The translations under genes and the position numbers were made by a program. From Candidatus Alloscybalousia sp. (lineage in GTDB: Bacteria > Bacillota_I > Bacilli_A > RF39 > UBA660), in assembly GCA_045595895.1 (NCBI GenBank), contig JAZOBJ010000012.1, forward strand, positions 1 to 58,812: a stretch of 58,812 nt of DNA. The letters are read 5' to 3'. Positions 1-58,812 of this stretch are shown one piece after another. A model generated the notes under the pieces. That model made no database searches. It saw nothing but the letters and a program-made list of their open reading frames with translations, and was not told the DNA's origin. Each line of letters begins with the position of its first letter. Positions within the stretch are counted from its first letter, which is position 1.

Positions 1-137
1 AATGGTCTATCACATCCCTCATCAAAACAATCCAATTTTTCACTACGATTTTGTAGTTTAACAATTAACTCTAATACATTAGCTATGCAGCAATTTTCAC
101 TAGTAGTAGAAATATTGTTATCATTATTAGAACACAT
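1..137 (-). CDS. Cys-rich spore coat/exosporium protein, CotY/CotZ-like (5' part only; runs off the window)
   Basis: The minus-strand ATG at 137 follows AAAGGAGG. The translation MCSNNDNNISTTSENCCIANVLELIVKLQNRSEKLDCFDEGCDRP fits the CotY/CotZ N-terminal pattern ENC.C..V...I...Q.......C...GC. It is not in the ORF track because it is truncated. Confidence 0.4.
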   Translation of the reverse strand, partial: MCSNNDNNISTTSENCCIANVLELIVKLQNRSEKLDCFDEGCDRP

Positions 138-344
138 ATAAATACCTCCTTTCATAGCATTTGATAATTACATACGATAGGTTCCGGCAATAATTCAAGT
201 GATTTTAGTATAAATAATATGTACTCCTATAATTATCTAATATAAGATATTCAAAATTAATAATTTTGGTGTATTATTATTACCCAATTTTAAAAGTACT
301 TTCTTTTTATTAAAAAATATTATATAATGGTAATGGTGATAAAA

Positions 345-659
345 ATGGATTATTTACAGTATGGAATTATCATAGTAGTCTTCATGATAATCTTACTAGC
401 AATTTTAAAATCGATGAAGAAAGATGCCCATCTAGAACTTAATAAATTAGTTGAATATTTAGGTGGTAAAGATAATATTATTTCAACAGAAACTAGTTTA
501 TCTAGATTTAAGGTAACCCTAAAAGATGTTAGTGTCGTAAATAAAGATGCTATCCAAAAACTAGGTGCTAAAGGAATAGTAGAAATCGATAACCAGTTAA
601 AAATCATTTTGGGATCAGATAGTAAACAATTAAAAAAATACATCGATGGTTTAAAATAA
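345..659 (+). CDS. Membrane-anchored PTS EIIB-like domain protein (phospho-Cys replaced)
   Basis: An N-terminal TM helix is followed by GGKDNIISTETSLSRFKVTL...GAKGIVEIDNQLKIILG, which resembles a glucose-class EIIB fold. The start is moved to ATG 345, behind a GGTGAT RBS. Confidence 0.55.
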   Translation: MDYLQYGIIIVVFMIILLAILKSMKKDAHLELNKLVEYLGGKDNIISTETSLSRFKVTLKDVSVVNKDAIQKLGAKGIVEIDNQLKIILGSDSKQLKKYIDGLK

Positions 660-743
660 GACAAAAAACTATTAGTTTTATCAAAATTCGACATTTTTCG
701 ACAAATTAAATACATATAATGGTAATAGAAAGAGGGCCATTAT

Positions 744-1901
744 ATGTATTTTTTTCGTTTAATAGTTTTATTAACCATAATAGTTATAGCAAGTTTTTCA
801 ATTTATGATTATCTAACAACTAAAAACACAATTACTAAAAAAAACACTATCTTAATTTATTTAGCACTAACACAAGCATTAATCACACTATTTAGCAACA
901 ATATGATTTTCTATGTATTTCTAGATTTTTCATGTTTCCTAGGCTATATGTTAAAAAGAAAAAGGGAAGCACTGGTTTTATCAATTATAAACGTAATCTT
1001 TTTAAGTATGACTATAGAAACACCAGTATTTTATTATTTAATATACTTCTTGTATTTTATTGTAGATTACGTACTAACAAAAAACAATAAACAATCATCA
1101 ACTTATCTAATCTCCATAAAAGCTTTCTTAACTAGCTTTATCTACTTCAAGTATTTTGAACAAAACAATCTACAGTTAGGATATATCATTTTTATACTTT
1201 TATATTTCTATTTACTATTAGAAATGGCTTACCATTTCTTTAAAACATATGAAGAAAAGAAAAACAATAACAACCTAATCTTCCAAGTTGCACATGAAGT
1301 AAAAAATCCACTTAGTGTATGTAAGGGATATTTAGATATGTTGGATACTAAAAACAAGGAAAAAGTAAATAAATATATTCCTATTATTAAAAGTGAAATG
1401 AGTAGGGCACTTACAATCATGGATGATTTTTTAAATTTAAAAAGGATAACCATAAATAAAGATATAATGGACTTAATGTTATTATTAGATGACGTAGTAG
1501 CAACAACAGAAACAATTTTAAAAAGTAAAAACATAACTATAAACCTACCGCTAATAGAAGATGAGATATTATTAGAAGCAGATTATGATAGACTAAAACA
1601 AGTATTTATAAATCTAATTAAAAATTCATACGAGGCAAACAGTAAAAATATAGATTTAAATGTTACTACTAAAAAAGATAAAGTAATAATTGAAGTAGTT
1701 GATGATGGTGATGGAATAGAACAAAAAAACTTAAGAAAAATTGGAACAATCTTTTATACAACTAAAGTAAAGGGTAGTGGTATAGGTGTAAGTATGTCAA
1801 AAGAAATTATTAAATTGCACGATGGCGATATAAAATATGAATCTAAAGTAAAAGAGGGAACTAAAGTCACTGTTGTATTACCATATTACGTAAAATTTTA
1901 A
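744..1901 (+). CDS. Orphan membrane sensor histidine kinase
   Basis: It has a polytopic N-terminus, the H-box FQVAHEVKNPLS, the N-box INLIKNSYEA, and the G-boxes DDGDGI and GSGIGV. No response regulator gene is adjacent. Confidence 0.85.
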   Translation: MYFFRLIVLLTIIVIASFSIYDYLTTKNTITKKNTILIYLALTQALITLFSNNMIFYVFLDFSCFLGYMLKRKREALVLSIINVIFLSMTIETPVFYYLIYFLYFIVDYVLTKNNKQSSTYLISIKAFLTSFIYFKYFEQNNLQLGYIIFILLYFYLLLEMAYHFFKTYEEKKNNNNLIFQVAHEVKNPLSVCKGYLDMLDTKNKEKVNKYIPIIKSEMSRALTIMDDFLNLKRITINKDIMDLMLLLDDVVATTETILKSKNITINLPLIEDEILLEADYDRLKQVFINLIKNSYEANSKNIDLNVTTKKDKVIIEVVDDGDGIEQKNLRKIGTIFYTTKVKGSGIGVSMSKEIIKLHDGDIKYESKVKEGTKVTVVLPYYVKF

Positions 1902-1930
1902 ATAAAAAAATACATGATATCATGTATTTT

Positions 1931-2476
1931 TTATATTGGACGATAATCATCTTTATTTTTAAATGGATTTTTAGGATCAATTTTATCCACAAATAGAATT
2001 CCATTTAAATGATCAATTTCATGCTGGAAGGCTATAGCTAATTCCTCACGAGCACGAACTTTAATTTTATTTCCATCCATATCATATCCTTCAACAGTAA
2101 CCCTTGCAAATCTAGGAACAATGCCTTGAGTTTCACGATTAACACTTAAACATCCTTCTCCATCTTCTACATAAATCATCTCTGTAGAATTAGAAATAAT
2201 TTTAGGATTAATCATAATATAAGAATCAAAACCATCATCAACCTCTTGAACAATCACTAAATATCGTTTAGCTACACCAATTTGAATTGCTGCCATCCCC
2301 ATACCAGGTCTTAAATTATATTTCTCAGCATTTTCTTCAATTTGACTATTTACTAGATACTCTTCCATAAGTTCAATATTTTGTATATCTTCATCTGATA
2401 ATGGAAAAGTAACCTCTTGACTAATTAAACGCAAACGTTTATCTTTTTCATCTAAAATATCTTTCATTTTTAACAT
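1931..2476 (-). CDS. def: Peptide deformylase
   Basis: Motifs GMAAIQIG, EGCLS and HEIDHLNG are present. The start is moved to ATG 2476, preceded by GAAGTGGTGA (the track ORF begins at 2545). Confidence 0.93.
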   Translation of the reverse strand: MLKMKDILDEKDKRLRLISQEVTFPLSDEDIQNIELMEEYLVNSQIEENAEKYNLRPGMGMAAIQIGVAKRYLVIVQEVDDGFDSYIMINPKIISNSTEMIYVEDGEGCLSVNRETQGIVPRFARVTVEGYDMDGNKIKVRAREELAIAFQHEIDHLNGILFVDKIDPKNPFKNKDDYRPI

Positions 2477-2575
2477 AGTATCACCACTTCTTCTGTACTG
2501 TATTTTATCATCTTTTCTAAGTTTTGTGAAGAAAAAGTTATCCAAAAGAAAAGAACAGATAAACTGTCCTTAATA

Positions 2576-2749
2576 CTAACGATTAAATCTAGAACCAATA
2601 ACGATTACTAATAAAATAAATAATACTAACACGATAGCATAACTAGAATTGTTTCCACATCCATAACCTGAATAGTATGGAGCATAAGCTGGTTGAGCAT
2701 AACCGCCACATCCGCAATTTGAACCAAAAGAACCTCCGTAATTATACAT
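2576..2749 (-). CDS. YjcZ-like tiny Gly/Cys/Tyr-rich sporulation membrane protein
   Basis: The 57-aa product is MYNYGGSFGSNCGCGGYAQPAYAPYYSGYGCGNN followed by a C-terminal TM helix. The internal ATG sits behind a strong GGAGGGAAAG RBS. Confidence 0.6.
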   Translation of the reverse strand: MYNYGGSFGSNCGCGGYAQPAYAPYYSGYGCGNNSSYAIVLVLFILLVIVIGSRFNR

Positions 2750-2901
2750 AACTTTCCCTCCTTTTTGTTTTCTAATATAAGTTATTCCAAAACCTAAAAA
2801 AGTGTTATTACAAATATCATATGTCAATTAATTTTATTATTATTTAAAAATAGAAAGTTTTATGTTATGATAGATTTATATAGACAGTAAAGGAGGAAAT
2901 T

Positions 2902-4053
2902 ATGAAAAAAATATTAAAAAACATCGATAAACCTTTACTAATAGTATCAACTATATTATTTGTAATTGGACTAATAATGATATTTTCATCATCAAATGTT
3001 ACGGCATTTATGAAATATTCAGCCAGTCCATATAATTATTTCTTTAAACAAGCTATTTTTCTGATTTTAAGTATAGCAGTAAGTTTATTTATCTTACGGT
3101 TTTCCAGTAAAAGTTATCACATTATATTTAATATTTTAGTTTATGTAGTAGCAGGTCTATTAGCATTTGTATTACTTTATGGTTCTGTTAAAAATCAATC
3201 AATACGTTGGATAGATTTAGGTTTTTTCTCAATTCAACCAAGTGAGTTTGCTAAAATAATATTAATGGTTTGGGTAGCATGTTTCTATGATAAACATAAA
3301 GATGATCTTGATAAATATATGAAAGTTTTTTATCCACTAGTAGTATCAGCAGTAATAGCGTTTTTAATTATGATAGCACCAGACCTTGATACAACGATAA
3401 TCTTCGTTTTATTAATAGCCAGTATTTTCTTTATGGCACCAATATCAAAAGAAATAAGAAATAAAGTTTTAATGTTATTAGGTGGACTATTAGCTGTAGT
3501 ATTATTAGTTGCAGTAACAAGTGGAAATAATTTGCTTACACCAGGTCAAAGAAATAGACTTACCAATTTTACTAATCCATGTAGTGAAGAAAAATTCTAT
3601 AGCAGTGGTAACCAAGTATGTAATGGTTATATTGCTATAAATAATGGTGGTTTAACAGGTGTTGGATTAGGAGATAGTACTCAAAAATATTTATATTTAC
3701 CAGAAGCACATACTGATTTTATCTTTGCCATTATTATGGAAGAACTAGGTTTTATTGGGGCAATAGTAATATTTATTTTATATTTCTTACTAATAGGTAG
3801 AATTATTAAAATAGCTAAGGATAGTCACACAACTAGAGGCTTTCTAATATGTATGGGAGTAGCCATGTATATAATACTACATATTGTCGTTAACCTAGGT
3901 GGTATGTTTGGTCTTATGCCAACAACTGGTGTACCATTACCATTCATGAGTTATGGTGGAAGTTTTCTAATGTGTTTAGTATTTGCATTGACATTTGTTC
4001 AAAGAATCAATGTCGAAAACTGTCTATATAAGAAAAAAAACAAAAAAAATTAA
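2902..4053 (+). CDS. SEDS family peptidoglycan glycosyltransferase (FtsW/RodA/SpoVE)
   Basis: The protein is polytopic and carries IQPSEFAKI, LPEAHTDFIFA and PLPFMSYGGS. Confidence 0.9.
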   Translation: MKKILKNIDKPLLIVSTILFVIGLIMIFSSSNVTAFMKYSASPYNYFFKQAIFLILSIAVSLFILRFSSKSYHIIFNILVYVVAGLLAFVLLYGSVKNQSIRWIDLGFFSIQPSEFAKIILMVWVACFYDKHKDDLDKYMKVFYPLVVSAVIAFLIMIAPDLDTTIIFVLLIASIFFMAPISKEIRNKVLMLLGGLLAVVLLVAVTSGNNLLTPGQRNRLTNFTNPCSEEKFYSSGNQVCNGYIAINNGGLTGVGLGDSTQKYLYLPEAHTDFIFAIIMEELGFIGAIVIFILYFLLIGRIIKIAKDSHTTRGFLICMGVAMYIILHIVVNLGGMFGLMPTTGVPLPFMSYGGSFLMCLVFALTFVQRINVENCLYKKKNKKN

Positions 4054-4111
4054 AAAAACTGAAGTAATTTCGGAAAAACTTAAAATAATCTCTATAGGAG
4101 GTTATTTTTTT

Positions 4112-4819
4112 ATGGAAAATTTATATGAATTAAAAGAGTTTTTGCTCGAAAAGAAATACTACATGATTGGAGGAATAATATTTTTGATACTACTAAGTAT
4201 TAGTATATGTTTTAGTTATAATAAATTAACTAAAGAAACTAAAGAAGAAGTCATCGTGTTTAAAGAAGAAAAGAAAGAAGAAATAATAAAAGAAGAAGAC
4301 TGCTACGCAAATGTTGACATAAAAGGGGAAGTGCTAAACCCAGGTCTATATAAAGTTATATGTGATAGTAGAGTTCAGGATGTAATAAATGCATCAGGTG
4401 GCCTTACTAAAGATGGCGATACTTCGTTATTAAACTTAGGTAAAAAAGTTACAGATGAAATGGTAATTATAGTTTATTCAAAGAAAGAAATTGAAAATAT
4501 TAATCAAAACGAAGTTCCAAAAGAGGAAATAAGCATAAACAACACAACTATCAAAAATGATGCGTATATTCAAAATGAGGATTTATTAACTGAAGAAAAT
4601 GAAGTAATTACAGATACCCCAGTTAATGGTTTGATATCATTAAATAGAGCGACTAAAGATGAACTAATGACTTTATCAGGAATAGGTGAAAGTAAAGCTA
4701 AGAGTATTATTAGTTATAGAACTGAAAATGGAAATTTTAAATCTATAGAGGAAATAAAAAATGTAAAAGGTATCGGAGACAGTATCTTTGAAAAAATTAA
4801 AGACAGTATTACACTATAA
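4112..4819 (+). CDS. comEA: Competence protein ComEA (DNA receptor)
   Basis: It has a TM anchor, the SLBB-like VDIKGEVLNPGLYKV, and C-terminal tandem helix-hairpin-helix motifs LSGIGESKAKSII and VKGIGDSIFEKI. The start is moved to ATG 4112, behind GGAGG. Confidence 0.85.
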   Translation: MENLYELKEFLLEKKYYMIGGIIFLILLSISICFSYNKLTKETKEEVIVFKEEKKEEIIKEEDCYANVDIKGEVLNPGLYKVICDSRVQDVINASGGLTKDGDTSLLNLGKKVTDEMVIIVYSKKEIENINQNEVPKEEISINNTTIKNDAYIQNEDLLTEENEVITDTPVNGLISLNRATKDELMTLSGIGESKAKSIISYRTENGNFKSIEEIKNVKGIGDSIFEKIKDSITL

Positions 4820-6881
4820 TTATTTATACATAATTTTAATAATAACTACTTCACTATATAGTTTTATTTATTTAAACTTGTTTAAACCAGAAACGAAACT
4901 AGAACCAAATCAGACTAAAATAGTAGGAGTTATTATTAATATTAAAATATCCAGTAACTTACTAACACTAGAAGTAAAAGAAAAAGAAAAAGTAATAGGA
5001 TATTATTATTTTAAAACAGAAGAAGAAATGAATATTTTTGAAAAAAATTATGAATTAGGAGATACTATTTTGCTAAAAGGAACATTAACCAAACCAACTA
5101 ATAACACAGTACCTAATTTATTTAATTATAAAAAGTATTTAGAAAGAAAGAATATCTTCTATCAGATGAATATTGAAACCTATCAAAAACTAAAAGAAAA
5201 TAGTAATCCCTTATATTTTATAAAAAATGCTATGATAAATCACATCAACACATATCAAACTAAGGATTACTTACACACATTTATATTAGGCAACAATGAT
5301 TTATTAAATCAAGAAACTAATACTAACTACCAAGAAATAGGAATTAGCCACTTATTAGCTATTTCTGGAATGCATATTTCACTATTAAGTAGTATGATAC
5401 TATTTCTATTAAAAAAACTAAAAATAGGGGAAAATAAAGGTTATATAATAACAATTCTATTTCTATTTTTATTTATGTTTTTATCAGGTAATTCACCATC
5501 AGTTAGTAGAAGTGTAATTCTTTTTAGTTTATTAACATTAAATAAAATACTAAAACTAAATATAAAAACACTAAATATTTTAATTATAGTATTTTGTATT
5601 TTAGTAATAGGTAATCCTAATATTTTATTTGATATTGGATTTCAATTTTCATTTATAGTTAGTTTCTACTTAATATTAATTCAAGATAAAATGAAAAATG
5701 ATAACTACATAAAAAGTTTATTAAAAGTATCAGTAATAAGTTTCCTAGTAAGCTTACCAATATCTATTTACTATTTCTATCAAGTTAATATATTAAGTAT
5801 CATCTTTAATTTAATATTCGTACCCCTAGTATCAATAATAATATTCCCATTTTCACTTATAACATTTTTAATACCAATGTTAGATCCTATATTAAAAGTA
5901 CTAATTAACATCATAGAGGATCTAACTGATATCTGTAACCAAATACCTACAGGAAAACTAATATTTGGAAGACCTAGTATTATTTGGATACTTATTTACT
6001 ATGTATTAATAACATTATTTTTATATAAAGGTAAAAAAATGTGTTTATTTCTAACAGTTATATTATTAATAACACAATATTTAAATTTAGTAATATTTTC
6101 CAAAAGCTTTTTAATAGTAATAGACATAGGTCAAGGTGATAGCTCACTAATTTACCATAATAATAAAACAACATTAATAGATACGGGAGGAAAGATAGCA
6201 CTTAATCAGGAAAAATGGAAACAAAGACAAACTAAATCCTTAGCCGATAAAACACAAATTCCATTATTAAAATCTATAGGAATAAAGAAAATAAACAATC
6301 TAGTTTTAACACATGGAGACTTTGATCATATGGGAGAGGCCATTAATTTAGTTAATAATTTTAAGGTAGAAAAAGTAATATTTAATTGTGGTGAGTTTAA
6401 TGAATTAGAACAAGAATTAATAAAAGAATTAGATAAAAGGAAAATACCATATTATTCATGTATTAAAGAATTAAATATTGATGATAACAAATTATATTTT
6501 TTAAACAATAAAGATTACGGTAATGAAAATGATAATTCATCTGTAATTTATACAGAACTTAATAATCATAAATTTCTGTTTATGGGAGATGCAGGAATAG
6601 AAGTAGAAGAAGATTTAATTGAAAAATACAATTTAAAAAATATAGATGTTTTAAAAGTAGGTCATCATGGTAGTAAGACCAGTTCTAGTAAGAATTTTAT
6701 TTATGAAATTGAACCAAAATATTCAATAATTAGTGTTGGAAAGAATAATCGCTATGGTCATCCAAATGACAATGTGTTAGAAAATTTAGAAGGAACGATT
6801 ATTTATAGAACAGATATAGATGGAAGTGTTATGTTCGAAATAAAGAAAAATAAATTAGAGGTTGAAACTTGTACACCATAG
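4788..6881 (+). CDS. comEC: DNA internalisation competence protein ComEC/Rec2
   Basis: A polytopic competence domain (GISHLLAISGMHISLL) is joined to a C-terminal metallo-beta-lactamase domain (LVLTHGDFDHMGE, KVGHHGSKTSS). The start is uncertain and overlaps comEA by 32 nt. Confidence 0.9.
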   Translation: MKKLKTVLHYNYLYIILIITTSLYSFIYLNLFKPETKLEPNQTKIVGVIINIKISSNLLTLEVKEKEKVIGYYYFKTEEEMNIFEKNYELGDTILLKGTLTKPTNNTVPNLFNYKKYLERKNIFYQMNIETYQKLKENSNPLYFIKNAMINHINTYQTKDYLHTFILGNNDLLNQETNTNYQEIGISHLLAISGMHISLLSSMILFLLKKLKIGENKGYIITILFLFLFMFLSGNSPSVSRSVILFSLLTLNKILKLNIKTLNILIIVFCILVIGNPNILFDIGFQFSFIVSFYLILIQDKMKNDNYIKSLLKVSVISFLVSLPISIYYFYQVNILSIIFNLIFVPLVSIIIFPFSLITFLIPMLDPILKVLINIIEDLTDICNQIPTGKLIFGRPSIIWILIYYVLITLFLYKGKKMCLFLTVILLITQYLNLVIFSKSFLIVIDIGQGDSSLIYHNNKTTLIDTGGKIALNQEKWKQRQTKSLADKTQIPLLKSIGIKKINNLVLTHGDFDHMGEAINLVNNFKVEKVIFNCGEFNELEQELIKELDKRKIPYYSCIKELNIDDNKLYFLNNKDYGNENDNSSVIYTELNNHKFLFMGDAGIEVEEDLIEKYNLKNIDVLKVGHHGSKTSSSKNFIYEIEPKYSIISVGKNNRYGHPNDNVLENLEGTIIYRTDIDGSVMFEIKKNKLEVETCTP

Positions 6882-6892
6882 AAAGGAGTAAT

Positions 6893-7777
6893 ATGAATTA
6901 TTATAATGAGATAAAAAATAAATTAATAGATAATGAGATAAACAGAAAAGTAAAAAATTATTCAATTAATAAAAGTGATTTGAATACTTACTATAATGTT
7001 GGAAAAATGTTGAGTGAAGCTGGAAAACAATATGGCGAATCAATTATAAAGAAATATTCAATTAAATTAGTAAGTGAAGTAGATAAAAAATATAATGAAA
7101 CAAATTTGAAAAGAATGAGACAATTTTATTGGAAAGTTGAAAAAGGTGCCACACTGTGGCACCAATTGTCTTGGAGTCATTATAGATTACTTATAACACT
7201 AGAAACTATTGAAGAAATTAATTATTATAGCAAAGTAGCAGTAGAGAGTTTATATTCTGTTAGAAAATTAGAAGATAAAATAAAAAGTAATGAATATAAG
7301 AGACTTCCAGAAGAATTTAAGCTAAAGTTAATAACCAATGATAAAATAAATATAAAAGATTTAGTACCTAATCCAATAATAATTAAAAATAGTAATAATT
7401 ATCAAATTATATCTGAAAAAGTACTTCAAAAATTAATTTTGGAAGATATCGAATCATTTATGAATGAACTTGGTAATTCATTTTGTTTTATAGGAAGTGA
7501 ATATAAAATCAAAATAGATAATAATTTTAATTATATAGATTTATTGCTTTTTAATATTGAATATAATTGTTATGTTGTGGTTGAATTGAAAGTAACGGAA
7601 CTCAAGAAGGAACACATTGGGCAAATACAATTCTATATGAATTATATTGATGCGAATTTAAGAAAAATTAATCAAGGTAAAACTATAGGAATCGTAATTT
7701 GCAAACAGGATAATAAGTATGTAATAAAATATTGTTCAGATGACAGAATTGCTGTTAGAGAATATGAATTAGTGTGA
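6893..7777 (+). CDS. PDDEXK nuclease-like protein, YhcG/DUF1016 family
   Basis: The N-terminal part has YYNVGKML...LKRMRQFYW...LSWSHYRLL. The C-terminal core IDLLLFN...VVVELKV resembles PD-(D/E)xK. The start is moved to ATG 6893, behind GAAAGGAG. Confidence 0.7.
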   Translation: MNYYNEIKNKLIDNEINRKVKNYSINKSDLNTYYNVGKMLSEAGKQYGESIIKKYSIKLVSEVDKKYNETNLKRMRQFYWKVEKGATLWHQLSWSHYRLLITLETIEEINYYSKVAVESLYSVRKLEDKIKSNEYKRLPEEFKLKLITNDKINIKDLVPNPIIIKNSNNYQIISEKVLQKLILEDIESFMNELGNSFCFIGSEYKIKIDNNFNYIDLLLFNIEYNCYVVVELKVTELKKEHIGQIQFYMNYIDANLRKINQGKTIGIVICKQDNKYVIKYCSDDRIAVREYELV

Positions 7778-7801
7778 TATAATATTTATGGAAGTGATAA
7801 T

Positions 7802-8374
7802 ATGTCTTATGAAAAATTATTAGAAATTTTATTATCTAGTGATGTATATAATAAATTAAAGCAAAATGAGGAACATTTATTTGAATTAATTCCTGAATTA
7901 AAAATATGTAAAGGTTTTAATCAAAACAGTAGATGGCATATTTATGATGTTTATGAACATATTTTACATGTTGTATCTGAAGTAGATGATAATATTTACT
8001 TAAGATTATCAGCATTATTTCATGATATTGGAAAACCATTAACATATACAGAAGATGAGAGTGGTGTAGGACATTTTTATAATCATTGGAATAAGTCAGT
8101 TGAAATATTTAATAAATATCAGGGTAAATTTAACTTATCAACTGAAGAAATATCTTTAATTACTAATTTAATTTTTTATCACGATATAAATATTGATAAA
8201 GTTAGTACCGATATGCTTGAGGATATGATAAATAAAATTGGAATATCGAACATAGATTTATTATTCTCATTAAAAAGAGCAGATTTGTTAGCGCAAGCAC
8301 CTGAGTATCATGATTTGCTATCAAATATTAATAATCAAGAAGAGAATATAACTAAAGTTGAAAAACTAAAATAA
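7802..8374 (+). CDS. Stand-alone HD-domain phosphohydrolase (similar to the HD module of some CCA-adding enzymes)
   Basis: Motifs RWHIYDVYEHILHV and LFHDIGKP are present. Confidence 0.65.
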   Translation: MSYEKLLEILLSSDVYNKLKQNEEHLFELIPELKICKGFNQNSRWHIYDVYEHILHVVSEVDDNIYLRLSALFHDIGKPLTYTEDESGVGHFYNHWNKSVEIFNKYQGKFNLSTEEISLITNLIFYHDINIDKVSTDMLEDMINKIGISNIDLLFSLKRADLLAQAPEYHDLLSNINNQEENITKVEKLK

Positions 8375-8401
8375 TACTAATGAATAGAGGTAGTTGTAAT
8401 T

Positions 8402-8977
8402 TTGCAAAAAATAATTAATATAAAAAAATATAACTATGATTGTTGTGAAAACCATTTTTATTTAATAAATGATAATGCAGTAGTATGCTTTTTTCAGGGA
8501 CTGAATCGTGATTTGATATTTTCAATATTATCATTCAAAAATATAAATAAAGTATCTTTTATAGTGAAAAAGGAAGAATTTAAGGAATTATATGATTTAA
8601 TTGATGGTATGATAAATGAAATACATTCTAGAAAAGATATTATAGGATACGAAGAATTATTTGAAAAAGGATTCTTTAGTTGGCAAAGTGATGCACCGGC
8701 CAACGAAGAATCATGGAATACCAACGATATATTTGTCTATAATTATTTTAATATCCTACCCATTGAATCAGCATATAAATTAGAATTTATCAATAGTACC
8801 AACAAAAATAGATTCACTGTAGAAATAAATACTGATAGAAGCAGATATGATAGAATACGCTTTGATGTGTGGGATTTATATAAAGAATTAGAAAATGTAT
8901 GTGATATAGGGGATGAAACGATTCTAAATTCAAATATTAAACAACTCGCATTAAAATACAAAAATATTATACAGTAA
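8402..8977 (+). CDS. Hypothetical protein (TTG start)
   Basis: This is a 191-aa ORF in the same orientation as its neighbours, with AGAGGTAG upstream. I recognise no motif. Confidence 0.45.
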   Translation: MQKIINIKKYNYDCCENHFYLINDNAVVCFFQGLNRDLIFSILSFKNINKVSFIVKKEEFKELYDLIDGMINEIHSRKDIIGYEELFEKGFFSWQSDAPANEESWNTNDIFVYNYFNILPIESAYKLEFINSTNKNRFTVEINTDRSRYDRIRFDVWDLYKELENVCDIGDETILNSNIKQLALKYKNIIQ

Positions 8978-9025
8978 TTTTTTATTTATAAATTTTTATA
9001 TGATATAATATAATAGGTGATGTAA

Positions 9026-9286
9026 ATGAAAAATAAAAAAATAATTTGGATAGTATTATTGGTTGTTGGTATACTAGCTTTTGCTGTACCATTAATAACG
9101 GGAATTTATGATTCAATAAATGGATTTAGTGGATTGTGTTTTATAGCATGTGAAAAATACTACGGGTTTGAAGCATTAAGAGATAGTATCTTTTTATATT
9201 CATACATCCTTTGGCCTACGTATATCATAGGTACTTTTTTTATAGTTTTATCTATAATAAAATTAAAATCTAAAAAAACAAAATAG
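9026..9286 (+). CDS. Small membrane protein (3 predicted TM helices)
   Basis: The ORF follows an AGGTGATG RBS and contains three hydrophobic segments. Confidence 0.5.
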   Translation: MKNKKIIWIVLLVVGILAFAVPLITGIYDSINGFSGLCFIACEKYYGFEALRDSIFLYSYILWPTYIIGTFFIVLSIIKLKSKKTK

Positions 9287-9455
9287 GATTATTATTAATA
9301 GTTCTTTTCCATTTGGAAAGTTGCACATAAATTCAAAATTTTATCATATAATTTAATAATAGCAATAAATAAAAAACAATAAAAAATGTAACTTTTTCTT
9401 TAAAACTGCCATAATATATATTAGGACGCTATAATAAGCGTTTTAATATAGATTA

Positions 9456-9477
9456 GGGGGAGAAAATCCCCCTTTTT
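9456..9477 (+). terminator. Orphan intrinsic terminator-like hairpin in a 270-nt intergenic region
   Basis: GGGGG-agaaaat-CCCCC is followed by TTTTT. It lies 170 nt after the nearest upstream stop and before the promoter of the next gene. Confidence 0.5.
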
Positions 9478-9557
9478 GCTACTTGCATTAATTAGTGATG
9501 TATGGTAATATGATTAAGTAATGAAAAATAAATAGAAATCACCGAGGTGTAGTATAA

Positions 9558-10064
9558 ATGAAAAAATATTATGAGGATAGGGAATATCTGAATAAGGTTT
9601 ATGATATATTGGATAATAAAGAGTTTCAAAAAATGGAAGATATTATTCATCATGAAGGTAATCGCTTAGATCATTCAATTCGAGTATCTTATTATTCATA
9701 TAGGATAGCTAAATTATTAAAATTAGATAGTGAAAAAGTAGCACGTGCAGCTTTATTACATGATTTTTTTCTTGAAGAAAATCACGGTGCTAAAAATAAA
9801 GAACGAGTAGTAACAATGTTAAAACATCCACAGTATGCCTTAGAAAACTCTAAAAAGTATTTTGAAATATCACCATTAGAAGAAGATATAATTTTAACAC
9901 ATATGTTCCCAATTGGACCACGAGTACCAAAATACTTTGAAAGTTGGATGGTAGATATAGTAGATGATGTAGCATCTGTTTATGAAAAAACAACTGTTGT
10001 ACGTAGACACCTATCAACAGCAACATGTTTCCTAGTAATGATTTTAGTAAACAATCTAAGATAA
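9558..10064 (+). CDS. HD-domain phosphohydrolase with a C-terminal hydrophobic tail
   Basis: HSIRVSYYSYRIA ... AALLHDFF is an HD motif. A TTGCAT-17-TAATAT promoter-like element lies upstream. Confidence 0.75.
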   Translation: MKKYYEDREYLNKVYDILDNKEFQKMEDIIHHEGNRLDHSIRVSYYSYRIAKLLKLDSEKVARAALLHDFFLEENHGAKNKERVVTMLKHPQYALENSKKYFEISPLEEDIILTHMFPIGPRVPKYFESWMVDIVDDVASVYEKTTVVRRHLSTATCFLVMILVNNLR

Positions 10065-10110
10065 TTAGATTGTTTTTTCTTTAGTTTTTGATATAATTAA
10101 AAATGAAGTT

Positions 10111-10187
10111 GTTCTCGTAGCTCAGTAGGATAGAGCAATCGCCTCCTAAGCGATAGGTCGGAAGTTCGATTCTTCTCGGGAACACCA
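10111..10187 (+). tRNA. tRNA-Arg (anticodon CCU), CCA encoded
   Basis: Manual cloverleaf: acceptor GTTCTCG/CGGGAAC, D arm GCTC-AGTAGGATA-GAGC, anticodon arm ATCGC-CTCCTAA-GCGAT, T arm GGAAG-TTCGATT-CTTCT, then ACCA. Confidence 0.9.
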
Positions 10188-10198
10188 TTAAAAATAAA

Positions 10199-10226
10199 AG
10201 AACCTACAAAATATAGGTTCTTTTTT
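10199..10226. terminator. Bidirectional intrinsic terminator between tRNA-Arg and the convergent LtaS-like gene
   Basis: AGAACCTA-caaaatat-TAGGTTCT is flanked by A- and T-runs. Confidence 0.7.
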
Positions 10227-12167
10227 CTATTTAAATATTTCGTTATAAATATTATTTTTAATAATTGAATCACTAATGGAAAAACTGTTAGCCACTCTAG
10301 TATTAATTCTACTGATGTATTCATTATCAACTTCTGAACCATCTTTACTAATAAATTTCTTACCATGTGTAAAATATGTTCCTTTATCAGTTACCCAACT
10401 ACGATCACTAAAAACAGCTATACCTTCGTAATCACTTAAAATATCTTTTCCAACTAATAATCTAGAATCATATTCAACCCCAAATAAATTTAAAAGAGTA
10501 GGTAAAATATCTATCTGACTAGCAGTCTTATCAACAACCACATTCTCAGTCATCCCACTATTCCAAATAACTAAATTACTTCTGTTAACTTCAACAACAT
10601 CATCTCTTTCGAACTTAGATATTTCATTAACTTCATCCATAGTAAGAACATAAGGATAATGATCACCTGCAAAAGCTATAACTGTATCATCTAATATACC
10701 ATCAGCTTCTAATTTATTAATTAGAGTTTCTAAAGCTCTATCAAACTCAATTTGAGCCGATAAATAAGCTTTGACTGGAGCAGAGTAAGGTAAATCATTA
10801 ACTAGTTTTCTATTCTTATTAGCTATACTATTACCACCTCTAAAGTTATAAGGTGAATGACCACTAACAGAAACATAATAAGTCATAAATTTTTCTGAAG
10901 TATTATATTTAGGTAGAGTAACATTAATCATATCAACATCACTAGGTAACCATTTACAGTTCATTTCCTTTTGTAAGCCATTTCCACATCCCATATATGA
11001 ATTAAATCCTAATGTCTTCATTGTTTTATTTCTTTGATAATAAGTATAAGTCCAATTATGATAAGCGTTAGTGGTATAACCTAATCTATTAAAACTATTA
11101 CCAAAAGCGTAATAAATATTAGGAGATTTACTTTTCCATGAATTAAGAATTGATTGTGTAGGAATAAGACCAGTAGCTGCTTGAAATTCACCACCAGTAG
11201 TACTTAAAAACTCAGGTGAATAAAAATTATTAAACACAAAACCACTGTTAACTAACTTATATAAAGTAGGTGTAAGTTTAGGATCAACAGCTATACTATT
11301 AAAACTTTCAGCTAATATAAATATCAAATTTTTTCCTTCAAAGTAACCTGTATATTCGTTTTTATTAGTAGGTGAAGTAGTTTTTAAATATTCTAAAAGT
11401 TTTTTCTTACTATCACTACCAGTATTAGCTATTAAACTATCGAAATCAATTTCAACTTCGTTATAAGTAATAATTATTGGTTCTTCAATGTCAGGTTCTA
11501 CTTTTTCCTCGTTATCCGATCCAACTAAAATTGTTTCTTCAAACCCAAACAACGTCCTCTTAATATCAAGTCTAGTAGCAGTAACTAAACCAAAATCTAA
11601 AATAGTCATTTTTTCTTCTTTAACATGATAATAAATATTATAAGTAGAGTATAATTTACCCTTATCAAACTGTAATGATAAAATACTAATTACATAGAAT
11701 ACTAAAATTAATCCTAAACATAATAAATTTTTTTTCCAATGAAATTCTTTAAATTCAATCTTCTTTCTACAAATAATTAAACCAACAAGAGGGATAAAGA
11801 ATAGTACTAGCATCACAATATTCTTAAGTAATGTTTCAATAACTATATTAGCAAAATCTAAAGCCTGATTTGCAAGACCTATAGTTTGAAAAGAGAAAGG
11901 AACTGAGAATAAAATATAAAAAATATATTGAAAGATAAAATAAATACAAAAGATCGTAGTAAAACTAAAAGTTATTATTCTATTAATCTTACTCTTAAAG
12001 AAACTACTAAATAATGTTAAGACAAGAATAATAGGGATACTAAATAGTAATGTGTAAATAAAATTTATTCCCCCAATATTATTATAAACAGCTATCTTAT
12101 ATACAAATTCTAAGTACAAGACTAAAAAGGTATAAAAAATTATTTTATTAATTTTAATGTTTTTCAT
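10227..12167 (-). CDS. LTA synthase family protein (polytopic N-terminus plus extracellular sulfatase-fold domain)
   Basis: About five N-terminal TM helices are followed by NLIFILAESFN, SGHSPY and AFAGDHYPY. The start is moved to ATG 12167, behind GGAG. Confidence 0.85.
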   Translation of the reverse strand: MKNIKINKIIFYTFLVLYLEFVYKIAVYNNIGGINFIYTLLFSIPIILVLTLFSSFFKSKINRIITFSFTTIFCIYFIFQYIFYILFSVPFSFQTIGLANQALDFANIVIETLLKNIVMLVLFFIPLVGLIICRKKIEFKEFHWKKNLLCLGLILVFYVISILSLQFDKGKLYSTYNIYYHVKEEKMTILDFGLVTATRLDIKRTLFGFEETILVGSDNEEKVEPDIEEPIIITYNEVEIDFDSLIANTGSDSKKKLLEYLKTTSPTNKNEYTGYFEGKNLIFILAESFNSIAVDPKLTPTLYKLVNSGFVFNNFYSPEFLSTTGGEFQAATGLIPTQSILNSWKSKSPNIYYAFGNSFNRLGYTTNAYHNWTYTYYQRNKTMKTLGFNSYMGCGNGLQKEMNCKWLPSDVDMINVTLPKYNTSEKFMTYYVSVSGHSPYNFRGGNSIANKNRKLVNDLPYSAPVKAYLSAQIEFDRALETLINKLEADGILDDTVIAFAGDHYPYVLTMDEVNEISKFERDDVVEVNRSNLVIWNSGMTENVVVDKTASQIDILPTLLNLFGVEYDSRLLVGKDILSDYEGIAVFSDRSWVTDKGTYFTHGKKFISKDGSEVDNEYISRINTRVANSFSISDSIIKNNIYNEIFK

Positions 12168-12263
12168 AACTACCAACTCCATATATTATTATTATATAAT
12201 ATTTTTAGAAAAATTAATCATAAATTTAAAGATATGATATAATAAACATGGAGTTGATAAATA

Positions 12264-13343
12264 ATGAAGTCACTACAAAACTATTTGAAAGAGTATGGTA
12301 AATATACACTTTTGGAAAAAGAATTTAATGAAGTAGATAATATAATGCTTTCTATTATTTCTTACGTTGATTATAAAGGTATTGTTCCAGGTATTAAATT
12401 AGGAAAAATATCACTAAAAGAAGCAAGCAACAGATATTTTAAAATGAATACTAAAAAAGAAGTAGATAGAGATATAAGGTCAGTAAGAAATGCAAAATAT
12501 TTATTAAAAGCTATGGCTGAAACACGAAGATTTAAGGATTTAATCCTATATAATTATAAATATAAAGTAACAGAAGATATGCAATTTGGTGCTTTATGTA
12601 TCCAACTTCCTGATAAAAAAATCTATGTTTCATTTAAGGGAACAGATAGTTATGTAAGTGGTTGGGAAGAAGACTGTATGTTTACATATATGTTTCCAAC
12701 TAAAGCTCAAGAAGAAGCAATAAAGTATTTGAATAAAGTTATTGGACTATTATCTCCCAAGATATATGTGGGTGGTCACTCTAAAGGTGGTAACTTAGCT
12801 ATAGTAGCATCAATGTATGCCAGACCTATAATTCGACATAAAATAATTAATATATTTAATAATGATGGACCTGGTTTAAGAAAAAAAGAATTTGAATCTA
12901 GAGAATATAAAAAAATTGAATCTAAACTAATAACATATGTGCCTAAGTATTGTTTGGTGGGTATGTTGTTAAGACACTCTGATAAGTATATTGTAGTTGA
13001 TAGTGAAAATAAAAAATTTCTACAACATGATGCCACATCTTGGATAGTAGAAGTTGATAAACTTAAAAGAACTGAGTTAAGTGAATTTAGTAAAAAAGTA
13101 GAAAAAGGTGCAATTGCCTGGTTAGAAAAATTAGAAGACCAAAAAAGAAAACATTTTGTAGAAAGTTTATTTAGCATTCTGAAAAAAGCTGAGATTACCG
13201 ACTTAAATGAGATAATAGAATCTAAAGTAAGTAGTATTTTAAAAATAATAAAAGGAACAAATGATTTAGATAAAGAAACTAGAGATATGCTAATCACCGG
13301 TTTTAAAGATTTATATAATGAAATAAAGAAGGAGCAAGTATGA
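12264..13343 (+). CDS. DUF2974 (Mbeg1-like) alpha/beta hydrolase, putative lipase/esterase
   Basis: It contains VSFKGTDSYVSGWEED and the nucleophile elbow GGHSKGGNLA. Confidence 0.65.
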   Translation: MKSLQNYLKEYGKYTLLEKEFNEVDNIMLSIISYVDYKGIVPGIKLGKISLKEASNRYFKMNTKKEVDRDIRSVRNAKYLLKAMAETRRFKDLILYNYKYKVTEDMQFGALCIQLPDKKIYVSFKGTDSYVSGWEEDCMFTYMFPTKAQEEAIKYLNKVIGLLSPKIYVGGHSKGGNLAIVASMYARPIIRHKIINIFNNDGPGLRKKEFESREYKKIESKLITYVPKYCLVGMLLRHSDKYIVVDSENKKFLQHDATSWIVEVDKLKRTELSEFSKKVEKGAIAWLEKLEDQKRKHFVESLFSILKKAEITDLNEIIESKVSSILKIIKGTNDLDKETRDMLITGFKDLYNEIKKEQV

Positions 13344-14236
13344 AAAAAACAGGATATATAGAAAAAACAGATGAGTATTTTATAAATGCTAAAAATGGTG
13401 ATAAAGTACCAGTTAGAGACCTACAGTTAGAAATACTAAGCATCATGGATGAAATTGATAGAGTGTGTAGAAAAAATAATATTAAATATTTTTTAATAGC
13501 TGGTAGTAGTTTGGGTATATGTAACTATGGTGGCTTCATTCCATGGGATGATGATATGGATATTTCACTTAGTATTGATGATTGGCCTAGATTTATTGAA
13601 GCCATGAAGAAAGATCTAAATAAAGATTTTTATTTTGACTGTTACGAAATTGATAAAAAATACAATACAATTTCAGGTCCATGGATGAAAGTAAGAAAAA
13701 AAGGAACTTTTATTGAAGAAGTGAATTTCCTACTTAAAAACAGATGTAAAAGAGGAAATGGTATTTTTGTTGATGTAATTCCATATGGTGGTATTTCAGA
13801 AAATAAATTTATTGACGAACTAGAAAGAACTGTTGTAAAGATTAATATGTTATTTATTGTACTATTAGATAATTTACGTATTAACCCAATACCATTTAAG
13901 AGCTTTGTATATTGGTTTTCTAAAAAATGCTTAAAGTGGCATAGAAATAGTAAATTAGTTTCTCAACCAGTATCAGTACCATGGGAAAAATTTATGCACG
14001 AACCAATATTTCAAAAGAAAGATGTTTATCCAGTTAAAGAATATGATTTTGAAGGAAGAAAATTCTATTCTTACAACAACATTGAAAAAATAATGAAAGA
14101 GTGGTATGGAACTAATTGTTTAAAAAAATGGGATGGTAAAAAATGGGTAGAAACTTTACCAAAAGAAAAAAGAAATGCTAAACACACTAAAGATTTAAAT
14201 CTAAATGGAGATAAACCAAAAAATAAAGACCAATGA
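13340..14236 (+). CDS. LicD family phosphotransferase
   Basis: LIAGSSLG...GFIPWDDDMDISL is the LicD DxD region. An ATGA overlap couples it to the upstream gene. Confidence 0.8.
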   Translation: MKKTGYIEKTDEYFINAKNGDKVPVRDLQLEILSIMDEIDRVCRKNNIKYFLIAGSSLGICNYGGFIPWDDDMDISLSIDDWPRFIEAMKKDLNKDFYFDCYEIDKKYNTISGPWMKVRKKGTFIEEVNFLLKNRCKRGNGIFVDVIPYGGISENKFIDELERTVVKINMLFIVLLDNLRINPIPFKSFVYWFSKKCLKWHRNSKLVSQPVSVPWEKFMHEPIFQKKDVYPVKEYDFEGRKFYSYNNIEKIMKEWYGTNCLKKWDGKKWVETLPKEKRNAKHTKDLNLNGDKPKNKDQ

Positions 14237-14249
14237 ATTGGTCTTTTTA

Positions 14250-14840
14250 TTAACGTTGATTTCCACTTTGAATATTTAATGTTTTAAGATTATTTGAAAT
14301 TAAATACTGTTGTAAATTATCAAGTGTAGTTAGTTTTTCGTTTAAATGTTCAGGACAAACAGCATAGGCAAAATCCCTTTGTTCTTTAGTTGAATAAGCT
14401 GCTAAAGAAGCATAATTATTAACTAACAATTTAGTTAAGTTCTTATTACGTAGCAATTCAGAGTAAACAAGAGAAGGTGATTCTAAACGCCCTAACTGAT
14501 TATAAACATAATTGACTGCTTGAGTAGTAGTTTCTGGATAACCATTACTACCAACTTCACGAAGTTCTCTAGCATAACCAGCACGGGTTTCAATAGTATA
14601 TGACAAATAAGCACCTCTTATTAATTCGACAAATAATGCATCAGTTCCAATATTTCTAACATTTTCTCTGGCACCATTAGTACTTGTTAAACCACTAAAT
14701 CTATTATTATCAAAAATATCATTTAAACACAATCCTATGAATTCGTATTCTTTATCACTGTATTGTTGGTTATTATTAATACTATAATGTTTCATTATAG
14801 TATCGTAACTACTTTGTTTAATAATTTGAATTATTTCCAT
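14250..14840 (-). CDS. Hypothetical protein
   Basis: This is a 196-aa ORF with no TM helix and no motif I recognise. It shares the hairpin AGACCAAtgaaTTGGTCT (14226-14243) with the convergent licD. Confidence 0.45.
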   Translation of the reverse strand: MEIIQIIKQSSYDTIMKHYSINNNQQYSDKEYEFIGLCLNDIFDNNRFSGLTSTNGARENVRNIGTDALFVELIRGAYLSYTIETRAGYARELREVGSNGYPETTTQAVNYVYNQLGRLESPSLVYSELLRNKNLTKLLVNNYASLAAYSTKEQRDFAYAVCPEHLNEKLTTLDNLQQYLISNNLKTLNIQSGNQR

Positions 14841-14958
14841 TTTTACACATCCTATCATAAAAAAATATAACATATATTTTATAAATAGTCAAAAAGTAAA
14901 TGCTAAATTATTATAAGTCTGTTATACTAATAATAGAAGTAATAATATAGGAGGAAAT

Positions 14959-15111
14959 ATGGCAAATAATAATATTACTAAAAAGAAAAAAGGTGAAACT
15001 ATTTATGAAGCTAAATTGGATGATAGGAGCATGCAAAGAGAAAATATTATGAAAATAGTTTTAGCAGTCCTTGTATTATGTGTTGCTTTATTTAGTGTTT
15101 TATTTTCATAG
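14959..15111 (+). CDS. Small 50-aa protein with a C-terminal TM helix (not in the ORF track)
   Basis: A perfect AGGAGG lies 7 nt before the ATG. The product is MANNNITKKKKGETIYEAKLDDRSMQRENIMKIVLAVLVLCVALFSVLFS, and a terminator hairpin follows directly. Confidence 0.5.
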   Translation: MANNNITKKKKGETIYEAKLDDRSMQRENIMKIVLAVLVLCVALFSVLFS

Positions 15112-15135
15112 ACTTACTTTGTAAGTCTTTTTCTT
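15110..15135 (+). terminator. Intrinsic terminator after the 50-aa ORF
   Basis: AGACTTAC-ttt-GTAAGTCT is followed by TTTTTCT. Confidence 0.6.
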
Positions 15136-15197
15136 TATTCATTTTTAGTGTATAATAATGTTATATTTTAAGCGTTAAGCTTTAGGAAGTGACAATT

Positions 15198-16541
15198 ATG
15201 AAAAGTGATAAATTATTTAATGCAACGAATTCATTAATAATTGGTATCTGTCTAATAGTGTTAGGTATTATCATGTGTGTTGGTAAGGATTTGTTATATA
15301 TTAATTTTGTAAATATATTTTTAATAGCTGTACTATTTTTATCTATCAAGCAGTTTCTTAATTATTTTTTAGGTAAAAAGAAGGAGAAAAACATCAATTT
15401 TACTAAGAGCTTTTTAAATTTGTGTTTTTGTTTAATATGTTCACTTTTTAAAAATATTCCTTTATCTATTTTGCCAATTATTTTTGGAATATATTTATTA
15501 ATAAATGCAACTATTAAATTTATTAATTATATAATTTTATTTAAAACTAAGGCTAATGGTAAACTAACTGAATTTGTGTTAGGATTTATTTACTTAATAA
15601 TATCTATTCCTATTATTTTTTCACCAATAAAATACTTAAGTGTAGTTTTAGTAATTATTGGTGTTTATACAATTTTGTTAGGAACAAACTACATAATTGA
15701 TTTTGTTACATTTATTATTCCAAAGAAAGTCAAAAACAAATTGAAAAGAAGTATTCGAATTAGCTTGCCTGTGTTTATAGAAGCTATAATACCATATACA
15801 ATATTAAATGAAATTAATTACCAATTAGATAAAGAGAACTATGATAAACCATTCATATTTGAGGAAAAAAAGAAAGAAGTAGAACCAGATATGGAAGTAT
15901 TTGTTCATACTTCTAATAGAGGTTTCAATAGAATGGGGCATGTCGATGTTTGTTATAATAATAAAGTTATATCATATGGAAACTATGATGATAGTACTAT
16001 TAAATTCTTTAGTATGATAGGAGATGGAATTATATTTACTACAGACAGAAATAAATATATACCATTTTGTATAGAACATAGTAAAAAGACTATATTTGCC
16101 TTTGGTCTAAAATTAACTGATAACCAAAAAAGGAATATTGATAAAACTATAAATAAAATATTTGAGGATGTATATGAGTGGCATCCCCCATATGTAAATG
16201 CATTATCAAAAAGAAAAAATGCTAATAAAAATAAATATAGAGATTATGCAAGTAGATTATACCAAACTACCAACGCAAGTTTTTATAAATTTAAAACAGG
16301 AAGATTTAAAAAATATTTCACCTTAGGAAATAATTGTTGTAAGTTAGCAGATCATATTATTGGTAAAAGTGGAATTGACTTATTAAAGATGAATGGAATT
16401 ATAACTCCAGGTGCTTATTATGAATATTTAAATAGAGAGTTCCAAAAGAAAAATAGTATGGTAATTAGCAGAAAAATTTATAATAGTAAGAATGTAGATA
16501 AAAAAACAGTAAAAGAAATATTTCAAGGTTTTTCAAGATAA
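15198..16541 (+). CDS. Polytopic membrane protein with a C-terminal soluble His...Cys domain
   Basis: About six N-terminal TM helices (DUF308/HdeD-like look) are followed by a soluble domain of roughly 215 aa with MGHVDVCY and GNNCCKLADHII. The start is moved to ATG 15198, behind AGGAAG. Confidence 0.55.
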   Translation: MKSDKLFNATNSLIIGICLIVLGIIMCVGKDLLYINFVNIFLIAVLFLSIKQFLNYFLGKKKEKNINFTKSFLNLCFCLICSLFKNIPLSILPIIFGIYLLINATIKFINYIILFKTKANGKLTEFVLGFIYLIISIPIIFSPIKYLSVVLVIIGVYTILLGTNYIIDFVTFIIPKKVKNKLKRSIRISLPVFIEAIIPYTILNEINYQLDKENYDKPFIFEEKKKEVEPDMEVFVHTSNRGFNRMGHVDVCYNNKVISYGNYDDSTIKFFSMIGDGIIFTTDRNKYIPFCIEHSKKTIFAFGLKLTDNQKRNIDKTINKIFEDVYEWHPPYVNALSKRKNANKNKYRDYASRLYQTTNASFYKFKTGRFKKYFTLGNNCCKLADHIIGKSGIDLLKMNGIITPGAYYEYLNREFQKKNSMVISRKIYNSKNVDKKTVKEIFQGFSR

Positions 16542-16570
16542 AAAAACGTACTTGGTTAAGTACGTTTTTA
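16541..16570. terminator. Bidirectional intrinsic terminator shared by the 15198 gene and the convergent tRNA-Thr
   Basis: AAAAAA-CGTACTT-ggtt-AAGTACG-TTTTT. Confidence 0.65.
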
Positions 16571-16576
16571 TTCTAA

Positions 16577-16650
16577 TGGTGCCGAATGACATAGTCGAAA
16601 TGTCCTCTGACCCTTACCAAGGGCCTGTTTTACCGCTAAACTAAATCGGC
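16577..16650 (-). tRNA. tRNA-Thr (anticodon GGU), CCA encoded
   Basis: The reverse complement folds as acceptor GCCGATT/ATTCGGC (one U-U mismatch), D arm GTTT-AGCGGTA-AAAC, anticodon arm GGCCC-TTGGTAA-GGGTC, T arm GACAT-TTCGACT-ATGTC, discriminator A, CCA. Confidence 0.8.
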
Positions 16651-16662
16651 AGCTACTCTTAT

Positions 16663-16691
16663 AGTTTAATATAAAAAAAACTAAGATGCAA
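16663..16691 (-). promoter_or_regulatory. SigA-type promoter for tRNA-Thr
   Basis: On the minus strand, TTGCAT-17 nt-TAAACT ends about 12 nt upstream of the mature 5' end. Confidence 0.45.
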
Positions 16692-16753
16692 TATTATAAT
16701 AAAAATAATGTATATTTTCCTTTAATGGTGACATTCTAATAAGGGAGGATAAT

Positions 16754-17188
16754 ATGAAAAATGAAAATGAAGTAAACGTATTAGATGAACTGAATAAAGG
16801 GGCTTGTATGGGAATGGATGCAATTCACTTTATCTTAGATAAAGTAGAAGATGACCATTTTAAACAAATATTAGAAACGCAATATGCCCAATATCAATCT
16901 ATTGCGACTAAAATAAGTGAATTATATCCAGAATATAGTAATAAAGAACCACATGATACTAGTGCTATGAACAAAGCAATGACTTGGTACAATATTGAAA
17001 TGAAAACATTAACAGATAAAAGTAATTCTAAAATAGCAGAATTATTACTTCAAGGGACAAATATGGGAATCATTGAAGGGAGAAAATTATTAAATCATAA
17101 AAGTACTGATGACCAAGTTAATTCACTAGTACAAGCATATGTAGATATGCAAGAGGAAGCAGTAGAAAAAATAAAACAATTTTTATAA
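16754..17188 (+). CDS. Helical-bundle protein (DUF2383/ferritin-like appearance), function unknown
   Basis: The product is all-helical and contains LNKGACMGMDAIHFILDKV. The RBS is AAGGGAGG, and the terminator AAAAACTACAAatTTGTAGTTTTT lies at 17187-17214. Confidence 0.4.
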   Translation: MKNENEVNVLDELNKGACMGMDAIHFILDKVEDDHFKQILETQYAQYQSIATKISELYPEYSNKEPHDTSAMNKAMTWYNIEMKTLTDKSNSKIAELLLQGTNMGIIEGRKLLNHKSTDDQVNSLVQAYVDMQEEAVEKIKQFL

Positions 17189-17275
17189 AAAACTACAAAT
17201 TTGTAGTTTTTTTTATTTATATATTTAATTTTAATAAAAAATATGCTAAAATTATGACAGAATAGAGGGGATTAT

Positions 17276-17839
17276 ATGAACGAACAAAAAGTAGGTTTAA
17301 CTACTATAAATTGGATATTATCAATACTTGGAATTATTGTCTTAATGTGTTTTATTGTATTACCTCCAGTATTTAGAACTTTTTTGCAAGAAAAACCAGA
17401 AATGCCAGAGGAACCAGTAACCCAAATAATATTAACAACAGTTTGTCGTAAAGAACAAATTAATTACGAAAACTATGTAGATAATGAGATATATACATTT
17501 AAACACCAAGACAATAAAGTTATCGAGTATACTAAAGAAATTAAAAGAATTTATCGTGATCCACTAGTATATCAACAAGAAAAACAATCTTATGGAGAAT
17601 TAGTTACAGCATTTAGTATTGTAAATGGTTATGATTATGCTGTATCACCTGATGATAATGAATCTATAGTTAATATTATGGAAACATATAATCTTAAAAC
17701 TTTTCAACCAACTATGATCGTAATACCTGGTAATACTGAACCAACACCAGTAAATTCGGAAATAGAATTAAATGATAATATTACTAACACAACCCCCACA
17801 TTAACAATTAATGGTTATGTTTGTTCAAGTAATGAATAA
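17276..17839 (+). CDS. Signal-anchored extracytoplasmic protein, function unknown
   Basis: The RBS is AGAGGGGA. There is a single N-terminal TM helix and no motif I recognise. The 3' end overlaps the convergent germination permease gene by 32 nt. Confidence 0.45.
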   Translation: MNEQKVGLTTINWILSILGIIVLMCFIVLPPVFRTFLQEKPEMPEEPVTQIILTTVCRKEQINYENYVDNEIYTFKHQDNKVIEYTKEIKRIYRDPLVYQQEKQSYGELVTAFSIVNGYDYAVSPDDNESIVNIMETYNLKTFQPTMIVIPGNTEPTPVNSEIELNDNITNTTPTLTINGYVCSSNE

Positions 17840-18869
17840 AAAATAGTATTAATGTAATAATAAAAATAATAAAATTTATTACTAAATACATAAAAACATC
17901 AAATGATAAAACATTACTAAGAATAATAACTAAAATCCCAATAAGAACCAAACTAATTGGTTCTTTTTTCTTGTGAATAATAGAACTAATTAATTCTTTT
18001 ATAAAATAAATACTCATAATAATGATAAATAAACTATTCAAAATATTATTAAATGATAATAAAACCTCAACTCTTTCTAAAATATTTAAAAACGAAATTT
18101 TTTTGTAAACAATCATATCTGGGAATTCATAAATATTAGCTAAATGAATTCCTAAAACAGAAATAATAATAATTAGTTGCAAGAAAAGAAAAATAATAGA
18201 TAGTACTATAAAGATTATTGGTAATTTTTTACCCTTTAAAGAAATCTCTATTTTATTTCTAGGTATTATAAGTAACAAAAATAATGGAATAACACTAGAT
18301 AAGAAATAAATGAATGAACTACCAACATGATTAGTAAAATTATTAATAAAAAGAGGTCTTAAGTTTGATAAATCGATATATTTTATAAGCCCAATTATAC
18401 TTATAAAAATAATTAAAGAATAAATATAAAAGAAAATTTCACTAATCTTACTAATAGTCCCTAATCCTTTTCTAACTACATACAAAATAGTACCCATAAT
18501 AGTAACAGTAATAGTAAATATCCCAACTTCTTTTAAAATATAATAATTAATAAAGAATATTAAAACTGATAATGAATAAATAATTGTTATTCCGATTACT
18601 ATAAATAAAATTAAGAAAAGTATTAGTTTTAACCACTTAGGAAAACTATCATTTATTACCTCAATTATATTCTTATCATTTGAACGATGAATGTAAAAAA
18701 CAATAAAACTAAAGCTAACTATAAAACAGCCACCAAAAATTATATCAATTAAACTATCGTTAAAACTAATATTAGTAATAGTATAAAACCCAACATTCAT
18801 AACAAATGAATTTAATAGAAAAAAACATAAAGTAGCATACTGCAGTGAAGTAATCTTATCTTGTTTCAT
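17808..18869 (-). CDS. Spore germination permease, GerAB/GerKB type
   Basis: This roughly 10-TM APC-like protein begins MKQDKITSLQYATL and is the last gene of the ger operon. The start is moved to ATG 18869, overlapping the C subunit. Confidence 0.8.
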   Translation of the reverse strand: MKQDKITSLQYATLCFFLLNSFVMNVGFYTITNISFNDSLIDIIFGGCFIVSFSFIVFYIHRSNDKNIIEVINDSFPKWLKLILFLILFIVIGITIIYSLSVLIFFINYYILKEVGIFTITVTIMGTILYVVRKGLGTISKISEIFFYIYSLIIFISIIGLIKYIDLSNLRPLFINNFTNHVGSSFIYFLSSVIPLFLLLIIPRNKIEISLKGKKLPIIFIVLSIIFLFLQLIIIISVLGIHLANIYEFPDMIVYKKISFLNILERVEVLLSFNNILNSLFIIIMSIYFIKELISSIIHKKKEPISLVLIGILVIILSNVLSFDVFMYLVINFIIFIITLILFFIHYLNKHNH

Positions 18870-19848
18870 TAAATTCATCCCCTTGCAAATAGTTCTCCCT
18901 TTTATTAGTATCAATTGTTATTTTAAAAGTTAATTTAGAAAGTAAATTATCTGTTTTTTGATAATAAGAATAATCTCTTTTCCTAATTCTTTCTTTTAGT
19001 TTTAAAATATCATAGTTAGCTTCCTTATATCTTTTTAAAAAATCTAATAAATCTTTTTCAGTTACATCTTTAAAATTATCATCATTCATTAAACTTACAA
19101 TAAATCTAAATGATACTTGATTTTTTTTAGTAGTAATAATTGTTTCGTTATCATAAATATTAGTCCCATTTAAATAAGTTTTATGAATATTATTATTAAG
19201 CATGTTAAGCAAAATACTATCCTTTAAAGATAAAGTATCGTAAACTTTATAATTTTTAATTAAGGTAAAACCATTTAAACTAACCTCATCCTCATATAAA
19301 ATGGAAGGTAAATAAGTATTACTATCTATCAATAACTCTTCCATAATAGTTTCAAAGTCTTTAGACTTAGTCATACCAGTTTCTTTTTCATTGATAGTTA
19401 GTAAATTATTTATATAATCAGCATTAATTTGTTTATTCATAAAATCTTCTAAATTAGAATTCTTTAGTAAAACGACATTAAAATTATTACGGTATTCATT
19501 GTTGTCTAAAAAATTATTTATAATTTCACTAAATTTATTATTGATAGCATCATCAGTTAAAACAAGTAAATCAATATGTGATAAATAAAGACGTTTATTG
19601 CTTTTTAAATAGATATTATGAAAAGCTTCATCTAAAGAATTTTCTTGACTAGAATAAGTAGTATATTGTTCCTCCAAAGCACCATCATCCATTTCTCCAT
19701 CAACTACATTAATTATAAGTTTATACTTACCATCAACATAATCAATACCAAGTGTATTAACAATACTAAGTTCACTAAGTTCAGTATATGAATAACAACC
19801 AGTTGTACATAATATTAATCCAACTAAAATAATAAATTTTTTAATCAT
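18856..19848 (-). CDS. Ger(x)C family spore germination lipoprotein
   Basis: It has the lipobox LILCTTGC, the right size, and a position within the ger operon. Confidence 0.85.
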   Translation of the reverse strand: MIKKFIILVGLILCTTGCYSYTELSELSIVNTLGIDYVDGKYKLIINVVDGEMDDGALEEQYTTYSSQENSLDEAFHNIYLKSNKRLYLSHIDLLVLTDDAINNKFSEIINNFLDNNEYRNNFNVVLLKNSNLEDFMNKQINADYINNLLTINEKETGMTKSKDFETIMEELLIDSNTYLPSILYEDEVSLNGFTLIKNYKVYDTLSLKDSILLNMLNNNIHKTYLNGTNIYDNETIITTKKNQVSFRFIVSLMNDDNFKDVTEKDLLDFLKRYKEANYDILKLKERIRKRDYSYYQKTDNLLSKLTFKITIDTNKRENYLQGDEFNETR

Positions 19849-19849
19849 A

Positions 19850-21274
19850 TTATCTTCCTCGTATTTTATTTTTAGTAGAAAGTAGGGGATTTCTTTTTTT
19901 TACTTTATTACCAGTATTTATTCTTAAAATAGCATCAGTCTGTTCTGATTTAATAAAAGGCGAAAAAGGAGCTAGATAGGGTTTATTAAAAGATTTGATA
20001 CTAGCAAGTTTAGTAATAAGTAAAATAAGTCCTAAAAAGATTCCGTAAATCCCGAGAGTAGCAGCTAAAATCATTAAAAAAATTCTCCAAAATCTAATAG
20101 CAGACGTTAGTTCAATTGATGTAAAAACTAAACCTGATATTGCACTAATCGCAACTACTATTATCATAATAGGAGAAATTATTCCCGCCTGTACAGCAGC
20201 ATCTCCTAAAACTAAACCACCAAGTATTGAAACAGCTGTACCCATAGTAGAAGCCATCCTCATATCGCTTTCCCTTAGTATTTCAAAAGATATAGCCATA
20301 ATTAAACCCTCAACCAAAGCAGGGAAGGGAACAGTAGAACGTTGCATTAAAAAATTAAGAAGTAAATCAGTTGTTACAGAATCATGATTATGAGTAGTAA
20401 TAGCTATATAATAAGCTGGTATAAAAATTGCTATTAGAAAAGCTAAAACTCTAATAATTCTTATAAATGAAATATTAATTGTTTTTTGATAATAGTCATC
20501 TGGTGTATGAAATAAATCTATAAAGAAACAAGGCATAATTAAAACATAAGGACTATTATCTACAACCACACAACATTTACCCTCCAAGAGTGCCATACAA
20601 ACTAAATCCGGTCTCTCAGTAGTTATAATGGTAGGAAAAATACTGTTGTTATCTACTAGATATTTCTTTAGGTAACCACTATCAATAATACCATCAATAT
20701 TAATTTTATTTAATTTAGAACTAACTTCTTTAACCAAAGATTCTTGACAAATGTTTTTCATATATAAAACACTAACCTTAGTTTGTGTTAGTTTACCAAT
20801 CATAACATCATCATGCCATAAATTTTCACTTTTGATTCTTCTTCTGATTAATCCCAAATTTTTATTAAAATTTTCAGTAAAACTATCTTTAGGACCACGA
20901 ACTGATAACTCACTGTCAACAGTACCAATACCTCTATCTAAACTAGCTCTAGTTTCAAGAGCAAAAACTTCTTTATCATTAATATAAATTATTGTATAAC
21001 CATTCCATAATTTAGTTAGAAAATCACTATAATTATTAACTGAAGATCTATTATGACCAGGTAAATTATTATATAAATATGAAAATAAATCATTGTTTTT
21101 AAATAAATCTTGTTCAATAATTTGACTAATATTTCTAAGTAAAATTCCTGTAATATTTTCACTACTAGTTAAAACTTCAGAATAAACAACAGTAATTACT
21201 TTATTATTAATCTTAATATCTTTATAAACAATATCACTAGCATTATTAGTATCAATCTTTAACTTTTCAATCAT
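19850..21274 (-). CDS. Spore germination protein, GerAA/GerKA family
   Basis: A soluble N-terminal domain (FPTIITTERPD, PYVLIMP) is followed by a C-terminal membrane domain. The start is moved to ATG 21274, behind GGAGG. Confidence 0.9.
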   Translation of the reverse strand: MIEKLKIDTNNASDIVYKDIKINNKVITVVYSEVLTSSENITGILLRNISQIIEQDLFKNNDLFSYLYNNLPGHNRSSVNNYSDFLTKLWNGYTIIYINDKEVFALETRASLDRGIGTVDSELSVRGPKDSFTENFNKNLGLIRRRIKSENLWHDDVMIGKLTQTKVSVLYMKNICQESLVKEVSSKLNKINIDGIIDSGYLKKYLVDNNSIFPTIITTERPDLVCMALLEGKCCVVVDNSPYVLIMPCFFIDLFHTPDDYYQKTINISFIRIIRVLAFLIAIFIPAYYIAITTHNHDSVTTDLLLNFLMQRSTVPFPALVEGLIMAISFEILRESDMRMASTMGTAVSILGGLVLGDAAVQAGIISPIMIIVVAISAISGLVFTSIELTSAIRFWRIFLMILAATLGIYGIFLGLILLITKLASIKSFNKPYLAPFSPFIKSEQTDAILRINTGNKVKKRNPLLSTKNKIRGR

Positions 21275-21383
21275 ATAAACCTCCATATAATTATTATGGA
21301 AAAAAATAACATATTCATACTAAATAACTTTGACTAAAACACTAAAATAAGTTATCATATTAATAGAATAGTAGGTGACTAAT

Positions 21384-21839
21384 ATGAAAAACAAAAAGGG
21401 ATTTACACTAATAGAATTATTGGGTGTAATAATTCTATTAGGTATTATAATAACAATAGCTGTAATCTCTTACTCATCTAGTTTGAATAAAACAAAAATA
21501 AAAGCATTTCAGTTAGAAGAAGGAAATTTTGTTGATGCAACAAAATCCGCTTATGTTGATTGTTTAGGTAATAATCCAACTAACAATTTCTGTGAATTGC
21601 ACCAACAGTTAGATGACAAAAATACATATGATTTTGTATATTTAAAAGAACTAATTGATGATAATTATATTGGGAAAATTAAAAATCCATATGATACAGA
21701 GCAGTTTTGTGATTTTGAAAATTCATATGTATATGTAAGTAGAAAAAATAGTAGTAACGCAAATAATGCAGATATTGTATATAAAGTATGTTTAATTTGT
21801 GGCGATAAAAAAAGTGAAAATTGTTTAAATGAAGATTAG
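21384..21839 (+). CDS. Type IV pilin / pseudopilin (prepilin-type N-terminal methylation motif)
   Basis: The leader is MKNKKG|FTLIELLGVIILLGII, with Glu at position +5. The C-terminus has four Cys including CLICGDKKSENC. A TTGACT-17-TATCAT promoter and an AGGTGA RBS lie upstream. Confidence 0.85.
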   Translation: MKNKKGFTLIELLGVIILLGIIITIAVISYSSSLNKTKIKAFQLEEGNFVDATKSAYVDCLGNNPTNNFCELHQQLDDKNTYDFVYLKELIDDNYIGKIKNPYDTEQFCDFENSYVYVSRKNSSNANNADIVYKVCLICGDKKSENCLNED

Positions 21840-21984
21840 AATAAACGTAGAACCAAGTATTCTAGCTTCGATAACTTCACTAAAAGAATTAATTAAATGT
21901 TTTGTGTCAAGAAAAGTAGAAATACTTTTCTTTCTGTTTTGTCAAAAGAGAAAATTAAGATATAATTAACATGTAGGTGGTAGG

Positions 21985-23235
21985 ATGAAAGAATTATTAA
22001 AAGTGAATAATGAATACGAAGTAACAATCTTAAAACAAGAACATTTCGGTAGAGGAATAACTAAAATAAACGATATGTTTGTGTTTATAGAAAATGCACT
22101 AGAAAACGATGTGTGTAAAATCATAATAACTGATGTAAAGAAAAACTTTGCTGTAGCTAAAATTAAAGAAATAATAAAACCATCAGCTAATAGAGTAATA
22201 CCAAAATGTCCTTATTATAATATTTGTGGTGGATGTCATATTATGCACGAAAACTATGAGAAACAATTAGAATTTAAAGAACAAAAAGTAAAAGAATTAT
22301 TAGAAAGATTCACTGGAATAAATGATATTAACTTTTATCCAATCGTTTACAACCAACAATTCAACTATCGAAACAAAATAATACTGCATGGAAATAATAA
22401 TCAACTGGGTTTTTATAAAGAAAAAACCCATGATATAGTGCCAATTAATGAATGTATAATCACAAACACAAAAATAAACAACATCTATAAAAATATACAA
22501 AATTATTTACAAGAAAATAAAAATAATTATGTTAAAAATATAATGTTTAGAACTACATCACTAAATGAAACAATGATAGTATTAGAAGGAAATATAGAAG
22601 AAGATAAAATAATACAGATTTTAAACAATGTAGATACAATATATTTAAATAATAAATTAATTAAAGGTAATCCATATATAGTAGAGAATATTTTTGATAT
22701 TAAATTTTATATATACCCAACATCATTCTTTCAGGTTAACTATGAAATGATGAAAGTTATGTATAAACTAGTAATGGATTTTCATAAGGATAAAAATTAT
22801 CATAAAGTATTAGATTTATATTGTGGAACAGGTACGATAGGTATGTTGGTTTCAAAATATGTAGAGGAAGTAGTAGGAGTTGAATTAGAAAAAAGTAGCA
22901 TTGATTCAGCTAATCTATGCAAAGAATTAAATAACATAGAAAATATAAAATTTATTCAAGGTAGAGTAGAAGATAATATTGATTTTTTCAAAGAAATTGA
23001 TTCTATAATAGTAGATCCACCAAGAAGTGGATTGGATAAACATACTATAGAAACAATACTGAAACTTTCCCCAAAAACTATTTCTTACATATCTTGTGAT
23101 CCAGCAACCTTAGCTAGAGATTTAAAAATGTTATTAACAGATTATAATGTATTAGAAGTCCACCCAATAGATATGTTTCCTAATACATATCACGTTGAAA
23201 ATGTTGTATTTTTAGAAAAAAATAAAATTCAATAA
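21985..23235 (+). CDS. 23S rRNA (uracil-C5)-methyltransferase, RlmD/RumA family
   Basis: It has a TRAM-like N-terminus, the Fe-S cluster motif CPYYNICGGCHIMH, the SAM motif VLDLYCGTGTIG and the catalytic ISCDPATLARD. Confidence 0.85.
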   Translation: MKELLKVNNEYEVTILKQEHFGRGITKINDMFVFIENALENDVCKIIITDVKKNFAVAKIKEIIKPSANRVIPKCPYYNICGGCHIMHENYEKQLEFKEQKVKELLERFTGINDINFYPIVYNQQFNYRNKIILHGNNNQLGFYKEKTHDIVPINECIITNTKINNIYKNIQNYLQENKNNYVKNIMFRTTSLNETMIVLEGNIEEDKIIQILNNVDTIYLNNKLIKGNPYIVENIFDIKFYIYPTSFFQVNYEMMKVMYKLVMDFHKDKNYHKVLDLYCGTGTIGMLVSKYVEEVVGVELEKSSIDSANLCKELNNIENIKFIQGRVEDNIDFFKEIDSIIVDPPRSGLDKHTIETILKLSPKTISYISCDPATLARDLKMLLTDYNVLEVHPIDMFPNTYHVENVVFLEKNKIQ

Positions 23236-23364
23236 TTATACCGTTATAATAAATAAAAATTATTATTGAACCAAAATCAAAAAGTGTCAAAAAATAAAAA
23301 ATGACATTTTTTTGGTTTATTAAAAAAATATAGTGGTAGAATATATATATAAGAGGTAATAATT

Positions 23365-24891
23365 ATGAAAGAAGTAGAAAATAAAAAAAATATCAAACCA
23401 ATTGAAAAACCAGTAGGTCCAAATCTTGAAGAAATGGATTTTGGTTTTATAAAAAAATTGGACAACCCTAAAACATTAAAGGAAGCAAAGAAAACTAATA
23501 ATATAATTTCAATAGTAGTATTAATACTATTAATAGCTTTATTCATATCTTTACACCTACTAACACCTAAGATAACATTAATAGGTAAAAGTGAAATAGA
23601 AATACCATATAATGGTAACTATATAGAAGAAGGAGCTAAGGCGAAATTTTTCAAAGATGATATATCATCTAAAATAAAAATAACTAATAACATTGATACA
23701 TCAAAAATAGGAACATATGAAGTTGTATATAAGATTAAACATAATAATTATGAAATAGAAAAAATAAGAACAGTTAAAGTAATAGATAAAATTTCCCCAA
23801 TTATTACTCTTAAAGGTGAAACAGAAGTAAAAATATGTCCAAGTACTAAGTTTAAAGAAATTGGTTTTGAAGCGATAGATGAGTATGATGGTGATATCAC
23901 TGATGAAGTAAAAGTTGAAGTAAAAAAAGATGCTGTAATTTATAAAGTCGAAGACAAATCAGGTAACAGTTTTGAAACAACTAGAAGTATTAAAGAGATA
24001 GATGATGAAAAACCAACTATAGATTTAAAAGGTAATAAAACAATGTACCTAAACTTAACGGAAAACTTCACTGAACCTGGTTATATTGCTAGTGATAACT
24101 GTAGTGGTGATTTAACGAATAAAGTTGTTGTAACAGGAGAAGTAAAAAATCATCAAAAAGGAACTTATACATTAAAATATCAAGTATCAGATGTTAAAGG
24201 TAATAAAACTACAGTTGAAAGAAAAATAATTATTTCTGAAAAAGTAGACCCTAATAGTGGTGTTACTAAAAAAGGAGCTATTTATTTAACTTTTGATGAT
24301 GGACCAAGTAGTGTAACTACTGGAGCTATTTTAGATATTTTAAAAGAAGAAGGAGTAAAAGCTACATTCTTTGTAACAAACAGTGGACCAGATTATCTAA
24401 TAAAAAGAATTTATGATGAAGGACATACTCTAGCACTACATACAGCTAGTCATAATTACGCAAAAGTTTATTCATCGGTTGATAATTATTTTAAAGATTT
24501 GAAGCTAGTAAGTGATAGAGTAGAAAGATTAACTGGTCATACTAGTAAAATAGTGCGTTTTCCAGGAGGAAGTAGTAATACTGTAAGCAGAAGATATTCT
24601 AGAGGAATTATGACTACACTTTCTCAGGAACTATTTAGTAGAGGATACCGTTATTACGATTGGAATGTTGATTCACATGATGCTTCTAACGCTAAAACTA
24701 AACAAGCAGTTTACAATAATGTAACTAGAAATCTATCTAAGAGTAGAGCCAACATGGTCTTAATGCATGATATTAAAGTTCCAACTAGAGATGCACTTAG
24801 AGATATAATCAGATATGGTAAGAATAATGGATATACATTTGAAAGAATTGATATGGATACTTACATGATTAGACAAAAAATAGCTAATTAA
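23365..24891 (+). CDS. Membrane-anchored polysaccharide deacetylase (three Ig-like repeats plus a NodB domain)
   Basis: A TM anchor is followed by repeats starting ITLIGKSEIEI, ITLKGETEVKI and IDLKGNKTMYL (DUF5011-like). The NodB motifs IYLTFDDGPS, LHTASH and MVLMHD are present. Confidence 0.85.
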   Translation: MKEVENKKNIKPIEKPVGPNLEEMDFGFIKKLDNPKTLKEAKKTNNIISIVVLILLIALFISLHLLTPKITLIGKSEIEIPYNGNYIEEGAKAKFFKDDISSKIKITNNIDTSKIGTYEVVYKIKHNNYEIEKIRTVKVIDKISPIITLKGETEVKICPSTKFKEIGFEAIDEYDGDITDEVKVEVKKDAVIYKVEDKSGNSFETTRSIKEIDDEKPTIDLKGNKTMYLNLTENFTEPGYIASDNCSGDLTNKVVVTGEVKNHQKGTYTLKYQVSDVKGNKTTVERKIIISEKVDPNSGVTKKGAIYLTFDDGPSSVTTGAILDILKEEGVKATFFVTNSGPDYLIKRIYDEGHTLALHTASHNYAKVYSSVDNYFKDLKLVSDRVERLTGHTSKIVRFPGGSSNTVSRRYSRGIMTTLSQELFSRGYRYYDWNVDSHDASNAKTKQAVYNNVTRNLSKSRANMVLMHDIKVPTRDALRDIIRYGKNNGYTFERIDMDTYMIRQKIAN

Positions 24892-24958
24892 AAGAAAAGA
24901 AATACTCTTTTCTTTTACTTTGCTTTAATTTTTAAGTATAATGTTAGTAGGTGATTAC

Positions 24959-25474
24959 ATGAAATTTTATCCAAAAATGTATAAAAAAAGTATTAAAGAT
25001 ATTAATTATAAAAAACTAAAAGAAATAGGTATTAAATGTTTAATTTTTGATTTAGATAATACAATAGCTTTAATAGATCAACAATTAATAACAGAAGATA
25101 CAAAAAAAATACTAACAGACTTAAAGAAAAGTTTTAAAATAGTTATTATTTCCAATAACATAACTAAACGTGTAAAAAAATATGCTGACTATTTGAAATG
25201 TGATTTTGTAGCTAATGCAGCTAAACCACTAATAACAGGATATAAAAAAATAAAGAAAAAATATAATTTAAACAATAATGAAATGTGTATGATTGGTGAC
25301 CAATTAGTCACAGATATCTATGGGGGAAATAGATTTGGAATGTTTACCATATTGGTTGACCCTCTTGGAGAAAAAGATTTAAAAATTACTAGTTTAAATC
25401 GTTTTATTGAAAGAAAAATATTAAAAAAGTATGAAGAAAAAGATATTATGAAAAAAGGTGTATATTATGAGTAA
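24959..25474 (+). CDS. yqeG: YqeG family HAD-IIIA phosphatase
   Basis: HAD motifs LIFDLDNT, ISNN and MIGDQLVTDI are present, and the gene sits directly upstream of yqeH as in Bacillus. The start is moved to ATG 24959. Confidence 0.8.
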   Translation: MKFYPKMYKKSIKDINYKKLKEIGIKCLIFDLDNTIALIDQQLITEDTKKILTDLKKSFKIVIISNNITKRVKKYADYLKCDFVANAAKPLITGYKKIKKKYNLNNNEMCMIGDQLVTDIYGGNRFGMFTILVDPLGEKDLKITSLNRFIERKILKKYEEKDIMKKGVYYE

Positions 25475-26474
25475 AAAGAAATATTGTTTAGGATGTGGTG
25501 TTTTACTACAAAATGAAAATATCCTAGGTGAGGGTTACGTTAGTAGTTTAGAAAATGATATTTGTCAAAGATGTTTTAGAATGAAAAATTATGGTGAATA
25601 CCAAGTAGCAGCTAAATCAAATGAAGAATATATAGAAATATTAAAACAAGTTGGAAAAACTAAAGACTTAGTACTTCATATTGTAGATTTATTAAATATT
25701 GATAAAGATATTCATACCATAAGAGAATATATTCCTAATAAAATGTTATTAGTATTAAATAAAAGAGATGCTCTTCCTAAAAGTGTAAAAGAAGAAAAAA
25801 TGATTGAATATCTAAAAACACTTGATATTAATTATGAAGATATTATCGTAATTAGTGCTAATAAAAATTATAATATTGACCTTTTAATGCAAAAAATAAA
25901 AAAACATAAAACTTCTAATAAAGTATATGTGGTAGGTCATACTAACACAGGTAAGAGTAGTTTAATCAATAAGTTAATAAAAGATTATTCTGAAAACGAT
26001 AATGAACTTACTATCTCCCCAATGCCAAGTACTACTTTAAATACAGTAACTATAAAATTAAATAATAATTTAACTTTAATAGATACACCAGGTTTAGTAG
26101 ATAGGGGAAATATTGCTAACTATGTAGATAGTAATATGTTGAAAAAACTAATTCATAAAAAAGAGATGAAACCAAAAACATTCCAAATTAAAAAAGGTCA
26201 ATGCCTAGTAATTGATAAAGTCTGTAGAGTTGATTATGTTGAAGGTGATAGAAATAGTTTTACTCTATATATTCCAAATGGACTAAAAGTAAAGAAAATG
26301 AATGCTAACCGTCAGACTATTATGAAAGATTTATCTAAAACTACATATGAAATGAAATATCGTGAAGATTTAGTAATTAATGGTTTAGGATGGGTAAAGG
26401 TAGTAGAAAAATGTATAGTAGATATTTATATTGATAAAAATATTGAAACATTTACAAGAAGAAATTTTATTTAA
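25467..26474 (+). CDS. yqeH: Ribosome biogenesis GTPase YqeH
   Basis: A zinc ribbon (CLGCG...CQRC) precedes the circularly permuted G motifs LNKRD, SANK, GHTNTGKSSLIN and DTPG. Confidence 0.88.
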   Translation: MSKKKYCLGCGVLLQNENILGEGYVSSLENDICQRCFRMKNYGEYQVAAKSNEEYIEILKQVGKTKDLVLHIVDLLNIDKDIHTIREYIPNKMLLVLNKRDALPKSVKEEKMIEYLKTLDINYEDIIVISANKNYNIDLLMQKIKKHKTSNKVYVVGHTNTGKSSLINKLIKDYSENDNELTISPMPSTTLNTVTIKLNNNLTLIDTPGLVDRGNIANYVDSNMLKKLIHKKEMKPKTFQIKKGQCLVIDKVCRVDYVEGDRNSFTLYIPNGLKVKKMNANRQTIMKDLSKTTYEMKYREDLVINGLGWVKVVEKCIVDIYIDKNIETFTRRNFI

Positions 26475-26501
26475 AAAGTAACTATACTAGAAGGAGGTTG
26501 C

Positions 26502-27347
26502 ATGAAAAAAGAGTATAACATAACTTTTGATAGTTATATGGAAGTAGCTGAACCAGAAAATACATATGGCTATATGAAACAGTCATATTGGGCTTTAGCT
26601 ATAGGACTACAACAAGTAGATAATCTAACCCCTTCTAAGTATATGAAGAATCTCATAAATGAGAGTATAAATGAAAACTTAGATAATCAAACATTAGAAA
26701 AAATGATTCAAAAGTACTATGAATCACAGGATATAGAAAAAAGTAATATTCTAGAAGAAAAAGAATGTGATTTAGTAAGTATTAGAATTGTAGAACTCCT
26801 AGAAAATGATAACTTCGAACTATCAATAGATTTCATAAAAGAAATCCATAAATACTTATTCAAAGATGTTTACGAATTTAATGGTAAATTTAGACAAGTT
26901 GATATTACTAAAAATGAATATATATTAAATGGTAATACAGTTAATTATAGTAGTTATGAAACTATTGAAAAATCTTTAGAGTATGATATAGAAATAGAAA
27001 AAACCAAAGAATATAGTAATATGAGTATAGTAGAAGTTATAAATAATATTTCTACTTTCACTTCTAATATATGGCAGGTGCATCCTTTTAGAGAAGGTAA
27101 TACTAGAACGACAGCTGTATTTATTATAAAGTATTTAAAGCATCTAGGCTATAGTGTTAATAATCACTTATTTAAAGAAAATTCTATTTATTTTAGAAAC
27201 TCTTTAGTAAGAAGTAATTATTTCAATAATGAATTAAATGTAAAAGAAGATAATACATATCTAATTAAATTCTATGAAAACTTATTATTAAATAATAATA
27301 ATAACCTACAATCAAGAGATATCATGGTTGATAAATTATTTGATTGA
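26502..27347 (+). CDS. Fic/Fido domain protein
   Basis: The Fic core is HPFREGNTRTTA. The canonical form is HxFx(D/E)GNGRxxR; here GNGR is GNTR and the final Arg is absent. Confidence 0.8.
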   Translation: MKKEYNITFDSYMEVAEPENTYGYMKQSYWALAIGLQQVDNLTPSKYMKNLINESINENLDNQTLEKMIQKYYESQDIEKSNILEEKECDLVSIRIVELLENDNFELSIDFIKEIHKYLFKDVYEFNGKFRQVDITKNEYILNGNTVNYSSYETIEKSLEYDIEIEKTKEYSNMSIVEVINNISTFTSNIWQVHPFREGNTRTTAVFIIKYLKHLGYSVNNHLFKENSIYFRNSLVRSNYFNNELNVKEDNTYLIKFYENLLLNNNNNLQSRDIMVDKLFD

Positions 27348-27448
27348 TAAATGAAAAAAGTCAACTGCACGATATTTTCGTGTGGTTGAAAACAATAGTA
27401 GCTATAAGAACATGACAAATCGTAGTCATTTGAAAACAAAAAGAGTCT

Positions 27449-27973
27449 TTATTTAAAGACTCTTTCATACGTTTCATGTTGAGGATCCCAGAATATAAAA
27501 CTTTCAATTGGACGATAGGTTAAATAACCTCCAATTATAAAGATTATAGAAATCAATACAACACTAATAATATCAATGCTTCTATAATCTTTCTTTGTTA
27601 AGAATGAAGACCCCATAAATTGACCAAACACAATCGCTACAAACAATAGTATAAATGTGAATATCATAGACTCACCAAATCTTAAATAAACAGGGATGTA
27701 AATTATTAAGAAGAATGCAATACAACTAACACTACTTATGAGATTGACTAAGAAAACATTCTCAAAATGTAATTTCCTCCTTACTATGAATAATATAAAA
27801 TAAAAAATAAAGAAACAAGTGAAAATCATTTTCATATGCTGAAAAATACTTTCATTTGTATTAAAAAATACTGCTATGATATCATTCTGGAAGATATCAA
27901 ACACGAAATGCGCTAAAAATGTTAAAACATAGATGATAATACTACTAATCAAAATATATTTAAAATTTTTCAT
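27449..27973 (-). CDS. Integral membrane protein (5-6 TM helices; possibly DUF6512-like)
   Basis: The profile is hydrophobic and includes the motif NESIFQHMKM. It shares the hairpin AAAGAGTCTTTatttAAAGACTCTTT with the convergent fic gene. Confidence 0.45.
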   Translation of the reverse strand: MKNFKYILISSIIIYVLTFLAHFVFDIFQNDIIAVFFNTNESIFQHMKMIFTCFFIFYFILFIVRRKLHFENVFLVNLISSVSCIAFFLIIYIPVYLRFGESMIFTFILLFVAIVFGQFMGSSFLTKKDYRSIDIISVVLISIIFIIGGYLTYRPIESFIFWDPQHETYERVFK

Positions 27974-28053
27974 AAATCTAATTTATCACTAATTTTAGGT
28001 AGGTTTTGTCGAAAAATAGTGATATAATAAAAATTGTTTAAGGAGGTAATACT

Positions 28054-29799
28054 ATGGATAATACTAATATTATTAATGAAATACGTAGTAAAGTTGATAT
28101 TGTAGATATTATTTCTAGTTATTTACCTCTTACTCAAAAAGGAAAAAACTTCTTTGGCGTTTGTCCATTTCATGATGACACCAATCCATCAATGAGTGTA
28201 TCTCGTGATAAACAAATTTATCGTTGTTTTTCGTGTGGTGCTAGTGGAAATGTTTTTTCTTTTATTATGGATTACGAACACATTTCATTTAAAGAAGCAT
28301 TAGTAATTTTATCTAATAAAACAGGTATTGAATTAAAGGGAATTCATATTGATAAAAAAGTTTCTAAAAATGATAAATTATATGAAATATATGACCTAGC
28401 ACATAAATACTACCAAAACAACATGAGTAGTAGTTATGCTAAACATGCTAAAGAATATTTAAATAGTCGTAATATAACTGATGAAATGATTAAAGAATAT
28501 AAAATTGGTTTAAGTTTAGATAAAATAGATAATCTAACTAAATTATTAATTGGTAAAGGTTATGATTTAAAAACTTTAAATGATATAGGAATATCTAACA
28601 CTAACAAAGACGTATACATGAATCGTATCATGTTTCCGCTTTATGATTTAAATGGTAGAGTAGTAGGATTCTCAGGAAGACGTTATGATGGTATTAAAGA
28701 CAATAAATATGTAAATACTAAAGGTACTGAAATCTTTCAAAAAGGTGAAACCTTATATAACTATCATCTAGCTAGAGAACACATTCGTAGTAAAAACCAA
28801 GTTATTGTTATGGAAGGGTTCATGGCTGTTATTAGGTCTAAAGAAATAGGTATAAAAAATGCAGTAGGACTAATGGGTACCGCTATGACCAAGGAACAAG
28901 CTAATCTAATTAAAAGATTATCAGAGAAAGTAATTTTATGCTTAGATGGAGATGAACCTGGGCGTAAAGCTTGCCTTGAAAATGGTAACGAATTAGAAAA
29001 AATTGGATGCCAAGTAAGAGTAGTTGAATTAGGGGATGGTCTAGACCCTGATGACTACATCCTAAAGTTTGGTGCTGATGCCTTTAAAAATCTAGTGAAT
29101 AATGCTATAACTTTAAGTGATTATCGCATAAAACGTTTAAAATCGAATATAAATTTAACTAGTGATTTAGAAAAAAGCCAATATATAAATAAAGTTTTAG
29201 AAGAAACTAGTAAAATTAGTGATGAAATACATCGAGAATTTATCTTGAAAAACCTTGCAAATGAGTTTGAAATAAGTTATAATACCCTAGAAAAAAGGTT
29301 ATTGTCTTTTATTGATAAAAAAGAAAAAGAGGAAACAAAAAAAGAAGTAATTGTCCCGACTGTAGTTAGTAAAGAAACTGAAATCAAAAAAGACAAATAC
29401 TATATAGCAACTTATGCTTTATTATATTATATGATTGTTGATAAGAGATGCTTGAACTATTATCGAGAAGGAAAATTTATTTTTCCAAATGAAGATGAAC
29501 GATTCTTAGCAAGTGAAATCTCATATTATGAACAAAAATATGGTATAATAACACCAGCAGATTTTTTAACTTATCTAGCTGATAAGGAAAAATTACTTCT
29601 TGTATTAAACAGAGTATTAGAGCTTGACTTAGATAATGAAGTAGAAGATAAAACTATCAATGATTATATGTCTACTTTAAAGGAATATCGCATAAGTCAA
29701 GAACTAAAACGACTAAAAAAACAATTGAGTCAAGAAAACGATGTAATGATACAAGCAACAATTGCACAAAAAATGGCTAAACTAAAACAAGAGCTTTAA
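28054..29799 (+). CDS. dnaG: DNA primase
   Basis: It has the zinc finger CPFHDDTNPSMSV...CFSCG and the TOPRIM motifs VMEGFMAV and LDGDEPG, and lies upstream of sigA. Confidence 0.95.
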   Translation: MDNTNIINEIRSKVDIVDIISSYLPLTQKGKNFFGVCPFHDDTNPSMSVSRDKQIYRCFSCGASGNVFSFIMDYEHISFKEALVILSNKTGIELKGIHIDKKVSKNDKLYEIYDLAHKYYQNNMSSSYAKHAKEYLNSRNITDEMIKEYKIGLSLDKIDNLTKLLIGKGYDLKTLNDIGISNTNKDVYMNRIMFPLYDLNGRVVGFSGRRYDGIKDNKYVNTKGTEIFQKGETLYNYHLAREHIRSKNQVIVMEGFMAVIRSKEIGIKNAVGLMGTAMTKEQANLIKRLSEKVILCLDGDEPGRKACLENGNELEKIGCQVRVVELGDGLDPDDYILKFGADAFKNLVNNAITLSDYRIKRLKSNINLTSDLEKSQYINKVLEETSKISDEIHREFILKNLANEFEISYNTLEKRLLSFIDKKEKEETKKEVIVPTVVSKETEIKKDKYYIATYALLYYMIVDKRCLNYYREGKFIFPNEDERFLASEISYYEQKYGIITPADFLTYLADKEKLLLVLNRVLELDLDNEVEDKTINDYMSTLKEYRISQELKRLKKQLSQENDVMIQATIAQKMAKLKQEL

Positions 29800-29823
29800 A
29801 TTATAAATAGGGAGTTGACTATA

Positions 29824-30915
29824 ATGACAAAAGAAATAAAAACTTTTGATGAAAGAAAACAAAGTTTATTAGAATTAGGTAAAAAGAATGGTTATATTAC
29901 ATATGAACAATTAGCAGAAGAGTTAAAGGGATTAGATGTAGATAGCGATTCATTAGATGATTTATATAATTTCTTAGTAGATAATAATATTGAAATTACA
30001 TCTGAACATGAAGAAACAGCTGCTGGTGATGAAGATGGTGATGTTTTTTCAGATTTAGAAGATTTATCTTTAGCTAAAGATGTAAAAATTAATGATCCGG
30101 TTAGAATGTATTTAAAGGAAATTGGACGTATTAACTTATTAACATCTGATGAAGAATATGAATATGCATTAAGAGCTGAACAAGGTGATGAATATGCTAA
30201 AAAAATGTTAGCTGAATCTAACCTTCGTCTAGTAGTTTCCATTGCTAAACGTTATGTTGGACGTGGAATGTTATTCTTAGATTTAATTCAAGAAGGAAAC
30301 ATTGGTCTAATGAAAGCAGTAGATAAATATGATCCAGCTAAAGGATTTAAATTTTCAACATATGCAACATGGTGGATTCGTCAAGCTATTACTCGTGCAA
30401 TAGCTGACCAAGCAAGAACTATTCGTGTACCAGTTCATATGGTTGAAACAATCAATAAACTTGCTCGTGTACAAAGACAATTAACTCAAGAATTAAATCG
30501 TGAACCAACTGATGAAGAATTAGCTAAAAAGCTTGGAATTAGTATCGAAAAAGTTCGTGAAGTATATAAAATTAGTCAAGACCCAGTATCTTTAGAAACT
30601 CCAATTGGTGAAGAGGATGATTCACACTTAGGTGATTTCATTAAAGATGAAAGAACTATGTCTCCAGAGGAATACGCAACAGCAGAAATGCTAAAAGAAG
30701 AATTAAGTGGTGTACTTTTAACTTTAACTGATAGGGAAGAAAGAGTATTAAGATTAAGATTTGGTCTTGATGATGGACAATGTAGAACTCTAGAAGAAGT
30801 AGGACAAATCTTCGGTGTAACACGTGAAAGAATTCGTCAAATTGAAGCTAAAGCACTACGTAAATTAAGACATCCATCAAGAAGTAGAAAATTAAAAGAT
30901 TTCTTAACAAACTAA
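29824..30915 (+). CDS. sigA: Primary RNA polymerase sigma factor SigA/RpoD
   Basis: Motifs [30 protein letters not shown] and [30 protein letters not shown] are present. The start is moved to ATG 29824, behind AGGGAG. Confidence 0.97.
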
Positions 30916-30937
30916 GACTAGAAATAGTCTTTTTTTC
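30915..30937 (+). terminator. Intrinsic terminator after sigA
   Basis: AGACTA-gaaa-TAGTCT is followed by TTTTTTT. Confidence 0.7.
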
Positions 30938-30961
30938 TGTTATAATTAAGTAGGTGATATT

Positions 30962-31630
30962 ATGAATATAAAACTAAATAACAGACTTCAAGCTGTTGCC
31001 GCTCTTGTAGATAATAATAAAAAAATAATCGATATTGGTTGTGATCATGCTCATTTAAGTATTTATTTGATGCAAACTAAGACTCCACTTAAAATGATAG
31101 CTTCTGATATCAATGAGGGACCTTTACTACATGCAAAAGAAAATATTAAAAAATATAAACTAGAAGACAAAATAAAAACGAAACTTGGTAGTGGTATAGA
31201 ACCAATAGAAAATGATATTGATACTATAATCATATCTGGTATGGGTGGATTAAATATGATAGGAATATTAAAATATCAGCCTTATAAATATAAAAATGTT
31301 AGTACTATAATTTTATCTCCTAATAGCGATACTAGTATTTTAAGAAAAGAAATATGTAAACTTGGTTTTTATATTAAAGATGAATTATTAGTTAAAGAAA
31401 AAAATATTATTTATCCAGTTATAAAATTTGAAAGGGGAAAAAGAAAATACCAATATAGAGATTATCTATTTGGACCAGTACTAATAGAAAAATGTGATCA
31501 ATTATTCATGGAATATATTCAAAAAGAAAAAACTACTAAGGAAAAATTATTAGCAGTTTTACCAAAAAAATATTTTGAAAAAAGATTAAAATTAAAAAAA
31601 GAACTAAAGATAATAAATAAAATCATTTAG
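30962..31630 (+). CDS. trmK: tRNA (adenine22-N1)-methyltransferase TrmK (YqfN)
   Basis: Motifs IDIGCDHAHLSIYL, ASDINEGPL and IISGMGG are present, and the gene lies downstream of sigA. Confidence 0.85.
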   Translation: MNIKLNNRLQAVAALVDNNKKIIDIGCDHAHLSIYLMQTKTPLKMIASDINEGPLLHAKENIKKYKLEDKIKTKLGSGIEPIENDIDTIIISGMGGLNMIGILKYQPYKYKNVSTIILSPNSDTSILRKEICKLGFYIKDELLVKEKNIIYPVIKFERGKRKYQYRDYLFGPVLIEKCDQLFMEYIQKEKTTKEKLLAVLPKKYFEKRLKLKKELKIINKII

Positions 31631-31638
31631 TTCTTTTT

Positions 31639-32142
31639 TTATATAAAAAATGCTGGATTTTCTTCATTAAACTCATTATAATCATCAGTGTTTGCAATAA
31701 TTGCATTATTACTATTACTAGAATTGTTTTGACTAACGCTATTCCTACTAGGAGATACATTAGGTGGACCATCATCTCTTACAGCCCCCATAATACGAAA
31801 CATCGTTCTAGCATTATTAAAAATCGGTTTAACTTGATAAAAAATAGGGATAGCTTGATTGACTACATTAAGCGTTTTACTAGCACCATTTAAAAAACCG
31901 CTGAAACTAAATTTGCCTAGTAATCCTTTAAGACCGCCAACACTATTGCTAATACCACCTAGAGAACTACCAAAACTACTTCCTGCTGTGGCTCTTCCGA
32001 AACCACTAGCAATACCGCCAAAACTATTAGCAGCTCTGCCTAAATTACCAGCACGACTTATATTTCCAAATCCATTAGCTAGATTGGAAGCTTGATAATA
32101 AGGCTGGTACATATAGGGATTAAAAAAATTATTACCGTACAT
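31639..32142 (-). CDS. YqfQ-like Gly/Ser/Asn-rich low-complexity protein
   Basis: An N-terminal YMYQPYY is followed by G/S/N/F-rich repeats (GFGNISRAGNLGRAANSFGGIASGFG). The RBS is AAAGGAGTGGG. Confidence 0.5.
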   Translation of the reverse strand: MYGNNFFNPYMYQPYYQASNLANGFGNISRAGNLGRAANSFGGIASGFGRATAGSSFGSSLGGISNSVGGLKGLLGKFSFSGFLNGASKTLNVVNQAIPIFYQVKPIFNNARTMFRIMGAVRDDGPPNVSPSRNSVSQNNSSNSNNAIIANTDDYNEFNEENPAFFI

Positions 32143-32248
32143 AATCCCACTCCTTTACTTTATTATATGAAAATATAAAAAAATGTTTAAAAAAAATAAC
32201 TATTATGTTATACTAAATATATTAAGAATAGTATAAAGGGTTGATGAT

Positions 32249-33688
32249 ATGAATATCTTTATAGGAACTTATCATATAGTAAGAGATGTATTTCATTTTC
32301 CAGCTAAATTAATTGAACGTTTAAGAAATAATCAAATACAAAAAGAATTAGTGGAAGAAAAAGAAAATAGACAAAAACAATTATTACAAGAAACCATTGG
32401 AGCAATCTCAACAAATGATGATAAAACAGATCGTTTACTAAAACCAAAAGAAACAAATAAGAAAGATTTAATTACCTTTAATTATGAAGTTAAAAATGAC
32501 CTAGGAAAGGTTATAAAAAGCTCATTTGATGCTAAAAGTATTGATGAAGTAGAAGCTTTTTTAACTAACGAAGGTTATGAAATAATAAAAATTGAACCAA
32601 AGAAAAAATTTAGTTTAGATATGAATTTATCAATACTTCCAGTACGTTTTAAAAGTGGTGAATTAAGTTTTGCGTTAACACAATTGTCAACATATCTTAA
32701 GGCAGGAATTCCATTGATAGACTCTGTTCGTATTTTGGCTAAGCAAACACAAAATATAAGTAAGAAAAAAGTATATGAAAAAATAATTTATGATTTAGTA
32801 GCTGGTGAAAATTTTAGTACAGCTTTAGAAAATCAAAATGATATTTTTCCAAGACTTCTAATAAATATGGTAAAGGCTAGTGAAATGACAGGTGATTTAC
32901 CAACAATATTAGATGAAATGAGTGAATACTATACATCAATAGACCAAACAAAAAAACAAATGATTACAGCTTTAACATATCCATTAATCATATTTTTTGT
33001 TTCAATTATAGTAGTTTTCTTTTGTTTAATTTACATTGTACCTAGTTTCATAAAAATGTATGCTGAAACTGATACAGGATTACCTTCAATTACAGTTTTT
33101 ACTATAAATGCAAGTAAATTTTTATTAGCTCATTATATTCCAATAATTATAGGAATATTAGTCATTATAATAACATTCATTATGTTGTATCGTAACATTA
33201 AAGCATTTAGAAAGACAATACAAGTATTTTTAATGAAAATGCCTGTTATTAGTAAAATAATAATTTATAGTGAAGTAAGTATGTTTACAAGAACGTTTTC
33301 CCAATTGCTAAATCATAGTGTACATATTACAGATAGTATGATAATTTTATCAAAAATATCTAATAATGAAGTCTATAAAGAGATAATTATGAACACATTA
33401 GAAACACTAAGTAAGGGTGGAAAAATTTCTGAATCATTTAAAGGTCATTGGGCTTTTCCAATAGTTGCTTATGAAATGCTGGTAACTGGTGAATCAACTG
33501 GAAAACTCGGAGAAATGATGGGGAAGGTAGCGGATCATTATAATGACTTGCATAAAAATGCTATTACTAGCGTAAAAAGCTTAATAGAACCAATTACAAT
33601 TATTTTCTTAGCATTTACAGTAGGTTTTATTTTATTATCAATTATAATTCCAATGTTTGATATATATGGAGCAGTTGGAAGTATGTAG
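32249..33688 (+). CDS. pilC: Type IV pilus platform protein PilC (GspF family) with an N-terminal extension of about 75 aa
   Basis: Two GspF-type repeats are present (FALTQLSTYLKAGIPL... and FTRTFSQLLNHSVHI...) with three TM segments. The gene is followed by pilD. Confidence 0.85.
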   Translation: MNIFIGTYHIVRDVFHFPAKLIERLRNNQIQKELVEEKENRQKQLLQETIGAISTNDDKTDRLLKPKETNKKDLITFNYEVKNDLGKVIKSSFDAKSIDEVEAFLTNEGYEIIKIEPKKKFSLDMNLSILPVRFKSGELSFALTQLSTYLKAGIPLIDSVRILAKQTQNISKKKVYEKIIYDLVAGENFSTALENQNDIFPRLLINMVKASEMTGDLPTILDEMSEYYTSIDQTKKQMITALTYPLIIFFVSIIVVFFCLIYIVPSFIKMYAETDTGLPSITVFTINASKFLLAHYIPIIIGILVIIITFIMLYRNIKAFRKTIQVFLMKMPVISKIIIYSEVSMFTRTFSQLLNHSVHITDSMIILSKISNNEVYKEIIMNTLETLSKGGKISESFKGHWAFPIVAYEMLVTGESTGKLGEMMGKVADHYNDLHKNAITSVKSLIEPITIIFLAFTVGFILLSIIIPMFDIYGAVGSM

Positions 33689-33703
33689 TTAGGGGGACTT
33701 GCT

Positions 33704-34468
33704 ATGGACACACTTTATATTATAACTTTCTTTATATTAGGAACCATTCTTGGTTCCTTCTACCATGTAGCAGGGTATCGATTACCAAAAGGTGAATCTT
33801 TACTAAAACCTAGACATTCTTATTGTACAAATTGTGGTAAAAAATTAAAATGGTATGAATTAATTCCAATAATTTCATACGTAATTCAATTAGGAAAGTG
33901 TCGTAATTGTCATGAAAAAATATCGATTTTCTATCCGTTTATTGAGATAGTTACAGGTGCCTTGTTCGCAGTTAGTTTTTATTCGTTTGGATTTACATAT
34001 GAATTGATTGTTAGTCTTACCTTAGTGTCTTTATTTAGTATTGTGATTGTTAGTGATTTGAATTATATGATTATACCAGATGAAGTAACATTAATAGCAT
34101 CAATAATAATAATAGTAACCAATTTTTTAAACCTTGGATTAATAGATGGATTATTACAACTTGGTAGTGGTATTCTTACTTTTACAGTAATGTATTTAGT
34201 AATGTTACTTGGTAATTATATGTTTAAAAAAGAATCATTGGGCGGAGCTGATATTAAATTAATGTTCGTTGCAGGATTAGCTCTTCATCCAATATTAGGA
34301 ATCTTTGTTATATTTATTTCAAGTTGTATTGCATTGCCAATTTCAATATCAATATATGCAATAAATAAAGAACATATAATACCATTTGGACCATTTATAG
34401 TAGCAGCAATTTTGCTTTTATTTCTATTTAAGATAGATATAAATATGTTTACTAATATTTTTCTTTAA
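33704..34468 (+). CDS. pilD: Prepilin peptidase (A24 family) PilD
   Basis: It has the Zn-binding CTNCG...CRNC, the GGADIKL active-site region, and eight TM helices. Confidence 0.9.
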   Translation: MDTLYIITFFILGTILGSFYHVAGYRLPKGESLLKPRHSYCTNCGKKLKWYELIPIISYVIQLGKCRNCHEKISIFYPFIEIVTGALFAVSFYSFGFTYELIVSLTLVSLFSIVIVSDLNYMIIPDEVTLIASIIIIVTNFLNLGLIDGLLQLGSGILTFTVMYLVMLLGNYMFKKESLGGADIKLMFVAGLALHPILGIFVIFISSCIALPISISIYAINKEHIIPFGPFIVAAILLLFLFKIDINMFTNIFL

Positions 34469-34547
34469 AGATAAATAAAAATATTGAATTAAATTGACTT
34501 CATACCATAAAAAAGTTAAAATTATATATAAAGACAGTGGTGATAAT

Positions 34548-35177
34548 ATGAAAAAAAATAAACAGTTATTTTTAACAGTGACATTAGTCTTAGTTTTATT
34601 ATTAATAACAACAGGAGTTAGTGTTGCTTTTTTTAATTATGTAAAAGAAGGAACGACTGAAAATAGTATCAAACTAGGTACCATTACCTTTAAATATACT
34701 GAAAATAGCAACTTAGGTAATGGTATTATCATAAAAGATGCTTTTCCTATTAGTGATGAAGAAGGAAAAATTCAAATCGGTGAAGGAAAAGTATTTGATT
34801 TTACTATTGAGTCAACACTATCAAAAAGTGATTTAGAATATGAAGTAGTGGCAGAACCAACAGAAGAATCAAATCTATCACTTGATGCTATTAAATTTTA
34901 TTTAACGGATATAACTAGTGGAACTGAAGTAGAAATTGCCAATTCAATAAGTAATAATAGAGTTAAAACGTTAAATCAATATAGTGATACATTAATACCT
35001 AACGTAACAGGAAAAACAATTTATCAAGAAACAATAGTAAAAAATACTAAAGGATACCTAAAAAAATTTAGAGCTAGAATGTGGGTAACAGAAGGTCTAG
35101 ATTGGTCAGATGAAAATTACATGGGGAAATTGACAGCTATCAAGATAAATGTATATGCAAATAGTGAAGAAAAATAA
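34548..35177 (+). CDS. Signal-anchored beta-rich secreted protein, paralog of 39821..40357 (TasA/camelysin-like leader)
   Basis: The leader region is KKNKQLFLTVTLVLVLLLITTGVSVAFFNYVKEGT. Shared paralog motifs are IIKDAFPISDEEGK, FDFTIES and FRARMWV...GKLTAIKINVYA. The start is moved to ATG 34548. Confidence 0.5.
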   Translation: MKKNKQLFLTVTLVLVLLLITTGVSVAFFNYVKEGTTENSIKLGTITFKYTENSNLGNGIIIKDAFPISDEEGKIQIGEGKVFDFTIESTLSKSDLEYEVVAEPTEESNLSLDAIKFYLTDITSGTEVEIANSISNNRVKTLNQYSDTLIPNVTGKTIYQETIVKNTKGYLKKFRARMWVTEGLDWSDENYMGKLTAIKINVYANSEEK

Positions 35178-35284
35178 CATTAGTTTATATTAGTTAGTAT
35201 AAAGAGATAAGTTAATATAACTTAGCTCTTTTATTTTGATTGTATAACTTTAATCATTTAATTAAAACTAATAATGGTGATAAT

Positions 35285-36223
35285 ATGAAAATAAGATTAG
35301 GTTATGTAGCACTTCCTGTAACACTTCAAATTACTGCGTCAAAAACTATAACTTTAACTAACTATAAAAAATTAGGTGTGAAAAGAGGTGAAGAAAAAAG
35401 AACTAAAATATTTGAGGAAAACCTAGATAACTTTTTAGAAATCTTAAAATATAATAAATCTAATAATATTCATTTCTACCGCATGACTTCTCATCTAGTA
35501 CCACTTTTAACATATCCGAGTTCATATGATAATATTTTAAAAAAACATAAAACTAAGTTGATGGAAATAGGAACATTTATAAAAGAAAACAGTATGAGAG
35601 TCGATATGCATCCGGATCAATATTTGGTTTTAAATAGTATGAATCCTAGTGTAGTAGAAAGTACTATTTTATCACTAGGATACTATAATTCTCTTATGAA
35701 ACTATTGAAACTAAAAACAAATATTATTTTACATATTGGGTCTAGTAAAGAAGGTAAAAATAAAGCTATGAAGAGATTTGAAGAAAATTTCAATAAATTA
35801 AATAAACAAATAAAAAATAAAATAGCTATTGAAAATGATGATAAAGTTTTTAATATCAGAAATACTTTATCTTTAGCTAAAAGATTAAATATTCCTATGG
35901 TACTCGATTATCATCATTTCTTAATAAATAAGAATAATGAAAAAATAGAAGATTTTATTATTGATATCTTTTCTACTTGGAAAACAACACCTAAAATTCA
36001 CTTTTCATCCCCTAAAAATAAGAAAGAAAAAAGAAGTCATCATGATTATGTAGATAGTGATGTATTTATTGATTTCATTGAAAAAATTAAATTCTGTGAT
36101 ATTGACTTTGATGTTATGATAGAAGCAAAACAAAAAGATGAAGCATTATTTAGATTAATACGTGAATTAAAATATAAAACAAATTATGAATTTTTAGATG
36201 AAACTACTTTTATTATTAAATAA
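35285..36223 (+). CDS. uvsE: UV damage endonuclease UvsE (UVDE)
   Basis: Motifs IRLGYV, FYRMTSHLVPL, HPDQY, ENDD, LDYHH and MIEAKQKD are present. The start is moved to ATG 35285. Confidence 0.85.
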   Translation: MKIRLGYVALPVTLQITASKTITLTNYKKLGVKRGEEKRTKIFEENLDNFLEILKYNKSNNIHFYRMTSHLVPLLTYPSSYDNILKKHKTKLMEIGTFIKENSMRVDMHPDQYLVLNSMNPSVVESTILSLGYYNSLMKLLKLKTNIILHIGSSKEGKNKAMKRFEENFNKLNKQIKNKIAIENDDKVFNIRNTLSLAKRLNIPMVLDYHHFLINKNNEKIEDFIIDIFSTWKTTPKIHFSSPKNKKEKRSHHDYVDSDVFIDFIEKIKFCDIDFDVMIEAKQKDEALFRLIRELKYKTNYEFLDETTFIIK

Positions 36224-36256
36224 ATTTGTATATAATGTACTTGTGGAGGTTTTGTT

Positions 36257-36796
36257 ATGAATAGAGAAGTTGTATTAATAGCAAAAAAGAATTATGAGCA
36301 AAAATTAAAAGAAAAAAAGGAATTATTAGAATTAAGAGAAGAGTTAGAACAATTAAAACAAGATGAAAAAGTTCAAAGATATTTAAAAATATCTAATGTA
36401 GAATGGAAAAAACCAGCAGATGATGAATTTTTAATTAGAAGTTCATTTAGTGGACGTAATCTTTTAGATCCACGTGAACCTAAAATATACTTCTATATTG
36501 GAGCATATAATTGCAGAAATGAATATGGGTTAGAAGATACTCATGCATATGATAAATTTAGTGCTGATTATCTAATGTATAAAAATTTACTAGATGAAAA
36601 TGATGTTGTTAAAACTTCACCTTCTATGGCTTATGATTTTGAAAGCCGTAATATTATACTAAAAAGTAAAAGTCCTACTTTTATTAATAAAAAATTCCAA
36701 GAAATTCAAACTATTTTTTATGAAGAAATACTAAATTGTGATTCTGATTCTCTAGAATTAAAAAAAGTATTAGAAAAAGTAAAAGAACACTTATAA
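36257..36796 (+). CDS. Hypothetical protein, tandem paralog 1
   Basis: This 179-aa protein has a coiled-coil N-terminus. It shares IGAY, ADY..Y.NL, NIILK and L.K+K.HL with the next ORF. Confidence 0.5.
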   Translation: MNREVVLIAKKNYEQKLKEKKELLELREELEQLKQDEKVQRYLKISNVEWKKPADDEFLIRSSFSGRNLLDPREPKIYFYIGAYNCRNEYGLEDTHAYDKFSADYLMYKNLLDENDVVKTSPSMAYDFESRNIILKSKSPTFINKKFQEIQTIFYEEILNCDSDSLELKKVLEKVKEHL

Positions 36797-36812
36797 TAGT
36801 AGGTATTTTATT

Positions 36813-37337
36813 ATGAATAAAGATGTAATTAAGAATGCAAAAGAGAATTATACTAGATTAATGCAAATAAAAAAAGAATTAAAAGAAGTGAAAAAAGAAT
36901 TACTCATCCAACAACAAAATAAAGAAACAAAAAATATTTTAAGAATAATAAGTGATGAAGAAAATAAAATTCCAAGTGATGAAGAAATATTAAAGTATTC
37001 TTTTTATAATGCGGAGCAAGATGATTCCACATGCAATATTTATGTTTTTATTGGTGCTTATCGTAGAACTGATAAAGTTAATGATATTAAAGTATCAGAT
37101 TATAATAAAGCCGATTATTTTGTCTACCAAAATTTAGAAAAAAATTTTTCAGGAATGGTCATTTATCCATTTCAACAACAACAGTTTGAGATTGAAAATA
37201 TTATCTTAAAATTTAAAAACTCTAATAATATTAAAGAAAAATTTTATAACCTTCAATCTATATATTTTAATGAGTATTTAAATAATGAATTTACGACTCA
37301 AGATAAAATACTAGAAAAATTAAAAAATCATTTATAA
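36813..37337 (+). CDS. Hypothetical protein, tandem paralog 2
   Basis: This 174-aa protein is about 30% identical by eye to the preceding ORF over its full length. Confidence 0.5.
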   Translation: MNKDVIKNAKENYTRLMQIKKELKEVKKELLIQQQNKETKNILRIISDEENKIPSDEEILKYSFYNAEQDDSTCNIYVFIGAYRRTDKVNDIKVSDYNKADYFVYQNLEKNFSGMVIYPFQQQQFEIENIILKFKNSNNIKEKFYNLQSIYFNEYLNNEFTTQDKILEKLKNHL

Positions 37338-37356
37338 AAACAAATAGGAGGTAGCT

Positions 37357-38691
37357 ATGAAAAATATTGTTATATTGCCAGCAGATACTTATGTTGTAGT
37401 AAATAAAACAGTAATTAAAGATTTAGATCGTAAATTAATAACGATGCTTTATCAACCAATTATTGGTTATAGCGCTACCTCACTATATTTTACCTTAGTA
37501 GATGATTTAGATAAAAGGGAATTAATGAGTGAAGATTTAACCCATCATCATTTAATGAGCACAATGCAATTAAAATTAGATGATATAGTAATAGCTAGAA
37601 AAAAATTAGAAGCAGTGGGACTCTTAAAAACATATTTTAAAAAAGACCATGTTAATAATTATGTCTATTTATTATATTCACCAATGTCAGCTAGTGAATT
37701 TTTAAACCATCCAGTATTAAATATCGTTTTATATAATAACTTAGGTAAAAAAGAATATGATCGAATCGTTGATTTCTTTAAAGTACCAAAAGTTAATTTA
37801 AAAGATTATGAAGATATTAGTTCTAACTTTAGTAGTGTATTCACATCAGTTAGTGGTAATGTTTTAATAGAAAATGAAAATATCCAAAAAGAAAATACAA
37901 ATAAAATTAATCTAGCTAATAAAATTGATTTTAATATGTTAATAGCTAGTATCCCAACTAGTATGGTATCATCACGATGTTTTAATGATGATACTAAAGA
38001 TTTGATTAATGCTTTAGCTTTTACCTATGATATTGATAACTTAAATATGCAAGGATTAGTTAGAAATAGTATTAATGAAAAAGGTTTAATTGATAAGACT
38101 GAACTTAGAAAGAATTGCCGTAATTTCTATCAGTTTGAAAATGATGGTAGACTACCAACATTTGTATATAGTAAACAACCCGATTATTTAAAAACACCTC
38201 AAGGTGATAATAGTAAATGGGCTAAAATGGTTTATACTTTTGAAACAGTTAATCCATATGATTTCCTAAGAAGTAAATATAAAACAGGTGAGCCCTCACT
38301 TAGAGATTTAAAAATAATAGAAAGTTTATTAGTAGATCAAAAAATGACACCAGGAGTAGTAAATGTATTAATAGCTTATGTTTTGAAAATTAATAATCAG
38401 AAACTATCAAAAAACTACATTGATACTATTGCTGGTCAATGGAAAAGATTAAATATTGAAACTGTAGAAGAAGCTATGCGTATTAGTGAAAAAGAACATA
38501 AAAAGTTAAAGAAACAGTTTGAAAATAAAACTACTAAGCAAACAACTACATATACTCCTAAAACCAAGAAACAAGAAGAGTTACCAGACTGGTTTAATAA
38601 AGAACTAAAAAATCAAGAAATGACGGAAGAAGATATGAAAGAATTAGATGATATTCTAAATTCAATTGATCAAAAAATATCGTCAATATAG
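37357..38691 (+). CDS. dnaB: Replication initiation and membrane attachment protein DnaB (Firmicute helicase co-loader, DnaD-like domains)
   Basis: The N-terminus has LITMLYQPIIGYSATSLYFTL. The C-terminal DnaD-like region is PGVVNVLIAYVLKINNQKLSKNYIDTIAGQWKRLNIETVEEAM. The dnaI-Tbox-thrS context matches B. subtilis. Confidence 0.8.
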   Translation: MKNIVILPADTYVVVNKTVIKDLDRKLITMLYQPIIGYSATSLYFTLVDDLDKRELMSEDLTHHHLMSTMQLKLDDIVIARKKLEAVGLLKTYFKKDHVNNYVYLLYSPMSASEFLNHPVLNIVLYNNLGKKEYDRIVDFFKVPKVNLKDYEDISSNFSSVFTSVSGNVLIENENIQKENTNKINLANKIDFNMLIASIPTSMVSSRCFNDDTKDLINALAFTYDIDNLNMQGLVRNSINEKGLIDKTELRKNCRNFYQFENDGRLPTFVYSKQPDYLKTPQGDNSKWAKMVYTFETVNPYDFLRSKYKTGEPSLRDLKIIESLLVDQKMTPGVVNVLIAYVLKINNQKLSKNYIDTIAGQWKRLNIETVEEAMRISEKEHKKLKKQFENKTTKQTTTYTPKTKKQEELPDWFNKELKNQEMTEEDMKELDDILNSIDQKISSI

Positions 38692-38697
38692 TGTAAG

Positions 38698-38722
38698 GCA
38701 AGTTGAAAAAACTTGCTTTTTT
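38698..38722 (+). terminator. Intrinsic terminator after dnaB (copy 1 of a duplicated element)
   Basis: GCAAGTT-gaaaa-AACTTGC is followed by TTTTTT. The 18-nt core is identical to that at 39745-39762. Confidence 0.7.
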
Positions 38723-38736
38723 AGTATTTTTTTTTA

Positions 38737-38764
38737 TTGACTTATATTAAATTAATATTATAAT
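38737..38764 (+). promoter_or_regulatory. SigA-type promoter for the 313-aa ORF
   Basis: TTGACT-16 nt-TATAAT. Confidence 0.5.
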
Positions 38765-38788
38765 AATGACACAAGAGGTGTTAATAAA

Positions 38789-39730
38789 ATGGGACAAAAT
38801 GGTTATATGGATGTTTACGCAAAGACATTATTAAATGAAATAAAAAGTAGAATAAGACGAAATAGAGTAAAATTGTCTGGTGAAAATGAACGTGAAACAG
38901 ATATCAAAATGGTAGAAATAATAAAAGGTTTGTGTGTTGATAACAATGGAAAATGTATATCAAAAAATCTATCTTTCAGAAGTGAAGAAGATGAAGAAAG
39001 AGTTTTTTGTACACTGATGCTGTATTATGTAGCGTTGTATAACGATAATATTTCTCTTTTAAATGAATTGTTAGAAAAAGGTTATGTTTTCGGTAATAAA
39101 AGATATGATTTAAAATTGTTTGCACTAGACAAAAGAATTTCATCACAGTTTGATAAAAAAGCGTATTTTGAATTGCTTGATAATCAAAGCTTCTTATTTA
39201 GAACTTTTTATTACAGTTTAGATAGCAGTGCAGACGTAACCGATGAAGAAAGTATAAATAGTTTTTGTAGTATACTAAATAAAGATCCAAAAGTAGCATT
39301 TAGTGAAGAAAAGAATTTTAAAGATGAAAATACTATTTACGCTCTATTAACAAAAGAAACATTGGCTTATTTTGGTGAAGAAGTTATTTTGAATGCTACA
39401 GAAAAACAAAAAAAAGATATTATTAGTTCGGTGCCATTGCATATGTTAGATAGTGCTGAAATTATTAGAATAATTAATCTTATGAGAGATCATAATTTGT
39501 CACTTAGATTAGGTAGATTATCTAAAGAAATACTAAAAGAGTTTTCAGATGATGAATTAATAAAAATTAATGGGCACAAAGAGGATTTACTTCGTAAATA
39601 TTATGATTTCGACACTGGTGAAATTGATTTTGAATCAATACGAAAAATAATCACTGCTCCTTCTGTTCAATTGCAGGAGACAAAAACTAATAAGAAAAAA
39701 ATTCTATGTTTATTTAGGAAAAATAAATAA
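38789..39730 (+). CDS. Hypothetical helical protein (313 aa)
   Basis: The RBS is AGAGGTG. I recognise no motif and no TM helix. The gene is bracketed by the duplicated terminator. Confidence 0.5.
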   Translation: MGQNGYMDVYAKTLLNEIKSRIRRNRVKLSGENERETDIKMVEIIKGLCVDNNGKCISKNLSFRSEEDEERVFCTLMLYYVALYNDNISLLNELLEKGYVFGNKRYDLKLFALDKRISSQFDKKAYFELLDNQSFLFRTFYYSLDSSADVTDEESINSFCSILNKDPKVAFSEEKNFKDENTIYALLTKETLAYFGEEVILNATEKQKKDIISSVPLHMLDSAEIIRIINLMRDHNLSLRLGRLSKEILKEFSDDELIKINGHKEDLLRKYYDFDTGEIDFESIRKIITAPSVQLQETKTNKKKILCLFRKNK

Positions 39731-39744
39731 TTACGTTTTAATAA

Positions 39745-39770
39745 GCAAGTTGAAAAAACTTGTTTTTTTT
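39745..39770 (+). terminator. Intrinsic terminator (copy 2 of the duplicated element)
   Basis: GCAAGTT-gaaaa-AACTTG is followed by a T-run of 8, then an extended -10 element TGtTATAAT. Confidence 0.65.
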
Positions 39771-39820
39771 TATGTTTTGTGTTATAATAAGCGCCAATAA
39801 ATGAAAAGGGGGAATCATTT

Positions 39821-40357
39821 ATGACAAAGAAACAAGTAAGAGGACACATTATATCTATTATTAGTGTTTCGTTATTTTTAATTCTTGCAACAACATTTAT
39901 CTATATACCAAAACAAGCAAGCTTAATGTCATCATTTGCCTTCCTACAAAACGTACAAAACTTTTATATGAAAGAATTAACTAGTGGTATCTTAATGCAC
40001 GATGCTATACCAACTAAAGATGAAAAAGCTAAAAATAATACACCATATACGTTCCAAGTAGTTAATAATTCAGATAAAGACATTACTTACCAAATTATTT
40101 TTAAAAATAATGAAGAAAAAGCTAAAGCTAAGGGTATGGAAGTTTTACCAAATCGTTATTTAAGATATAGTTTAATAAGCAATAATAATGAAATAGTAAA
40201 ACCAAGTACTTTAACTGATGATGGAGTTTTATATGAAACTACTATTAAAGCAAACAGTACTGAAACATTTGATTTTAGAATGTGGTTAAGCTATTACGCT
40301 GATAATGGTGCTATGAATAAAATATTTATTGGTAAAATAGAAATTCAAGAAATATAA
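39821..40357 (+). CDS. Signal-anchored beta-rich protein, paralog of 34548..35177
   Basis: An N-terminal TM helix is followed by GILMHDAIPTKDEKAK, YTFQVVN and FDFRMWL...GKIEIQE, which align with the protein downstream of pilD. Confidence 0.5.
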   Translation: MTKKQVRGHIISIISVSLFLILATTFIYIPKQASLMSSFAFLQNVQNFYMKELTSGILMHDAIPTKDEKAKNNTPYTFQVVNNSDKDITYQIIFKNNEEKAKAKGMEVLPNRYLRYSLISNNNEIVKPSTLTDDGVLYETTIKANSTETFDFRMWLSYYADNGAMNKIFIGKIEIQEI

Positions 40358-40388
40358 TAATATTTAATTGTTTAAAGACGGTGAAACT

Positions 40389-41747
40389 ATGAAAAAAATC
40401 TATAACGAAATAATAAATGGTAATATTAATCTTATTGAACAATTAAATTATTATGATATAAATGAGTTGTTAGAATATATTAAAAATAGTGAAAATAGAA
40501 AAGATATATTAAACAAATTAATACCAATATTTATAAAGAATAATAATTGGCATCAGCTTCACTATGAAATATTTAAATTAATATGTACAGAAAAAGAATT
40601 TAAAGAATATACTTTTTATTTACTTCATAATGAACACGTAAAAATTATAGAATTTCAACCAACAGAGTTTAAAAACATCCTAGAACATACAACATGGGGA
40701 ATAGACTATATTTTAGACAATTTACATAAATGTTTAGATGATCCTAAAATATATGAAATGGTAAATTTCTTAACAGAACACGTTATAACAAATAATAAAA
40801 AATATTATAATAAACTTAAAGAAATAATTTTTGGTTTAAAAGACCATGAATTAATAGATAATTTTATCGCAATATCTATTGATAGTTATCAAGAATTAAA
40901 TAGTAACGATATATTATCTAGTTTATATGAAGATCCTGAAGATTATTATTATCAACAACAAACATTACCTTTTTGTAAAAAAGAAACTAAAATGGCACTT
41001 TCACAAATACCAACACATTTAAAACATTATATTAAAAATAATGAAAGTATTAAACAACTATTATTAGAAAATTTTGAAACGTTTTTAAAAGCCGAAAAAA
41101 AAGAAAAAATGAGTTTTATAGAATCATTATATAATGATCTTCCACAAGAAATTAAAGATAAATATAAAAATATCTATCAACTATATAAAAGTTATCCTGT
41201 TTATTTTGTAGATAAATACATAACAGATATAATGAATCATAATGGAACTAACTTTTTATTAAAATATTTAAAAGATAAAGAAATAATGTATTTAGATACA
41301 GGTAGTACAACTACAGCATTTAAAATAGGTAATGAGGTTTTAAAATTTACTAGACATAAACATGAAGTTAACACAGAAAAAGATATGTTTTTATTAGCAA
41401 AAACATTAACTAAAAATGTATATGATATTGATAAAATTCCAATTTTAATAATAGAAATTCAAAAATATCTAGGAAAAACTCATAATGGCAAAGTAATGAC
41501 TAAACAAGATATCGAAAACTTCCTAAATGAATTGGATAAACAAGGCTATGAAGTTACCGATCCAAATTGTTTAAATAGAGATTGCTGTAATTTTGGTTTT
41601 CTAGGAGATTACAAAGAGGCTAATATAATAAATTATAATTCACATGAAGAATTACCGGAATGGTTCAAAGAAAGACCTATAGTTTTATATGATATAGATT
41701 TAATTTATAAAAAAGATAGTAAAATAAAAAGAAAGTTTATAAGATAA
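40389..41747 (+). CDS. Hypothetical two-domain protein: helical N-terminal region plus a C-terminal protein-kinase-like region (tentative)
   Basis: The C-terminal roughly 170 aa contain LDTGSTTTAFKIGNEVLKF (Gly-loop/Lys-like), TDPNCLN (D-x4-N) and LYDIDLI. The start is moved to ATG 40389, behind GACGGTGA. Confidence 0.4.
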   Translation: MKKIYNEIINGNINLIEQLNYYDINELLEYIKNSENRKDILNKLIPIFIKNNNWHQLHYEIFKLICTEKEFKEYTFYLLHNEHVKIIEFQPTEFKNILEHTTWGIDYILDNLHKCLDDPKIYEMVNFLTEHVITNNKKYYNKLKEIIFGLKDHELIDNFIAISIDSYQELNSNDILSSLYEDPEDYYYQQQTLPFCKKETKMALSQIPTHLKHYIKNNESIKQLLLENFETFLKAEKKEKMSFIESLYNDLPQEIKDKYKNIYQLYKSYPVYFVDKYITDIMNHNGTNFLLKYLKDKEIMYLDTGSTTTAFKIGNEVLKFTRHKHEVNTEKDMFLLAKTLTKNVYDIDKIPILIIEIQKYLGKTHNGKVMTKQDIENFLNELDKQGYEVTDPNCLNRDCCNFGFLGDYKEANIINYNSHEELPEWFKERPIVLYDIDLIYKKDSKIKRKFIR

Positions 41748-41830
41748 TGAATAATTGTTATTCTTTATCTTTTTCTTTTGCTTGATAAACTATTTAAAAT
41801 TTAATAAAATATAACTATAGAGGTGGTACT

Positions 41831-42745
41831 ATGAAAAGTATTAAAGATTTAATAAAACTATCTAGTGAAGAAGTTAATATTCTAAAACAAAATTATATTA
41901 AAAAATTAGATAATCGTGATTTTTCTGAACTTGTAAATATTTTAAATACCAGTGATGATATTTTAATGCAGTATACTTCACAACTAGAAGACTCAAGTCT
42001 AGAATTTCATAACTGTAAGGGATGTAAAGGACTAACAGAATGTAAAAATAAAATAAAAGGTTACATGTATACACCAAAAGTAGAACATGATAAAATTATT
42101 TTCAGTTATGTAGCGTGTAACTACCAACAGAAAAAAGACCATGATACTAAATATCAAGAAAACGTATATCTTTTTGAAGTTCCTAAAAAAGTAAAAGAAG
42201 CTTCGCTAAAAGATTTATATAAAAATGATAAAAATAGAGTGGAATTTATGAAATATGTTAAAACTTTTATTGAAGGACTGACTAATAAAAACAATCCAAA
42301 AGGTATATATTTACATGGAAGTTATGGAACAGGTAAAACATATTTAATAGCTGCATTATTTAATGAACTTGCTAAAAAAAATATCAAGAGTGCTATAATT
42401 TATGTGCCTGAATTCTTAAGAGTATTAAAATCATCTTTTGGAACTGACTTTGAGGAGAAATATGATTATATTAAAAGAGTTCCATTATTATTATTAGACG
42501 ATATTGGTGCAGAGTATTTAACGCCATGGGCAAGAGATGAAATTATTGGAACAATTCTTCAATATCGAATGGATGAAGATTTGCCAACTTTCTTTACCTC
42601 AAACATGAATTTAAAACAGCTAGAAGAACATTTTAGTATGACTTCAAACGGTAAAGAAGAAGTAAAAGCAAGACGTATGATAGAAAGAATTAGAGACTTA
42701 ACTAATGAGTTTGAATTAGTAGGTGAAAGTAATAGAAGAAAATAA
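41831..42745 (+). CDS. dnaI: Primosomal helicase loader DnaI
   Basis: It has the N-terminal Zn module CKGCKGLTEC, Walker A GSYGTGKT and Walker B LLLLDDIG. Its own TTGATA-17-TAAAAT promoter-like element lies at 41782-41810. Confidence 0.85.
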   Translation: MKSIKDLIKLSSEEVNILKQNYIKKLDNRDFSELVNILNTSDDILMQYTSQLEDSSLEFHNCKGCKGLTECKNKIKGYMYTPKVEHDKIIFSYVACNYQQKKDHDTKYQENVYLFEVPKKVKEASLKDLYKNDKNRVEFMKYVKTFIEGLTNKNNPKGIYLHGSYGTGKTYLIAALFNELAKKNIKSAIIYVPEFLRVLKSSFGTDFEEKYDYIKRVPLLLLDDIGAEYLTPWARDEIIGTILQYRMDEDLPTFFTSNMNLKQLEEHFSMTSNGKEEVKARRMIERIRDLTNEFELVGESNRRK

Positions 42746-42780
42746 TAGTGTCTACTATTAATATCTCTAAAGTAAAGATA

Positions 42781-42809
42781 TTGACAAAAAACTAAAAAAG
42801 TCATATTAT
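42781..42809 (+). promoter_or_regulatory. SigA-type promoter of the T-box leader
   Basis: TTGACA-17 nt-TATTAT. Confidence 0.6.
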
Positions 42810-42829
42810 TATATTAAGTTTTTTAAAAA

Positions 42830-43036
42830 CATTAATAAGAGACGAGATTTTTATAGAAGTTTTATAGAGAGTCTAAGTTTGGTGGAATTAGATAAATGAA
42901 TATAAAAGTTACTACTCTTTAGTTGGACCTTAATAGGATTCCCGGACACTAGTTCGTTATTTAAATCAAGTAAGCAAGGATGGTACCGTGCTAAGCACTC
43001 CTGTCATAAATTATTATGATAGGAGTTTTTCTTTTT
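42830..43036 (+). promoter_or_regulatory. T-box riboswitch leader, threonine specifier (ACU)
   Basis: Elements found: AG bulge AGAGAG (42866-71), distal loop GGTGGAA (42881-87), candidate specifier ACT followed by A (42911-14), T-box sequence AAGGATGGTACCGTG (42976-90), and terminator ACTCCTGTCATA...TATGATAGGAGT plus a T-run (about 42997-43036). Confidence 0.8.
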
Positions 43037-43048
43037 GGGGGAGTATGT

Positions 43049-43555
43049 ATGAAAAAAAGAAAATCATATTTTGAAAGTTTTCCTACTAGTAGTTTGTTTG
43101 CAGTGCTAGAACACAATAATAAAGAATTACTAGAATTAGAAATAAAAAAACTAACGAAATCAACTCCATTACTTAAGGAAAGAACTAGACAATTAGAATT
43201 AGTGATAGCAGTAATTAAAAACGTAATTATTGAAAGATATTTACAAGATAATATATCATTAACTGAAATAGCCAGAAAAGTAGTTAAAGAAAGAGGAATC
43301 AAACAAGATGTCTATAGAGAACTATTAACTCTTAGAATAATAAACTCGGAAGAATTCATTTCAGTAGAACTTTTAGAACAGGCAATCGATAAATTAGAAC
43401 TTAATCAAATAATGATGATAATAAGATCTAAAGGAGACACTATTTATGGTAAAACAGCTACTAAGCACTATGATGAAATGATATTTGATGTTGATGAAGA
43501 AGTATACAAAGAGTACATAAATAAAAGAATAATGGATGGTAAAAGAAAGGATTGA
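43049..43555 (+). CDS. Hypothetical helical protein (168 aa) between the T-box terminator and thrS
   Basis: The RBS is GGGGGAG. The stop lies 5 nt before the thrS ATG. I recognise no motif. The start is moved to ATG 43049. Confidence 0.5.
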   Translation: MKKRKSYFESFPTSSLFAVLEHNNKELLELEIKKLTKSTPLLKERTRQLELVIAVIKNVIIERYLQDNISLTEIARKVVKERGIKQDVYRELLTLRIINSEEFISVELLEQAIDKLELNQIMMIIRSKGDTIYGKTATKHYDEMIFDVDEEVYKEYINKRIMDGKRKD

Positions 43556-43560
43556 TTAAA

Positions 43561-45330
43561 ATGATAAATATTAAAGAAAATGAAAGATTAAACAAGCTAA
43601 ATCATAGTTGTGCCCATCTTTTAGCACAGGCTATAAAACATTTATATCCAAATGCTAAATTTTGGGTAGGACCAGTAATAGAAGAAGGTTTTTATTATGA
43701 CATAGATTTAGGTGATGAAGTAATTAAAGAGGAAGACCTAGAAAAAATTTCTAAAGAAATGAAAAAATGCGCTAAAGATGGTAAAAACATAGTAAGACAT
43801 GAACTTTCTAAAGAGGAAGCTAAGGAAATGTTTAAAGATGACATGTATAAAATGGATTTAATTGATAGAATGGATGAAAATGAAGTAACTATCACTTGTT
43901 TCACTCAAGGAGATTTTACAGACCTTTGTCGTGGACCACATGTAGATAATACTAAAGAATTAAAATATTTTAGTTTATTAAAAGTTAGTGGTGCATACTG
44001 GAAAGGTGATGCAAAAAATAAAATGCTTCAGAGAATTTATGGTGTTTGTTATGATGAAGAAGAAGATTTGAATGAACACCTAAGATTAATTGAAGAAGCA
44101 AAACAAAGAGACCATAGAAAAATTGGTAAAGATTTAGATATTTTTATGTCTCATGACTTAGTAGGTAAAGGTATGCCACTATGGTTGCCAAATGGTGCAG
44201 TAATTAGAAAAAACTTAGAGAACTATATTTATGAAAAAGAAAGAAAAATGGGATATCATCATGTATATACACCATGTGTAGGTACAGTAGATTTATATCA
44301 AACTTCAGGACACTGGGACCATTATAAAGAAAATATGTTTCCTTCAATGAAAGTAGAAGAAGAAGAATTTGTACTTCGACCTATGAACTGTCCACACCAT
44401 ATGTTAGTTTATGGTAATGACTTACACTCATATCGTGACTTGCCAATTAGAATTGGTGAATTTGCAACAGACTTTAGATATGAAGCATCAGGTGCAGTTA
44501 AAGGATTAGAAAGAGTACGTTGTATGTGTCAAAATGATGCACACCTTTTCGTAACTCCAGAGCAAATTGGTGAAGAATTTAAAAAAGTTGTATCTTTAAT
44601 TCTAGATGTATATAAAGATTTTGGTATTGAAAATTATAGTTTTAGATTATCACTTCGTGACCCTGAAGATAAAGAAAAGTATTTCGATGATGATAAAATG
44701 TGGAATGAAGCAGAATCTAAACTTCGTGATGTATTAAATGAGTTAGATGTTGAATATTATGAGGCAATAGGTGAAGCAGCCTTCTATGGACCAAAATTAG
44801 ATGTTGAAGTTAAACCAGCAGTAGGTAATGAAGTAACACTTTCAACTTGCCAATTGGATTTCTTATTACCTAGAAGATTTGATTTAAGTTATATTGACAA
44901 TGAAGGTAATAAACAAGTGCCAGTAGTATTACATAGAGCTATATTTGGTACGTTCGATAGATTTACTGCATTTATCATTGAAGAAACAAAAGGATGCTTC
45001 CCAACTTGGTTAGCACCTACTCAAGTAAACATTATTCCAGTAAATAATGAATTTCATTTAGAATATGCAAGTGAAGTTAAGAAATTATTAAGTGATAATG
45101 GTATTAGAGTAGAGTTAGATGATCGTAATGAAAAAATGGGATACAAAATGAGAGAAAGTAGAATGAAGAAAATACCATTCACTTTAATCCTAGGAAACAA
45201 CGAACGTGATAATAAAACTATTAGTTATCGTATTCACGGAACAGAAGAAACTAAGACATTATCACAAGAAGAATTTGTTTCATATCTAAACAATGTAATT
45301 GAAAATAAAACATTAAATAAAAACTTATAA
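43561..45330 (+). CDS. thrS: Threonine--tRNA ligase lacking the N-terminal TGS domain
   Basis: The protein starts directly at the editing-domain HSCAHLLAQAIK. Class II motifs FVLRPMNCPHH, RVRCMCQNDAHLF and AAFYGPKLD are present, followed by an anticodon-binding C-terminus. Confidence 0.95.
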   Translation: MINIKENERLNKLNHSCAHLLAQAIKHLYPNAKFWVGPVIEEGFYYDIDLGDEVIKEEDLEKISKEMKKCAKDGKNIVRHELSKEEAKEMFKDDMYKMDLIDRMDENEVTITCFTQGDFTDLCRGPHVDNTKELKYFSLLKVSGAYWKGDAKNKMLQRIYGVCYDEEEDLNEHLRLIEEAKQRDHRKIGKDLDIFMSHDLVGKGMPLWLPNGAVIRKNLENYIYEKERKMGYHHVYTPCVGTVDLYQTSGHWDHYKENMFPSMKVEEEEFVLRPMNCPHHMLVYGNDLHSYRDLPIRIGEFATDFRYEASGAVKGLERVRCMCQNDAHLFVTPEQIGEEFKKVVSLILDVYKDFGIENYSFRLSLRDPEDKEKYFDDDKMWNEAESKLRDVLNELDVEYYEAIGEAAFYGPKLDVEVKPAVGNEVTLSTCQLDFLLPRRFDLSYIDNEGNKQVPVVLHRAIFGTFDRFTAFIIEETKGCFPTWLAPTQVNIIPVNNEFHLEYASEVKKLLSDNGIRVELDDRNEKMGYKMRESRMKKIPFTLILGNNERDNKTISYRIHGTEETKTLSQEEFVSYLNNVIENKTLNKNL

Positions 45331-45344
45331 AAAATAATAAAAGA

Positions 45345-45376
45345 AAGAGTACTGCAGAAGCAGTACTCTTATTTTG
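45345..45376. terminator. Bidirectional terminator between thrS and the convergent ORF
   Basis: AAGAGTACTGC-agaa-GCAGTACTCTT has A/T-rich flanks. Confidence 0.7.
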
Positions 45377-45854
45377 TTTGTTGTTTTCTTTCTTCAATCA
45401 ATTTATCTAAATATTCATAATAATCTTTAATACGATAAAAACTATTTAAAATATTATAATCATCGTCAACATCAACTACATCGATAAAAGAAACATTATT
45501 GTTTTCAAAACTAATAAATTCATCTTTCTTATTTAATAAAAACTGTATTTGTGCATCAGTAATACTGCTTGGGGAAGCAATTGCAAAACTTGGTACATTA
45601 TCATTAGAATTATTAACTATAACTAAAATTCCGGCCTTAGCAAACACATCCAGCTGATTATGAAAATGGATACTATCACTAATAACATAGGGTACACCTA
45701 AATTTTGAAACCAATCAGTATCATAAACATACTCTCTAAAAGCCGAATCATGTTTAAAACTAGGATCATTATCATCACGAAGTTTAATGGGTGCCCATTT
45801 TCCAAAACTCATATAGTTACCATTTTGATCTACTATAATTCCTAATTCTTTCAT
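45369..45854 (-). CDS. Hypothetical protein (161 aa)
   Basis: The ORF has no TM helix and no motif I recognise. It is convergent with thrS and divergent from mraZ. Confidence 0.45.
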   Translation of the reverse strand: MKELGIIVDQNGNYMSFGKWAPIKLRDDNDPSFKHDSAFREYVYDTDWFQNLGVPYVISDSIHFHNQLDVFAKAGILVIVNNSNDNVPSFAIASPSSITDAQIQFLLNKKDEFISFENNNVSFIDVVDVDDDYNILNSFYRIKDYYEYLDKLIEERKQQTK

Positions 45855-46012
45855 ATTAACATCTTCTTTCTAACTACATAATATCATTTTAAAGGCATAA
45901 TAATATAGGTAAAAATTAAAATTTACACAAGTTTACATGTATATATGTAAAAAATAAATAAATTTTTATTTCTACTAGAATTTATATATAAAATAGTGTA
46001 TTATGATAATAA

Positions 46013-46039
46013 CGAGTGGTTAAAAGTGGTGAAAAGTGG
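46013..46039 (+). promoter_or_regulatory. Putative MraZ operator: three direct repeats with 10-bp phasing
   Basis: cGAGTGG (46013-19), AAAGTGG (46023-29) and AAAGTGG (46033-39) lie immediately upstream of the mraZ RBS. Confidence 0.55.
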
Positions 46040-46048
46040 GGGATATTT

Positions 46049-46492
46049 ATGTTCATGGGTGAATATCATCATTCCATTGATGAAAAAGGAAGAATAATAA
46101 TTCCTTCCAAATTTCGTAATGAACTTGGTGAATCTTTTGTAGTAACAAGAGGTATTGAAAATTGTTTATTTATTTATTCATTATCAGAATGGCAAAAGAT
46201 AGTTACCAAATTAAAATCACTACCATTTACCAAAAAAGATGCTCGTAATTTCACAAGGTTTTTCTTATCAGGTGCAACCACAGTCGAATTTGATAAACAA
46301 GGAAGAATTAACATTTCACAGCCACTTGCATCATATGCCAATCTAATAAAAGAATGTGTTGTTGTTGGTGTTAATGATCGTCTTGAAATATGGTCATTAG
46401 ATTCATGGAATAAGTTCTTCGATGATAATCAAGAAAACTTATCTGATATAGCTGAAAACTTATTTACAAATAATATAGACATTGATATATAG
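46049..46492 (+). CDS. mraZ: Division/cell wall cluster transcriptional regulator MraZ
   Basis: [23 protein letters not shown] is followed by a second SpoVT-AbrB repeat, [12 protein letters not shown]. The start is moved to ATG 46049. Confidence 0.93.
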
Positions 46493-46500
46493 GGGGATTT

Positions 46501-47424
46501 ATGCATATTAGTGTTTTATTAAAAGAATCTATTGATAGCCTAAATATTAAAGATGACGGTCTTTATGTAGACTGTACTTTAGGTTACGCTGGACATTCAA
46601 GTGAAATATTAAAAAGAATAAAAAAAGGACACCTTTTCGCCTTTGACCAAGATCAAGAAGCAATAAATGCTTCAAATGAAAAATTAAAAGCTATTGGAAG
46701 TAATTACACTATAATAAAAAGTAATTTCGTTAATCTAAAAGAAAAACTAGAAGAATTAGATGTTCATGAAGTAGATGGAATATTATTTGATTTAGGAGTA
46801 TCAAGCCCACAGTTAGATGATGACTATCGAGGATTTAGTTATCATAATGATGCTAGACTTGATATGAGAATGGATCGTGACAAAGATTTTTCTGCTTGGG
46901 ATATCGTAAACACTTATAGTGAAAAACAACTAGCTAGAATAATGTTTGAATATGGTGAAGAAAAATATTCTAATAGTATAGCTAGAAACATCGTAAAAGA
47001 AAGACAAATTAAACCAATAGATACAACATTTGAATTAGTTGAAATAATAAAAAAATCAATGCCAGAAAAGGCTAAACGTGATAAACATCCAGCTAGAAAA
47101 ACATTTCAAGCTCTAAGAATAGAAACTAATCATGAGTTAGAAATATTAGAATCTAGTATGAGAGATGCATTAAGTATGTTAAAAATAGGTGGAATCTTAT
47201 CTGTAATAACATTCCACTCATTAGAAGATAGAATAGTAAAAAATGTATTTAAAGAAGTAACTACTATAGATGATATGGTAAAAGGATTACCTAATATTCC
47301 AGAAGAATATTTACCAGATTATGAACTTGTTAATCATAAAGCTATCATTCCAAGTAGTCACGAATTAGAAATAAATAATAGGAGTCGTTCATCTAAATTA
47401 AGAGTTATAAAAAGAGTTAAATAA
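46501..47424 (+). CDS. rsmH: 16S rRNA (cytosine1402-N4)-methyltransferase RsmH
   Basis: Motifs HISVLLKE, VDCTLGYAGHS, DLGVSSPQLD and TFHSLEDRIVK are present. Confidence 0.95.
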   Translation: MHISVLLKESIDSLNIKDDGLYVDCTLGYAGHSSEILKRIKKGHLFAFDQDQEAINASNEKLKAIGSNYTIIKSNFVNLKEKLEELDVHEVDGILFDLGVSSPQLDDDYRGFSYHNDARLDMRMDRDKDFSAWDIVNTYSEKQLARIMFEYGEEKYSNSIARNIVKERQIKPIDTTFELVEIIKKSMPEKAKRDKHPARKTFQALRIETNHELEILESSMRDALSMLKIGGILSVITFHSLEDRIVKNVFKEVTTIDDMVKGLPNIPEEYLPDYELVNHKAIIPSSHELEINNRSRSSKLRVIKRVK

Positions 47425-47438
47425 AGGGAGAGATAAAT

Positions 47439-47744
47439 ATGAGAAAAGTAAAGAAAAGATTAAAAATGTCAAAGTTTGAAAAATTATTATATATATTTAC
47501 TTTTATACTAGTACTAGCTACTCCTTTTGCACTTGTTTTTTCTCAAGCTACTTTATCTGAAATCAACTTTAAAGTAGAAAAAGTAAAAAAACAAATCTCT
47601 ACTCAAGAAAAGAAAAATGAAAGTCTTACTATGAAAATAAACGAACTTGCATCTTTAGAAAAGATACAAGCAATTGCCAAAGAGCAAGGATTGAGTTATA
47701 ATAATAATAATATATTAAATATTATAGAAGATTTAAATAAATAA
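47439..47744 (+). CDS. ftsL: Cell division protein FtsL
   Basis: This is a 101-aa bitopic protein (TM helix plus coiled coil) in the conserved slot between rsmH and the PBP gene. Confidence 0.7.
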   Translation: MRKVKKRLKMSKFEKLLYIFTFILVLATPFALVFSQATLSEINFKVEKVKKQISTQEKKNESLTMKINELASLEKIQAIAKEQGLSYNNNNILNIIEDLNK

Positions 47745-47754
47745 GGTGATTTTA

Positions 47755-49872
47755 ATGAAACATAAAAAGAAGTCAAATAACCATAATGTAAAAGTAGCAA
47801 ACATTATGATTTTTGTGACTCTTTTTTTGTTTTTAATTTTAATAGCTAGAGCTGGTCAGTTATCTTTATCTAAAGAAGTTGATGGAATTAATTTAAAAAA
47901 GTTCGCTAGCAATAGAACAATTAAACATGAAACTATATTAGCTAAACGTGGAACTATTTATGATGTAAATGGTGAGGCATTAGCACAGAATGTTTATTCA
48001 TATACCTTAATAGCTTATTTATCAGAATCACGAGGTAAAGGAAATTATGTTGCTAATAAAGAAGAAACAGCAGAGAAACTATCAACTGTTATTAATATGA
48101 GTAAAGATAAGATATTGAGCTTATTAAATAAAAATGCCTACCAAACAGAATTTGGTATATCAGGTAAAGGATTAACAGAATTAAAAAAGGATAGTATTAA
48201 AGCACTTAACTTAGCAGGAATTGATTTTATAGAAGATCAAAAAAGATACTACCCTAAAGGAGATTTTTTATCTTATACACTCGGTTATGCTAAGATGAAT
48301 ACTGAAGGTAAGATAATAGGCGAAATGGGAATAGAATCATTATTCAATAACTCATTAACTGGTACTGATGGTTTTAAAGAGTATCAAAAAGATAGAAAAG
48401 GATATAAAATAGCTAATACAGAAGAAAAAATTCAACTAGCCGAAGACGGTAATGATATATATCTAACAATAGATTCCAATGTACAATTCTTTGTTGAACA
48501 AGCAATAGAAGAAGTAAGTGATAAATATAATTTTGATGAATTAAATATTATTGTAGCGGAAGCTAAAACTGGTAAAATATTAGGTATGGGATCAACAACA
48601 TCGTTTGATCCAAATATAAAAAATATTGAGAAATGGGAAGATCCTAATATTTCAGTAGCCTTTGAACCGGGGAGTACTATGAAAATATTCACCTATATGG
48701 CAGCATTAGAAACAGGTAAATATGATGGTACTAAAACATTTAAATCAGGTACATATACAACTACTGACGGTACAGTAATAGGTGATTCAAATAGAAAAGG
48801 ATGGGGTATAATTAGTTATGACCGAGGATTTGCATTATCAAGTAACGTCGGAGTAGTTAATATAATTAATGATTACCTAGATAAAAATTCCTTGATGGAT
48901 TACTATAAAAAACTAGGTTTTGGTTCTAAAACAGGGATAGAATTAAGTAAAGAAACGTCAGGTAAAATAAACTTTAAATACGAAACAGAAGTTTATAATG
49001 CCGGATTTGGTCAAGGTATTATGGTAACAGGAATGCAAAATATTAAAGCTTTAACCTCAATTGCTAATGACGGTATATTATTAGAACCATACATCGTTGA
49101 TAAAATAGTTGATAGTGAAGGAAATATAATTGAGGAAAATTCAAGAACAGAATTGGGAAGAGTAGCAAGTAAAGAAACTACAGATAAGATTAAAGATTTA
49201 ATGGAAACAGTTGTTACTAATGGAACTGGTAGTAATTATAATATGCCAGGATATGGATTGATTGCTAAAACAGGTACAGCACAGATAGCTAGTACTAATG
49301 GAACAGGATATTTAACAGGAAAATATGATTACATTCGTGGATTTTCTGGAATGTTTCCAAAAGATGACCCTGAAATAATTATATATGCCAACGTTAAAAG
49401 ACCAAGACCAAATACAGCTAACAGTTTATCATACGTTGTTGAAAGTGTTGTAGAAAATATAAGTAAATACTATAACATTTATGATGAAACACAGACAAAT
49501 ATTGAAAAAACTTCTTATACTTTAGAAAACTACATAAATAAAGACCTGGAAAAAGTTAAAAATAAATTAGAAGAAAATAGTATTTGTGTTGAAGTAATAG
49601 GAGATGGAGACAAAATTATTAGTCAGTATCCTGGTAAAGATATAAAGCTAACCAAAGGAAGTAAAGTTTTCTTAAAGACTAATAGTAGTAATATAAAAAT
49701 TCCAAACTTCAAAGGATGGAGTAAGAAAGATGTACTTACATATTTAAATCAGGCTAATATTTTATATACAACAGAAGGTAATGGATATCTAGTTAGTCAA
49801 AGTATAACAGATGCTTTATATGATGGTAACACAATAATTGAATTGAAGTTTAAAGAAAAATATAATGAGTAA
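47755..49872 (+). CDS. pbpB: Penicillin-binding protein 2B-type class B transpeptidase with two PASTA domains
   Basis: A TM anchor is followed by PGSTMKIF (SxxK), SSN and KTGTA, then two C-terminal PASTA-like repeats. The start is moved to ATG 47755, behind AGGTGA. Confidence 0.9.
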   Translation: MKHKKKSNNHNVKVANIMIFVTLFLFLILIARAGQLSLSKEVDGINLKKFASNRTIKHETILAKRGTIYDVNGEALAQNVYSYTLIAYLSESRGKGNYVANKEETAEKLSTVINMSKDKILSLLNKNAYQTEFGISGKGLTELKKDSIKALNLAGIDFIEDQKRYYPKGDFLSYTLGYAKMNTEGKIIGEMGIESLFNNSLTGTDGFKEYQKDRKGYKIANTEEKIQLAEDGNDIYLTIDSNVQFFVEQAIEEVSDKYNFDELNIIVAEAKTGKILGMGSTTSFDPNIKNIEKWEDPNISVAFEPGSTMKIFTYMAALETGKYDGTKTFKSGTYTTTDGTVIGDSNRKGWGIISYDRGFALSSNVGVVNIINDYLDKNSLMDYYKKLGFGSKTGIELSKETSGKINFKYETEVYNAGFGQGIMVTGMQNIKALTSIANDGILLEPYIVDKIVDSEGNIIEENSRTELGRVASKETTDKIKDLMETVVTNGTGSNYNMPGYGLIAKTGTAQIASTNGTGYLTGKYDYIRGFSGMFPKDDPEIIIYANVKRPRPNTANSLSYVVESVVENISKYYNIYDETQTNIEKTSYTLENYINKDLEKVKNKLEENSICVEVIGDGDKIISQYPGKDIKLTKGSKVFLKTNSSNIKIPNFKGWSKKDVLTYLNQANILYTTEGNGYLVSQSITDALYDGNTIIELKFKEKYNE

Positions 49873-49952
49873 AAAAGAAATTGAATATTCAATTTCTTTT
49901 TTGTATAAAACAATTAAAATCATCCCAATATAAAACTGAAGGAGATGAAAAT

Positions 49953-50213
49953 ATGGATACAATACCACAAATTATTTCAACAAAAGATTTAGCATACTTA
50001 TCAGATATGTTTGAATGGAATAAAACAGCATTCAAACAAGTAAATCATTTTATTAATGAGGTACAAAATGAAGAAATTAAAGAATTATTAGAAAGAATAA
50101 AAAATATGCATGAAGATCATATGAACTTTATCATTTCAATTTTAAAAAAAGAAGAATATGATGAAAATGAATATGAAGAAGAATATTCTGAGGAGGAAAA
50201 TGAAGATGAATAA
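49953..50213 (+). CDS. Small helical protein with an acidic tail, probable spore-coat-associated partner of the CotF-like gene
   Basis: The RBS is AAGGAGATG. The product is 86 aa and ends EEYDENEYEEEYSEEENEDE. The gene overlaps the next gene by 8 nt. Confidence 0.4.
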   Translation: MDTIPQIISTKDLAYLSDMFEWNKTAFKQVNHFINEVQNEEIKELLERIKNMHEDHMNFIISILKKEEYDENEYEEEYSEEENEDE

Positions 50214-50532
50214 TAACGAAATTAAAAATCCTAAAACAGAAGTTCCTACTGGAATTGAAATGAATGATCGTGACTACTTAAATGTAGTATTAGAACTAGA
50301 AAAAAATATGTCGAACAACTATTCAATTGCTTTAAATGAAGCAAGTAATGATTATTTGTATGAAGATTTCTTTACTCTTCTAGAAGATGGTAAAGATGCA
50401 GCAAGGGAATTATATAACTTAATGTTTCAAAATGGTTGGTATACTTTAGAACAAGCAGAAGAACAAAAAGTAAATCAAAAAATTAACTGTTTTACACAAG
50501 AATTAACAGAATTGGGAATAGAAACTGAATAA
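50206..50532 (+). CDS. Spore coat protein F-like (Coat_F domain)
   Basis: DRDYLNVVLELEKNMSNNYSIALNEASNDYLYEDF...NGWY is present, and AGGAGG lies 9 nt upstream. Confidence 0.7.
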   Translation: MNNNEIKNPKTEVPTGIEMNDRDYLNVVLELEKNMSNNYSIALNEASNDYLYEDFFTLLEDGKDAARELYNLMFQNGWYTLEQAEEQKVNQKINCFTQELTELGIETE

Positions 50533-50582
50533 GTTTCTTTTTTTATGGAAATTTTGGTATAATACTATATTGGAGGGATAAC

Positions 50583-51479
50583 ATGTTAAAAGTAGAAAAC
50601 ATCACTAAATACTATGGTAACAATTTAGCTGTAGATAATTTGTCATTCGAAGTAAAAAATGGTGAAATATTTGGATTGCTTGGTTCAAATGGTGCCGGTA
50701 AAACAACAACATTTAGAATTATAATGGGACTATTAGATAGTAATAATGGAACAGTAACACTGGATGGCAAAAAAATAGATTACAGTCTAACAGATAAAAT
50801 TGGTTTTGTAACTGAAGAAAGAAGTTTATTAACTAAAATGACAGTTAAGGAACAAATAATTTACTATGGGAGATTAAAAGGATTAACAGAGGAAGAAATT
50901 CTCAAGAAACTAGATATATGGTTAGAAAAATTCCAAATAACAGACTATAAAAATAGAAAGATTAAAGAATTATCAAAAGGTAACCAACAAAAAATTCAAT
51001 TTATTGCAGCTGTTATTAATGAACCTAAACTATTAATTTTAGATGAACCATTTACTGGACTTGACCCAATAAATGTAGGACAGCTAAAAGAAGCGATTTA
51101 TGAGCTTCAGAAAAAAGGATGCTCAATCATCTTTTCATCACATCAAATGGAACATATAGAACAGTTCTGTGAAAAGTTAGTAATATTAGTAAAAGGAAAA
51201 CCAGTTATTGAAGGATATTTAAAAAAGATCAAAGAAGACTATCAAAAGAAAAATATTCTAATTCGTGGTGATATAGAAGTAGATAATATCTTATCTATTA
51301 AGGGAGTAATAGAAGTTAATAAAAAGATTGATGAATATGAAGTGAAAATTGAAAGTAATGAAATAGTAGAAAAAGTATTCAAAAAAATATCTAAAAACAA
51401 AATCACTAAGTTTATAGTTGAAGAACCTAGTTTAAATGAAATCTTTATAGCGAAAGTAGGTGGTAACTATGATGAATAA
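50583..51479 (+). CDS. ABC transporter ATP-binding protein (ABC-2/NatA-like)
   Basis: It has Walker A GSNGAGKTT, the signature LSKGNQQK and Walker B LLILDEP. Confidence 0.9.
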   Translation: MLKVENITKYYGNNLAVDNLSFEVKNGEIFGLLGSNGAGKTTTFRIIMGLLDSNNGTVTLDGKKIDYSLTDKIGFVTEERSLLTKMTVKEQIIYYGRLKGLTEEEILKKLDIWLEKFQITDYKNRKIKELSKGNQQKIQFIAAVINEPKLLILDEPFTGLDPINVGQLKEAIYELQKKGCSIIFSSHQMEHIEQFCEKLVILVKGKPVIEGYLKKIKEDYQKKNILIRGDIEVDNILSIKGVIEVNKKIDEYEVKIESNEIVEKVFKKISKNKITKFIVEEPSLNEIFIAKVGGNYDE

Positions 51480-52785
51480 GTTTTGGTTTTTAACAGGGAG
51501 TAGCTTAAAGAAAAAACTAAAAAGTAAATGGTTTTGGGTAGTAAATATACTATTATTAGTGGTAATAGTTGGTATAGTAAACATTGATAGTATTATTAAA
51601 ACTTTTGGTGGTGATTTTACTGAAGCTAATGAAATATTAGTTATAGATAAAACTGGATATTCTTATAATATTTTCAAAAGAAATTTAAACACCCTAAACG
51701 ACACATTAGATATGGAGTATACTTTCGAACTTACTAATGAAACTAGGGACCAAGAAGTAGTTGAAAGTGAAATAGTTGATACAGATAAAACCTTAATAAT
51801 CTTAGAAAATAGTGAAGATTCATATATAAAAGCAAGTGTAATTAGTGATAATTATATAGATACAATGTATTATCAACTTTTATATCAGACACTTACTAAT
51901 ACAAAAGCAGAAATAGCACTATCACTAACAGATATAGATCCAGAAGAGCTGTTAAAGGTAACTAGTGCTATAACAGTTGATAGAATCTTATTAAGCGAAG
52001 ATAAGAATACTGAAGAAGAAAATATGGAAATGATTATGGGAACCGTTTTTCCGACCGTTATACTACCATTCTTTATTTTAGTTGTATACCTAGTTCAAAT
52101 GATTGGTGCAGAAATAAATGAAGAAAAACAAACACGCAGTATGGAAGTAATTATTTCAAATGTTAGTCCAAAGGTTCATTTCTTTTCTAAACTAATAGCA
52201 AGTAATGCTTTTGTTTTACTTCAAGGAGCTTTATTAATTTTATATTCTATAACTGCTCTAGTAATTAGAAACTATATAGCAGTGGATAGTGCATCAAGTA
52301 TTACAGCTGAAATTGGCAATATATGGAACAGTTTGGTAACAAGTGGCTTTGTTGATAAATTAGCATATATCATTCCACTTACACTAATTCTAATGATTCT
52401 ATCATTTATAACATATTCATTAGTTGCTGGTATTTTAGCATCAATGACAGTTAGTATGGAAGATTTCCAACAGATTCAAACACCAATTATGATGATATGT
52501 TTAGCAGGATATTATTTAGCTATAATGGCTGGTATGTTTGAAGGAAGTATTTTTATCAAAACATTATCTTATATTCCATTCCTTTCATGTTTATTATCAC
52601 CAGCTCTATTGGTAATAGGTCAGATTGGTATAGTTGATGTAATTATTTCAATAATTGTTTTATTAATATTTAATTTTATTCTAATTAAATATGGATTAAA
52701 AATATATAAAATAGGTATCCTTAATTACTCAACTGATAAAATGTGGAGTAAATTATTTAAAGCAGTGAAGTCTAAAGAAATTTAG
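51469..52785 (+). CDS. ABC-2 family permease (NatB/YhaP-like) with a large first extracytoplasmic loop
   Basis: TM1 is followed by a loop of about 170 aa and then five TM helices. It is translationally coupled to the ATPase gene. The start is moved to ATG 51469. Confidence 0.75.
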   Translation: MMNKFWFLTGSSLKKKLKSKWFWVVNILLLVVIVGIVNIDSIIKTFGGDFTEANEILVIDKTGYSYNIFKRNLNTLNDTLDMEYTFELTNETRDQEVVESEIVDTDKTLIILENSEDSYIKASVISDNYIDTMYYQLLYQTLTNTKAEIALSLTDIDPEELLKVTSAITVDRILLSEDKNTEEENMEMIMGTVFPTVILPFFILVVYLVQMIGAEINEEKQTRSMEVIISNVSPKVHFFSKLIASNAFVLLQGALLILYSITALVIRNYIAVDSASSITAEIGNIWNSLVTSGFVDKLAYIIPLTLILMILSFITYSLVAGILASMTVSMEDFQQIQTPIMMICLAGYYLAIMAGMFEGSIFIKTLSYIPFLSCLLSPALLVIGQIGIVDVIISIIVLLIFNFILIKYGLKIYKIGILNYSTDKMWSKLFKAVKSKEI

Positions 52786-52799
52786 ACTTCTTTTTTTTT
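52767..52799 (+). terminator. Intrinsic terminator after the ABC-2 operon
   Basis: GAAGTCTAAA-gaaa-TTTAGACTTC is followed by a T-run of 9. Confidence 0.75.
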
Positions 52800-52840
52800 A
52801 TTTTTGTGGTATAATATTATATACTTTTTGGGGGTAGTAT

Positions 52841-53707
52841 ATGGAAAAAACAAATTTGTTAAATGAACTATTAAATAAAATAAATTATTTTGAAAATATT
52901 TCACTAGAAGATTTTTGCCTTTTAAATAGTTTAGAAACATATGAACTAGGAGAATTTAATGATAAAGTATCACAGGTAACACCATTACTAAATCAAATAT
53001 GTAGCTATGTCTTAACTGGTAGAATAATAAATGATATAGCGCTAGAATATATTAGTGATGTTGTTGATGAGAAAAAGTACGAAACATGTATGTCCATATG
53101 TAAAAAATGTGATGAATATATAGAAATTTTAATTAACGAAGGATGTAAACACCCAAGTGTTACTAATGTTATAAACTGCGTTAATGGTTCTTATTTCTAT
53201 GAACAATTTTATGATTATTTATCAACGTTTATAATTGATGCAGAAAACCCAACTAAACAAATATTAACAGAATTAATGTATGATGCAGATGAAATTATTC
53301 AAAGAATGTATGATAATCTTTTAGAAAATCTACATACTGTTTTAAAAAATAATAAAAACCTAACGACAGAACAGTTATTGAGAGTTTTAAATAGTTATAG
53401 TAAAAGTAGTGTATCACTATGCATTATCGCACCATATAACGTAATGACTTATAACTATGATAATAATGAAAATTATGTTAGTTATTTTAATGGAAAAAAT
53501 AATTATACATTAAATCAAATATTTATTAATTCGTTATCATCACTGGCTAATATTATTGGAATTATTGAAGAATATGAAAATGAAGATTCAAAAAGCCTAA
53601 TTGAAGATATGAAAGAATGTTACTCAATATACCAAACCTATAAATATAAATACTATAAAGATATTAATAAAGAAAGAAAATTATTAGAAAAATGTAAGAA
53701 AATGTAA
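52841..53707 (+). CDS. Hypothetical helical protein (288 aa)
   Basis: An extended -10 element TGTGGTATAAT and the RBS GGGGGTAG lie upstream. I recognise no motif. Confidence 0.45.
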   Translation: MEKTNLLNELLNKINYFENISLEDFCLLNSLETYELGEFNDKVSQVTPLLNQICSYVLTGRIINDIALEYISDVVDEKKYETCMSICKKCDEYIEILINEGCKHPSVTNVINCVNGSYFYEQFYDYLSTFIIDAENPTKQILTELMYDADEIIQRMYDNLLENLHTVLKNNKNLTTEQLLRVLNSYSKSSVSLCIIAPYNVMTYNYDNNENYVSYFNGKNNYTLNQIFINSLSSLANIIGIIEEYENEDSKSLIEDMKECYSIYQTYKYKYYKDINKERKLLEKCKKM

Positions 53708-53782
53708 ATATTTATGAAAAAGTGAGATATTCTCACTTTTAATTTGTATAATATTAATAGTTCCCAAAAAAGGAGGGGTATA

Positions 53783-56074
53783 ATGTTAGAATTAAAAAAG
53801 ATAAATAAAAGTTATAAAACGGGTAGTTTTACCCAACGTGCTTTAAAAGATGTTTCAATTGAATTTAGAAAGAACGAATTTGTAGCAATCTTAGGTGCAA
53901 GTGGTTCAGGTAAAACAACATTGCTTAATATTATTGGTGGATTAGATCAATATGACAGTGGTGATTTAATAATTAATAATAAATCAACTAAAAAGTTTAA
54001 AGATATTGACTGGGACCGTTATCGTAATAATTGTATTGGTTTTATTTTCCAAAATTATAATTTAATACCACACATTACTATTTTAGATAATATTGAAATG
54101 GGTATGACTTTAAGTGGAGTAAGTAGTAAAACTAGAAAAAGAAAAGCCAAAGATGCATTGAAAAAAGTAGGTTTATTAGAACATGCTCATAAAAAACCAA
54201 ATCAACTATCAGGTGGCCAAATGCAAAGAGTAGCGATTGCCCGTGCTTTAGTAAATGATCCAGATATAATCTTAGCAGATGAACCAACAGGAGCATTAGA
54301 TACTAAAACAAGTATTCAAATAATGAACCTAATTAAAGAAATAGCTAAAGATAAATTAGTAATCATGGTAACACATAACCCAGAAATAGCTAATGAATAT
54401 GCAAATAGAATTATTGAATTCAGAGATGGTGAAAAAATAAGTGATTCTAATCCAGTTGAAGAAGAAAATAAAGATAGTTCGACACTAAAAATCAGAAAAA
54501 CAGCTATGAGTTTTATGACAGCCTTAAAACTATCATTTAATAATATCAAAACAAAAAAAGGAAGAACCTTAATTACCGCTTTTGCATCTAGTATTGGTAT
54601 TATTGGAATCGCACTAATTTTATCTCTATCTAATGGTTTCAAGATTGAAGTTGATAATTTTGAAAAAACATCACTGTCTCAAATGCCAATATTGATTAGT
54701 ACCCAAGCCATGAGTGAACAGGGTATGATAGAAATTTCATATGATGATAATACATTAGAAAAATATCCAACAGAAAACAAAATATATATTCAAGATGATA
54801 TAGTAGAAACAATATTACATACTAATATCATTACAAATGAATATTTAGAATATTTAAAAGGAATAGATAAAAAACTATTATCAGGTGTAGCATATCAAGG
54901 AACAACTGGTTTTAATATTATAAATCACACACAAAATGGATATAACCTTGTTACTTCCACAAATATGTGGTCTTTACTACCAACTAATCCTAACGAAGGT
55001 GAAAATGGCATCTTAGAGGATAATTATGATGTCTTAGCAGGGAAAATTAACGAACATGAACCAGGATTAATTCTTCAAGTAAATAGTAAAAATCAAATAT
55101 TTAAATCAACTTTAGAGACACTAGGATTAGCTGGTGAAGAAATATCATTTGAAGAAATCTTAAATCAAGAGTTAAAAGTAGTGATGAACGATGATTACTA
55201 TATCCAATACGGGGAAGCTTTTATTCCTAGCCAAGATTTAGAAAGTCTATACAAGAATAAAAATAGTATAACTTTAAAAGTGCAAGCAATCATTCGTGGC
55301 AAAGAAGGTAAAGAAACAGTAACTTCTGGTAGTGGTCTTGCATATACAAATGCATTAACTGAATTAGTAATATCTAAAAATAAAGATTCTAAAATAGTCA
55401 AAGCTCAGATGGAAAAAAATTATAATATTTTAACAAATAAACCATTTGAAGAAGGAATTAATAGTACTAATACTAAAGAAATAATCCTAGGTTACCTAGG
55501 CGCAGAAACAATACCAACTGTAATTTATTTATACCCAAAAGATTTTGAATCTAAAGAAATAATTACGGATTACTTAGATAAATATAATGAAACTAAAGAA
55601 GAAGCTGAAGTGATTAATTATACTGATATGGCAGCTATGATATCTGGATTATCAGGTGGAATCATGGATGCAATTACTGTTGTGTTAGTAGCATTTTCTT
55701 CAATTTCACTAATAGTATCTAGCATTATGATAGCTATTATTACTTATATTTCCGTATTAGAAAGAATTAAAGAAATAGGAATTCTAAGGGCATTAGGTGC
55801 AAGAAAAAAAGACATTAAACGTGTATTCAATGCTGAAACATTTATAATAGGTCTAACATCTGGTATTTTAGGAATATTAATAGCTTATCTATTAACTATC
55901 CCAACTAATCAAATTATTGAATCTATATCAGGGCTTCCTAATGTAGCCAAATTAAATATAATACATGCAATAATTTTAATTGTGATAAATGTTGTCTTAA
56001 CCATGATAGGTGGAACTATTCCAGCAAGAATGGCAAGCAAAAAAGATCCAGTTGAGGCATTAAGAACTGAATAA
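53783..56074 (+). CDS. Fused ABC ATPase-FtsX permease (MacB-like single polypeptide)
   Basis: It has Walker [10 protein letters not shown], the signature LSGGQMQR and Walker [13 protein letters not shown]. These are followed by a TM helix, an extracytoplasmic domain of about 340 aa and a C-terminal FtsX three-TM bundle. The start is moved to ATG 53783, behind AGGAGGGG. Confidence 0.88.
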
Positions 56075-56083
56075 GTTATCTAA

Positions 56084-56114
56084 AAAGATATTTCAACATG
56101 AAATATCTTTTTTC
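56084..56114 (+). terminator. Intrinsic terminator after the fused ABC gene
   Basis: AAAGATATTTC-aacat-GAAATATCTTT is followed by TTTT. Confidence 0.7.
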
Positions 56115-56188
56115 TTCTTATAATTGCTTTACATATACTAAAAAAAAATGTAAAATTAGAATAGTAAGATATGAAAATAGGTGATGTT

Positions 56189-58812
56189 ATGAAAAGTAAA
56201 AAAGGTTTTACGCTAATAGAACTATTGGCAGTTGTTTTAATACTAGGAATAATCTTATTGATTGCTATTCCATCAATAATTAAATATTTAAATAAAGGAA
56301 CAAATACATATTATGCTAACCTTGAAGATAACATCATTCTAGCAGGAAGAGATTATTTAAATGATTACCGTACTTTATATCCTAAAGAAATAGGTAACGT
56401 AACAGTAATTGAATTAAGTGAATTAGTAAACAATAGATACCTTGAAGAAGTTACTGATACTAATGGAAAAACCTGTGAAGGAAAAATGATTGCAAAAAAG
56501 ATAGCTAAGAATAATTATGAATATTATAGTTGTCTAATATGTGAAGAATATAAAACAAAAGGAACAAATTGTGAATACAGTGAGGATAATAATATTACAG
56601 CAGAAACTAAAAATTACAAAGTCGAGATTGAACAAATAAGTTATACGATAAATCAAGGTGAAAAATTTGACTTACCTAAAGCTAAAGCATATTATTTAGG
56701 ACAATTAGTCGATAGTAACGTAATAGGAAGTCCTAAAATAATAGATACTAACAAATTAGGTACTACAACAGTAACTTATGCATATAAAGGTGCAAAGAAG
56801 ACTATAACAGTAACTGTTGTTGATAATGTAAAACCAAGTATGCCACAAGTTGCATTAAGAAATGATAATGCTAGTGGTAATAAATATAATGGTAATTGGT
56901 ATAGTGGTAATATTTATGTAGAATTAAAGGCAACAGATTATACCAAAAATAATTTAGTAGGTAGTGGTATATCTTATTATGAAATAAGTAAAGATGAAGA
57001 AAATTGGCAAAAGCTAACCGGAAATACAACTACAATAAGTGATTTAGGAGATACAACTTATTACGTTAGAAGTATAGATAAAGCTGGAAATATTAGTGAA
57101 AATAATACATTTAATGTAAAGATAGATAAGGAAACTTTTGAATGCGTAATAGAAGCATCAGGAACAAAAGGGAAAAATGATTGGTACACAAGTGATGTTG
57201 AACTACAGGTTAAGGCACTTAATGAACCAACAAGTGGAATTTCAGCTAAAGGTTTAAATAAAACAAATGTAACTACTAATACAACAGGAGATACAATAAT
57301 AGGAACAATAACAAGTGGAAGTGGTAAAATAGCAACATGTACTAAGACAATAAAAGTAGATAAAGCTACACTATCTAAACCAACAATAAAAGCTTCTGAT
57401 AATATAACATCAGGAAATTGGCATAATGATAATGTAACGTTAACAGCAAGTGGAGTGTCATCAACAAGTGGAATTACTTATTATATGGATACAAACACTA
57501 ACCCTGTAACATCAACATCTTCAGTAACAGCTTCAAATAATACTACGTCAACAGGAATTAATTACTATGCCAAAGCATGTAATGGTGCAGGAACATGCAG
57601 CCAAGTAAATAATTATTTATTAAAAATAGATAAGTCAACTCCAAGTTGTACAATAGTAGCATCAGGAACGGAAGGAAATAATGGTTGGTACATAAGTGAC
57701 GTAACACTTAGTCTTGATATTACAGAAACACCAAGTTCAATTTCCCAACAAAATATAAGCGCTAATAAGATAACCACAAATACAACAGGTCAAACTGTAA
57801 CAGGAACAATAACAAGTGGTGCTGGTGCGGTAGCGACATGTAGTAAGATAGTAAGAGTAGATAAAGAACAGCCAACAACCCCAGTAATAAAACTTGACAA
57901 ATCTATAAGTTCAACTACTATAACAGCAAGCTTAGATACATTATCAACAGCAACAAGTAGTATTGATTATTATGAATATTGGGCAGGTTTAGGTACGCCA
58001 GACAATCGATATACAACTAATGTAACTGGAACAACAAAAACTGGTGATGTAACACTAACTAGTGATGATAATAAAGATGCTTATGGAAATATTCATTATA
58101 GAGCAGTTTCAAAATCTGGATTAATAAGTGACTGGAGCAACGGCCCAACATATACAATAGATAAAGTAAAACCAACGCTAAGATCAGTTACCGGAACAGG
58201 CCCAACAGTTACAGAAAATAAAGAAATAACAGTTGAATATTCATCAACAATAACTGGTGAACCAACAGTTTGTTACTATGTCTCAGATACAACAACACTA
58301 TCATCAAATGTAGAACCAATTGAATGTGTAAAAGGTATGCCAGTAAAATTTAATGTAGAAACAATTGGTACCTATATATTCTTCCGTGCTACAAACGGTG
58401 CAGGATTAAGTAGTGATATAACTGAAGCATATCCACTATATGTTAGTAAAAATGTATGTGAGTATGAAATTGGACATACATGGACATTTGATTACAACGG
58501 AAATCCTGAAGAATTCATTGTACCATGTGATGGAACATATAAACTAGAAGTATGGGGTGCCCAAGGTGGAACTTATCAAACTAATACAGGTGGACTTGGT
58601 GGATATTCATATGGTAATAAAGTTTTAAGAGAAGAAACACCACTATATGTCGTAGTCGGTGGACAAGGTGGTACAACTGGAACCGCAGGATATAATGGTG
58701 GAGGTACTGGAACTGATGGAAATATCAAAATAGCTGGTGGTGGTGGTGCTACCCATATGGCATTAGCTGGTGATGTACTTAAGAATGTCGATGTTTCTAA
58801 ATTATTAATTGT
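56189..58812 (+). CDS. Giant modular type IV pilin-like protein (at least 874 codons, 3' end beyond the window)
   Basis: An AGGTGATG RBS precedes the leader MKSKKG|FTLIELLAVVLILGII. I translated the frame by hand to the window end and found no stop. The first roughly 130 aa are paralogous to the 21384 pilin (YYSCLICEEYKTKGTNC versus YKVCLICGDKKSENC). Ig-like modules and a Gly-rich module follow. The ORF is not in the supplied track. Confidence 0.8.
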   Translation, partial: MKSKKGFTLIELLAVVLILGIILLIAIPSIIKYLNKGTNTYYANLEDNIILAGRDYLNDYRTLYPKEIGNVTVIELSELVNNRYLEEVTDTNGKTCEGKMIAKKIAKNNYEYYSCLICEEYKTKGTNCEYSEDNNITAETKNYKVEIEQISYTINQGEKFDLPKAKAYYLGQLVDSNVIGSPKIIDTNKLGTTTVTYAYKGAKKTITVTVVDNVKPSMPQVALRNDNASGNKYNGNWYSGNIYVELKATDYTKNNLVGSGISYYEISKDEENWQKLTGNTTTISDLGDTTYYVRSIDKAGNISENNTFNVKIDKETFECVIEASGTKGKNDWYTSDVELQVKALNEPTSGISAKGLNKTNVTTNTTGDTIIGTITSGSGKIATCTKTIKVDKATLSKPTIKASDNITSGNWHNDNVTLTASGVSSTSGITYYMDTNTNPVTSTSSVTASNNTTSTGINYYAKACNGAGTCSQVNNYLLKIDKSTPSCTIVASGTEGNNGWYISDVTLSLDITETPSSISQQNISANKITTNTTGQTVTGTITSGAGAVATCSKIVRVDKEQPTTPVIKLDKSISSTTITASLDTLSTATSSIDYYEYWAGLGTPDNRYTTNVTGTTKTGDVTLTSDDNKDAYGNIHYRAVSKSGLISDWSNGPTYTIDKVKPTLRSVTGTGPTVTENKEITVEYSSTITGEPTVCYYVSDTTTLSSNVEPIECVKGMPVKFNVETIGTYIFFRATNGAGLSSDITEAYPLYVSKNVCEYEIGHTWTFDYNGNPEEFIVPCDGTYKLEVWGAQGGTYQTNTGGLGGYSYGNKVLREETPLYVVVGGQGGTTGTAGYNGGGTGTDGNIKIAGGGGATHMALAGDVLKNVDVSKLLI
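57122..57366 (+). repeat. Intragenic repeat A (about 82 aa, Cys-bracketed module) of the giant pilin
   Basis: IDKETFECVIEASGTKGKNDWYTSDVELQV...TTNTTGDTIIGTITSGSGKIATCTKTIKVDKA. Confidence 0.8.
57626..57870 (+). repeat. Intragenic repeat B (about 82 aa, Cys-bracketed module) of the giant pilin
   Basis: IDKSTPSCTIVASGTEGNNGWYISDVTLSL...TTNTTGQTVTGTITSGAGAVATCSKIVRVDKE. It lies 504 nt downstream of repeat A and is roughly 50-55% identical to it at the protein level by eye. Confidence 0.8.

Follow-up and report, generated by a model that had tools for sequence, protein, structure and literature searches.

The question raised by this locus is why dnaB and dnaI, two genes that form one operon in B. 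subtilis (Bruand and Ehrlich, 1995, as cited in PMC2874997), stand 3.1 kb apart in the 58,812-nt stretch of DNA analyzed here (the window). All features described below from dnaB to dnaI lie on the plus strand. The left anchor of the interval, dnaB (37357..38691), encodes a DnaB/DnaD-family helicase co-loader (Pfam DnaB_2, 3e-12); its best NCBIfam match is DnaB, at 317 bits, which is under that model's cutoff. The right anchor, dnaI (41831..42745), encodes an AAA+ helicase loader (NCBIfam PRK08939, 276.8 bits vs. a cutoff of 228). Between the end of dnaB at 38691 and the start of dnaI at 41831 is a gap of 3,139 nt that contains three open reading frames of 313, 178, and 452 aa (orf1, orf2, and orf3), and the coordinates given in the original prediction were all correct. 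Both components of the Bacillus-type helicase-loader operon, a DnaB_2/DnaD-type co-loader and an AAA+ DnaI, are present in the B. subtilis order and are followed by a T-box leader and thrS. Unlike the B. subtilis-type operon, however, the pair is neither juxtaposed nor, to judge from the sequence, co-transcribed: a strong terminator ends dnaB, the gap holds two terminator hairpins, orf1, orf2, and dnaI are preceded by separate conserved promoter-like elements, and the genes that intervene, up to three and unrelated, differ in content among species and strains. The interval had been predicted to be derived, and the comparison with relatives agrees, as dnaB adjoins dnaI in the three outgroup loci and outgroup relatives keep the two genes 2-150 nt apart. 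Identity of dnaB is 72-91% across ingroup loci and 74-77% across outgroup loci, and that of dnaI is 61-83% (11 genomes).

Gene content of the interval was compared across approximately 35 related loci; most are short metagenomic contigs or MAGs, and misassembly at a strain-variable site is possible for that reason. In every ingroup locus where the stretch is readable, orf2 follows dnaB. By comparison, orf3 was seen only in the window, L002, L006, L007, L022, L023, and L033, and orf1 occupies the dnaB-dnaI site only in the window, L017, and L080, which represent three lineages and share orthologous orf1 promoter and junction sequences. Of some 27 dnaB-orf2 junctions inspected, the majority have no orf1. 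The same slot has other cargo in other loci: L003 has an ABC transporter, L034 a type IV pilin, L024 an 865-aa surface protein, L037 a 228-aa anchored protein with a DUF1016 fragment, and L005 a non-coding insert of 463 nt; the inserts of L005 and L037 lie at the same few nucleotides as the orf1 unit. The three genes had been taken for a single cassette, a view that does not hold, given that orf2 is fixed, orf3 patchy, and orf1 rare, that they vary independently, and that homologs of orf1 and orf3 occur elsewhere in unrelated contexts. Since the relatives do not all share the three genes, the idea of an insertion survives, but for orf1 only and not for the cassette as a whole. We consider it somewhat probable that the dnaB-dnaI spacer is a tolerated accessory-gene slot, in which independent transcription units, each complete in itself, have accumulated layer by layer, rather than a functional three-gene module. 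The presence or absence of orf1 would then be ordinary accessory-gene turnover within a group of uncultured Bacilli from the gut. The locus resembles accessory-gene islets between core genes, in which polymorphisms are kept by flanking homologous recombination, in its conserved flanks, its cargo that varies among close relatives, its same-species empty allele, its host-like composition, the lack of mobility genes, and the elevated divergence of an adjacent flank. It differs from such islets in that the slot is inside an essential replication operon, the cargo belongs to ORFan families, and the element duplicated on either side of the orf1 indel combines a terminator and a -35 region.

That duplicated element had been described as a repeat of the dnaB terminator with an identical 18-nt core that brackets orf1, and this description was confirmed. 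The core, GCAAGTTGAAAAAACTTG, occurs exactly twice in the 58.8 kb, at 38698 and 39745, even with two mismatches allowed (0 expected from shuffles), and a looser hairpin pattern search returned the same two sites only. The repeat extends to 25 nt with 24/25 identity, and the copies are spaced 1,047 nt apart. The 18-mer was absent from all 81 related loci examined; as far as these data reach, the repeat does not appear to be a scattered REP-like element, which had been named as a possible weakness of the duplication argument. Both copies form a stable stem-loop followed by a T-run, 3′ of a stop codon, as intrinsic (Rho-independent) terminators do. The left copy (38695..38722), with a 10-bp stem, a 5-nt loop, and a T-run (-11.7 kcal/mol, z -3.5), is the predicted dnaB terminator, and the right copy (39742..39769), with a 9-bp stem and a 9-T run (-8.0 kcal/mol, z -2.0), would terminate orf1. 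A consensus terminator scan reports the left copy only, because the right copy has fewer G-C pairs in its stem and fails the G-C criterion of the scan. The 3′ arm and T-run of the right copy (TTGTTT, 39760-39765) coincide with the expected -35 position of the orf2 promoter, and a CTTGC/CTTGAC plus T-run is kept 17 nt upstream of TGnTATAAT in approximately 27 loci. This conserved spacing suggests that the repeated element has two roles, as terminator of the upstream gene and as -35 region of the orf2 promoter.

All three promoter-like sites of the original prediction are present. The putative orf1 promoter (38737..38764) is of the sigma-70 type (TTGACT-16-TATAAT, 11/12 consensus match) and precedes the RBS AAGAGGTG. 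Where orf1 homologs in unrelated contexts were examined, they have an equivalent promoter and an AGAGGTG RBS upstream, with a less clear -35 in L018. The orf2 promoter has an extended -10 element, TGTTATAAT (39780..39788), followed by the conserved leader GCGCCAATAAATGAAAAGGGGG, and TGnTATAAT plus leader are kept upstream of orf2 in relatives with and without orf1. Finally, dnaI has its own promoter-like element (TTGATA-17-TAAAAT, 41782..41810, 10/12 consensus match), which is conserved across the clade; CTTGATAAA...TA(A/C)AAT is found upstream of dnaI in L001, L003, L005, and L008. Promoter-like matches are not in excess in the window, which has 25% GC (95 vs. 100.7 in shuffles), and these elements are credible because they are conserved in relatives, not because they match a consensus.

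The terminator repeat does mark a real indel, as had been supposed. The strain-variable segment (38692..39738), delimited by BLASTN with boundaries that are ambiguous within the 25-nt repeat, is 1,047 bp long and comprises one repeat copy, the orf1 promoter, and orf1. Two same-species contigs, L022 and L023, lack exactly this 1,047 bp, or one repeat period, between flanks that are 99.3-99.5% identical; in L022, positions 2-431 align with 38302-38732 of the window and positions 407-3722 with 39754-43070. Only about 355 nt of the same-species left flank are available, with one mismatch, and no import tract is visible there. L022 starts inside dnaB, as contigs typically do when an assembly breaks at a polymorphic site. 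In the original prediction, the repeat was the fresh scar of a de novo insertion or duplication in the window strain. The near-identity of the two copies, the lack of anything similar elsewhere in the window or the related loci, and the absence of the segment from same-species strains are all in keeping with such an event. However, orf1 lies between the same junctions in L017 and L080, where its promoter and leader sequences are orthologous to those of the window, and the orf1 genes of these two loci have diverged from that of the window by a dS of ~0.7, in step with the flanks. Moreover, orf1 has the composition of its host (25-27% GC, equal to its flanks), no donor copy exists elsewhere in the window, and none of its closest homologs among 5.8 billion proteins exceeds 72% identity. 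Because dS among the three carriers (0.63-0.78) matches that of the flanks (0.62 for orf2), orf1 does not appear to be a recent insertion, and a fresh origin in the window strain is largely refuted and, in our estimate, very improbable.

An old orf1 could also have been distributed by loss only. In that case, the sub-clade would have started out with the arrangement dnaB-terminator-orf1-terminator-orf2, and each empty site (L022, L023, L086, and others) would be a deletion by recombination or slippage between direct repeats, with no exchange of alleles. The repeats flank exactly the segment that is missing, orf1 is old at this site in three lineages, and the patchy distribution is compatible with repeated deletion. 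A deletion between the window's two copies predicts a hybrid of them, however, and the same-species empty site is not that hybrid: it reads ATACGAAAAAGCAAGAAAAACTTGC, without the TTGA common to both window copies, and differs from the window's left copy directly after the dnaB stop. The sister lineage L086, whose orf2 is 88% identical, is also without orf1 and has the same hairpin variant as the L022 empty site, and similar variants recur in more distant species, which suggests that the empty allele is itself old. With most junctions empty, many independent deletions would also be needed, and we regard loss alone as unlikely. When the window is compared with L022, orf2 has a disproportionate share of the mismatches (8/581 vs. 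3/1346 in orf3, p = 0.004; dS 0.051 vs. 0.004), as would be expected if a tract covering orf1 and orf2 had been imported. The window strain may have retained orf1 or re-imported it, or L022 may have lost it.

If the spacer is an accessory-gene slot, as we favor, its oldest layer would be orf2, which would have entered in the clade ancestor and become fixed, and orf3, with its helical and kinase-like domains, would form a second layer in some lineages only. A single, ancient insertion would have placed the orf1 unit, with its own promoter, downstream of the dnaB terminator and upstream of the orf2 -10 box, and would have duplicated a ~25-40-nt element consisting of the hairpin, the T-run, and AGTGTTTT. 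Because this element has both terminator and -35 roles, its duplication would have left dnaB terminated, orf1 terminated, and orf2 still equipped with a promoter, and dnaI would be served by its own conserved promoter. Alleles with and without orf1 would have coexisted since then as a presence/absence polymorphism. Homologous recombination within the conserved flanks (the 3′ end of dnaB, and orf2) probably exchanges them, and orf1 would occasionally be lost. We infer both the transcription of these units and the route of recombination from the sequence. Gene conversion could keep the window's two copies 24/25 identical, a suggestion whose sole ground is that the copies of the window, and likewise those of L017, are more similar to each other than to the matching copies in other genomes. 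Repeats of 25 nt that lie 1 kb apart are near the minimum length for RecA-type exchange, which counts against gene conversion. In L080, the stems of the two terminators are unrelated, yet TTTTTTTAGTGTTTTG is common to both; drift therefore does erase repeat similarity. A bolder conjecture, and a quite doubtful one, is that the orf1 unit and the inserts of L005 and L037 reflect recombinase-independent gene insertion at intrinsic terminators. The terminator hairpin might, for example, seed template switching or gene conversion and in this way restore the terminator/-35 element on both sides. If this were true, terminators would be a general landing pad for self-contained genes in reduced, AT-rich genomes.

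The hairpins also invite the thought that orf1 is an active mobile cassette, whose movement would depend on a site-specific recombinase that is encoded elsewhere and targets the hairpins, much as happens with integron attC sites or terminator-targeting elements. Like an attC-flanked integron cassette, orf1 is a single gene between repeated hairpin-forming sequences in an array-like slot with a variable number of units; the copies are most alike within the genomes of the window and L017, and the same spacer took up the inserts of L005 and L037. Unlike in integrons, each gene here has its own promoter, there is no attI/attC architecture, the hairpins are ordinary intrinsic terminators whose plain 9-10-bp stems lack the length and extrahelical bases of attC, and divergence matches vertical descent. 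Further against mobility, no transposase, recombinase, integrase, or relaxase was found among some 30 neighboring proteins scanned (~30 kb around the site), the orf1 homologs in five other contexts lack the flanking repeat, L080's two hairpins are unrelated, and orf1 had no match by tblastn in phages or plasmids. We consider active mobility most unlikely. Three specific candidates were rejected. An integron cassette is contradicted by the lack of a recombinase domain in the neighboring proteins, the promoter, and the simple terminator hairpin. An insertion sequence or transposon with target-site duplication is contradicted by orf1 being the sole gene of the segment, with no transposase and no terminal inverted repeats beyond the hairpins themselves; a 25-nt repeat is also far longer than usual target-site duplications. 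Cargo derived from a prophage or plasmid is contradicted by the absence of phage, plasmid, or viral homologs (IMG/VR had no loci for orf1 or orf3, and the PHROGs search gave noise only), of a BFVD fold match for orf1, and of any GC difference between orf1 and its flanks.

The strain-variable gene orf1 (38789..39730) encodes a 313-aa protein modeled as all-alpha (AF2 pLDDT 86) and predicted to be cytoplasmic, in agreement with its earlier description as a helical protein with no recognizable motif. No fold match was found in the PDB or BFVD, and no family match in Pfam, NCBIfam, PADLOC, or PHROG; homolog searches place it in an 18-member ORFan family. Its dN/dS of 0.22-0.32 shows that it is under purifying selection. 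Homologs elsewhere are located after mraY-ftsW, or near nrdD or asnS, and because some adjoin mraY-ftsW, orf1 is possibly related to the cell envelope.

The 452-aa product of orf3 (40389..41747; AF2 pLDDT 88.8) has two domains: residues 1-295 at the N-terminus are helical, and residues 298-452 at the C-terminus form a small, kinase-like alpha/beta domain. The kinase-like C-terminus had been proposed tentatively, and a Foldseek search with the AF2 model gave it weak fold support (AceK, E 4.9e-3; PKR, probability 0.99, E 0.037; CDK7, probability 0.95; all with low TM of ~0.2-0.3), to which a constellation of invariant residues can be added. K319, N401, and D435 are invariant in 82 diverse sequences, and in the same set conservation is 90% or more at G305, E356, D391, and D437. 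They would fill the roles of Gly-rich loop, beta-3 Lys, catalytic D...N loop, and metal-binding Asp, the set conserved in the protein-kinase-like superfamily. Like AceK (PDB 6K5L) and kinase-like enzymes with a helical N-terminus, orf3 joins a helical N-terminal domain to a small C-terminal alpha/beta domain; a Gly-rich turn, a beta strand with an invariant Lys, a D...N loop, and a DxD motif are all present. Unlike them, its Foldseek E-values are weak (5e-3 or higher), kinase Pfam models have no match in 29 + 10 members of the family, the C-terminal domain has only ~155 aa, and an alpha-C helix is not evident; sequence and profile searches of the PDB gave no match. We infer that orf3 is an ATP-dependent enzyme or pseudoenzyme. 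Its relatives are 33-39% identical, vs. 82% for dnaI, and it is fast-evolving as well as patchy. The family comprises 209 clusters, and a further conjecture, again quite doubtful, is that these roughly 200 clusters represent a novel family of minimal enzymes of the kinase-like type, with orf3 as its founding member.

The invariant K/N/D set is typical of phosphotransferases, orf2 and orf3 are adjacent with no intervening terminator wherever both are present, and phage proteins are known to target DnaI (PMC4887207). From these observations one could argue that orf1, orf2, and orf3 act jointly, for example as a membrane sensor with a kinase-like enzyme, coupled to helicase loading or anti-phage defence. 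Yet the three genes occur independently of one another, orf3 homologs elsewhere adjoin uvrB, LysR, or truB and nusA, without orf2, dnaB, or dnaI, orf1 homologs have the other neighbors named above, and the slot's other cargo consists of surface proteins, a pilin, and an ABC transporter. Known defence systems (PADLOC-DB 2.0) had no match for orf1, orf2, orf3, four window neighbors, or a 650-aa gene of L001 (E up to 0.1). The role in defence or replication coupling that had been suggested gains nothing from PADLOC, PHROG, phage, plasmid, or viral-contig searches, and a joint module is, in our judgment, highly improbable.

The fixed gene, orf2 (39821..40357), was placed by synteny and homolog search. 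Its 178-aa product has a membrane anchor at the N-terminus and is probably surface-exposed; the ectodomain is a standalone version of a domain with which larger surface proteins begin. All of its 63 homologs are at least 51% identical. The suggested paralogy with the gene after pilD holds at a remote level (BLASTP, E 2e-4; hhalign profile-profile comparison with the family of that gene, probability 98.6%, E 7.7e-16). A 'GVSYAFF'-like N-terminal motif bears no more than a resemblance to TasA/camelysin-type proteins; SipW-dependent fibre proteins of this type were rejected as candidates for both orf2 and the gene after pilD, with no Peptidase_M73/TasA or SipW-cognate match in Pfam or NCBIfam (E up to 0.1) and no PDB profile match. 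A type IV pilin or pseudopilin was rejected for orf2, which has no N_methyl match (G|FTLIE motif, PF07963). True pilins with the methylation motif are located elsewhere, at 21375-21839 in the window and at 4168-4827 in L034.

Direct reading and the ORF listing place five genes on the + strand of this interval: dnaB (37357-38691), orf1 (38789-39730, 313 aa), orf2 (39821-40357, 178 aa), orf3 (40389-41747, 452 aa from the ATG used by its homologs) and dnaI (41831-42745). DnaB matched Pfam DnaB_2, its top NCBIfam matches being two DnaB co-loader models, both under cutoff, and DnaI scored above the NCBIfam DnaI cutoff. The gene coordinates and the separation of dnaB from dnaI in the original prediction are therefore upheld. 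The three promoter-like elements that it described, ahead of orf1, orf2 and dnaI, were also found at their positions. Promoter-like matches are as frequent in shuffled sequence (95 observed in the window, which has 25% GC, vs. 100.7 in shuffles), so their credibility was rested on conservation in relatives; the element belonging to dnaI is conserved in four of these (L001, L003, L005, and L008). A terminator is absent between orf2 and orf3, and the hairpin downstream of orf3 is weak. We predict that dnaB, orf1, orf2 (with or without orf3) and dnaI form separate transcription units.

Relatives were collected by a DnaI-anchored scan with one genome per species, which gave 11 loci from metagenome-assembled genomes (MAGs) of uncultured gut "Bacilli" or "Tenericutes," and by an orf2-anchored metagenome scan, which gave 17 further orthologous loci; L017, L022, L023, L080, and L086 were added through exact-protein look-ups, and all window proteins were placed on the related loci by tblastn. 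One of the 11 DnaI-scan loci is a Candidatus Scybalousia intestinigallinarum MAG, whose genus is now Candidatus Alloscybalousia, Bacilli incertae sedis (NCBI). The dnaB-dnaI operon is commonly regarded as fixed in Firmicutes. In the most distant loci, the outgroup L009-L011 (dnaI 61-64% identical), pilD lies immediately upstream of dnaB and the dnaB-dnaI spacing is 2-150 nt, the same arrangement as in B. subtilis, where a passage of PMC2874997 citing Bruand and Ehrlich (1995) puts both genes in one operon. A single clade of uncultured gut Bacilli has the operon split and supplied with separate putative promoters, and keeps both genes.

Within the ingroup, orf2 follows dnaB in all loci in which that stretch is readable. 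At this interval orf3 occurs only in the window, L002, L006, L007, L022, L023, and L033, with 33-39% identity between species as compared to about 82% for dnaI, and the only loci with orf1 at this site are the window, L017 (72% identical) and L080 (64%). Other cargo in the slot comprises a three-gene ABC transporter (L003), a true type IV pilin with an N_methyl motif directly after orf2, accompanied by fragments (L034), an 865-aa surface protein (L024), a 228-aa signal-anchored protein and a DUF1016 fragment between dnaB and orf2 (L037), and a 463-nt non-coding insert at the same dnaB-orf2 point as the window's orf1 (L005, 5543-6005). Since orf2 is constant while orf3, orf1 and the other cargo vary, the interval is a lineage-specific variable slot that was filled in layers. 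The three genes had originally been read as one cassette, a view that their independent distribution among the related loci contradicts. Small accessory-gene slots between conserved core genes are a familiar phenomenon, of which the dnaB-dnaI spacer is a new example, and what looked like a three-gene module in an essential replication operon becomes layered accessory-gene turnover in a lineage-specific spacer. As a separate observation, the L005 insert carries several copies of a CCGTTTTT-containing hairpin and could be MITE-like or the remnant of a decayed insert.

Strains of the window's own species differ in orf1. The contigs L022 (309 kb) and L023 match the window at 99.3-99.5% identity on either side of the orf1 segment; in both, only one terminator lies between the dnaB stop and the orf2 promoter, and orf1 is missing. 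They are shorter than the window here by exactly 1,047 bp, accounted for by a single repeat copy together with orf1 and its promoter, which confirms that what the repeat encloses is real and varies between strains. The original prediction is partly borne out for orf1, which lies in a real indel bracketed by a duplicated terminator; its interpretation as a recent insertion or duplication does not hold. The left junction (terminator, orf1 promoter and AAGAGGTG RBS) and the right junction (terminator, TGnTATAAT and orf2 leader) are common to the window, L017 and L080. Among the three orf1 genes dS is 0.63-0.78, matching the 0.62 of flanking orf2, and dN/dS is 0.22-0.32, which together indicate a selected gene that has occupied the site ever since these lineages separated. 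Moreover, L086, the closest lineage to the window by orf2 (88%), is without orf1 and has the empty-site hairpin AAAGCAAGAAAAACTTGCTTTTTTT in common with L022. Shared junctions, divergence in step with the flanks and an old empty allele largely refute a fresh insertion scar.

The main rival to an exchange of alleles is a history in which orf1 was only ever lost. The AAAGCAAGAAAAACTTGCTTTTTTT empty site is not the hybrid expected if the window allele had simply undergone a left/right deletion; both window copies have an extra TTGA relative to the L022 empty site, and the bases just after the dnaB stop differ as well. Mismatches between the window and L022 number 8 in 581 nt of orf2 vs. 3 in 1346 nt of orf3 (p = 0.004), with dS of 0.051 for orf2, 0.004 for orf3 and 0.023 for dnaI. 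This cluster in orf2 (39821-40401) suggests a recombination tract ending near 40400, and such a concentration of mismatches would be expected from the import of a tract spanning orf1 and orf2. We favor an old presence/absence polymorphism of orf1 whose alleles would have been exchanged through homologous recombination within the conserved flanks, a history in which losses are also possible.

The original prediction raised the possibility that the 18-mer of the bracketing repeat, GCAAGTTGAAAAAACTTG, is a scattered, REP-like sequence. It occurs only at 38698 and 39745 in the window with up to two mismatches allowed (none expected by chance), a looser hairpin pattern gave no further window site, and the 18-mer was in none of the related loci fetched up to that point; within the window and these loci, a REP-like repeat was rejected accordingly. 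The repeat extends to 25 nt, of which 24 are identical, with a period of 1,047 nt, and both copies form a hairpin followed by a T-run (left, -11.7 kcal/mol, z -3.5; right, -8.0 kcal/mol, z -2.0). When about 27 dnaB-orf2 spacers were aligned on the -10 box, the hairpin 3' arm and T-run (CTTGCTTTTTT in close and CTTGACTTTTT in more distant relatives) fell in every case 17 nt upstream of the TGnTATAAT box, which is the place of a -35 element. This position indicates double use, and the repeated element is best read as both the terminator of the upstream gene and the -35 region of the orf2 promoter. A gene lying between dnaB and orf2 with both functions intact would need two copies of the element, and two copies are observed. 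In L080 the two hairpins have unrelated stems with only TTTTTTTAGTGTTTTG in common, showing that drift erases similarity between copies; the 24/25 match between the window copies and the similar pair of L017 would then point to later homogenization, e.g., by gene conversion. The terminator as a pure scar was dropped on the strength of the -35 overlap and the L080 case. Duplication of the element shows how a gene can enter between two transcription units without breaking either.

A coupling to replication or a defense-type module had also been proposed for the interval, and PADLOC, PHROG, viral, phage and plasmid searches gave no link in support. The products of orf1, orf2 and orf3 and their neighbors had no PADLOC defense matches and no meaningful PHROG matches, IMG/VR viral contigs contained no relatives of orf1 or orf3, and tblastn found no orf1 relatives in phage and plasmid records. 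About 30 neighboring genes, among them dnaG, sigA, trmK, pilC, pilD, uvdE, thrS and mraZ-rsmH-ftsL-pbp, included no recombinase or transposase. Terminal inverted repeats were sought at the orf1 segment and none were found, the GC content of orf1 equals that of its flanks, and Rfam gave no credible RNA over the dnaB-dnaI interval.

The analysis delimits three uncharacterized protein families, with confident AF2 models for two of them (orf1 and orf3). None of the three proteins matched a Pfam or NCBIfam model, and PDB profile searches with their alignments and a broad orf3 alignment returned nothing meaningful. The orf1 family consists of 18 sequences among 5.8 billion proteins. Its model is all-alpha (pLDDT 86, pTM 0.80), with no fold match by Foldseek in PDB or BFVD (E > 2 throughout). 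Distant homologs lie after mraY-ftsW (L012-L015), beside ftsW (L016), near nrdD (L018) and before an aminoacyl-tRNA synthetase gene of the tRNA-synt_2 family (L020). In these loci the gene is preceded by a promoter-like element and by an RBS that is AGAGGTG or similar, and flanking repeats were looked for there without success. A 447-aa gene upstream of the L020 homolog was considered as a DnaB homolog and ruled out on examination. We conclude that orf1 is a normal chromosomal gene of these bacteria; from its gene neighborhood, a role in the cell envelope or division might be offered as a weak guess.

The orf2 product begins with a basic stretch and about 20 hydrophobic residues, suggesting that it is anchored in the membrane with its C-terminus outside. 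All 63 homologs share at least 51% identity, and they are confined to this clade. The gene after pilD encodes a protein whose N-terminal domain is homologous to the orf2 ectodomain (hhalign probability 98.6%, E 7.7e-16), and so is the N-terminal domain of 500-865-aa gut-Bacilli surface proteins. Pfam, NCBIfam and PDB profile searches gave no TasA, pilin or other match; with no model behind it, a TasA/SipW identity was discarded in favor of "unnamed surface-protein N-terminal domain." In L042 (5767-7365, human gut), a homolog combines an orf2-type N-terminal domain with a C-terminal region judged by eye to be Hint/intein-like (CFEAGT...VVHN); if of that type, the architecture would be that of a polymorphic toxin or self-processing surface protein.

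The orf3 model (pLDDT 88.8, pTM 0.81) is made up of two domains, one helical (1-295) and one small and alpha/beta (298-452). The best Foldseek matches were AceK (E 4.9e-3) and the eukaryotic-type kinases PKR (probability 0.99) and CDK7 (0.95), with low TM throughout; AceK itself combines a regulatory and a kinase-like domain. An exhaustive profile search gave 209 clusters at 50% identity. A set of 82 diverse members shows no variation at K319, N401, and D435 and at least 90% conservation at G305, E356, D391, and D437, a phosphotransferase-like constellation. No kinase Pfam model matched any of the 29 members or of 10 distant members. Plausibly, orf3 encodes a minimal kinase-like enzyme, and a family of about 200 clusters with a helical and a kinase-like domain and an invariant K/N/D set is biochemically testable. 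Distant homologs occur in unrelated housekeeping contexts, adjoining uvrB and a LysR gene or between truB and nusA. P0049, pursued as a lead to a known domain, proved instead to be DUF1016_N joined to the orf3 C-terminus (last ~105 residues), a fusion or fragment. Separately, the fragment in the L037 dnaB-orf2 spacer (3750-4130) was judged by eye to be DUF1016/YhcG-type-nuclease-like, and together with P0049 it suggests that DUF1016 genes entered the interval more than once.

Other spots near these genes vary too. The uvdE-dnaB gap of the window (36257-37337) holds two paralogous ORFs of 179 and 174 aa without family matches; they are missing from L001-L008, where the spacing is 36-277 nt, and distant homologs (27-29%) occur in L030 only. 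This is a second variable slot adjoining dnaB. An RNase R/RNase II-like gene (644-650 aa; TIGR02063, 2e-55) overlaps or abuts the dnaI stop in L001 (5244-7196), L002 (3323-5275), and L003 (10921-12855) and is missing from the window, so the spacer downstream of dnaI is variable as well. There the window has a T-box leader (42823-43005; E 5e-16, 72.7 bits, below the Rfam gathering score of 93) with a TTGACA-17-TATTAT promoter (42781-42809) and a terminator-like hairpin (42997-43026). As it lies upstream of a conserved 179-aa ORF (43016-43555) and thrS, it appears to control a two-gene unit. In the outgroup, a 39-41-aa ORF conserved between L009 (6123-6242) and L011 (9871-9996) fills the dnaB-dnaI spacer; with one predicted transmembrane helix (MEYN, a K-rich stretch, then hydrophobic residues), it may be a real mini-protein, resembling the orf2 anchor in layout only. 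Type IV pilus genes are dispersed among housekeeping genes of the window (21375-21839, about 56180-56300 and 32249-34468) and comprise two pilins with a GFTLIELL motif, pilC (T2SSF) and pilD. Finally, a Fic/DOC-domain protein (7e-13) is encoded at 26502-27347, between yqeH-like GTPase and DUF6512 genes.

Follow-up and report, generated by a model that had tools for sequence, protein, structure and literature searches.

A candidate giant modular type IV pilin with an Ig-like stalk and a glycine-rich domain from an uncultured gut bacterium

The window analysed here is one entire contig of 58,812 nt, and it ends inside a long reading frame on the + strand. As the first-pass annotation had reported, this frame opens at ATG 56189 and runs for 874 codons up to base 58812 without a stop, which is explained by the contig ending there. 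The ribosome-binding site proposed for it is also present, a Shine-Dalgarno sequence 4 nt ahead of the ATG. A second possible start, the in-frame ATG 56171, is the one chosen by the gene caller on a 309-kb contig of ERZ25021399 carrying the same gene (L087); from there the leader would count 12 residues instead of 6. The promoter-like site further upstream contains in its spacer an A9 run (56140–56148) that is the only one on the + strand of the window. c-di-GMP riboswitches occur upstream of clostridial pilin genes; near this gene an Rfam search detected neither a riboswitch nor any other kind of RNA element, its only hits in the window being two tRNAs elsewhere. The host of the gene is a spore-forming, low-GC gut bacterium. 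The features of the gene and of the pilus-related genes in the window are collected in Table 1.

Table 1. Positions of the giant pilin gene, its predicted modules and the pilus-related genes in the window.
Feature	Position	Strand	Basis or remark
151-aa pilin, paralogue of the giant pilin head	21384..21839	+	only other prepilin motif in the window
PilC/GspF-family platform protein, two T2SSF domains	32249..33688	+	T2SSF E=1.9e-53
PilD-type prepilin peptidase	33704..34468	+	A24_N_bact E=2.8e-31, Peptidase_A24 E=3e-13
Promoter-like site TTTACA-17 nt-TAAAAT	56128..56156	+	10/12 matches, consensus match only
Shine-Dalgarno AGGTGA	56179..56184	+	precedes ATG 56189
Class III (prepilin) leader peptide MKSKKG	56189..56206	+	predicted PilD cleavage after Gly6
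Pilin module	56207..56593	+	predicted helix alpha1 (about residues 9-59), then small beta-sheet
Ig-like domain 1 (Big_3-like)	56606..56827	+	PF07523, 22.1 bits, cutoff 21.2
Ig-like domain 2 (OmpL47-type beta-sandwich)	56828..57124	+	NF047446 34.1 bits, under cutoff 40
Cys-bracketed Ig-like repeat, copy 1 (Cys319...Cys384)	57122..57367	+	pairwise comparison, AF2
Intervening Ig-like domain, Cys464-Cys470 loop	57368..57625	+	AF2 beta-sandwich, pLDDT 80-93
Cys-bracketed Ig-like repeat, copy 2 (Cys487...Cys551)	57626..57871	+	pairwise comparison with copy 1
Two more beta-rich domains	57872..58450	+	AF2 low confidence, pLDDT 40-74
ALK/LTK-type glycine-rich domain (GRD), N-terminal part	58451..58812	+	PF12810; cut by contig end

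The gene is real and complete and codes for a protein of about 1134 residues (1140 counted from the upstream ATG), as two independent assemblies finish it, with the pilin head and the repeats contiguous. The first (L001) aligns to the window without gaps over 2622 nt at 99.7% identity, and its copy has a stop codon followed by a terminator-like hairpin. The second is the 309-kb contig, which was reached via MraW (exact-sequence look-ups of two upstream neighbours gave no match); over 13.9 kb it is collinear with the window (98.8% identity), and its gene call of 1140 aa carries PF07963 and PF12810. There is also a syntenic orthologous locus (L083), and the gene order is kept in a related MAG. 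An artefact (contigs wrongly joined, a pseudogene with a frameshift, or mobile or phage-derived DNA attached in silico to the start of a pilin) could be suspected from the ORF still being open at the window end, from the 125 nt 5′ of the start codon in L001 being unrelated to the window, and from a GC content of 31.7% in the gene against 25.8% in the rest of the window. However, a frameshift or join is excluded by the collinearity of the 309-kb contig, three independent assemblies agree without gaps through head, stalk and GRD, the gene order is conserved, and the same prepilin-plus-stalk layout is common to 171 relatives. The GC3 of the gene is 12%, as in adjacent genes, so we ascribe its raised GC to Gly and Thr codons. 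Recent horizontal transfer, which the higher GC had suggested, was rejected for the same reason. We regard an artefact as highly improbable and effectively refuted.

The protein begins with MKSKKG followed by FTLIELLAVVLILGII, which the first-pass annotation had called a textbook class III signal. Such signals combine a short basic leader that ends in Gly with a hydrophobic stretch of ~20 residues bearing Glu at +5. This holds, with Glu at +5, and judged from its sequence the leader has the class III signal of type IV pilins; PF07963 scores 29.2 bits (cutoff 21.2) and TIGR02532 29.1 bits (cutoff 16.3). NF041775 PilA matches residues 4–125. The typical fold of type IV pilins is a 'lollipop' in which an extended alpha1 helix of about 50 residues packs on a beta-sheet. 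The AF2 model of the head (pLDDT 89.3, pTM 0.72) has a 51-residue helix, residues 9–59, and a beta-sheet of 3–4 strands, and the pilin module carries a conserved C...CLxC...C pattern. When a profile of the head was searched against the PDB, the best 21 matches were all pilins or pseudopilins, with E-values down to 7e-14, and gonococcal PilE aligned to it over residues 1–86, so that profile searches group the head with type IV pilins. phmmer with the whole protein against PDB sequences returned pilin N-terminal helices only and no ALK. Foldseek with the head alone found no significant match in the PDB (best E about 1), which we read as a limit of the method, given the long single helix of the model and the truncated constructs used for crystals. 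Kinship of the head with the ordinary 151-aa pilin, proposed from the sequence at first reading, is real though modest, at 33% identity over 99 aa (E=1e-4). In a 25-sequence alignment the two share the CLxC motif and the invariant columns L79, C96, Y112 and C118. E11 does not vary in any of the 25 heads and G6 hardly does, which corresponds to conservation of Glu5 and Gly-1. A ComG pilin identity was considered and rejected, as matches to ComGC, GD, GE and GF are limited to the first 30–40 residues and stay far under their cutoffs.

Downstream of the head lies a predicted stalk of seven beta-sandwich (Ig-like) domains. The Ig-like modules claimed here do exist, with Big_3 barely over its threshold and the OmpL47-type match under its cutoff. 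Domain 1 is modelled by AF2 as beta-strands at pLDDT 81–88, and domain 2, with the signature GNWYSG...YYVRSIDKAGN (fuller start GNWYSGNIY), mostly at a pLDDT of about 90 with one block at 74. The two Cys-bracketed repeats reported at 57122–57366 and 57626–57870 are both in frame and 50% identical (E=7e-21). They were missed by self-BLAST of the full-length protein and detected by direct pairwise comparison. Foldseek likens the stalk to chains of Ig-like domains, its better sandwiches having pLDDT of about 90.

The glycine-rich series at the end of the window had been likened to PF12810 at first reading, and the profile bears this out on the incomplete ORF (E=9.4e-16, 59 bits). For the full-length protein the match rises to 86.7 bits (cutoff 24.5, E=3.1e-24) and spans profile positions 7–242 of 243. 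The GRD extends to roughly residue 1000, after which comes a Cys-rich tail of 130 aa, for which AF2 gives pLDDT <30. The Foldseek matches of the GRD are 7n00, 7nx4, 7lrz, 7mzy and 7nx0 (E=1e-8 to 1e-7), at target TM-scores of 0.37–0.44 and 18–22% identity with a model only partly confident in this region; solved GRDs consist of a TNF-like sandwich and glycine-rich helices. The GRD of ALK/LTK (7lrz, 7n00, 7nx0, 7mzy) is the ligand-binding region according to the PDB titles, and PF12810 is common to these proteins and the giant pilin. ALK and LTK are, however, metazoan receptor kinases that bind ALKAL cytokines, and the loops that separate the Gly motifs in the bacterial proteins are highly variable and unrelated to theirs. 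When bacterial GRDs are aligned, 42 of the 75 conserved columns are Gly and indel loops fill 179 of 434 columns, so that the variation sits in loops between conserved Gly motifs.

PilC and PilD had been annotated in the window at first reading, and both are confirmed at their coordinates by T2SSF and by A24_N and Peptidase_A24 matches; the latter gene encodes a predicted cognate prepilin peptidase. Every NCBIfam equivalog match of the platform protein is under its cutoff. A ComGB identity (139 bits, cutoff 240) was rejected, with GspF/PilC fitting better. ComEA and ComEC are both encoded in the window. The 151-aa pilin is a candidate partner or major pilin. A scan of ORFs of at least 80 aa in the 58.8-kb window, leaving out a few short or overlapping ones, detected no T2SSE-type (PilB/PilT) ATPase, and the window was likewise negative for PilM/N/O genes. 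The giant pilin gene itself stands alone, 22 kb away from PilC/PilD, and its relatives are likewise orphans amid housekeeping genes with no pilus genes nearby. The giant pilin would be displayed on a pilus, against which stand the negative ATPase scan of the window, the distance of the gene and the orphan setting of its relatives.

The same setting would suit a membrane-anchored surface protein, in which the prepilin N-terminus, cleaved or not, serves as an anchor, the stalk spans the peptidoglycan, and the GRD and tail are displayed with no polymerisation. An orphan gene with its own promoter-like site, among relatives that are orphans too, and no assembly ATPase found in the window are consistent with this, and by our own estimate the length of the seven-domain Ig-like stalk roughly equals the thickness of a Gram-positive wall. 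Some giants with a GRD that are not pilins (P0175, P0182, P0184) start with a KGF leader that has no Glu5, which hints at such leaders being used for plain anchoring. On the other hand, Gly-1, Glu5, the folded head and its Cys/Tyr positions are conserved among the aligned heads, and a simple anchor would not need such conservation. The head is also paralogous to a bona fide small pilin of the same genome, where PilC and PilD are present. We therefore consider plain anchoring unlikely, though a serious option.

A pilin of this length had been called an extreme case, and a survey of relatives refutes this. Among 244 relatives sampled out of 10,040 a prepilin signal is present in 171, of which 65 are at least 1000 aa long (longest 1702 aa) and 28 also have a GRD. 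A scan of genome contigs with the head alignment was dominated by the generic KGFTLIE pattern, and among the at least 80 loci listed were only ordinary pilin N-termini and no true family member. The giant pilin is not a one-off, as it is part of a large modular pilin class that is catalogued but uncharacterised. Tandem paralogues in this family are 96–100% identical over the first ~500 aa and 0–50% identical beyond, meaning that head and stalk are near-identical and the GRD is divergent. At one orthologous locus a different distal module is present. Giant proteins other than pilins, as long as 7235 aa, also contain GRDs.

Constant carriers with divergent tips are a pattern associated with polymorphic recognition systems, and the paralogue arrays could be taken to mean that a pilus-displayed GRD has no host or abiotic receptor. 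It might instead mediate inter-bacterial recognition (kin recognition or co-aggregation), capture prey, flagella or phage, or be structural. Foldseek likens the stalk to GhpA, the Aureispira grappling hook (E=1.5e-16), and the occurrence of GRDs on very long proteins that are not pilins points the same way. The GhpA likeness, however, is generic between chains of Ig-like domains (TM-score 0.15–0.2), and we think a role of this kind quite improbable.

The modular pilins of Streptococcus sanguinis are experimentally characterised and encoded within the pil locus, whereas the giant pilin gene is an orphan. S. sanguinis PilB (pilin plus vWA) and PilC (pilin plus lectin) have a class III signal, a small pilin module and a grafted module, as in the giant pilin. 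They are bimodular with a short linker, in contrast to the seven Ig-like spacers, GRD and Cys-rich tail described above. Vibrio cholerae TcpB is a tip minor pilin of a layout like that of ETEC CofB, and we detected no sequence relationship between either of them and the giant pilin. Both are trimeric, carry two additional domains and come from diderm type IVb systems, and differ from it in these respects. In CofB, beta-repeat and beta-sandwich domains come after the pilin module, with the whole displayed at the tip as an adaptor or adhesin (PMC8179133). S. sanguinis, like the present host, is a monoderm, and its PilB and PilC are proposed tip adhesins (PMC8179133). Modular pilins are defined by the IPR012902 motif at the N-terminus together with one or more domains not confined to pilus biology, and such proteins are widespread, with a tip location proposed for them and the largest cited in the text being 860 aa (Raynaud et al. 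2021, PMC8179133). By its predicted domains the giant pilin is a modular pilin in this sense, with PF07963, PF07523 and PF12810 in a single uninterrupted ORF. Dataset S1 of that study lists two IPR012902-PF12810 proteins and one more with three PF12810 hits, and a second dataset holds one PilY1 bearing PF12810 (PMC8179133). The IPR012902-PF12810 entries have the same signature pair as the giant pilin, but they are catalogue entries only, with no description of stalk, size, variability or genomic context. The combination of prepilin and PF12810 was thus already known and catalogued. What is new is the variation of the GRD loops, the tandem paralogues with a constant carrier, the swapped distal module, and the sharing of the GRD with a C. 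difficile phage tail module. Literature searches for ALK_LTK_GRD, PF12810 in bacteria and polyglycine-II adhesins turned up no work on bacterial pilins carrying a GRD.

In phages the GRD is a receptor-binding tip in which the Gly motifs are conserved while the distal end is hypervariable (PMC9608196). Salmonella phage S16 gp38 and cyanophage Pam3 gp24 use a glycine-rich lattice with conserved Gly motifs for receptor recognition (PMC9608196), although Pam3 gp24 is trimeric and chaperone-assisted, and phage GRD proteins are parts of the virion whereas this GRD sits on a pilin carrier. In C. difficile phage phiCDHM19, PF12810 matches gp32 (E=1e-52), which is encoded in the tail module, between a tail fiber gene and XkdX/holin. 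Five PHROG families match the GRD (down to E=1.9e-31), as do phage structure models at 26–29% identity. tblastn of the GRD against phage genomes gave no match at the default E-value, presumably because of low-complexity masking, and gave C. difficile phage proteins at E up to 1. A binding role for the GRD of the giant pilin is argued by analogy, since gp32 and the matching PHROG families have no functional annotation and the GRD of gp32 is N-terminal.

Taken together, we propose with a probability of roughly 0.6 that the giant pilin is a complete modular minor type IV pilin that is processed by PilD, located at the pilus tip and presents a variable GRD as a binding module. PilD would cut after Gly6, and alpha1 would insert the protein into a type IV filament made mainly of a small pilin, with a tip position likely because of its bulk, in line with what has been suggested for other modular pilins. 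The stalk, about 25–30 nm long by our own estimate of ~4 nm per domain, would hold the GRD outside the Gram-positive wall. The ligand-binding end would be the GRD, against which stands that the outermost element is the Cys-rich tail. The Gly motifs may form a constant scaffold with loops of variable length and sequence fixing specificity, a scheme modelled on phage tail-fibre GRDs and the ligand-binding domain of ALK. Across the family, head and stalk would act as the constant carrier while the distal module is diversified or swapped. More tentatively, it is possible that these proteins are pilus-borne counterparts of phage tail fibres, in which GRD loops or whole distal modules are diversified by tandem duplication and recombination at a fixed boundary and exchanged with phages.

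The source of the functional variety of simple type IV filaments is an open question to which modular pilins are one suggested answer, and those studied so far are few, short and bimodular. The giant pilin family scales the idea up, with seven spacers, a distal domain of the phage/ALK type, tandem arrays and a swapped module. With it, a domain known chiefly from a human oncogenic receptor (ALK) also becomes accessible to study in bacteria. Given its abundance in uncultured gut Firmicutes, the family could be among the chief factors that decide to which targets these bacteria adhere, and if the likeness to phage tail fibres is real, such pilins would equip uncultured gut Bacilli with a range of specificities at the pilus tip.

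The giant pilin frame stays open for 874 codons from the ATG at 56189 to the final base of the window, which is the complete 58,812-nt NCBI contig, and the ORF is missing from the ORF lists only because it runs past the contig end. Its N-terminus reads MKSKKG/FTLIELLAVVLILGII with Glu at +5, and its PF07963 and TIGR02532 scores exceed the curated cutoffs, in agreement with the class III signal proposed in the first-pass annotation, whose observed items all hold for this gene. An alternative in-frame ATG at 56171, chosen by one gene caller, would lengthen the leader to 12 residues. Within the spacer of the promoter-like site lies the window's sole plus-strand A9 run (56140–56148); it could act as a slipped-strand switch, but it is unchanged in L087, a related contig from another sample.

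Coordinates of the features discussed in the text
Feature	Sequence	Position	Strand	Remarks
ComEA (SLBB + HHH_3) and ComEC (Competence + Lactamase_B)	Window	3995–6881		
PilC and PilD	Window	32249–34468	+	Isolated two-gene unit
Promoter-like site TTTACA-17-TAAAAT	Window	56128–56156	+	Upstream of giant pilin; consensus match
Shine-Dalgarno AGGTGA	Window	56179–56184	+	Giant pilin
Cys-rich tail	L001	3130–3528 (P0001 1003–1132)		Past window end; 130 residues, 14 Cys
Three tandem giant pilin-GRD paralogues	L002 (GCA_947631295.1, CANRKU010000005.1)	2768–13030		1067, 1023 and 1009 aa
1269-aa pilin	L083 (GCA_947589515.1, CANQBE010000004.1)	10001–13810		Syntenic with window 46.5–58.8 kb

The 3′ end of the gene was sought in other assemblies. 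Contig L001 is 99.7% identical to the window over 2622 nt without gaps, with eight scattered mismatches (three in the start codon region), and there a stop codon and a terminator-like hairpin close the gene; its 1132-aa product, P0001, is identical to the query over the query's entire length. L087, part of a 309,761-nt contig, is collinear with window 43561–57423 at 98.8%, upstream intergenic region included. Its gene call of 1140 residues, with PF07963 and PF12810, begins at ATG 56171, and the protein therefore has 1134 residues counted from ATG 56189. In the more distant MAG contig L083 the gene order is that of the window (MraW-FtsL-PBP2B...CoatF-ABC-ABC2-MacB-like), a pilin lies at the equivalent position after the MacB-like gene, and an 82-aa minus-strand gene follows the pilin as it does in L001. 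Since L001, L087 and L083 agree, and the gene is contiguous in the first two, an assembly join or frameshift separating the head from the repeats is excluded. Positions 1–125 of L001 are unrelated to window 56066–56190 and GC-richer while the coding sequence is still 99.7% identical, and may represent another genomic context or the chimeric end of a low-coverage contig; unlike L001, the 309-kb contig matches the window upstream of the gene. We also considered recent import, as the GC content of the gene is above that of the window, but its GC3 (12%) resembles that of its neighbours and the gene therefore does not look recently imported.

A profile built from 25 heads had solved type IV pilins and pseudopilins as all of its top 21 matches, including geopilin (7e-14), S. 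sanguinis PilE1, M. xanthus PilA, PAK pilin and GspG, and gonococcal PilE aligned to it over residues 1–86. The NCBIfam PilA model covers residues 4–125. AlphaFold2 (AF2) predicted the head alone with a pLDDT of 89.3 and a pTM of 0.72, as a helix (9–59) with strands at 71–75, 97–106 and 109–118. Foldseek with the head alone returned no significant match; in most solved pilins the long helix is absent. The suggested paralogy with the ordinary 151-aa pilin at 21384 was borne out, as the latter aligns with the entire head and shares the CLxC motif and the invariant L79, C96, Y112 and C118, at a pairwise identity of just 33%.

The full protein was modelled with AF2 from a 50-sequence alignment (residues are those of P0001; window numbering is higher by 2). 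An N-terminal helix of 51 residues and a small sheet extend until about residue 135. Seven beta-sandwich domains form the stalk that follows, domains one to five with a pLDDT near 90 and the remaining two weakly modelled. Ig-like modules were found as claimed, with a Big_3 match slightly over threshold and the GNWYSG...YYVRSIDKAGN module matching an OmpL47-type beta-barrel domain below cutoff, and the two Cys-bracketed repeats both keep the frame and share 50% identity (E=7e-21). The glycine-rich end, described earlier as PF12810-like, matches that family at E=9.4e-16 in the window ORF and at E=3.1e-24 in the full-length protein, spanning profile positions 7–242 of 243; this glycine-rich domain (GRD) occupies about 755–1000 of P0001, part of it at pLDDT >90. 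The Cys-rich tail matches no Pfam family and is modelled at pLDDT <30. Its extreme C-terminus (...SCTK.EN.Y..Y.C..G......C-x-[F/Y]) is also seen in 20 of the 171 relatives with a prepilin motif, on different distal modules, and may represent a conserved cap that has not been described before.

Foldseek matched the GRD to the ligand-binding domains of ALK/LTK (7n00, 7nx4, 7lrz, 7mzy, 7nx0; E=1e-8 to 1e-7, 18–22% identity) and to phage proteins auto-named after that domain (26–29% identity). Five PHROG families, none with an annotated function, match more strongly than Pfam, to E=1.9e-31. In C. difficile phage phiCDHM19, gp32 carries PF12810 (E=1e-52) between upstream genes for a baseplate wedge, two tail proteins and a tail fiber protein and downstream genes for XkdX, a holin and an endolysin. 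In the published structures of Pam3 gp24 and S16 gp38, glycine-rich domains of this kind, similar to ALK, are described as tips that bind the receptor; their Gly motifs are conserved and their distal end is hypervariable (PMC9608196). What the parts of the giant pilin are is established. From the phage and ALK analogy and the modular-pilin model (PMC8179133), we infer, with a probability of roughly 60%, that it is a minor pilin that PilD would process and that would join a type IV filament at its tip by way of alpha1; the Ig stalk would then be the spacer and the GRD the end that binds.

The main rival, which we consider distinctly less probable, is that the protein does not polymerise but is anchored in the membrane and exposed at the surface, with its stalk spanning the wall. 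The orphan status of the gene and the missing assembly ATPase speak for it; the conserved Gly-1 and Glu5 and the folded head speak against it. Neither a PilB/PilT ATPase nor PilM/N/O was found among the window ORFs scanned. PilC at 32249 and PilD at 33704 were both confirmed, with no pilin or ATPase adjoining the pair and no family match for the next ORF (34494–35177); PilC is long (479 aa) and falls under every NCBIfam equivalog cutoff. Only two prepilin motifs occur in the window. The contig that carries the pilins, PilC and PilD also holds the DNA-uptake channel genes ComEA/ComEC, and a 508-aa protein at 23365–24891 combines three Bact_surface_Ig-like domains with a polysaccharide deacetylase domain. 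The host is a spore former (GerA/B/C and CoatF in the window; GC 26%), and the closest relatives among those fetched are labelled uncultured Bacilli/Bacillales gut MAGs.

The identification as a giant modular pilin is upheld, unlike the description of it as an extreme case. A word-indexed search gave 165 relatives and an exhaustive one 10,040 at E ≤1e-3 (277 at E ≤1e-30). Among 244 examined in sequence, 171 have a prepilin motif within the first 40 residues; these have a median of about 760–880 aa and a maximum of 1702 aa, 65 of them reach 1000 aa or more, and GRD motifs are present as well in 28. Raynaud et al. 2021 (PMC8179133) catalogued >1,200 modular pilins in 264 architectures, the largest cited being 860 aa, and their Dataset S1 already contains the IPR012902-PF12810 architecture; the giant pilin is thus not rare but one member of a large, catalogued class. 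We found no paper describing giant GRD pilins themselves in the literature searched. The GRD also occurs in non-pilin proteins of ~7000 aa in the representative library (P0132, P0138, P0155, P0167, P0173) and behind a pilin-like 'KKGF' leader without Glu5 (P0175, P0182, P0184). Thrombospondin type-1 repeat signatures (PF00090, PF19028, PF19030) or a WSxCSxxCG-like motif replace or accompany the GRD in giant pilins P0012, P0018, P0027 and P0026. The 659-aa pilin P0052 has, in one of its metagenomic contexts (L086 1–4870), genes for a relaxase, a sortase and a serine recombinase on its upstream side, next to a truncated ValS gene, which suggests a mobile element insertion beside that locus.

In the family GRD alignment, Gly occupies 42 of 75 conserved columns (GAxGG, YNGGG, GGGATH, LIVAGGGGG, GGGxYGG, GGSGYI, GxAxITL), and indel-rich loops separating these motifs account for 179 of 434 columns. 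The L002 paralogues, surrounded by housekeeping genes, are 96–100% identical in protein through the first ~500 residues and 95–99% in DNA from ~20 nt 5′ of the ATG until ~1.7 kb, beyond which identity drops sharply to 0–50% in the GRD; the array looks like a duplicated or gene-converted carrier with a diversified GRD. The L083 pilin conserves head and stalk (56% over residues 2–488) and has no GRD in its distal part, carrying Ig_7 and other modules where the giant pilin has its GRD, and the distal module therefore differs between orthologous positions. On the most likely reading, head and stalk would across the family be a constant carrier of a diversified distal module. This pattern of constant carrier and variable GRD, and with it the link to phages, is the aspect worth following up.
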